Shown here piece after piece: positions 1 to 28,490 of a stretch of 28,490 nt of DNA. How positions within the stretch are numbered: position 1 is the first letter of the stretch; the number at the start of each line of letters is the position of its first letter. A program made the translations under genes and the position numbers. The stretch lies in the NCBI GenBank assembly GCA_043805855.1, contig JAZDHP010000059.1:1-28490 (forward strand). Direction: 5' to 3'. The notes beneath the pieces are model-generated. The model did no database searches and was not told the DNA's origin. It worked only from the letters and a program-made list of their open reading frames with translations. The DNA comes from Candidatus Micrarchaeota archaeon (lineage in GTDB: Archaea; Micrarchaeota; Micrarchaeia; Norongarragalinales; UBA8480).

Positions 1-50
1 ACAAATGGCTGAAAAGAAAGTAATACACTGGAGCGGAAGATAGTGATTAC

Positions 51-182
51 ATGGGAAAAATAAAAATAAGACAGTTAAAATTTGGCGAACCAGTTGAACT
101 CAGCGACTACTTCTGGCAAGTTCTTGAAAATTTACCAAAACACAGGTTTAAAAAAATCGGCAGAATAACTCAAATCACTTAA
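51..182 (+). CDS. small basic hypothetical protein, 43 aa (MGKIKIRQLKFGEPVELSDYFWQ...), not in ORF track
   Basis: ATG at 51 preceded by SD-like GTGAT; open to TAA at 180-182; followed by a T-rich tract at ~201-217. Confidence 0.55.
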   Translation: MGKIKIRQLKFGEPVELSDYFWQVLENLPKHRFKKIGRITQIT

Positions 183-200
183 CTAAAGAAACTTCTTCAC

Positions 201-217
201 CTTTTTTTTGATTTTTT
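201..217 (+). terminator. putative archaeal oligo-T terminator
   Basis: CTTTTTTTTGATTTTTT just downstream of the 51-182 ORF. Confidence 0.4.
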
Positions 218-244
218 CCATTCGTCTACTTTTTGACCGAAAGC

Positions 245-273
245 TTTTATATTACCGGATATCTATGGATATC
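245..273 (+). promoter_or_regulatory. TATA box plus palindromic operator of the toxin-antitoxin operon
   Basis: TTTTATAT at 245-252, then GATATCTATGGATATC (258-273; 7 of 8 pairs symmetric) before the ATG at 284. Confidence 0.5.
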
Positions 274-283
274 ATGACAAAAG

Positions 284-517
284 ATGGAATTTCAAGGAAA
301 GCCAGTCATTATTACAAAACACGCAGCGGAGCGAGCGCGTTTACGTTATATAGCCTACCCTGACCAAATTTACGAGATTATTCAAACGGGAAAGTTAAAG
401 CGTTTTGGAAAACATTTTCTGAAATTCGAGAAACGCGGAAAGCACGGCTGCACAATTTGCATTTGCGAAGAAGTCAGTGATGTAATAATAGTCAAAACAG
501 TTGAAAGAGGAACATGA
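284..517 (+). CDS. DUF4258/RelE-like putative toxin
   Basis: 77 aa; ITKHAAERARLR motif typical of the DUF4258 family; C-terminal IIVKTV; ATGA overlap with the downstream antitoxin. Confidence 0.65.
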   Translation: MEFQGKPVIITKHAAERARLRYIAYPDQIYEIIQTGKLKRFGKHFLKFEKRGKHGCTICICEEVSDVIIVKTVERGT

Positions 518-825
518 AAATGAAATGCCCATATTGCAAAGTTGAAATGGTTGAAATACACGGCGAGTTTGGACCAGAGAAAATCGATTTCCAAGGCGCA
601 CACTGCCCAAAGTGCGGAGAAGAATTCCTGACGATGGAACAACTTAAAGAATTAGGCGAAAAGCACAAAGCATGGCGAGAAAGCCAAAAAAGTATTTTTT
701 CCAAGTGGGGCAATAGCATCGGAATAAGAATTCCAAGCGAGCTAGTGGCCGCGTTGAAAATCAAACCTGGCGCAACAGCCTATGTAAAACGAGAGAAAAA
801 CGCGATAAAAATAACGCCCGCCTAA
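514..825 (+). CDS. antitoxin: YgiT/MqsA-type zinc ribbon fused to an AbrB/MazE DNA-binding domain
   Basis: CPYC...CPKCGEEF zinc finger at the N-terminus; KWGNSIGIRIPSELVAALKIKPG MazE/SpoVT motif at the C-terminus. Confidence 0.75.
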   Translation: MKMKCPYCKVEMVEIHGEFGPEKIDFQGAHCPKCGEEFLTMEQLKELGEKHKAWRESQKSIFSKWGNSIGIRIPSELVAALKIKPGATAYVKREKNAIKITPA

Positions 826-834
826 TAAAAATAT

Positions 835-1578
835 TCAAGAAAACTTCTTCGCTTTTTTCTTCATTAGTTCAAAGTAACGCACGTAGCTTTGCGCGAATTG
901 CTTGTTTTGAATTTGAATTGAAAACACCGGTTGCAAGTAATTATTGAAAACCACTTTATCCCCGTAAATCCAAGTGCCTACTGGCGTGAAGAAACTCTCT
1001 GGAAGCAAGTAAGTTTCAGTTAAAGGTAACGGCGCTAAGTCAGCTGCGCGTTTTCTACCCGCTTCATTGTCAACCAACAGCGCAACGAGTTTAATTCCCT
1101 TTGCAACGCGCATACGTTGAAACTTACTGCCGAACACATTACCAATAATTTCGCGAGCGTGGCCAGAGGAAATAAGCGAGTACCACGTTCCGCCCTCGGG
1201 GATTGAGTCAACAATATCCATTAAAACCGAACGAAGCCCAGCTTGACCTTCAAAAGTAGTGCTATTAACTGCTTGCGGTTGGCTTGAAAAACACGATTCA
1301 AGAAAAGAAAGCTTCTCGTCAAAATCTTCCTGCACTTTTTCAGCACGGCTACGTAGAACAGAAGGAGAAACTGGACTGTAAAGCATGTGCTTACCTAGTT
1401 TGAAACGAGTTGCTAGCCCTTTTTGCACTAGCCGCTCCGCAATGTCATAAGCGTTAGTACGGTGAACGCCGGATAAATTGCTTAAACGCGACGCCGTTGT
1501 CTTACCTGACTTTACTAGCACTTCGTAAACGCGCGCTTCGTTTTCAGTTAAACCAGCGACACTCAAAGGCGAATTCAT
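835..1578 (-). CDS. TrmB-family transcriptional regulator (cassette 1)
   Basis: GLTENEARVYEVL...SGVHRTNAYDIAERLVQKGL wHTH; C-terminal TWIYGDKV...FAQSYVRYFE effector domain. Confidence 0.9.
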   Translation of the reverse strand: MNSPLSVAGLTENEARVYEVLVKSGKTTASRLSNLSGVHRTNAYDIAERLVQKGLATRFKLGKHMLYSPVSPSVLRSRAEKVQEDFDEKLSFLESCFSSQPQAVNSTTFEGQAGLRSVLMDIVDSIPEGGTWYSLISSGHAREIIGNVFGSKFQRMRVAKGIKLVALLVDNEAGRKRAADLAPLPLTETYLLPESFFTPVGTWIYGDKVVFNNYLQPVFSIQIQNKQFAQSYVRYFELMKKKAKKFS

Positions 1579-1600
1579 AAAGAGTTCAGAAAACTCACTA

Positions 1601-1643
1601 AATAAAAAGGTTGTCGTAGCAACTGTACAACAAATCTATAACC
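1601..1643. promoter_or_regulatory. divergent promoter with putative TrmB operator GTCGTA-N7-TACAAC (1613-1631)
   Basis: TTTTTATT on the - strand (1601-1608) ~25 nt before the TrmB start; weak TCTATAACC on the + strand ~25-30 nt before the binding-protein ATG; imperfect palindrome between them. Confidence 0.55.
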
Positions 1644-1667
1644 GCGTGAAAAGAGACTAGCTATAGC

Positions 1668-2648
1668 ATGAACAAACAACATGCTTTGCAAATATTAGCA
1701 ATAGTTATTATCATCGCTGTTGGAATTTGGTTTACAAACGCACAACTCACTGGCCACGCCGTTGCGCAGGAAGAAAAAATAAAAATTGGCGTTGTTGAAC
1801 ACGCTGCTGGTTTACCTTATTTTATCGCGATTGAAAACAAATACTTTGAAGCAGAAGGCTTGCGCCCCGAATACATTTATTTCAGCACAACTAAACCCCT
1901 AGCAGATGCACTTGCAGCTGGGCAAATTGACGCAGGGCTCATTACATATTCTCTGTTGCTTGGTGCAGAAGCGCGGGCGCCGGGAGAGTTTAAAACCGCG
2001 CTAATGGTAGGCGAAGATACACAACACGGCGTTTTACCGCTCTTAGTTCCGGTGAATTCTTCTATCACTTCAATTTCACAACTCAAGGGAAAGAAAATTG
2101 GCCTAGCCGCAGCGGGAATGACGCCAATAGCAAAGATTATTTTTGGTAAATTCTTTAATAAAAACGAAATTGAGTTAATTGACATTGATTCTAAAATACA
2201 AACTGAAGTACTCGCAGCTGGAAGAGTAGACGCCCTGTTCGCAACTGAACCGCAAGCTACAACTGCAGTGCAAAAAGGTATTGGCCGCGTGCTTGAACGC
2301 AGCCCAAGAGCAAAATACGTTTTAGATCCGTTTCCAGCCGGCGCAGCAGTTGTTTTCAAAGCTAAATATACTGAACAACATCCAGTTGAAACTCAAAAAA
2401 TTATAGCCGCACTTGAACGAGCGGTTGACTACCTACGTGCGAATGAAACCAACGCAAGGGCAATAATGGCAAAGCAACTCAATTTACCTGCAGGCGTTGC
2501 GGAAAACGTTCCGTTATACCAATTTTACAAGCAAAGCGAGATTACTCCTACAGTAAAGCAAAGCGTGCAACAGCTAGCAGACATAATGCAAGAAAGCAAA
2601 CAACTAGACAAAAAAGTAGAAACAAGCGCACTGTTTTACAACGGCTAA
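1668..2648 (+). CDS. ABC-type substrate-binding protein, NMT1/SsuA/TauA family (cassette 1)
   Basis: N-terminal TM anchor; IKIG...LPYFIAIENKYFEAEGL; ALAAGQIDA; SITSISQLKGKKIG; AGRVDA...EP. Confidence 0.9.
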   Translation: MNKQHALQILAIVIIIAVGIWFTNAQLTGHAVAQEEKIKIGVVEHAAGLPYFIAIENKYFEAEGLRPEYIYFSTTKPLADALAAGQIDAGLITYSLLLGAEARAPGEFKTALMVGEDTQHGVLPLLVPVNSSITSISQLKGKKIGLAAAGMTPIAKIIFGKFFNKNEIELIDIDSKIQTEVLAAGRVDALFATEPQATTAVQKGIGRVLERSPRAKYVLDPFPAGAAVVFKAKYTEQHPVETQKIIAALERAVDYLRANETNARAIMAKQLNLPAGVAENVPLYQFYKQSEITPTVKQSVQQLADIMQESKQLDKKVETSALFYNG

Positions 2649-2650
2649 CG

Positions 2651-3400
2651 CTAAGGTTTCGCAATTTTCCAAAACGCGTCGAAGTAGGCTTGGAAACTTT
2701 TCACTGCTTCTTTGCTTTCCAAGAGGAAACCCTTGGGGTCTTGAGTCCAGAGGATTATGAAAACTTTGTTTTTGAAAAAAACTATTTGCATGTTCGTAAC
2801 TAGATACTGGGGCAAGAATCTAATCTCTGAATGCAAAGAAGTGGTTTCAACTATATTTTCCTTCATGTTGAAGTTTGCCAACATTTTGAGTTTAATCTTT
2901 TTAGCAGCGCGTCGACGGTGATGGCCATAGAAAAATTCACGCAAGTGAGGCACCTCTCCATAGCCAGCGCCGATTACATAGTAAGTTTCTCCTGGTTTCA
3001 ACTCGTCAAGCGCATTGCGGAAAAAGTTAGTAACTGCTTTGAAACCGTCAAAAATAGTAGCTTCGCTTACATCACCCGCTAACTTTTGACTAGCTTCAAG
3101 TTCCGGCAACATATTTTCAACTAGCAGCCGCTTTTCTTGCAATTGCTTCTCACGCTCGTCAATATAATCAATAACCCTACGGGGCGCCATACCTGAATAA
3201 AATTTTACCCCACTTTTCAACACGTGACCAGCTAACCCTTTTTTCTCCAAACGGCCAAGAATCTTGTAAACCTTTGACGAAGAAACGCCCGCCTTAAGTG
3301 CGAGTAGTCCGGTTTTAGTCGAGCCTAATTTAAGCAACGCAAGATAAACCTTAACTTCTCCCTGCGTAAGTCCAATTTCCTCGAGTAACTTCAAATCCAT
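2651..3400 (-). CDS. TrmB-family transcriptional regulator (cassette 2)
   Basis: LEEIGLTQGEVKVYLALLKLG...VYKILGRLEKKGL; C-terminal SFQAYFDAFWKIAK. Confidence 0.9.
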   Translation of the reverse strand: MDLKLLEEIGLTQGEVKVYLALLKLGSTKTGLLALKAGVSSSKVYKILGRLEKKGLAGHVLKSGVKFYSGMAPRRVIDYIDEREKQLQEKRLLVENMLPELEASQKLAGDVSEATIFDGFKAVTNFFRNALDELKPGETYYVIGAGYGEVPHLREFFYGHHRRRAAKKIKLKMLANFNMKENIVETTSLHSEIRFLPQYLVTNMQIVFFKNKVFIILWTQDPKGFLLESKEAVKSFQAYFDAFWKIAKP

Positions 3401-3423
3401 GACTAAATTACCGCGATACTGAA

Positions 3424-3474
3424 CTTAAAGGTTTCTACTGCGACCCCCCGAGGGGAATATAACTCTTAACCGCG
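3424..3474. promoter_or_regulatory. divergent promoter with putative operator CCCC-CGA-GGGG (3445-3455)
   Basis: CCTTTAAG on the - strand (3424-3431) ~25 nt before the TrmB start; GC-rich palindrome in an AT-rich spacer; weak TCTTAACC on the + strand. Confidence 0.5.
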
Positions 3475-3509
3475 GTTTTGGAACAATCATTTACTGTGGT
3501 GTTTGGAAG

Positions 3510-4514
3510 ATGAATTCAAAAATATTGCTTACAATAGGAATAATTGCAGTTATCGCGCTTGGCGCGTTTTACATAAGCGGAAGCCTAACTGGATTCGCAA
3601 CTGCTAATAAAATGGAAAAAGTGAAAATTGCCGATATACCGATCACGCAGAATATCCCGCTTTATTTAGCTCTTGAAAATGGATACTTTGAACAAGAAGG
3701 AATTGATGTTGAAGTTGTTAGGTTTGACTCTCCAAAGCAGATCGTTGATGCAGTTGTACTTAATCAAGTTGACTTAGCCGGACCAGGCGGAGCAACAGGC
3801 ATAAGTGCAATTGCAGAAACTCTAAGTCCAGGTTCATTAAAGTACTATGCATTTACGTGCCACTACGGAAATAGCGGAAATAGTTTACTCATTAAAAAAA
3901 ATTCAACTATGACTTCTATAAAAGAACTTGAAGGAAAAAATATAGGCAAATTGCCAGGAATCCAATGGACTACTATTGTAAAAAGAATTTTGAAAAACAA
4001 TGGCGTTGACGCTGAAAAAACTCAATTAGTTGATTTGGCAGTTCAAGTGCAGTTACAAGCGCTTGAAAGCGGGCAAATAGACGCGCTAGTTGGACTAGAC
4101 CCCATTGTACAAATTGGAGTTGAAAAAGGAATTGCAAAAATACTTATTCCTGGCTTAACAGAAAAATATTTTGTCAACCCGTCGTGTAACGGCGCTGGTT
4201 TTGTGTCAATTAAATTTATGCAAGATCGGTCTGAAACAGCTGAAAAAGTGTTAAAAGTAATGCAAAGAGCAATTAACGAGTCAAATGACCCTAGAAGTTG
4301 GCCTGAACAAAGAAAACTGCTTGAAAAATATTTAAAAGTTGAAAGACAAATAACTGAAAAAATGCCTTTTCCAATGGCAACATTCGTCTATGCTAGTGAA
4401 CTAAACAAAGAACAAAGCCAAGCAATAGAGCAATTCTGGAAAATTTTCTACGAAGATGGAATTATCAAAAAGCAAGTAAAGTTGGAAGATGTACTACTTA
4501 GCAACGTTAGCTAG
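3510..4514 (+). CDS. ABC-type substrate-binding protein, NMT1/SsuA/TauA family (cassette 2)
   Basis: TM anchor; PLYLALENGYFEQEGIDVE; SIKELEGKNIG; ALESGQIDA. Confidence 0.9.
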   Translation: MNSKILLTIGIIAVIALGAFYISGSLTGFATANKMEKVKIADIPITQNIPLYLALENGYFEQEGIDVEVVRFDSPKQIVDAVVLNQVDLAGPGGATGISAIAETLSPGSLKYYAFTCHYGNSGNSLLIKKNSTMTSIKELEGKNIGKLPGIQWTTIVKRILKNNGVDAEKTQLVDLAVQVQLQALESGQIDALVGLDPIVQIGVEKGIAKILIPGLTEKYFVNPSCNGAGFVSIKFMQDRSETAEKVLKVMQRAINESNDPRSWPEQRKLLEKYLKVERQITEKMPFPMATFVYASELNKEQSQAIEQFWKIFYEDGIIKKQVKLEDVLLSNVS

Positions 4515-5221
4515 ATTTTGGCAATTTTCCACATTGCTTCAAAGTAACTCTTGTAGGATTTGGCAACGTTTTTGTCACTAATCACAACTGCCAACGGAGG
4601 CTGAGTCCACGTTACAATTGCGACGTTGTTCCCAAAAACCCAAGTTGAAGATGGAGAAAAGAACTCTGAAGGTAGAAACTTGAACTTGCCGTAAATTGAC
4701 TTGATTGGCGTAGCAGTTCGATTGTCAAGTGAGAGCAACGTACGAGATTTAACGCCAGCTTTGCGTTTCTTGCGTTGAAAGGCAAAGTAATCATGTTGCA
4801 TAACTTCCCAAAACTCTCCAGACGCGCCAAAACTAACATATTCAGGCATAGTTAAAATCTGCGACAACATACTGTTAATTCCTTTTTTACTCCGATAAAT
4901 TTTCACCGTAGGCGCTTCTATCTTTGAACATAGAGTTTCAAGTTCTGGAATCAACTCACTTGCTATTTCCTTCTTCTCTTCAACCCATTCAAGTAAACGC
5001 GAAGGTGCAACTGCACAATAAACACGGCGCTCGCCTTCAGAAGAAATACTCACAAGTCCTTTTTGAATCAAACGCTCCAACGCATCGTAAGTAGTTGTAC
5101 GGTTAACGCCAGTTTTATGAGAAATTACGCCCGCGCGGCTGCCGCCTAGTTCTAGCAAAGCGACATAAGTGCGCGCTTCAATTGGAGTTAAACCCAATGC
5201 AGCTAAACGCGAGGTATCCAT
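4511..5221 (-). CDS. TrmB-family transcriptional regulator (cassette 3); start revised to MDTSRL at 5221
   Basis: LGLTPIEARTYVALLELG...TGVNRTTTYDALERLIQKGLV; SYKSYFEAMWKIAK; TATA ATTTAAGT ~25-30 nt upstream of 5221. Confidence 0.9.
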   Translation of the reverse strand: MDTSRLAALGLTPIEARTYVALLELGGSRAGVISHKTGVNRTTTYDALERLIQKGLVSISSEGERRVYCAVAPSRLLEWVEEKKEIASELIPELETLCSKIEAPTVKIYRSKKGINSMLSQILTMPEYVSFGASGEFWEVMQHDYFAFQRKKRKAGVKSRTLLSLDNRTATPIKSIYGKFKFLPSEFFSPSSTWVFGNNVAIVTWTQPPLAVVISDKNVAKSYKSYFEAMWKIAKI

Positions 5222-5244
5222 GAAAAAGATGAGAAAATACAAGT

Positions 5245-5292
5245 ACTTAAATTTATCTATGTGTTGTCAAGAAGCTCACAACAATTAATTAA
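5245..5292. promoter_or_regulatory. divergent promoter with putative operator TGTTGT-N10-ACAACA (5262-5283)
   Basis: perfect 6-bp inverted repeat between a - strand TATA (5245-5252) and + strand TTAATTAA. Confidence 0.55.
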
Positions 5293-5328
5293 TACTGAAA
5301 CCACTTCGAAACAATTCAGGTGGGAAAA

Positions 5329-6303
5329 GTGGACAAGAAAATAGCTTACAGTATTGTACTAATCCTAGCAATAGTTGGAATAGCTGCTTTGTTGTTTCCG
5401 CTTCACGGGATGACAGGCAAAGTAACCGCAACGCAGGCGCAAAAAGAAATAAACGTAGCTTATCTTCCAATTGCAAGCGATTTAAACTTTTTTGTAGCTA
5501 TGGACCAAGGTTTTTTTGAAAAATATGGTTTGAAGGTAAACGCAATTGAATTTGCCAAGTCTCCAGATGCTATTAACGCACTTGTAAGCGGAAATGTAGA
5601 CGCCGCTGCGCTAGTAGGCATAGAGTCAATTTACGCTGCGCAAGCTAGGAGTCCAAACGCGTTTAAGCTAGTGCAAGTTTCAATTGCGAACGAAAATACT
5701 TTAGTTCACAAAATCCTCGTAATGCCAAACGCTTCAATTACCAAGGTTTCTCAGCTGGAAGGTAAAAAAGTGGGAATTTTTCCTGGCGGAAATTTAAAAA
5801 CATTAACAAAAGTAGCTTTGAAAGATCAGCTTAATACAGAAAAGATTAATTTTGTTGAACTGGAACCAAATTTGCAAGTAATCGCGCTGTCAGTTGGGCA
5901 AATAGATGCACTAGTTAGTTTGGAACCAGTTGGTACAATCGCGCAAGAAAAGCTAGGCACGAGAGTAATTGAGTCAAACTTCCTCGCGAAGTACATAATG
6001 AACCCAATACCAACAGCCGGGAGTTTAATTTCAAAACAATATGCTCAAAATAACCCTACAAACGCACAGGCGTACAGCGCTGCATTGGAAAACGCTGCGC
6101 TGTTTATAAAAAATAACCCAGGTGAAGCAAAGAAAAGTTTAGTAACTTGGCTGCACGCTGAAGAAAAAATAGCTGAAAAAAGTGGAATTTATGAATATGT
6201 TGCGCCTGAAAAAGTAACAAGTGAACTTTCAACGCTGGCAGAGATACTCTACGCTAATCGAGTTGTAAAAAATAAAATAAACGTAACTGCACTCGTTGGT
6301 TAA
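5329..6303 (+). CDS. ABC-type substrate-binding protein, NMT1/SsuA/TauA family (cassette 3)
   Basis: GTG start after SD AGGTGG; TM anchor; FFVAMDQGFFEKYGL; ALVSGNVDA; SQLEGKKVG; GQIDALVSLEP. Confidence 0.9.
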   Translation: MDKKIAYSIVLILAIVGIAALLFPLHGMTGKVTATQAQKEINVAYLPIASDLNFFVAMDQGFFEKYGLKVNAIEFAKSPDAINALVSGNVDAAALVGIESIYAAQARSPNAFKLVQVSIANENTLVHKILVMPNASITKVSQLEGKKVGIFPGGNLKTLTKVALKDQLNTEKINFVELEPNLQVIALSVGQIDALVSLEPVGTIAQEKLGTRVIESNFLAKYIMNPIPTAGSLISKQYAQNNPTNAQAYSAALENAALFIKNNPGEAKKSLVTWLHAEEKIAEKSGIYEYVAPEKVTSELSTLAEILYANRVVKNKINVTALVG

Positions 6304-7358
6304 ATTTTCTTCACCATGCCGGTTTCGCTGTTTACTTCGACTTCGTCTCCGGTTTTGAACACTTTCGTTGCAACTTTCGTGCCGATTACGCATGGGAGTT
6401 TCAGCTCGCGTGCAACAATCGCCGCATGGCAAGTCATTCCCCCTTCGTTAGTTACAATCGCCGCGGCTCTTTTCATAACTTGAACAAAGTCAGGCGTAGT
6501 CATCGGAGTTACCATTATTTCTCCAGCGCGGAAATCACGTAGCTGTTCAACTGCAAAAATAACCCTAACTTTACCGCGTACAATGCCAGCGTTACAGGCA
6601 ACTACGCCTTTGACGACGTCTTTTGAAACAACCACATCTTCTTCGTAAAAGTAATTATTCTCTTTGAAAACTTTCTTGTAATCCCGAGTAGAGTAAACTT
6701 TGTCGTTGCAGTAAACGAAACCACCAGTACGGCAGTTAACTTCACTCCAGTTAATCTCTTTTCCCGCCGCCAGAGAATTTATTTCATCCGAAGTGACAAA
6801 ACGTTCTAGCTTTTCACTTTTACCAATTTTCTTCAAGTGCTTTTTCACAACCGTGCGCAGCGCTGCGTCAACAGCTTCAAAAGTACCTTCGGCGAACAAA
6901 CGATCTTTAAACGCGGCTTTGATCGACGCATCTGCATCTTTTCCAGCAGCTATACGTACATCAGCTTCCCAAAGCGTTGGAAGCAAGAGAGTAAACCGGT
7001 AAAATGGATATAAACCTTTGAAGTAGAACCGTAACTTTTGCAAGTTTGCGGTTGTCAATTCGCCTTTTACGAATTTTTCTATAAACAAACGTGTTGCTGA
7101 AATGTTTTTGATAAACGTTTCTCGTTTTTCCAAGTAGTAACGCGGGTTGCGCTTGAAAGCAGAGACAACCGCTTGTTTAATTGCAGTCATGTCGCTCTCG
7201 AGGAAAAAGAACTCAACGCACAAACCGTTTCCAACTGCAATTGTATCTCTATAGGAAACGCCGAGCTCGCGCTTGAAATCGTTAAATTGAGTTTCGCGCC
7301 ACCACTGGGAAGTAGCAAGGCAAAAGTCGCGAGTGAAAGTTTTTAGAACTTTTTCCAT
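6300..7358 (-). CDS. PEP-utilising enzyme mobile (phospho-His swivel) domain protein with unknown N-terminal helical region
   Basis: C-terminal GKVRVI...GEIMVTPMTTPDF...AAAIVTNEGGMTCHAAIVARELKLPCVIGT; too short for an ATP-grasp or PEP-binding barrel. Confidence 0.85.
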   Translation of the reverse strand: MEKVLKTFTRDFCLATSQWWRETQFNDFKRELGVSYRDTIAVGNGLCVEFFFLESDMTAIKQAVVSAFKRNPRYYLEKRETFIKNISATRLFIEKFVKGELTTANLQKLRFYFKGLYPFYRFTLLLPTLWEADVRIAAGKDADASIKAAFKDRLFAEGTFEAVDAALRTVVKKHLKKIGKSEKLERFVTSDEINSLAAGKEINWSEVNCRTGGFVYCNDKVYSTRDYKKVFKENNYFYEEDVVVSKDVVKGVVACNAGIVRGKVRVIFAVEQLRDFRAGEIMVTPMTTPDFVQVMKRAAAIVTNEGGMTCHAAIVARELKLPCVIGTKVATKVFKTGDEVEVNSETGMVKKI

Positions 7359-7359
7359 T

Positions 7360-8793
7360 CTATACGCGCCTCACTACGCCCTTATCCGCGTCAACTTCAA
7401 CTTTATCCCCATCTTTTAGCACTTTTGTTCCAACTTTTGTACCGGTTATGCAAGGAATGTGCAACTCTCTACTTACGATTGCGGCATGGCAGGTTAATCC
7501 GCCAGTGTCTGTAATAATCGCAGCTGCTTTTTTGATAACCGGAAGCAACGCAGGGTTAGTAGAAACGCTTACTAGGATATCGCCTTGATTCATCTTACTG
7601 AAGTCACCAGCTGAATTGACAATTTTCACAATGCCAATAACTTTACCTGCAACTGCAGTTGCACCGCGCAATTCCTTAACGTTTTTGTCAAGCTTCTGGC
7701 GAACAATACCCTCACGGAATTTCACTGCTTCAACGCCGGATAAAATTTGCAACCCGCTTTCTTCAATTATACAAACACAAGAGTTACGCCGCTCCTGCAG
7801 TAACTTCAACGCCAGCGGCTTACCGTTAATTGCATTTTTCATCTCTTCCAGTGTTTGAAAGCGAAATAGTTCAAGCGGAACACCAGTACGACGCGACGCT
7901 TCCTTTAGCCATTGTTCAAAGTAGAAAATACTCTTAATTTGAATTTCCTTGCGATAAGGTTTAAGCCACGAAATTTTACGCGCAACGTAAAACATCTCGC
8001 GCATTTCAGGCGAAACTAGCTTTTCAAGTTCAATTTGCTTCTTTTTTATCTCCGTAATTTTGCGCTGTTTTTCTTTGAGCTTAGCAACCGCGTCGAAACT
8101 AGTGTCTTTTTTCATCGACGCAAGTAGCTCCACATAATACGACAAGCCCCATTTTGTTGGCCCGCGCCAAGCCCACGGAATCCAAATGAATTTTTCGCTA
8201 TGCTTAACAAGCGCAGCTTGCTGTTTTGCTTCTGGAAGTATGCAAACCTGAAGAAAACTTTCTTCTTCCTGCGCGCCGTACGTTTTGTCAACAGTGTTTA
8301 CAGTTAGTATTGAAAACATTTCTTCACTGCGTTGCGGGAAATTTTTCTTTAAGTAACCTTGCAAAAAGTGAGTGAGCAACATATCTGGCTCAAAATCTAG
8401 CGCCGGAAGAAGTAACCCCCATGCAAACGATGGGTAAACTTTTTCAATGTAAGTGTCAAGAATTTCGCACATTTCCGCGTTGCTTTTTTCCTTTAAGTTC
8501 ATCTTCGAAACTTCAATTGCATAATCAGCAGCAGCGTTTGCAAGCGGAACAACATTACGTTCAATTTCTTCAACGTATTGTGGATTTTGCTTTACTTTTT
8601 CAAAAACCAAGCAACCACCTTTCATCCAACCATCATCAAGGCAAAATTGAAATTCACTATCGTGGAAATCCAACGCCCAGCTGACGCTAAACCCAACTAC
8701 TTTCTTCCAGCCAAACGCAGTGCCTAGCGGCGGAAAACACGATGCAAATGGTGCGCCATTAAAGTCAGTTTCCAAGTCATAAAATGTTTTCAT
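7360..8793 (-). CDS. PEP-utilising enzyme mobile domain protein (resembles the C-terminal half of rifampin phosphotransferase/PEP synthase-like proteins)
   Basis: C-terminal GDILVSVSTNP...AAAIITDTGGLTCHAAIVSRELHIPCITGT; long helical N-terminal region; no recognisable ATP-grasp. Confidence 0.85.
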   Translation of the reverse strand: MKTFYDLETDFNGAPFASCFPPLGTAFGWKKVVGFSVSWALDFHDSEFQFCLDDGWMKGGCLVFEKVKQNPQYVEEIERNVVPLANAAADYAIEVSKMNLKEKSNAEMCEILDTYIEKVYPSFAWGLLLPALDFEPDMLLTHFLQGYLKKNFPQRSEEMFSILTVNTVDKTYGAQEEESFLQVCILPEAKQQAALVKHSEKFIWIPWAWRGPTKWGLSYYVELLASMKKDTSFDAVAKLKEKQRKITEIKKKQIELEKLVSPEMREMFYVARKISWLKPYRKEIQIKSIFYFEQWLKEASRRTGVPLELFRFQTLEEMKNAINGKPLALKLLQERRNSCVCIIEESGLQILSGVEAVKFREGIVRQKLDKNVKELRGATAVAGKVIGIVKIVNSAGDFSKMNQGDILVSVSTNPALLPVIKKAAAIITDTGGLTCHAAIVSRELHIPCITGTKVGTKVLKDGDKVEVDADKGVVRRV

Positions 8794-8824
8794 TTTTCAT
8801 TCCACACATCAATATTTGAATAAC

Positions 8825-8860
8825 CTAACAATGTTAGCATATACCCGCGTTATAACGGGT
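8825..8860 (-). promoter_or_regulatory. putative operators upstream of the PEP-utiliser operon
   Basis: ACCCG-N8-CGGGT (8843-8860, containing the perfect palindrome CGTTATAACG) and CTAACA-A-TGTTAG (8825-8837). Confidence 0.5.
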
Positions 8861-8865
8861 TCGCT

Positions 8866-9504
8866 TTAACCTTGCGCTAGGGAAGTAATAATGGCACTTT
8901 CTGCGCGTTGTAATCTTTCCCGCAGCGTCGAATACGGTATTCGCGCATTTTTCGCAATTTCCTCTAATGTTTTCTTGCGGGGAATTACATAGTAACCGTT
9001 TTGAAACGCGAGCATCACTGCGCCACGTTGTTTGTCTGACAACTTTTCCAACACGGGTTCAGCTGCAAATGCAAGGTGCTTTACTTTCTTAAGATAAATT
9101 ATTTCCGCGCCGCCTTTGAAACGCTTTACTGCATTGTAAACTTTTTGAATTGCTTTTTTGTCATTACTAGCAACTTCCCAATACTGACAACCGTCTTTGA
9201 AAAGAATCGGCTGCGTTAGGAAAACTTCGCTAGATAAAACAATCGAATGAAACGCTTTTGACTCTGGAATTCTGAAGAAACATTTATTCTCATCAACCTC
9301 GAGCAACTCGCCGGTGAAATCCTTCGCAACGTTGCGAACTGCTTTTTTCCAATCTGGCCCACTGAACACTGCGATTTTATTGTGATAGTATTTGTTCCCC
9401 TTCTTGAAGAAATTAAGGTAATAGACAACGGCGCTTACGTCGAGCCCTTTGGTGAACTGAGCTAGTATGCTATCGTGCCAAACCTTAAAACGAGCAATCC
9501 ACAT
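8866..9504 (-). CDS. HTH_10 (bacterio-opsin activator-like) transcriptional regulator; start revised to MWIARFK at 9504
   Basis: C-terminal LSDKQRGAVMLAFQNGYYVIPRKKTLEEIA...STLRERLQRAE is a canonical HTH_10. Confidence 0.88.
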   Translation of the reverse strand: MWIARFKVWHDSILAQFTKGLDVSAVVYYLNFFKKGNKYYHNKIAVFSGPDWKKAVRNVAKDFTGELLEVDENKCFFRIPESKAFHSIVLSSEVFLTQPILFKDGCQYWEVASNDKKAIQKVYNAVKRFKGGAEIIYLKKVKHLAFAAEPVLEKLSDKQRGAVMLAFQNGYYVIPRKKTLEEIAKNARIPYSTLRERLQRAESAIITSLAQG

Positions 9505-9584
9505 TTTGTTTAAAACATTAAACACGGATGGTTTTTAACTTTTCACTACGTTAAAATAAAAAAGAAAACAAGGGTTTTTTATAA

Positions 9585-9860
9585 AAATGATCCCACTTGC
9601 AGAAGCCGCGTGCCCTAAATGCTTTCAGCACAAGCCATAGGCTTGTGACTGCAATCACAATGCCGCCACATTGTGTTGCGTCACAACGCTCGGCGTTGTG
9701 CCAGAGTCATCGAGCTTTGCTCAATGCCATAACAAAACAGACGTCGCGTACCCGCTGACGTACAACAACTCAACAAAAGTATACAGCTGCACACACACAA
9801 CGTCAGCCACCAGTACACTGAAGACGAAAACGGGTTTCTAAAATCAAGAAACCGCTAGGA
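9585..9860 (-). ncRNA. candidate structured non-coding RNA/element of unknown class
   Basis: GC-richer intergenic tract with at least 6 stems; mismatches on + read as G-U pairs on -; ends in a U-rich tract on -; no ORF longer than short peptides noticed. Confidence 0.5.
9629..9700. repeat. three tandem palindromic units CACAA-N9/10-TTGTG at 26-27 bp period
   Basis: CACAAGCC-ATA-GGCTTGTG (9629-47), CACAATG-CCGCCA-CATTGTG (9656-75), CACAACGC-TCG-GCGTTGTG (9682-9700). Confidence 0.85.
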
Positions 9861-9865
9861 AAACA

Positions 9866-10219
9866 CTAAACTGTTTTCCAGCCATCGATTCCAGAAATTA
9901 GTAAGTATTTTTTCAAATCTACTGCTTGTTCGGAGAATTGCCAATAAGTTCTTCGCCCAACTTCTTCCTTAGCTAGGATACCTTCGACTTCCAACTTGTT
10001 GAAAAACGTACTCACTGACAAATACGTTCCACCCGTGCGGTTTTCTTTTAAATCGCGCAAGAGATTTGAAATCGTCGTGCGCTCTAACTTCGCTAGATTT
10101 TCCAACGCTTTTAATCTCAATTTACTTGGATCGTTACGCGCAAGAACAATAAACCAATTTTGTAAATTGCGTTTTAGTCCAGCTGCGCGGCCGAAAATTT
10201 CAGAATAGGCAAGGAACAT
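9866..10219 (-). CDS. small winged-helix (ArsR/MarR-like) DNA-binding protein
   Basis: TTISNLL...SVSTFFNKLEVEGILAKEEVGRRTYWQFS wHTH pattern; 1-nt TAATG overlap with the upstream gene. Confidence 0.65.
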   Translation of the reverse strand: MFLAYSEIFGRAAGLKRNLQNWFIVLARNDPSKLRLKALENLAKLERTTISNLLRDLKENRTGGTYLSVSTFFNKLEVEGILAKEEVGRRTYWQFSEQAVDLKKYLLISGIDGWKTV

Positions 10220-10635
10220 TACTTTAATTCAACTCCAAAATATTTAGTTTCAAGCGGAATAGTTTCTCCTTTAAACTCAGAGACAAGCAAGTGAACTAAA
10301 CGCATACGGCTTTTCAGGGAAATTTCTCTATCCGAAAGATTGTATATTCCAAAATAAACTTTGCCAAGGTAAGTTGGATCAATCTTACCGCAATTTATCC
10401 CGACTCCGATGCGAATAGCAAAACTCGTTGGTACTAAAACCGCCATTAAACTAGCGGGCATTTTTAAAGATTCAAATGTTGTTCCCAGCACATATTTCCC
10501 CGGCTTTAGTACATAAGGCAGTTTAACGTTACGCGAAGATGGGACTTCTCCTTTGCCATCGAGCTCTGAAACACTTTCCAAGCGCAATTCATAGGAAACA
10601 GGTTTGAAACAAGAAACGTCAAAATCTTTAATCAT
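10219..10635 (-). CDS. dCTP deaminase/trimeric dUTPase superfamily protein with degenerate motifs; start revised to MIKDF at 10635
   Basis: PVSYELRL, LKPGKYVLGTTFESLKMP, IDPTYLG, RLVHL; TATA TTTTTAAA ~25 nt upstream of 10635. Confidence 0.75.
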   Translation of the reverse strand: MIKDFDVSCFKPVSYELRLESVSELDGKGEVPSSRNVKLPYVLKPGKYVLGTTFESLKMPASLMAVLVPTSFAIRIGVGINCGKIDPTYLGKVYFGIYNLSDREISLKSRMRLVHLLVSEFKGETIPLETKYFGVELK

Positions 10636-10686
10636 GTTACTTATAGGTAACGCCGCTTTAAAAAAAGTTACCTTGTTGTTACTAAC

Positions 10687-12129
10687 ATGGTAAACAGCTT
10701 GCAATTTAGAGCCGTACTTTTTGTGGAGCAGTTAGTTTACGGAAAAAGTGATAAGGGAATTGGAATTGTAGCACTGTGGACAAGAAAGGAACTAGTTGCA
10801 AATCAAGTTACAGAGGTAAATTATACAGTAATTGGCCAGCTTTACTCGCGCCACCAAGGAATAAATGCTTTGATTATAAACTGCCTAGCGAACAAAACAC
10901 TGCGTTACTTAATCGTAACTGGATTGGACTTAAGTAAGTCAGGCGAAACGCTGGCAAAGTTATTTCAAACTGGCGTCAACGAAAATAGAATGGTCAACGG
11001 CGATAACAATTTTATCCTAGACCCAAATATTCCTCTTGCAGAGCTAGAATCATTTCGACAAAACGTTGAATTAATTGACCTGCGAGGCACGGCTAAGCTA
11101 GAAGAGTTAAACGCAGTAATTGAAAAACTCGAGAAAAAAGCGCCTTATGGCGAAAACCAACGCTTTGAGTTAAGCGCACCGCCAGCACCGGAAGTTTTTC
11201 CTTCTCAATTAACAGGGTTACAAGTAGTTGCGTCGAATATTCCAAAAGCGTGGCCGCAAATTCTTGACAAGATAATGACGTTCGGCGCGTTGAAAAAAAG
11301 CGAGTACGAAGAACCGCAAAAAGAGTTGCTATGCTTTACTTCCATCATCACTGACGACGAACAATTGCCAGAAAACGGAAAAGGCAGCTGGAACCGGTTT
11401 TTCCCATTTACACGAGAAGACGTTGCTGCCTACGTGCCACAAGTTGCAACTGGATTGAAAATCGACGGCGTCGAATACACTTACGGTCAACGACTGCGTA
11501 GTCCAATTGAACAAATCGCGTACATAACTGAAAAAATTAAAACCACCCCGCATAGCCGACGGCACGTAGCGTGCACGTGGAACACTGAACACGATTACAA
11601 TAATCCCAATGCACCTTGCTTGGTTTTGCTTCAGTTCAACGTAACTGACAGCAAACTTCACACAACAGCGTTTATTCGCAGTAATGACATGTACGCCGCG
11701 TGGCCGAAAAACGCGTTTGCACTGCGCGAGTTACAGCGCGCAGTAGCAACGGATACAAAGTTACAAATGGGATTTCTTTCAATTGTATCGCAAAGTGCAC
11801 ACATTTACCAGCACGATTTCGCCAAGGCAAAAGAAGTTATCGCAGCTAGGCCAAAAATTGAATGGCAACCAGATCCAAATGGAAATTTAGTTATAACGAC
11901 GCGCGATAGCGAAATAGTTGTAATTCACTTGGCCCAGGGTTCAAAAGTGTTGGAAGAGTTTCGCGGCAAAACTGCAGTTGAGCTTTACAAACACATTGCG
12001 TTTCGGAATAAAATTTCGGTAATCTCTCATGCGCTTGATATTGGCTGTGAATTGCAAAAAGCAGAAACCGCGTTAAAGCTAGGAGTACAATACACGCAGG
12101 ACAAACCACTGCCGCTTGAAAACCAATAG
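10687..12129 (+). CDS. thyA: thymidylate synthase with N-terminal MtrA-like domain and C-terminal DUF4346
   Basis: YTYGQRL, SRR, APCL (catalytic Cys), RSND...N, SAHIY; N-terminal LANKTLRYLIVTG; C-terminal HALDIGCELQKAETAL...YTQD. Confidence 0.85.
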   Translation: MVNSLQFRAVLFVEQLVYGKSDKGIGIVALWTRKELVANQVTEVNYTVIGQLYSRHQGINALIINCLANKTLRYLIVTGLDLSKSGETLAKLFQTGVNENRMVNGDNNFILDPNIPLAELESFRQNVELIDLRGTAKLEELNAVIEKLEKKAPYGENQRFELSAPPAPEVFPSQLTGLQVVASNIPKAWPQILDKIMTFGALKKSEYEEPQKELLCFTSIITDDEQLPENGKGSWNRFFPFTREDVAAYVPQVATGLKIDGVEYTYGQRLRSPIEQIAYITEKIKTTPHSRRHVACTWNTEHDYNNPNAPCLVLLQFNVTDSKLHTTAFIRSNDMYAAWPKNAFALRELQRAVATDTKLQMGFLSIVSQSAHIYQHDFAKAKEVIAARPKIEWQPDPNGNLVITTRDSEIVVIHLAQGSKVLEEFRGKTAVELYKHIAFRNKISVISHALDIGCELQKAETALKLGVQYTQDKPLPLENQ

Positions 12130-12189
12130 ATTTAAATAGGTATTTAGTATGAATAAATATGTAAAAAATAGGTTTAAGGAGTTTTAGTT

Positions 12190-12456
12190 ATGTACGAACA
12201 AATGACAATTATGGGAGAACGTGGACAGATAACTATTCCAAAGGCTATTCGCGAAATGGAAGGTTTGAAGCCAGGAAATCAAATTGTAGTAAAAATAGAA
12301 AATAGCAAAATCATAGTTGAAAAACCACTGAACAAAAAAGAAAAGGAAAAATTAATGGCTGAAGGATACAAAAAAATGGCTAAGCTAGATGAAGAAACTG
12401 CTGAGGAATGGAAAAACGCCAGCAAAGAAGCGGATGCGATGCTTGATGATTATTGA
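12190..12456 (+). CDS. mazE: AbrB/MazE-family antitoxin
   Basis: MGERGQITIPKAIREMEGLKPG AbrB motif; acidic C-terminus; overlaps the toxin; upstream TATTTA-N7-TAAATA inverted repeat (12141-12159). Confidence 0.85.
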   Translation: MYEQMTIMGERGQITIPKAIREMEGLKPGNQIVVKIENSKIIVEKPLNKKEKEKLMAEGYKKMAKLDEETAEEWKNASKEADAMLDDY

Positions 12457-12790
12457 ACGAGGCGACGTAGTTTTAACCGACTTAGAGCCAGTAAAAGGTT
12501 CAGAGCAAGGTAAAATGAGGCCATGCCTAGTTATACAAAACAATATAGGCAACGCAAATTCGTCAACTACAATTGTAGCTTCAATCACTTCGCACACCGA
12601 AAAACAATATCCTTTTACAGTTTTAGTAAACGCAGGAGAAGGCAACTTGCCAAAAGATAGTTTAGTCCAATGCAACCAAATTAGAACAATTTCAAAAGAA
12701 CACAGAATATTACAAAAGCTAGGCTCCCTTTCGCCAGAAACGATGAAAAAGGTAAACGAAGCACTAAAAACAAGCTTCGCTTTGGACTAA
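12446..12790 (+). CDS. mazF: MazF/PemK endoribonuclease toxin; start revised to MIIERGD at 12446
   Basis: RGDVVLTDLEPVKGSEQGKMRPCLVIQNN...TIVASITS...QIRTISK. Confidence 0.93.
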   Translation: MIIERGDVVLTDLEPVKGSEQGKMRPCLVIQNNIGNANSSTTIVASITSHTEKQYPFTVLVNAGEGNLPKDSLVQCNQIRTISKEHRILQKLGSLSPETMKKVNEALKTSFALD

Positions 12791-12802
12791 GCTTCAGCAA
12801 TT

Positions 12803-15676
12803 TTAGCCTTTAATGACGCCAATTGGCACTAACCTACAAACGACGTTGGAAATCTTTGCAGTTTTCACTGTGTTGATCACTTCGTCGATGTCCTTGTACG
12901 CTCCGCCAGCTTCTTCTGCCAAACTCTTCGGTGTTGGCGCTTTGACTTGAATTCCTGAACTTTCCATGTCCTTTTGCAACTGTACGCCGTCGAAATCGCG
13001 AAGTGCCTGGTGGCGCGACATTATACGACCAGCGCCGTGGCAAGTTGAACCAAACGTATTTCTACCGCTCGGAATGCCGACAAGTAAGTAAGAAGCTGTT
13101 GACATGCTGCCTGGAATTATAACTGGTTGGCCGATGTTGCGGTAAGCTGCTGGAATTTCTTTTCTACCTGCCCAAAACGCGCGAGTTGCACCTTTACGGT
13201 GAACGCACACTTTCTTGTTAACCCCGTTAACCTCGTGTTCTTCAATCTTTGCAATATTATGGCACACGTCGTAAACGGTTTTCATTCCCATTGTTTCCCA
13301 ATCTTTATTGAAAACTTGTTGGAATGTCTCGCGAACCCACTGGCCCATGCAATGACGATTTCCAAAGGCGAAGTTCACTGCGCAGTTCATTGCGCCGAAG
13401 TAATCCTGCGCTTCTGGACTTTTAATCGGAGCACAGCACAGTTCATAGTCAGGAAGATTAATTCCATACTTCTTCGCAGCAGGTAGCATAACGCGAATAC
13501 TATCTTCACACACTTGGTGACCAAAACCGCGAGAACCACTGTGAATCATAACTGTAACTTGGCCTTCTTGCGTTATCCCAAACGCTTTTGCTGCTTCGAC
13601 GTCGTAAATCTTGTCAACTTTTTGAATTTCAGAAAAGTGATTTCCACTCCCAAGCGTGCCGAATTGAGGTTTGCCGCGCTTAATTGCCATTGGAGATAAT
13701 TTAGAATACAACGCGCCGTCTTTCTGGCCGTTTTCCTCACAGTGCTCTAAATCTCCCTCAACGCCGATGTCCTTCTCTTCGACGAAGTAACGGCTGCCTT
13801 GAGTAACCGCTTGTTCGAACTCCACATCGTTTAAACGCATTTTACTCTTGCTACCAACCCCACTTGGAATGTTGTCGTACATTTTCAAAATAAGTTCCTT
13901 CAATTTAGGGCGAACTTCTTTTTCAGTAAGGTCGGTACGCAACAAACGTACACCACAATTTGACACAACGATTCCATTTGCGACAAAGTTATGCAAATCA
14001 GCAACGGTAAAATCATATACGATTCCACTATAATCAATTTGTTTTATCTCTGAAATTTCATCAAGCAACGCGCCGAATTGTTCAAATTCTTTTTTGCATT
14101 GCACTGAAAAATCTTTAAACGAAATAAAATCAAGAGTTATTCGTTGCCCTACTTTTTCATAATAACTTCGCTCAATGAATCGAGTATTTGCTTCTGGACA
14201 AACAAGCACTGAACTAACTTCACGAAGAGTTAACCCTTTTGTTTTTAGTTCATTTACTTTAGCTGCAATTTGGGTTCTTTTCTGGGTTAGTTTCTGTTTT
14301 GAAAGTATATACTTAGCTGCTATTTCGCCTAACTGCTGGCGTTTTGTATTATACTCAAATCCAACTACTCGCCATAATTTAAGCAAATTATCTTCATCAG
14401 CAGATATTTCAAGACGCAAACGCATTGTTTTGCCTTGTTTATTTTCATGCTCCATACGCTCTGCAATTTTTGTACATTTCACGCCAAAATCTTCTAAAAG
14501 TGCCATTATGTCTATTAGAAACGTCCTCCCAGCTTCTTTAAATTCAACGTTTTTATTCTGCGACAATATAGGTGAATAAAAGCCAGTTTTTGAATGAGTT
14601 GCCGGACTTGAAAGCTCCGCTCCAAAGAAACCAGCAAGAAATAAACGCTTTAACCATAATGGGGAATCTTTAATCCATTGAGGAACACTAAAAGCTAAGC
14701 TTGTTTTTCGGCCAACTGGCGCGCCGAGAGAAATTAATTCATTAGCAAAAGATTGCGAATAAACGTGCAACTCCGCACATTGACCTACGAAACTCTTTTT
14801 GCCATATTGACTTTCAATAGTGTGATAGCGTTTTCGTTCAACAATATGCGAATGCACACCTAAACTAACTAAATCACGCTGCATTACTTCTAAATCTCCC
14901 TTGGCGCCATAAAAAGCCGTTCTCAACTTTCCTTTTGAATTAGAAATAGAGCCATCTCCAAACAAATAACCTAATACTTTTGCTAAAACGCCTTGCCTTT
15001 GAAAATCTTTAATTGGCTCAAAACCAACACCTTGAAACATCAACATGGCAATTTTATCCGTTGCAATTAATTCGCCAGCTTTAACCATACCGCGGTTTGT
15101 TAAAATTGGATGATCTTCACTACATAAAAGATTCAAACCACTTGCAGTTGTTACTGAAAGCATACGTTTGTCTGCTTGCTTTTTCATAAAAGCTAAAACC
15201 GACTTGGAAGCAAACTTGTGAGAATTAATATCAAGAGAAGAAACTTCAACATCAGAGCTAGCAGCACTAAAGGAATATTCTTTAATCAAGTTAAAATTCT
15301 TGAAAAACATTTCAAAACTTTCAATGGGCAAGTAAAAACCAAGTGAGTGTCTAACATTTGACCCTGCAGCGAGGCAATTTATATCGTATCCAACTCCGCC
15401 TGGAGAAACTACACCAGTGTCAAGGTCAAACGCAGCAACTCCACCAATTGGAAACCCGTAACCTTCATGACCATCAGGCATAACCATAGCAGCTTCGAGA
15501 ATTCCAGGAAGCGAAGCAACGTTCCTCGCTTGTTTAATCGTGCGGTCGCGTCTCATTTTGTCAATAAGCAAATCAGAAGCAAAGATACGCACCGGCACGT
15601 TCATTGCGCCTTCGCGGGGTAACTCCCAAACTGCGTCGCTGACCTTTTTTAAATTGTAAATTTCCTGAGGATCCAT
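12803..15676 (-). CDS. rtcB: RtcB RNA 3'-phosphate/5'-OH ligase (tRNA-splicing ligase) containing an intein
   Basis: MPDGHEGYGFPIGGV, GGVGYDIN/CGVR, GTLGSGNHF, HSGSRG, HRKGAT, HGAGR, EEA..AYK; SD GGTGA before the ATG at 15676. Confidence 0.96.
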   Translation of the reverse strand: MDPQEIYNLKKVSDAVWELPREGAMNVPVRIFASDLLIDKMRRDRTIKQARNVASLPGILEAAMVMPDGHEGYGFPIGGVAAFDLDTGVVSPGGVGYDINCLAAGSNVRHSLGFYLPIESFEMFFKNFNLIKEYSFSAASSDVEVSSLDINSHKFASKSVLAFMKKQADKRMLSVTTASGLNLLCSEDHPILTNRGMVKAGELIATDKIAMLMFQGVGFEPIKDFQRQGVLAKVLGYLFGDGSISNSKGKLRTAFYGAKGDLEVMQRDLVSLGVHSHIVERKRYHTIESQYGKKSFVGQCAELHVYSQSFANELISLGAPVGRKTSLAFSVPQWIKDSPLWLKRLFLAGFFGAELSSPATHSKTGFYSPILSQNKNVEFKEAGRTFLIDIMALLEDFGVKCTKIAERMEHENKQGKTMRLRLEISADEDNLLKLWRVVGFEYNTKRQQLGEIAAKYILSKQKLTQKRTQIAAKVNELKTKGLTLREVSSVLVCPEANTRFIERSYYEKVGQRITLDFISFKDFSVQCKKEFEQFGALLDEISEIKQIDYSGIVYDFTVADLHNFVANGIVVSNCGVRLLRTDLTEKEVRPKLKELILKMYDNIPSGVGSKSKMRLNDVEFEQAVTQGSRYFVEEKDIGVEGDLEHCEENGQKDGALYSKLSPMAIKRGKPQFGTLGSGNHFSEIQKVDKIYDVEAAKAFGITQEGQVTVMIHSGSRGFGHQVCEDSIRVMLPAAKKYGINLPDYELCCAPIKSPEAQDYFGAMNCAVNFAFGNRHCMGQWVRETFQQVFNKDWETMGMKTVYDVCHNIAKIEEHEVNGVNKKVCVHRKGATRAFWAGRKEIPAAYRNIGQPVIIPGSMSTASYLLVGIPSGRNTFGSTCHGAGRIMSRHQALRDFDGVQLQKDMESSGIQVKAPTPKSLAEEAGGAYKDIDEVINTVKTAKISNVVCRLVPIGVIKG
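13958..15376 (-). mobile_element. intein (473 aa) with LAGLIDADG homing endonuclease, inserted before the catalytic Cys of RtcB
   Basis: starts CLAAGS; block B SEDHPIL; LGYLFGDGS and LAGFFGAEL motifs; ends VYDFTVADLHNFVANGIVVSN followed by Cys+1. Confidence 0.95.
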
Positions 15677-15825
15677 AGTAAACAATCACCTAAACTTAAC
15701 GTAAATAGCAATAAAATTAAGCTGAAACGCGAATAAAAGCCCTTTGTAACAGAATACTTCACAGCTTCCAAAAGCTTTAGAATCCCAATTAGCTTATTTA
15801 TATAAGTGAGAATATGTTTGGCAGC

Positions 15826-15918
15826 ATGAAAAAATTAAAGTTAAAAGATTTGCGCGAAGAAGGCGAACCACATCCGGCACTACGCCTAATTAACAAAAAA
15901 CCAAAGGCCAAAACCTAG
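15826..15918 (+). CDS. 30-aa basic micro-ORF (MKKLKLKDLREEGEPHPALRLINKKPKAKT)
   Basis: TTTATATA (15797-15804) ~25 nt upstream; stops 33 nt before the tRNA. Confidence 0.45.
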   Translation: MKKLKLKDLREEGEPHPALRLINKKPKAKT

Positions 15919-15951
15919 AAAAACAACTCCAACGCTAATTATTAGCAAGCT

Positions 15952-16168
15952 GCAGAGGTGGCGGAATCCGGTAACGCGCTAGACTCGAAATCACGAGGCA
16001 GAAACAACGCTTCGCGTTGTGAACCTCGCCAAAAGGCGTGTCATCTAGTTGGCCTCACGGTCAGTATGGGTTCAAAGTGCTAAATAGGTCAGAAACGTGG
16101 TTTTCTTTTGGCCACGCATGGCCTTTTCTTTTCGCAAAAGAAAAGGCATGGCAATCCCATCCTCTGCG
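15952..16168 (+). tRNA. tRNA-Ser(CGA) with two introns (37/38: 15990-16042; 59/60: 16077-16154)
   Basis: acceptor GCAGAGG/CCTCTGC + G73; D arm GCG..GG..CGC; anticodon stem CTAGA/TCTAG with CT-CGA-A; long variable arm TGGCC/GGTCA; T stem ATGGG/CCCAT with loop TTCAAA|T; relaxed BHB at both junctions; CCA not encoded. Confidence 0.92.
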
Positions 16169-16196
16169 CTTAATACTTAAACAGATTGACAAAAAC

Positions 16197-16889
16197 ATGA
16201 AAAAAAAAATTATCGGCGTGTTAGGCGGCATGGGACCAGAATCCACAGCTAACTTTTACCACGAATTAATAATCCAATGCCAAAAACAATATGGAGCAAA
16301 ATACGACGAAGATTATCCAGAGATATTTCTTTATAACCTCCCTATTCCCGACGTAGTGGAAGGATTAGAAACGCCAGAAAAAACATTGAATATTCTTGTA
16401 AAAGGCGCAAAAAAACTAGAAGCAATAGGCGTAGATTTTATTGTAATGCCATGTAATACAGCCCATTTTTTCTATGAAGATATAAAAAAGGAAATTTCAA
16501 TCCCGTTCTTGAGCATAACCGAAGAAACAGCCAAGAAAGTAAAATTAAGGAATTTTAACAAAGTCGGATTGCTTGCAACTGGAACAACGGTTAGGCATAA
16601 TATTTACAATAAAGATTTTGACAAAGAAAGAATAGAATTGATTGTTCCAGAAAAACAAGAGAAAGTAACGAAAGTAATTATGAATATTTTAGCCGGTAAA
16701 AAATTGGAAAAAGATAAAGACGAATTGAAACAAATCATTCAAAATTTAAAGGATAAAGGAGCACAGGCAATAGTTATAGGTTGTACCGATATTCCAATTT
16801 TACTCAAACCTGAGGATATTAATATTGAAACTTTTGACACAGTCGAAGTTCTAGCTGAGTCTACAATTAAATTTGCGGTAAAAATCTGA
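16197..16889 (+). CDS. aspartate/glutamate racemase family protein; start revised to 16197
   Basis: IGVLGGMGPEST, PCNTAH and GCTD two-cysteine catalytic motifs; the longer ORF call overlaps the tRNA. Confidence 0.92.
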   Translation: MKKKIIGVLGGMGPESTANFYHELIIQCQKQYGAKYDEDYPEIFLYNLPIPDVVEGLETPEKTLNILVKGAKKLEAIGVDFIVMPCNTAHFFYEDIKKEISIPFLSITEETAKKVKLRNFNKVGLLATGTTVRHNIYNKDFDKERIELIVPEKQEKVTKVIMNILAGKKLEKDKDELKQIIQNLKDKGAQAIVIGCTDIPILLKPEDINIETFDTVEVLAESTIKFAVKI

Positions 16890-16972
16890 GACGCTCCGGA
16901 AAAACATTAACAGCCTTTCTCATTAGTTACTTTTTTAACCGTAAACGCATTTACTACTCGTAGTGAATTTCT

Positions 16973-17377
16973 ATGGCGCAAGTTTCAAATGAAGAGTTAA
17001 TTAAGAGAGCAAGGGCAGTTGCGAAGAAGCGCGTGATTGTAAACAAAGCTACTGCGATTAAAACCGGCGAAGTCGGCGCGGCGCTTGTAACTGACAAGGG
17101 AAACGTTTACGTCGGCGTTAGTATTGGCGCTGACTGCGGGACGGGATTTTGCGCTGAGTCAAGCGCAATCGCAGCAATGGCAACAGCCGGAGAACACAAG
17201 ATAAAAAAAATCGTTGCGGTTTCAGACACTGGAATTGTAATCCCCCCATGCGGCAGGTGTAGAGAAATAATTTACGAAATTAACAACAGCGCAGACGTTG
17301 ACGTCGTGCTTGGGAAAAACAAGGTTGTAAAGCTAAAGAAACTGCTACCGGAAATTTGGCAAGAGAAGTTTTACTAA
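16973..17377 (+). CDS. cdd: cytidine deaminase (homotetrameric, Cys-type zinc ligands)
   Basis: VGAAL..GNVYVG, FCAE, PPCGRCRE. Confidence 0.85.
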   Translation: MAQVSNEELIKRARAVAKKRVIVNKATAIKTGEVGAALVTDKGNVYVGVSIGADCGTGFCAESSAIAAMATAGEHKIKKIVAVSDTGIVIPPCGRCREIIYEINNSADVDVVLGKNKVVKLKKLLPEIWQEKFY

Positions 17378-17433
17378 CGCTAAAAGCTAACGTTTAAATG
17401 TCATTGGAGAGAAGTAATTGAAGTGAAAAATTT

Positions 17434-17775
17434 ATGGTTGGTTTAATTACTCTTGACCCGATTGCAGCAGTTTCTCTAGTTGCAAGTATTTTAGTTCTAC
17501 TCTACGTAGTAGGCTATTCGGTTATTTCTTACTATCAGCACAAGCGCGGTCAACTGCGCAGTGACTGGAAGATATCTGCCATTTTCTACGCGGGAATAAC
17601 GTTAATGGCACTCGCTTACATTTTTGCAGTTGTTGACTTTTGCTTTGGAACAATGTGCATGAATAACTTTTTCAACATCGCGTACTTAATTGCAATTCTA
17701 TTATTCGTATACGGACTTGAACTACGAACAGGCGCGATTAAAAAAATAGTACCGGAAAAGAAGCGCAAACGCTAA
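17434..17775 (+). CDS. small membrane protein (~3 TM)
   Basis: three hydrophobic segments and a basic C-terminal tail. Confidence 0.7.
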   Translation: MVGLITLDPIAAVSLVASILVLLYVVGYSVISYYQHKRGQLRSDWKISAIFYAGITLMALAYIFAVVDFCFGTMCMNNFFNIAYLIAILLFVYGLELRTGAIKKIVPEKKRKR

Positions 17776-17795
17776 ACTAAGCATAGTGCAATTTC

Positions 17796-18311
17796 ATGGC
17801 AAACGCTAAAATTAACAAAAGTAAACCAGAAATAAACTGGCTGAAGTTAATTGCAAGCATTGTAATTTGCCAAGCAGCTGGAATAATAGGCTCGATTTTT
17901 ACATTTGCAGCAATTCCTACTTGGTACGCTTTACTCGCTAAGCCAACGTTTGCGCCGCCGAACTGGATTTTTGCACCAGTATGGACGCTTTTATTTTTGC
18001 TAATGGGAATTGCACTTTACCTAGTTTGGGAAAAGGGTGCAACGCGAGAAACAAAGCTGCCGTTGAGTTTATTCGCGATTCAATTAGCGTTGAACGTAAC
18101 GTGGTCATTTTTGTTCTTCTCACTTAGAGACCCAGCGTCCGCGTTTATAGTAATAATCTTACTTTGGGTTGCAATTGCAGTGACGTTGTTGAGCTTCTAT
18201 TCAATTTCGCGCAAAGCAGGTTGGCTAATGGTTCCATATCTATTGTGGGTTACTTTTGCAGCTTATCTCAATCTTACAATATTGTTATTGAATTTAACGA
18301 TATCAAACTAG
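17796..18311 (+). CDS. tspO: TspO/MBR tryptophan-rich sensory protein
   Basis: WYALLAKPTFAPPNWIFAPVWTLL, QLALNVTWSFLFF, PYLLWVTFAAYLN. Confidence 0.95.
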   Translation: MANAKINKSKPEINWLKLIASIVICQAAGIIGSIFTFAAIPTWYALLAKPTFAPPNWIFAPVWTLLFLLMGIALYLVWEKGATRETKLPLSLFAIQLALNVTWSFLFFSLRDPASAFIVIILLWVAIAVTLLSFYSISRKAGWLMVPYLLWVTFAAYLNLTILLLNLTISN

Positions 18312-18320
18312 AAAAACAGT

Positions 18321-19775
18321 TTAGTTTTCTTTTATTGTAACCGTAGCTGTTGCTGAAGCGCTTGAACTGGGGTTAATTAACATTAAACCAGCTCCTTTTG
18401 GAACTGTACATTGAGTTGAAAATTGAGACGATAGAGAAGCCGAACACCCTGAAACAACTGCAAAATTACCTCTATTTACAAAGGACTGCGATTCACTCTC
18501 TGAAGGTATTATTGAAACGTTTAACTGCCGGTCAGAAGAAACGCTAAATGAATATTGAGAAGAGTCACGCGAGGTACACACCGGAATGAACAAAACGTAG
18601 CGCGGTGCAATAACTTGAGTTTTCTTGTAATCGTAAATGTACTTTGTATCAACAGATGAGTACATTATATTATTTGGATCCGTCGAGTGGTCGAATCCAA
18701 TTACATGGCCAAGTTCATGAGTAACAATGTGTTTAACAGAATCATAGTCATACGCTTGCCATTCGCCTATACATTTGCTATCGCCAAGTGCAATTTGTAC
18801 GAAGTTCGTGTTCACAACGTGGCCAAGCGCAAGAGAACCAAATTCCTTTAGCCACTCTAGCCTAATAGCTGCATTATCGTCAACTGCAAAACTTACATTA
18901 GCGTTGCTAGCCCAGTAGCTAAACGCGTCTTGCATTACGTTGGACAATTGCGAATCAGACCATGATGGAAGCGGCTCAACGCCAATATGTATAACTTGGT
19001 TAAGCCGAACAGTTGGAAGTTGATTTTCAATAATCGCAATGCTATTAAGATCATTGGCAAATTGCTGCTTTTGCTTAGCAACATCAACATTGCAACTAAT
19101 TAAATCAACAGCATAAGTGTTCACAAAATCACTAGCATTCAAAGTTGCCTTTTTAACAGAAGCTAATAAGGTTTGGTTATTGTAATAACAAGCAGGCTGT
19201 GAATTAGTGTTCAAAGAATCACAGGATAATTTGACGGAATTCCAAGTAAGCCAAGCTAATTGGTAATTTGATTTACGTAGGTTAAAGTCGGAAACAAGCA
19301 CATTACACTTAGTAGCTAGAGCGCTTAGCGCAGTTAAGTCCAACTGTACAGTATTAGCGTTAATTTCATTTGCAGCTCGAGTATTTTCAAGCATAGCTAA
19401 GGTAAATTCCGGCGAAATGCCACGTTGCGAAAGCACGCTTGCTTCGTTGGAAACAAAACCAGCCAAGGCGCCTAGTTGTTCGTTGTTGCGTTTAATCGCA
19501 TCTAGATAGGTATAGCTAGCGTTAAGCTTTGCGTTTACTGCAGATGTGTTTTTGCCCGTAATTGAATTGTAGCTGGAAAAAAGCGCGTTTAACTTGTTGG
19601 AATCGTCGTTGAACACGGATAACCGCTGGTTATATTCTTCTAGCACGCGACTAGAGTTGAAAAACCAAAAGCCAACAACAATAATCGCCGCTAAAAGCAG
19701 TACAATAGCAACTAGCACAGCTGGCGACTTGTACAATTTTATTATTTCCCGGTTAGAAAAGCGAGGCGTTTGCAT
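18321..19775 (-). CDS. membrane-anchored matrixin (M10/metzincin) zinc metalloprotease
   Basis: N-terminal TM, helical stalk, HELGHVIGFDH plus Met-turn NIMY; ATG at 19775 preferred. Confidence 0.85.
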   Translation of the reverse strand: MQTPRFSNREIIKLYKSPAVLVAIVLLLAAIIVVGFWFFNSSRVLEEYNQRLSVFNDDSNKLNALFSSYNSITGKNTSAVNAKLNASYTYLDAIKRNNEQLGALAGFVSNEASVLSQRGISPEFTLAMLENTRAANEINANTVQLDLTALSALATKCNVLVSDFNLRKSNYQLAWLTWNSVKLSCDSLNTNSQPACYYNNQTLLASVKKATLNASDFVNTYAVDLISCNVDVAKQKQQFANDLNSIAIIENQLPTVRLNQVIHIGVEPLPSWSDSQLSNVMQDAFSYWASNANVSFAVDDNAAIRLEWLKEFGSLALGHVVNTNFVQIALGDSKCIGEWQAYDYDSVKHIVTHELGHVIGFDHSTDPNNIMYSSVDTKYIYDYKKTQVIAPRYVLFIPVCTSRDSSQYSFSVSSDRQLNVSIIPSESESQSFVNRGNFAVVSGCSASLSSQFSTQCTVPKGAGLMLINPSSSASATATVTIKEN

Positions 19776-19831
19776 TGATAAAAACAAGGCAAAGCAAGTA
19801 TAAAATAGATAGAGAACTATTTTAGCATAAA

Positions 19832-20674
19832 TTATTTTACGCGCGGTTTATTATAGCGATATGTTGTTGCTGCATCCACTAATCGGCGAGCTATTTGTCT
19901 AGCTTCTTGGCTTTTTAAAACTTTGAAAATATGCGAAGCGTGGCCAGCAATTCTTTCACTTGGCCCAAAATGTCGTTCTAAAATTCCAGCAATTGAAACC
20001 GGAGTAGGCCCGTTTGCCAACGCAACTATAACCGGCAAATCTCGGTCATGCGCATCAAAAAAAGCGTGTATTGGGTGGGATTCGCACGATTCTCTAGGCA
20101 TAATGTGCAAATGCGCAGCTAAAGTATCTTGTCTGATATTATGAACATTAAAGTAGTGAAAAACATCCATGTAACGATTTACAAAAGTGTCAACGCGCAT
20201 TTCTTTGTCAAGCTCGTTAAAAACGTTTGGCGTTATCTTTACAACCATTGAACGTCTGCCATTTGGTTTAATTAGCCATTTACTTCTACCCCAGTGGCTA
20301 AACATTTCAACTGGAAGGCCAACCGAGTGGGTTTCACTGCTTGAAAAAACACCGTGTGAATTAACCTGCTTACCAAAAAAATCAACAGCGCGGTTAAACT
20401 CTTCGGGGTCAACTTCAATTCGCGAAAAACGTCCGATTGAAATATGCGGCATTGAAGAAGCTGACTGGCCCCGCGCAGCCCTTTCAGCAGAAGCGTGAGT
20501 CTGCGCTACTTGAAGTGGAATTGAACGATGGCCGTCAGTTAGAATAATACCCTGAACGACATTTCGCTTTGAACCAAGGTTAGCCGCTCCGACTACTATG
20601 CGATCAGGCTGTTTTCCAACACGTAGAGTAGGAATTAGAAACTCGCGCACAAATTCGTCTGGCGTGTGCTTCAT
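19832..20674 (-). CDS. hypothetical protein
   Basis: ~280-aa ORF filling the gap between neighbours; His-rich C-terminal half; no family recognised; start uncertain. Confidence 0.6.
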   Translation of the reverse strand: MKHTPDEFVREFLIPTLRVGKQPDRIVVGAANLGSKRNVVQGIILTDGHRSIPLQVAQTHASAERAARGQSASSMPHISIGRFSRIEVDPEEFNRAVDFFGKQVNSHGVFSSSETHSVGLPVEMFSHWGRSKWLIKPNGRRSMVVKITPNVFNELDKEMRVDTFVNRYMDVFHYFNVHNIRQDTLAAHLHIMPRESCESHPIHAFFDAHDRDLPVIVALANGPTPVSIAGILERHFGPSERIAGHASHIFKVLKSQEARQIARRLVDAATTYRYNKPRVK

Positions 20675-20785
20675 GTACAAGTTGTACATTAACTGTAAAC
20701 TCATGAAAATAAGTAAAACGACGAAATTTTTAATAGCACACGTTAGTAAAGACGTTCAACTGTCTTTTCCTTCTCTTCTGCTTTT

Positions 20786-21988
20786 CTACTTGTAGAATAC
20801 TATGCGTTCCATTTCGTCTCCTTTAACTTTGTAAAGTCCACCGCCGCGATCTCCCCAAGTTGTGCCTACAATTAACTCTCCGTTGTATTTTGCAATGGAA
20901 TTAACTCCAATTTTGTTTGTTTGGTATCGCGATTCAGTTTCAATTGGAGTAGCTACGTGTTGAACTTGCCCGTCAACTATTTTAAAGAGCCCGCGCTTGT
21001 CAACAGCAAGTGCATCTTCAGCAGGAAATGAGCCAACTCCGAAATAAACAATTCCATCAATTGTCTTGAAAAACTCACAGTCGTCAGCAACTTCTTTTAA
21101 CAGTTGCCACTGCCCAGAGTAGCGGTAAACTTTTGCACTTTCTCCACACGCGTACAACGCTGAGCCATCTGTTCCAAGCTGCGTAAAGCGGTCAAGATCA
21201 ACTTGGCTAGTGTCAGTTACAAGATCTTCAAAACGAGGCGCATTTTCGCCAATAGGAATATGTTTATACACCGCACTATCTTCGCCCACGTAAAGCGTTG
21301 CACCGTATAGTTCAATGTCAGTTATTCCCGGAAGGCCTGTATCTTCTTTAACGCCTGGCACTTCTTGCCATTGATTTCCAACTAGCTTCAATACCCGATC
21401 AGTACGCACTACCCCCCCGTGGGTTTCAGATTGAAAAGCATAAGACGCGCCAACATACAACTCGCCATTAAATACTTTCATCTTATCTATGCCAAAGAAA
21501 CCACCCGCAGGCGCACCTGGCGCTGGATAATCTAAGTATTCCCATTCGCCATTATCTTTCATTTTAAACAACCCAGCGGCACCAGCAACGTACAGTACAT
21601 TGTTGTAAACCGCTAAGCTGTTCAATTCAAATAACTTGTCTTTAAACTTTGGATCTTCGCGCGAAAAAGTTGAGTTATAAACCGTTAATCGCATAACTTC
21701 CTTTGGAACAGTTCTATCGTCGACATATTGGTAAACTATTGAAGAAGTGCCGGCGCTGCTGACAATGTAAAGTTTATTGTTATAAACCGCCATATCTTTC
21801 GGCGACATTATCCAAATTGGCCGACGGTCAGGTTGTCCATTGTTAACATCGGAATAATTTGTTTGAGAATCATCCACTTGCGCATCGCCTGCGGAATCGC
21901 CAGGATTTGAAGCAGAGTCAAGAGGTTGGGCTATACACCCAAATAATAGAAAAAAGGAAAACAAAGTGCAAATAATTGTCAATCGCAT
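20786..21988 (-). CDS. secreted lipoprotein, probable beta-propeller
   Basis: lipobox-like LLFGC; repeated (V)YNNxLYV / FNGELYVG / YNGELIVG blades. Confidence 0.75.
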   Translation of the reverse strand: MRLTIICTLFSFFLLFGCIAQPLDSASNPGDSAGDAQVDDSQTNYSDVNNGQPDRRPIWIMSPKDMAVYNNKLYIVSSAGTSSIVYQYVDDRTVPKEVMRLTVYNSTFSREDPKFKDKLFELNSLAVYNNVLYVAGAAGLFKMKDNGEWEYLDYPAPGAPAGGFFGIDKMKVFNGELYVGASYAFQSETHGGVVRTDRVLKLVGNQWQEVPGVKEDTGLPGITDIELYGATLYVGEDSAVYKHIPIGENAPRFEDLVTDTSQVDLDRFTQLGTDGSALYACGESAKVYRYSGQWQLLKEVADDCEFFKTIDGIVYFGVGSFPAEDALAVDKRGLFKIVDGQVQHVATPIETESRYQTNKIGVNSIAKYNGELIVGTTWGDRGGGLYKVKGDEMERIVFYK

Positions 21989-22098
21989 GCAAAGTTAATT
22001 CTAGCGAAGAATAAAAAGCTAACTACGTTTTGAGCTGTAACGTTAGCGTCAGATGAAAAACAGAAAATTTATTAAGATACACCTTATAATTGGCAATT

Positions 22099-22546
22099 AT
22101 GGAATTAGTAGATTTTATAGTCAAAGCTAAAAAAACAGACTTATGCAAGTGGAAATCCTGCTAAAAAGTTAGAAGACGGATTTGAAGAATTTATTTTTGA
22201 GGGGAATGGTTTCAAGTATAGAGACAGATATCATGCAAGAGATTCAAGACCATTCGGCGGAGAGGAAATTGTTTGGCAAAATGGCAAAGCTATTTGGATA
22301 ATGAATTATTATGGCTATATTCTTTCTTATAAGATAGACTGCAAAAAGGTTTATGATTTTCTTAGAAAAGCTATGAGTCTTGTAAATGAAAAAAGACCTT
22401 TTAGAGGTCCTTCACATTTGAAAGAAGGAGATTTTGAATATATCGATAAAAGTGAAGGAACTTTAGATAATTTCAAAGGAACCGAAAGAATATTATTCCA
22501 AGGAGAAGAGGTTTACAAATTGGAATATCACGGCGGAAAAGTATAA
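22099..22546 (+). pseudogene. DUF5680-like gene interrupted by a +1 frameshift in an A7 run (22129-22135)
   Basis: removing one A gives a continuous 148-aa protein MELVDFIVKAKKQTYASG...YRDRY...FGGEEIVW...WIMNYYG...PFRGP...YHGG. Confidence 0.75.
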
Positions 22547-22570
22547 ATGTAAAAAAGCAGTTAAAAGCAA

Positions 22571-22861
22571 CTAAGGGTATTCAACTTCAACGTCTTGGCT
22601 TTTTTGACCCATTTTACACTGACAGACTAACCTTTTCCTCGGAGCTTCTACACCAAAACCCTGTAACGTTGACTTTTCATTGTCGCTCGCTGGCTCGAGG
22701 TTTTCAGCACCTTGTGTAATTGTACTCAAGCAAGTGCCGCAAACTCCGTTGCCGCACCCAAATGGAATAGACGCGCCGTTTTCGTCACAAATTTCACGCA
22801 CGCTTTTCCCAGCCGGAACTTCAACACTAATATTATCGTTTTTTATTTTAACTTTTGCCAT
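22571..22861 (-). CDS. 2Fe-2S ferredoxin; start revised to MAKVKI at 22861
   Basis: IPFGCGNGVCGTC...RLVCQ. Confidence 0.92.
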   Translation of the reverse strand: MAKVKIKNDNISVEVPAGKSVREICDENGASIPFGCGNGVCGTCLSTITQGAENLEPASDNEKSTLQGFGVEAPRKRLVCQCKMGQKSQDVEVEYP

Positions 22862-22926
22862 TGTAAACCACTGATATTTATAGACGCAATAAAGGAATAA
22901 AAGGGTATTCACCTTAAAGTAAATTG

Positions 22927-24486
22927 ATGCTAAAAAAGAAGCTTAGAAAAAAGTTCACTAAATCAAAAAAACGCGGGCAAACTGCAGTTGAGTATATTGC
23001 CACCTACACTTGGGCAGTTGCGCTACTTGCAATAATAGGCGGGCTACTTTACTCAAATGGATTTCCCGAAATCGGCGTAGTTGGGTTAAAACAAGCAAGT
23101 GTAAGCGGCTTTGCTGTACTTGACTTCAAAATGGACGAAAACGGAAATTTACTTTTAAACGTTGGAAACGCGTTGCACCGACAAATACAATTAACTGGAA
23201 CAGTTTCAGTAAACGGCGCGCCGAAAACTCTAACAGCGTACAACAACAGTGCAATGACTTTGAATCGTGGCGAAACTGGAACATACTTAATAACAAACGC
23301 GCTTGACGTAAATAACGTAAACGAGTGGTTTGACGTAAAGTCAATTTCAATTGAATACCTTGCAACAGATACGAACGTCGTCCACTTTGCGCACGGATTT
23401 GCAAAGGGAAAACGCGAAAGCGGTTCAATTAATCAAGAACCAATTTTACTATTCGAGTGGAAAGACCAAACTGACTTTAGCAAGGGTAATTTCAATTCAA
23501 CAGCGTGGGATTCAAACAGCGTAACGCTATCAGCACTTAGCGGACAATTTACATCTGAAATTCGCGACGCGCTGGCTATAGTTAACTGGAGTAACGTTTC
23601 ATGGCAACAGCAAACTCCATTTTCAAACGGGACGCCACTTACGGGAAGCGTAGCTGCAGATTGGGGTTTTGACAACGGGTGCAATTTAACCGATTCAAGC
23701 GGCAACAGTAACACTGCAAGTTTCCAACCAAGTTGCGACGCTAGTAAATTCAAGCCAATTGGTCCATTTGGCAACGCAGTTTGTTTCAACGGAGTAAACG
23801 AATCAATAACCGTACAAAACAGTGCTTCGCTAAACGTGAACGATATTACAATTGAACTTTGGGTTTATCACAATGCCACTTCTAACTGGTACTACTTAGC
23901 AGAAAAAGGGTACAGTAACCAATACCGATTGGGGTTAACTGGAAGTGACCAAGTACGCTGGCTTGTTGGCGGAGTTGGAGAAATGTACAGTTCGCACACA
24001 ATACCAAAATACACCTGGACGCACATCGCAGCAACATATCACAATAACCCTTCTTACATGGAAGACACAATGCAAATTTACATCAACGGAGCACTTGACA
24101 GCACATTTACCGGCTACGGCACTCGATTACTAACAAGTTCGCCACTTGCAATGGGTGCGACGATTTACGGCGACAACGCGTTTAAAGGATGTCTAGATGA
24201 AGTTAGAATTTACAGCAAACAACTAAACTCAACCGAAGTTAATAACACTTACAAAAACGGCGCAGTTGTTTCAAAAATACAAGTACGGTCATGCAACGAC
24301 CAGCAATGTAATGGCGAACAATTCACCGGACCAGACGCAACGCCGAACACATACTACACTTCGCCGACAAACCTAAACGTACCTAACAATCAATATCTAC
24401 AGTTCAAAATCTTATTCACGACGCCAAGTTTAGGAGCAAAGCCAAAATTGTACAACGTGACGATAAAAGCGAATAAAATAAATTAA
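22927..24486 (+). CDS. class III signal peptide (pilin-like) surface protein with LamG/ConA-like domain
   Basis: KKRG|QTAVEYIATYTWAV prepilin-type cleavage motif; DSSGNSN, TIELWV, WTHIAATY, IYING, FKGCLDEVRIY LamG motifs. Confidence 0.85.
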   Translation: MLKKKLRKKFTKSKKRGQTAVEYIATYTWAVALLAIIGGLLYSNGFPEIGVVGLKQASVSGFAVLDFKMDENGNLLLNVGNALHRQIQLTGTVSVNGAPKTLTAYNNSAMTLNRGETGTYLITNALDVNNVNEWFDVKSISIEYLATDTNVVHFAHGFAKGKRESGSINQEPILLFEWKDQTDFSKGNFNSTAWDSNSVTLSALSGQFTSEIRDALAIVNWSNVSWQQQTPFSNGTPLTGSVAADWGFDNGCNLTDSSGNSNTASFQPSCDASKFKPIGPFGNAVCFNGVNESITVQNSASLNVNDITIELWVYHNATSNWYYLAEKGYSNQYRLGLTGSDQVRWLVGGVGEMYSSHTIPKYTWTHIAATYHNNPSYMEDTMQIYINGALDSTFTGYGTRLLTSSPLAMGATIYGDNAFKGCLDEVRIYSKQLNSTEVNNTYKNGAVVSKIQVRSCNDQQCNGEQFTGPDATPNTYYTSPTNLNVPNNQYLQFKILFTTPSLGAKPKLYNVTIKANKIN

Positions 24487-24503
24487 AGATATAGTGAAAT
24501 TAC

Positions 24504-25184
24504 ATGGTTATTAGTTTTCCAAGAGAAATTGTTGAAAAGGCATGGAAAGAAATTCCAGTTGGCGAAAGCCGAGACTTTGACGAATACAGAGTATTGAGAA
24601 CGCCAAAACTTGTGCTTTTTGCGCCTCATAGTTCAAACTGGAATAAACCCGCAGACCCGCGTTACTTTGCACAGCCAGTTCACATAGTTGCTTTTCCAGA
24701 TCCAAAGCACTTTGAAGATTTTGCAAACGCTAGTCGCGTATTAACCGGCGGCGGTCCTTCATGGCGTAACCCAATTGCAATAGGCACGCTTGCACTAAAC
24801 CCACCGTCTAGCTTTCACACTAAAATAGGAGACGGACCGCGTATTTCACGCACGTACTTTACCCTTAGCGCAATACAAGCGCATTACACTGTTGGCAGGG
24901 GCAAAACGAAAGAAGAAAAAGCAGCTCCGTTCCCACGGAAACTAGCAACTCGATACGCTGGATGGAGAAAACACGCGCTCGACCTCCTCATGCAAGTGAC
25001 AAAAGAAAAACAATTTATAATAACTGCCGGGAGCATTGCGCTAAATGCTTATCGCCCGAAAAACCAAAAGAAATACGCTGAAAGTTTAATTTGTGAGCTA
25101 CGCGAAGCTGCGAAAAAACACGGGCTAAGCTTTAAACACGTAAGGCCAGGCGAACACGATCAATTCGTAGAAATCGGAGAATAA
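24504..25184 (+). CDS. hypothetical protein
   Basis: 226-aa ORF following the LamG gene; no family recognised. Confidence 0.6.
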   Translation: MVISFPREIVEKAWKEIPVGESRDFDEYRVLRTPKLVLFAPHSSNWNKPADPRYFAQPVHIVAFPDPKHFEDFANASRVLTGGGPSWRNPIAIGTLALNPPSSFHTKIGDGPRISRTYFTLSAIQAHYTVGRGKTKEEKAAPFPRKLATRYAGWRKHALDLLMQVTKEKQFIITAGSIALNAYRPKNQKKYAESLICELREAAKKHGLSFKHVRPGEHDQFVEIGE

Positions 25185-25185
25185 A

Positions 25186-25764
25186 CTAAACTCGCTCGCG
25201 CGGTTTTACAAAAGTTATCCTCACACTAGTTGGCACACGAGGCGCGCCTGGAATTTCTTCGTCAAAGCGATTAACGCTAGCTCTACCGCGAGATTGCGCC
25301 ATAGTTCTAGTAGAATGGCTAGCTCCTTCGTGGAGATACAACAAAGGTTTTGTAACTTCATGTTGGAAACCAGCACGCTTTGCCGCTATAATAATATCCC
25401 CTACAGAATAAAGTTTGTTATCCAAATAATGAGAAACGTAAAACCTACCCCCGGGCTTAACAACTCGCATTAATTCTCTGAAAAACACAGCTCTGTGCTC
25501 CCGTTGCAAATGGTGTATTAAATAATCTGCATTGGCAACCCGCACATTTGAGCGAGGCAACTTGCTTAGAAAATCAACAATATCCCTTTGAACAAAATAC
25601 GCATTTGGAGGTAAAACAAGGCCCCCTACCCAATCCGTATGATCAACACCTACAAAATTCCTCTTAGGGTGCTTGACGGCTAATCCTCTTATGCGCTGCA
25701 TATTCCCGCACCCTAAGTCAAGCACGTGAATTTCCCGCGGAAGCAAAGCAACAGATCCAGCCAT
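25186..25764 (-). CDS. class I SAM-dependent methyltransferase
   Basis: VLDLGCG, FVGVD, LIHHL...FFRELMRVVKPGG. Confidence 0.85.
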   Translation of the reverse strand: MAGSVALLPREIHVLDLGCGNMQRIRGLAVKHPKRNFVGVDHTDWVGGLVLPPNAYFVQRDIVDFLSKLPRSNVRVANADYLIHHLQREHRAVFFRELMRVVKPGGRFYVSHYLDNKLYSVGDIIIAAKRAGFQHEVTKPLLYLHEGASHSTRTMAQSRGRASVNRFDEEIPGAPRVPTSVRITFVKPRERV

Positions 25765-25820
25765 GGTAAAAAATGAGGAAAAGCAACGTTTTAAACCTTA
25801 CAATTGTTTACTCTTTCAAC

Positions 25821-26294
25821 ATGGACGAAAACGACGCTACAACTAACCGCTTGGCAGGAAAGCGACCGAAAACCGGCATGCCTAGCGAAGACCAACTATA
25901 CCTACCTCGTAAAGATACACTCGACGAACTACTGAACAAGCAAGGCGCAATACGCTCAAGCACATCATGGGAACTTGGAGACGTGCTGCAATTCGTTTTC
26001 CCGTCAAAGTACCGCTCAGCATACCACGGCGTTGCGGTGAGTTTCCTAAAGGCGTTGCAGGCAAACAACGGCTCGTTGACATCATCGCAGATTGGAGAAT
26101 TCGTGGAAAAAACCAAAGTGAGCAAAGCAACGTTTTACAACAAAGTACTCCCGCGCCTCGTGAGAATTGGAATGCTTGATAGAAATAGAGAGCCGACGAG
26201 TAACAAAATGACCGTAAAATGGAGCAACCAATTCGCTATATATTTAGAAAAGATCGCGTTTGAATGGAAGAGACTAGAACCAAGACAACAATAA
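25821..26294 (+). CDS. winged-helix domain protein; start revised to MDEND at 25821
   Basis: LTSSQI...VSKATFYNKVLPRLVRIGML wHTH; TTTTAAA ~28 nt upstream. Confidence 0.7.
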   Translation: MDENDATTNRLAGKRPKTGMPSEDQLYLPRKDTLDELLNKQGAIRSSTSWELGDVLQFVFPSKYRSAYHGVAVSFLKALQANNGSLTSSQIGEFVEKTKVSKATFYNKVLPRLVRIGMLDRNREPTSNKMTVKWSNQFAIYLEKIAFEWKRLEPRQQ

Positions 26295-26336
26295 AACACA
26301 TTATAAAAAAGTTAAATAAAAAGAAATTAATTTAAT

Positions 26337-26441
26337 TTAGCAACAGCCGCAGCAGCTTTTTTTCATCTTTGTGATGACTTTTTTGCGCCTTGCAATTGCT
26401 TTTTTCGTGTTTGTAGCTCGCCTTGATTTTTTACACGTCAT
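26337..26441 (-). CDS. 34-aa Lys/Arg-rich peptide ending CCGCC (MTCKKSRRATNTKKAIARRKKVITKMKKSCCGCC)
   Basis: SD GAGGGTGA upstream; open frame to TAA; T-rich terminator-like tract downstream; not in ORF track. Confidence 0.65.
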   Translation of the reverse strand: MTCKKSRRATNTKKAIARRKKVITKMKKSCCGCC

Positions 26442-26502
26442 TTATTCAATTCACCCTCTGTTTGAAACAGTATTTAAACCAACACAGTTTATCTTTATTA
26501 AA

Positions 26503-27243
26503 ATGCTGTATAGAAAAATCCTTTCAAAGGCAAAGTACCATCGAATATACGAACAGATTAAACTGCTCGTAATACTGCTAGTTGCAGTGCTAGCCTACGG
26601 CACAATCGGGTTCATGCTTTTAAAAAAAGTAGACCTGGTAAGTGCGTTTGTGACCACAATTGAATCTCTTGAATTTTTACACCAAACTGAAGCAATCCCA
26701 CACATTCGCGTCTTTCAAGCGTCACTGGTAATTTTCGGCGGCATTTTCCTATGGTATGCAGTGTGGACTTTCTTTGAGTTCATTTTAAAAGGCAAGTTAG
26801 CGAAATACATTACAGAGGTAATTCACTTAATGAAAGCTGGACGTTCAAAGAACCACGTTGTAATTTGCGGCGGCGGACGCGTCGGCAGCACACTGGCAAA
26901 AATGCTAAGCGCAAAAAATTCAGTTGTACTTATTGAAAAAGACAACGCCACGGCGTCTACACTACGCGCAGCTGGTTTAACCGTAATAAGTGGCGACGCG
27001 TTGAACGAAGAAATTCTACGCGAAGCTAACATTGAAAACGCCCGCGCGTTAGTTGCAACGATTTCATCAGGAGAAAAAAACGCGCTACTAATACTTACCG
27101 CAAAACAAATTAACCCACATCTCGAGATATACGCGCGAACTGAAGACGAGCGGCACGTGAAGAAACTAAAAAGCCTCGGGGTAAAACAAGTTATCATGCC
27201 TGAACTTGCAGGCGCAAAGGAACTTTACGCTGCATTAAAATGA
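26503..27243 (+). CDS. 2-TM potassium-channel-like protein with RCK/TrkA-N domain and degenerate pore; start revised to 26503
   Basis: YGTIGFMLL TM1, TM2, NHVVICGGGRVG, GDA...L..ANIENA, N..LILTAKQINP, VIMPELAGA. Confidence 0.85.
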   Translation: MLYRKILSKAKYHRIYEQIKLLVILLVAVLAYGTIGFMLLKKVDLVSAFVTTIESLEFLHQTEAIPHIRVFQASLVIFGGIFLWYAVWTFFEFILKGKLAKYITEVIHLMKAGRSKNHVVICGGGRVGSTLAKMLSAKNSVVLIEKDNATASTLRAAGLTVISGDALNEEILREANIENARALVATISSGEKNALLILTAKQINPHLEIYARTEDERHVKKLKSLGVKQVIMPELAGAKELYAALK

Positions 27244-28214
27244 AACACGCAGTTGGCATCGCAATAATTGCAATAGCACTACTTGCACTTTTCATCGCGC
27301 TACAGCCAAGCAATACTAAAATCGCGAGCGACTTGACAACTGCGTTGCAACCGGTAACGCCAAATTCTTTTCAAAGGCCAAACTCGACAATTCCAGTTAT
27401 TCAAAACAACACCCAACCGTACGGCGCACTTAGCGAAACAAACCAAGCACAAAATCAAGCAACTGGAAACGCAACTAACGACGGAGTGCAAACACAACCA
27501 AATACAACTAACAACACTAACTCGACGCTTGGCGGCAATTCAACTGGAAATACAACACAAAACAATACACTTACAGCACAAGCGCCACCAGCACCTCAAA
27601 ATCCTCCTGTTCAATCAGATCAAACTCCTTTACCTGAACAACCGACTCCGCCTACGCCACAATCACCGGCGCAACTATTTCCACAGCCTACTTCAACTAA
27701 CAGCGAGCCAGTTGGAAACTGGTGGAATTCAATTGTTTCAATATGCCACGACAAGTGGAACCTTGACCCGTACTTCGTTGCCGCGATTGTAAAGCACGAG
27801 AGTTGGTTCAACGAAAGCGCATTCAACGCCGGCGAGAGAACGTCATACGAAGCAGGGCAGAACAACTGGTTTGGTCAATACTACGGTAAAGGGTTAACTC
27901 AAATAACCGGACCTTGGATTGCCGGAACTCCGTTGCCTCAAGAGGTAGAATGGCAGTATAATATACCACAAGAAGCACAGCGTAGCCAAGCACCAACAAT
28001 GAACAACCCTTACAACGGGCCGGAAAACCTAGATAGAGGTTGCTGGTACATGAAAGCGCTGTACACGCGTTACAGTGGAAATTATTTGAAAGTCGCTGCT
28101 GCTTACCGCTATGGGTTTTTCGGAGTAGACGCGGGAACCTACGGCGAAACTAGCAGCTATGCACAAGAGACAAACACCTACTGGCAGAGTTACCTGCACA
28201 GCGTTGGACGTTGA
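27240..28214 (+). CDS. membrane-anchored SLT-family lytic transglycosylase with N/T/Q/P-rich linker
   Basis: LDPYFVAAIVKHESWFN (catalytic Glu), GLTQI, N..G.WY, AAAY..G; ATGA overlap with the channel gene. Confidence 0.82.
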   Translation: MKHAVGIAIIAIALLALFIALQPSNTKIASDLTTALQPVTPNSFQRPNSTIPVIQNNTQPYGALSETNQAQNQATGNATNDGVQTQPNTTNNTNSTLGGNSTGNTTQNNTLTAQAPPAPQNPPVQSDQTPLPEQPTPPTPQSPAQLFPQPTSTNSEPVGNWWNSIVSICHDKWNLDPYFVAAIVKHESWFNESAFNAGERTSYEAGQNNWFGQYYGKGLTQITGPWIAGTPLPQEVEWQYNIPQEAQRSQAPTMNNPYNGPENLDRGCWYMKALYTRYSGNYLKVAAAYRYGFFGVDAGTYGETSSYAQETNTYWQSYLHSVGR

Positions 28215-28268
28215 TAAAATACTCGCTATACAAATGCGTTTAAAAACTAAAATTATCTAAACTTTAAC

Positions 28269-28361
28269 ATGAGCTTTCTCGTTGCAGTTGCAATTATTTT
28301 AACCGCGGCATTTACTCCGATAATTATAAACCTAGTTCGCAAAGCGAAAAACAAAGGTTGA
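28269..28361 (+). CDS. 30-aa single-TM micro-protein (MSFLVAVAIILTAAFTPIIINLVRKAKNKG)
   Basis: TTTAAAAA ~25 nt upstream; hydrophobic helix plus basic tail; stops 4 nt before the CYTH gene. Confidence 0.45.
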   Translation: MSFLVAVAIILTAAFTPIIINLVRKAKNKG

Positions 28362-28365
28362 CAAA

Positions 28366-28490
28366 ATGGCACAAGATGACACTGAAATTGAAATCAAGCT
28401 AGAAGTTGACGAAAATACACTTGCAAAGCTGCGCAAAACACTGGAAGTAAATGGAAAGTTTGAAAAAACCGCAACGCAAGTAGATGAATA
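28366..28490 (+). CDS. CYTH-domain protein (class IV adenylate cyclase/triphosphatase), 5' part, truncated by the window end
   Basis: MAQDDTEIEIKLEV (ExExK)...QVDEY. Confidence 0.75.
   Translation, partial: MAQDDTEIEIKLEVDENTLAKLRKTLEVNGKFEKTATQVDE

Follow-up and report, generated by a model that had tools for sequence, protein, structure and literature searches.

Six TrmB-family regulator/NMT1-type binding-protein units in a reduced archaeal genome: probable orphan modules of one NitT/TauT-type ABC importer

What does a transporter-type binding protein (SBP) do at a locus that encodes no transporter? The question is raised by the window, a stretch of 28,490 nucleotides on a single contig (C59), in which a TrmB-family gene on the minus strand, a spacer of 89-109 bp and an NMT1/SsuA-type SBP gene on the plus strand form three head-to-head units. 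The first-pass annotation had described these repeated divergent units, and the ORF positions and Pfam matches bear them out. The features are as follows.

835..1578, minus strand: TrmB-family regulator 1, short TrmBL2-like form, 247 aa (Pfam PF01978, E 7e-17)
1579..1667, no strand: bidirectional spacer 1, 89 bp, with a candidate operator GTTGT-N12-ACAAC at 1610-1631 (putative function)
1668..2648, plus strand: SBP 1, NMT1/SsuA-type, 326 aa, with an N-terminal hydrophobic segment (NMT1_2 E 1e-18, NMT1 E 7e-12)
2651..3400, minus strand: TrmB-family regulator 2, 249 aa (PF01978, E 2e-13)
3401..3509, no strand: bidirectional spacer 2, 109 bp, lacking the GTTGT..ACAAC element and containing AACCGCGGTT at 3468-3477
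3510..4514, plus strand: SBP 2, NMT1/SsuA-type, 334 aa (NMT1 E 9e-21)
4511..5218, minus strand: TrmB-family regulator 3, 235 aa from ATG 5218 (PF01978, E 4e-18)
5219..5319, no strand: bidirectional spacer 3, 101 bp, with a candidate operator TGTTGT-N10-ACAACA at 5262-5283, flanked by two AT-rich boxes
5320..6303, plus strand: SBP 3, NMT1/SsuA-type, 327 aa (NMT1 E 7e-19)

The unit period is about 1.84 kb, and residual DNA repeats spaced 1801-1860 bp apart mark it. For regulator 3, ATG 5218 is the likelier start; the ORF list gives TTG 5242 (ORF 4511-5242), which would leave a spacer of 77 bp. All six unit genes in the window have an intact reading frame and match their domains over the full length. 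Neither an ABC ATPase nor a permease was found in the window by Pfam analysis of its 32 ORFs, by genome searches or by a six-frame HMM search, which had no match on C59; the absence claimed at first sight was thus real. A translocator hidden in an assembly gap for each unit was ruled out, as the units are packed tail to tail within one 28 kb contig. Toxin-antitoxin genes flank the units.

We then considered the whole genome (1.03 Mb in 67 contigs, 92% complete, with close homologues labelled Micrarchaeota) and found six TrmB/SBP units. Since all six NMT1 matches have a divergent TrmB neighbour, the pairing is not due to chance. The paralogues are strongly diverged, as had been noted for the window: across the six units, the SBPs are 20-29% and the TrmB proteins 22-35% identical. 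On contig C33, the SBP of the fifth unit is directly followed by a TauB-like ATPase and then by the start of a TauC-like permease, of which only the first 36 codons are present at the contig end. The last 108 nt of C33 encode this permease N-terminus, with 16/30 residues identical to the cassette permease of the same-genus genome G003 (E 2e-8). The ATPase, whose best NCBIfam matches are of the SaoA, TauB, NrtCD and SsuB types, is the only importer-type ABC ATPase found by genome searches and the six-frame HMM search in this 92% complete genome. The other two ABC ATPases are one of the MacB/FtsX type and one probable SufC, read from its neighbouring genes.

Thus, TauB-type ATPase and TauC-type permease genes, expected by the first-pass annotation in an operon with such SBPs, accompany the C33 paralogue and none of the SBPs in the window. 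The translocator adjoins 1/6 units and the other five stand without one; in a genome 92% complete, six SBPs face one ATPase and one permease fragment. Further translocators could be unassembled, because the assembly is incomplete and divided among 67 contigs.

We consider that the window units are probably orphan receptor-plus-regulator modules of a NitT/TauT-type ABC importer, with six SBPs feeding one shared pump. Each unit would encode an extracytoplasmic SBP of the NMT1/SsuA superfamily and its own divergent, short TrmB-family DNA-binding protein, which would bind an element in the common spacer and control both genes. The SBPs without a translocator of their own would deliver their ligands to the single TauB/TauC-like pair behind the fifth unit on C33, so that six receptors of different specificity would share one pump. 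The units most likely originated from complete TrmB|SBP-ATPase-permease cassettes, still present in relatives, and the redundant translocator genes would then have been lost in the reduced genome. Direct evidence covers gene content, pairing, fold, one translocator, its linkage to other units in a congener and conserved spacer elements. From here we infer SBP docking, DNA binding in the spacers, the sign of regulation (which the first-pass annotation had taken to be induction), any ligand sensing by the regulators and the ligands.

The gene context of relatives was surveyed within the phylum, and 18 SBP genes were counted. One weak match (G174:C1, 93 profile positions) matched no ORF in the HMM scan and was excluded from the locus counts. 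This SBP type occurs in 12 of 250 other sampled phylum genomes, with one or two matches each; its expansion here is therefore the sign of a dependence, particular to this lineage, on small molecules of some kind. The first-pass annotation had set homologous cassettes carrying their own permease or ATPase against its modular array, and this objection holds in part: 13 of the 18 SBP genes have an ATPase and/or permease gene as neighbour. Standing without a translocator is therefore a derived condition, hardly seen outside this genus. Loci in relatives with all parts, TrmB | SBP-ATPase-permease, number four (L007, L027, L029, L030). The other half of the proposal, one regulator per receptor as a module, found support in 6/6 own units and for 8/18 SBP genes in relatives, and the pairing recurs in other families of the phylum.

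The same-genus genomes locate the translocator more closely. In G003, the orthologous ATPase shares 72% identity with that of C33, and ATPase and permease lie behind a regulator, TrmB_b, with the orthologue of window unit 1 on one side and that of unit 4 on C33 on the other. The orthologous translocator thus sits by other SBPs in G003 than on C33, and is therefore linked to different SBPs in the two genomes; a translocator encoded elsewhere, as had been suggested, does exist. SBP to permease counts are 6:1 (partial) in the source genome, 2:1 in G003, 2:2 in G010 and 1:1 in G004. SBP and regulator of unit 1 are each 49% identical to their G003 orthologues. SBP 2 groups with SBPs of G004, G138 and G010, and those of G138 and G010 have an adjoining ATPase and permease. 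Regulator 3 is 69% identical to its G001 orthologue, and the orthologues of SBP 3 are 55-56% identical.

An alternative is that the SBPs work without a transporter and serve at the cell surface as receptors, sensors or sequestering proteins, for instance for metabolites derived from a host, the TrmB protein merely setting their level. The five units without an adjacent translocator fit such a role, as does the G001 orthologue of unit 3, which likewise stands alone. In the distant relative L035, an SBP gene adjoins a dCache-HAMP-HisKA kinase gene, so SBP-coupled sensing does occur in this family. However, no kinase, chemoreceptor or other signalling partner adjoins any of the six units of the source genome, which does encode a translocator of the matching family. 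The orthologue of that translocator lies between two such units in G003, and transporter genes neighbour most SBP genes in relatives. The sensing or sequestering role that the first-pass annotation had offered as its second option thus found no support, and we regard it as unlikely.

The units might also be decaying, non-functional leftovers of once complete transporter cassettes. The complete cassettes in relatives would agree with this, and the toxin-antitoxin genes on the flanks hint at a variable region. In one congener, G002 (91% complete), the system is missing: neither SBP nor permease was found, and it is therefore dispensable. Decay is nevertheless very improbable given that the reading frames of all six genes are intact and their domain matches complete, that the models are confident (pLDDT 93), and that orthologues at 49-69% identity have kept ORFs, pairing and spacer elements alike.

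Co-divergence of the TrmB and SBP trees, which had been proposed as a check, was found at the orthologue tips only. Orthologous units retain their partner, SBP and regulator have the same nearest relative in 3/6 own units, and four tip pairs are common to both trees. The SBP distances of the six paralogues show no correlation with their TrmB distances (Mantel test on distance matrices, r 0.19, p 0.34), and duplication as a unit is therefore unsupported for the deep history. The L003 'TrmB', which had an HMM match but none in Pfam at 1e-4 and a very long branch, was excluded from this test.

We examined the spacers for candidate operators. The central block of spacer 1, AAAGGTTG..GTAGC.AC..TACAAC, is retained in the orthologous spacer of G003, whose flanks diverge, and the block of spacer 3 is nearly identical in the G001 orthologue. 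The motif TGTTGT-N9/10-ACAACA has only two sites in the 1.03 Mb genome, both in TrmB|SBP spacers, with 0.35 expected from shuffles. Singly, the window palindromes are not above shuffles (275, 354 and 203 of 500 shuffles reach those of spacers 1, 2 and 3); spacer 2 was given no operator because of its 354. The evidential weight for the putative operators comes entirely from the genome-wide rarity of the 6-mer motif and from conservation in orthologues. Conservation of spacer elements and recognition helices holds among orthologues, whereas most paralogues differ in them: a recognition helix starting with 'RT' pairs with a GTTGT..ACAAC spacer in 3/3 own units, and the other three have neither. 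That of regulator 1, HRTNAYD, is identical in the G003 orthologue; that of regulator 2, SSSKVYK, differs from units 1 and 3.

All three window regulators contain a TrmB-type wHTH (PF01978, 50-66 bits against a cut-off of 25.6). The tyrosine of the recognition helix is invariant in alignment A2 (Y44 of unit 1) and present in at least 90% of alignment A4. In the excerpted part of a review, the DNA-recognition tyrosine of P. furiosus TrmB is Y50 (PMC4158304), and by the table given there the two appear equivalent. The model of regulator 3 (AF2, pLDDT 92.7) shows a wHTH, a long helix and one PLD-like domain, after which the protein ends; its best Foldseek matches are TrmBL2. At 235-249 aa, the window regulators have a profile that spans TrmBL2 end to end but TrmB (3qph) only to residue 150. 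With the NCBIfam TrmB/TrmBL1 models they reach 20-44 bits, below the cut-offs of 600-650. According to the same excerpt (PMC4158304), TrmB proper, ~338-341 aa overall, has a second, sugar-binding subdomain in its C-terminal effector domain that holds 6/7 sugar contacts. The window regulators are TrmBL2-like and lack this subdomain, so the general statement that TrmB proteins sense ligands cannot be transferred to them. The short TrmB family has about 20,000 representatives, and in relatives the PLD-like C-terminal domain also occurs in tandem arrays of up to seven copies.

TrmBL2 itself, in that portion of the review, has no effector domain and is described as a chromatin protein of archaea and a global repressor (PMC4158304). 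The short TrmB-like proteins could accordingly be general DNA-binding or chromatin proteins or global repressors of this type, their adjacency to SBP genes being inherited synteny with no specific link. They share with TrmBL2 (PDB 5bpd, 5box) the wHTH, the long helix, the single PLD-like domain and the length; it is their best match in sequence and fold and aligns over the full length, the sugar-binding subdomain is absent, and the window palindromes are individually not significant. However, identity is only ~21%, and the NCBIfam TrmBL2 equivalog (NF041141), with a cut-off of 530 bits, scored units 1 and 3 at ~23 bits and did not match unit 2. The pairing is complete in the genome and recurs in other families, and the recognition helices, different among paralogues and identical in orthologues, go together with conserved spacer blocks. 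That there are several diverged copies, each with an SBP gene of its own, suggests local rather than global action. We therefore judge a TrmBL2-type role quite unlikely, and retain the SBP-specific regulators of the shared-pump modules.

To characterize the binding proteins, we compared them with known families. All three window SBPs exceed the Pfam gathering cut-offs (NMT1, PF09084, 46-75 bits against 20.5; NMT1_2, PF13379, 57-68 against 24.7). Each begins with a hydrophobic stretch of ~20 residues, a helix at 6-24 in the SBP3 model, followed by an A/V-x-A-like site; the stretch may be cut off there or may persist as an anchor. SBP3, the one window SBP modelled, has a two-lobed SBP fold (AF2, pLDDT 93.4). 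Its top Foldseek matches are SsuA (2x26, E 1e-20, TM 0.72-0.80), TauA (6ssy), PqqT and a thiamin SBP (4nmy). The likeness to SsuA/TauA, ThiY/thiamin SBPs (3ix1, 4nmy) and PqqT lies in this fold (Foldseek E 1e-20 to 4e-14; profile match to 4nmy, E 6e-27), whereas identity is 16-20%. The SsuA_fam model (TIGR01728) gave 100-126 bits, with SBP1 at 126, below its cut-off of 163.5; for the TauA equivalog (TIGR01729, cut-off 304), SBP2 and SBP3 scored 31-43 bits and SBP1 had no match. The ESM Atlas returned generic NMT1 clusters only, and none of these comparisons yielded a ligand assignment. Assignment to SaoX/SaoA/SaoP, reportedly the subject of a preprint by Haft (10.1101/2022.07.06.499078), was rejected, the NCBIfam matches being far below cut-off.

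The excerpt of PMC6906117 lists Gln30, Gly61, Gly79 and Thr132 as the sulfonate-coordinating residues of TauA. TauA does not appear among the single-sequence PDB matches of SBP3, and the SsuA alignment begins only at residue 71. In the 92% complete genome, desulfonating enzymes of the TauD or SsuD monooxygenase type (PF02668, PF00296) and the thiamine salvage enzymes ThiD, ThiE and TPK (PF08543, PF02581, PF04263) had no matches. We therefore consider sulfonates and thiamine precursors unlikely as substrates, and our guess is small metabolites of a polar or heteroaromatic kind.

Orphan SBPs are familiar elsewhere. HisJ and ArgT with HisQMP represent an extra SBP on one common translocator. MppA, in the available part of PMC3173086, is an extra SBP that uses the ABC translocator OppBCDF. 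As in those systems, SBP genes outnumber translocators here, and the extra SBPs, members of the same family as the translocator, have their genes at other loci. In contrast, there are six SBPs, only 20-29% identical, each with a private divergent regulator, in a 1 Mb archaeal genome, and translocator sharing is deduced from gene counts and synteny. TrmB is described in the review excerpt as the founding regulator of archaeal binding-protein-dependent ABC operons, binding promoter palindromes (PMC4158304). Like the trehalose/maltose and maltodextrin ABC operons of Thermococcales covered there (PMC4158304), the array combines a TrmB-family wHTH protein with a binding-protein-dependent ABC importer and palindrome-like promoter elements. 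However, the proteins here are short and TrmBL2-like without the C-terminal sugar-binding subdomain, the transporter is of the NitT/TauT and not the CUT1 sugar type, and the regulator genes are divergent from the SBP gene instead of inside the operon. A literature search, with most subscription journals outside its scope, found no link of TrmB-family regulators with NMT1/SsuA-type SBPs.

The array would thus be an economical variant of a known transporter layout, as orphan SBPs and TrmB-controlled importers are both known already. A symbiont-type archaeon of 1 Mb may extend the set of nutrients it takes up at little cost, by retaining a single translocator while only receptor and private regulator multiply (12 genes in all). 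The six natural SBP/regulator pairs come with candidate operators, which makes them useful for ligand screens. The PLD-like domain found throughout the very large short-TrmB family is uncharacterised and could be a sensor or something else. It is conceivable, though we think it doubtful, that the six units are matched outside/inside sensor pairs, in which the SBP captures a metabolite at the surface and the PLD-like domain of its partner senses the same metabolite inside. If so, a DPANN cell with one pump would run six independent, insulated nutrient circuits, and a large class of small-molecule sensors, so far undescribed, would lie within the short TrmB family.

Among the relatives' neighbouring genes, we observed a weak and inconsistent nucleotide-metabolism theme (PurA, MazG-like, amidohydrolase, cytidine deaminase, PurP-like). 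A transketolase gene adjoins two of the relatives' loci.

Between positions 835 and 6303, six open reading frames (ORFs) form three head-to-head pairs, each joining a TrmB-like regulator gene to a gene for an NMT1/SsuA-type binding protein (SBP).

Units of the array in the window
Unit 1: TrmB-like gene, 835-1578, minus strand; spacer of 89 bp; SBP gene, 1668-2648, plus strand
Unit 2: TrmB-like gene, 2651-3400, minus strand; spacer of 109 bp; SBP gene, 3510-4514, plus strand
Unit 3: TrmB-like gene, 4511-5218, minus strand; spacer of 101 bp; SBP gene, 5320-6303, plus strand

Pfam assigned the minus-strand genes to TrmB (PF01978, E 2e-13 to 4e-18) and the plus-strand genes to NMT1/NMT1_2 (E 1e-18 to 9e-21), and NCBI labels close SBP homologues 'Candidatus Micrarchaeota archaeon'. 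For the unit 3 regulator, the ORF list holds an alternative TTG start at 5242, and the ATG at 5218 gives a paralogue-like N-terminus. Adjoining units lie tail to tail (2 bp gap or 4 bp overlap), and the unit period is visible as short DNA repeats 1801-1860 bp apart. No ABC ATPase or permease was matched among the window ORFs by Pfam, genome searches or a six-frame HMM search. These results confirm the first-pass annotation of three divergent TrmB and SBP pairs with no transporter in the window. A translocator (ATPase and permease of an ABC importer) hidden beside each unit is excluded, since the 28 kb contig is contiguous. Toxin-antitoxin-like pairs flank the array at 284-825 (+) and 12190-12790 (+) (DUF4258 plus a zinc-ribbon/MazE-like gene; MazE plus PemK/MazF), and a further one lies between two units on contig C33 (G000:C33:2454-3124, minus strand). 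These pairs hint that the array flanks and the C33 stretch are variable genome regions.

We then counted the units in the whole source assembly (1,031,631 bases in 67 contigs, with the window as C59; 92% complete, 1.2% contaminated). There were six NMT1 matches, three on C59, two on C33 (units 4 and 5) and one on C8 (unit 6). The proposed rule of one TrmB per SBP held genome-wide, with a divergent TrmB match adjoining each SBP gene (6/6). Identity was 20-29% among the six SBPs and 22-35% among the six regulators. Directly after unit 5, C33 encodes a 238-aa ABC ATPase, whose best NCBIfam matches were the SaoA, PhnT2, TauB, NrtCD and SsuB types, none of which reached its equivalog cut-off. Only 106 bp of C33 remain past this gene. 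A reading frame begins there, overlapping the stop codon of the ATPase gene, and is cut by the contig end. Residues 7-36 of this frame matched the cassette permease of G003, a same-genus genome, at its N-terminus (16/30 identical, E 2e-8 in a single comparison). A second permease of this family was not found in the source genome with Pfam PF00528 or a six-frame search using an HMM from relatives' permeases. The two remaining ABC ATPases in the genome are a MacB/FtsX-type on C9 and one on C35, probably SufC judging by the genes around it. Altogether, the genome (92% complete) yields six SBPs against one ATPase of the matching type and a single permease, truncated where the contig ends.

The best-supported reading is that six receptor-plus-regulator modules probably feed one NitT/TauT-type translocator. 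The six SBPs would act as its receptors, and each regulator would act on its own bidirectional spacer.

The system is sparse among relatives: NMT1 matches were present in 6/30 of them, and the SBP profile matched 12/250 other genomes sampled across the phylum, with 1-2 matches each versus six in the source genome. We fetched 18 loci and left out a weak partial match without an ORF (G174), giving 18 SBP genes at 17 loci, annotated by Pfam and HMMs of our own.

Neighbours of the 18 SBP genes of relatives
ATPase and/or permease beside the SBP gene, 13/18: L001, L002, L003 (permease only), L005 (both SBPs), L007, L027-L032, L034
Transporter gene absent from the fetched stretch, 5/18: L004, L006, L033, L035 (contig of only 2.9 kb), L036
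Divergent TrmB-like gene, 8/18: L003, L004, L005 (both), L007, L027, L029, L030

At L001, the contig ends 31 bp upstream of the SBP gene. Four loci (L007, L027, L029, L030) have the complete form, a TrmB gene divergent from SBP-ATPase-permease or SBP-permease-ATPase. With 13/18 SBP genes beside transporter genes and four full cassettes, the complete cassette is the usual state in relatives, and in this sense homologous cassettes do normally carry their own permease and/or ATPase, the finding that the first-pass annotation had named as refuting its proposal. At L003 (3158-5617, G004:C35), a 98-aa ORF without a Pfam match lies between SBP and permease genes, no ATPase was found, and the divergent 'TrmB' matches only our own HMM, not Pfam; this locus may be a decaying cassette.

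The G003 locus bears directly on the source genome. It holds SBP_a (-) divergent from TrmB_a (+), followed by a permease (-), an ATPase (-) and TrmB_b (-), the last divergent from SBP_b (+), so that the translocator is co-oriented with a regulator gene and not with an SBP gene. Window unit 1 has its orthologues in SBP_a and TrmB_a (49% and 49% identity), and C33 unit 4 in SBP_b and TrmB_b (42-43% and 56%). The C33 and G003 ATPases are 72% identical and are sisters with 100% SH-aLRT. ATPase orthology together with the differing neighbours indicates that one orthologous translocator is linked to different SBP units, namely, here to unit 5 and near unit 4, and in G003 to the unit 1 and unit 4 orthologues. 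Permease to SBP counts were 1:2 in G003, 2:2 in G010 and 1:1 in G004; G001 had no permease and one SBP at 71% completeness, and G002 had neither. In the SBP tree, window SBP2 falls together with those of G004, G138 and G010, whose loci carry their own ATPase and permease in G138 and G010 and a permease only in G004. This grouping fits a loss of redundant translocator genes in the source lineage.

We compared the SBP and TrmB trees and found the same four tip pairs in both, own1-G003a, own3-G001, own4-G003b and G016-G168 (own1-own6, the six source units; G003a and G003b, the G003 units). All four were starred in the SBP tree and three in the TrmB tree, where G016-G168 had 84% SH-aLRT, and the nearest relative was identical for both proteins in 3/6 own units. 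These shared pairs and common nearest relatives indicate that units are inherited as units between close genomes. A Mantel test on 13 pairs gave r 0.68 (p 1e-4), a value driven by those orthologues, and kin are not independent data points. Co-divergence, which the first-pass annotation proposed to check, is thus seen at the orthologue tips but not among the six paralogues alone (r 0.19, p 0.34). At 20-35% identity, whole-unit duplication is one possible origin of the paralogues.

TrmB was discovered as a regulator of binding-protein-dependent ABC operons, and six of its seven sugar contacts lie in the second C-terminal subdomain, while TrmBL2 lacks the C-terminal 70 residues containing the sugar-binding domain, according to the review PMC4158304. 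TrmBL2 is covered end to end by the regulator profile, TrmB no further than residue 150. AF2 modelled regulator 3 (pLDDT 92.7) as a wHTH followed by a long helix and a single alpha/beta domain, and Foldseek placed TrmBL2 first (E 4e-13), then TrmB. Since the architecture is TrmBL2-like and most sugar contacts fall in the missing subdomain, the earlier premise that TrmB proteins sense ligands does not carry over. After TrmB, the C-terminal domain matched PLD-family nucleases (Nuc, Zucchini, PLD3), and the HxK(x)4D motif was found in 0/14 regulators examined. A sensor role of this PLD-like domain is possible. The short-TrmB family is very large, and searches at E <=1e-3 and <=1e-30 matched 19,982 and 1,881 cluster representatives, respectively. 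Many relatives of the window regulators (P0019-P0168) have one wHTH, the only part named by Pfam, and then 2-7 tandem copies of a ~130-aa PLD-like C-terminal domain, each ending in an F..LWNQ-like motif, with protein lengths of about 380, 515, 650, 790 and 1061 aa.

In every spacer, AT-rich boxes face the two genes and enclose a candidate element, which lies upstream of both boxes. Singly, the best inverted repeats of window spacers 1-3 were not above shuffles (275, 354 and 203 of 500 reach them). TGTTGT-N8-12-ACAACA occurs at two genome sites only, C59:5262 (unit 3) and C8:39618 (unit 6), versus 0.35 expected from shuffles, and both are TrmB-SBP spacers. The unit 1 spacer has the 5-mer-armed GTTGT-N12-ACAAC; this form occurs at 23 sites in the genome, three within TrmB-SBP spacers, versus 6 expected. 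Orthologous spacers keep a central block while the flanks diverged: own3 and G001 are near-identical over alignment columns 23-77, and own1 and G003a have in common AAAGGTTG..GTAGC.AC..TACAAC. Motif rarity and orthologue conservation carry more weight than the single-spacer palindrome test. Conserved spacers, intact ORFs and conserved orthologues all argue against the units being decaying remnants, which is very improbable.

Recognition helices of the regulators and their spacers
own1 and G003a: HRTNAYD; GTTGT..ACAAC in own1, a related block with one half-site changed in G003a
own3 and G001: NRTTTYD; GTTGT..ACAAC
own6: NRTLVYN; GTTGT..ACAAC
own2: SSSKVYK; other spacer type
own4: YRAAVYD; other spacer type
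own5: HPRSTYD; other spacer type

Private operators would look like this; the regulators would bind them and either activate or repress, and cross-talk among units 1, 3 and 6 is possible. It is quite unlikely that the regulators, in the manner of TrmBL2, bind DNA generally and have no specific tie to the SBPs.

The AF2 model of SBP3 (36-row alignment, pLDDT 93.4) shows an N-terminal helix (residues 6-24) and a two-lobed body. Foldseek ranked SsuA (2x26, E 1e-20), TauA, a Bordetella protein, PqqT, the thiamin-bound SBP 4nmy, Thi5 and ThiY, at 16-20% identity, and the family profile best matched 4nmy (E 6e-27). Window SBPs scored 100-126 bits against NCBIfam SsuA_fam (cut-off 163.5) and far below the TauA equivalog cut-off. 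TauD, luciferase-like monooxygenases (SsuD type), ThiD, ThiE and thiamin pyrophosphokinase had no match in the 92% complete genome, and control genomes did match. Since these desulfonation and thiamine-salvage enzymes were not matched, the SBPs are unlikely, within that completeness limit, to serve in supplying sulfur from sulfonates or in salvaging thiamine or HMP. The low mutual identity suggests that the paralogues bind different ligands. In 5/6 own SBPs, the N-terminus (1668-1790, 3510-3630, 5320-5450 and C33 paralogues) has (L/M/A)-T-G-(H/F/K/Y) behind a ~20-residue hydrophobic segment, followed in four by an A/V-x-A-like site, a candidate for signal-peptidase cleavage or other processing. 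A lipobox cysteine is absent from these N-termini and present in the L030 relative.

One distant phylum member (L035:1-2709, G226:C113) carries a dCache-HAMP-HisKA histidine kinase gene after an NMT1-type SBP gene and in the same orientation, an arrangement that may represent an SBP-coupled sensor. This favours SBPs as transport-independent receptors, but no histidine-kinase partner lies near the own units, and we consider such a role unlikely here.

HisJ/ArgT is one case of an extra SBP with a translocator encoded elsewhere. Such use is well known, as described for MppA/Opp (PMC3173086). The likeness of the shared-translocator reading to these systems lies in the extra SBPs per translocator, with the sharing itself proposed here from gene counts and synteny. 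The novelty is in the combination and its extent: short TrmBL2-like regulators and NMT1-type SBPs form one-to-one divergent pairs, and a DPANN genome of 1 Mb carries six such pairs for a single translocator, in a phylum mostly without the system. We found no literature link of TrmB regulators with the NMT1/SsuA-type SBP family, in a search outside which most subscription journals fell.

Downstream of the array, tandem genes at 6300-7358 (-) and 7360-8793 (-) encode proteins of 352 and 477 aa whose one recognised part is a C-terminal PEP-utilizers mobile (phosphohistidine swivel) domain; the N-terminal parts are unnamed, and an ATP-grasp or PEP/pyruvate-binding domain is absent. Among NCBIfam models, the nearest were 'PRK08296 hypothetical protein' and the tail regions of PEP synthase and rifampin phosphotransferase. 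Next comes an HTH_10 regulator gene (8866-9525, minus strand). At 10687-12129 (+), a gene for a 480-aa protein fuses an MtrA-like domain with thymidylate synthase and pterin-binding DUF4346; it overlaps a dCTP-deaminase-like gene (10219-10704, minus strand) at the latter's start, and a cytidine/dCMP deaminase gene lies at 16973-17377. An intein bearing a LAGLIDADG-like domain interrupts the RtcB tRNA ligase gene at 12803-15685 (-), which encodes 960 aa.
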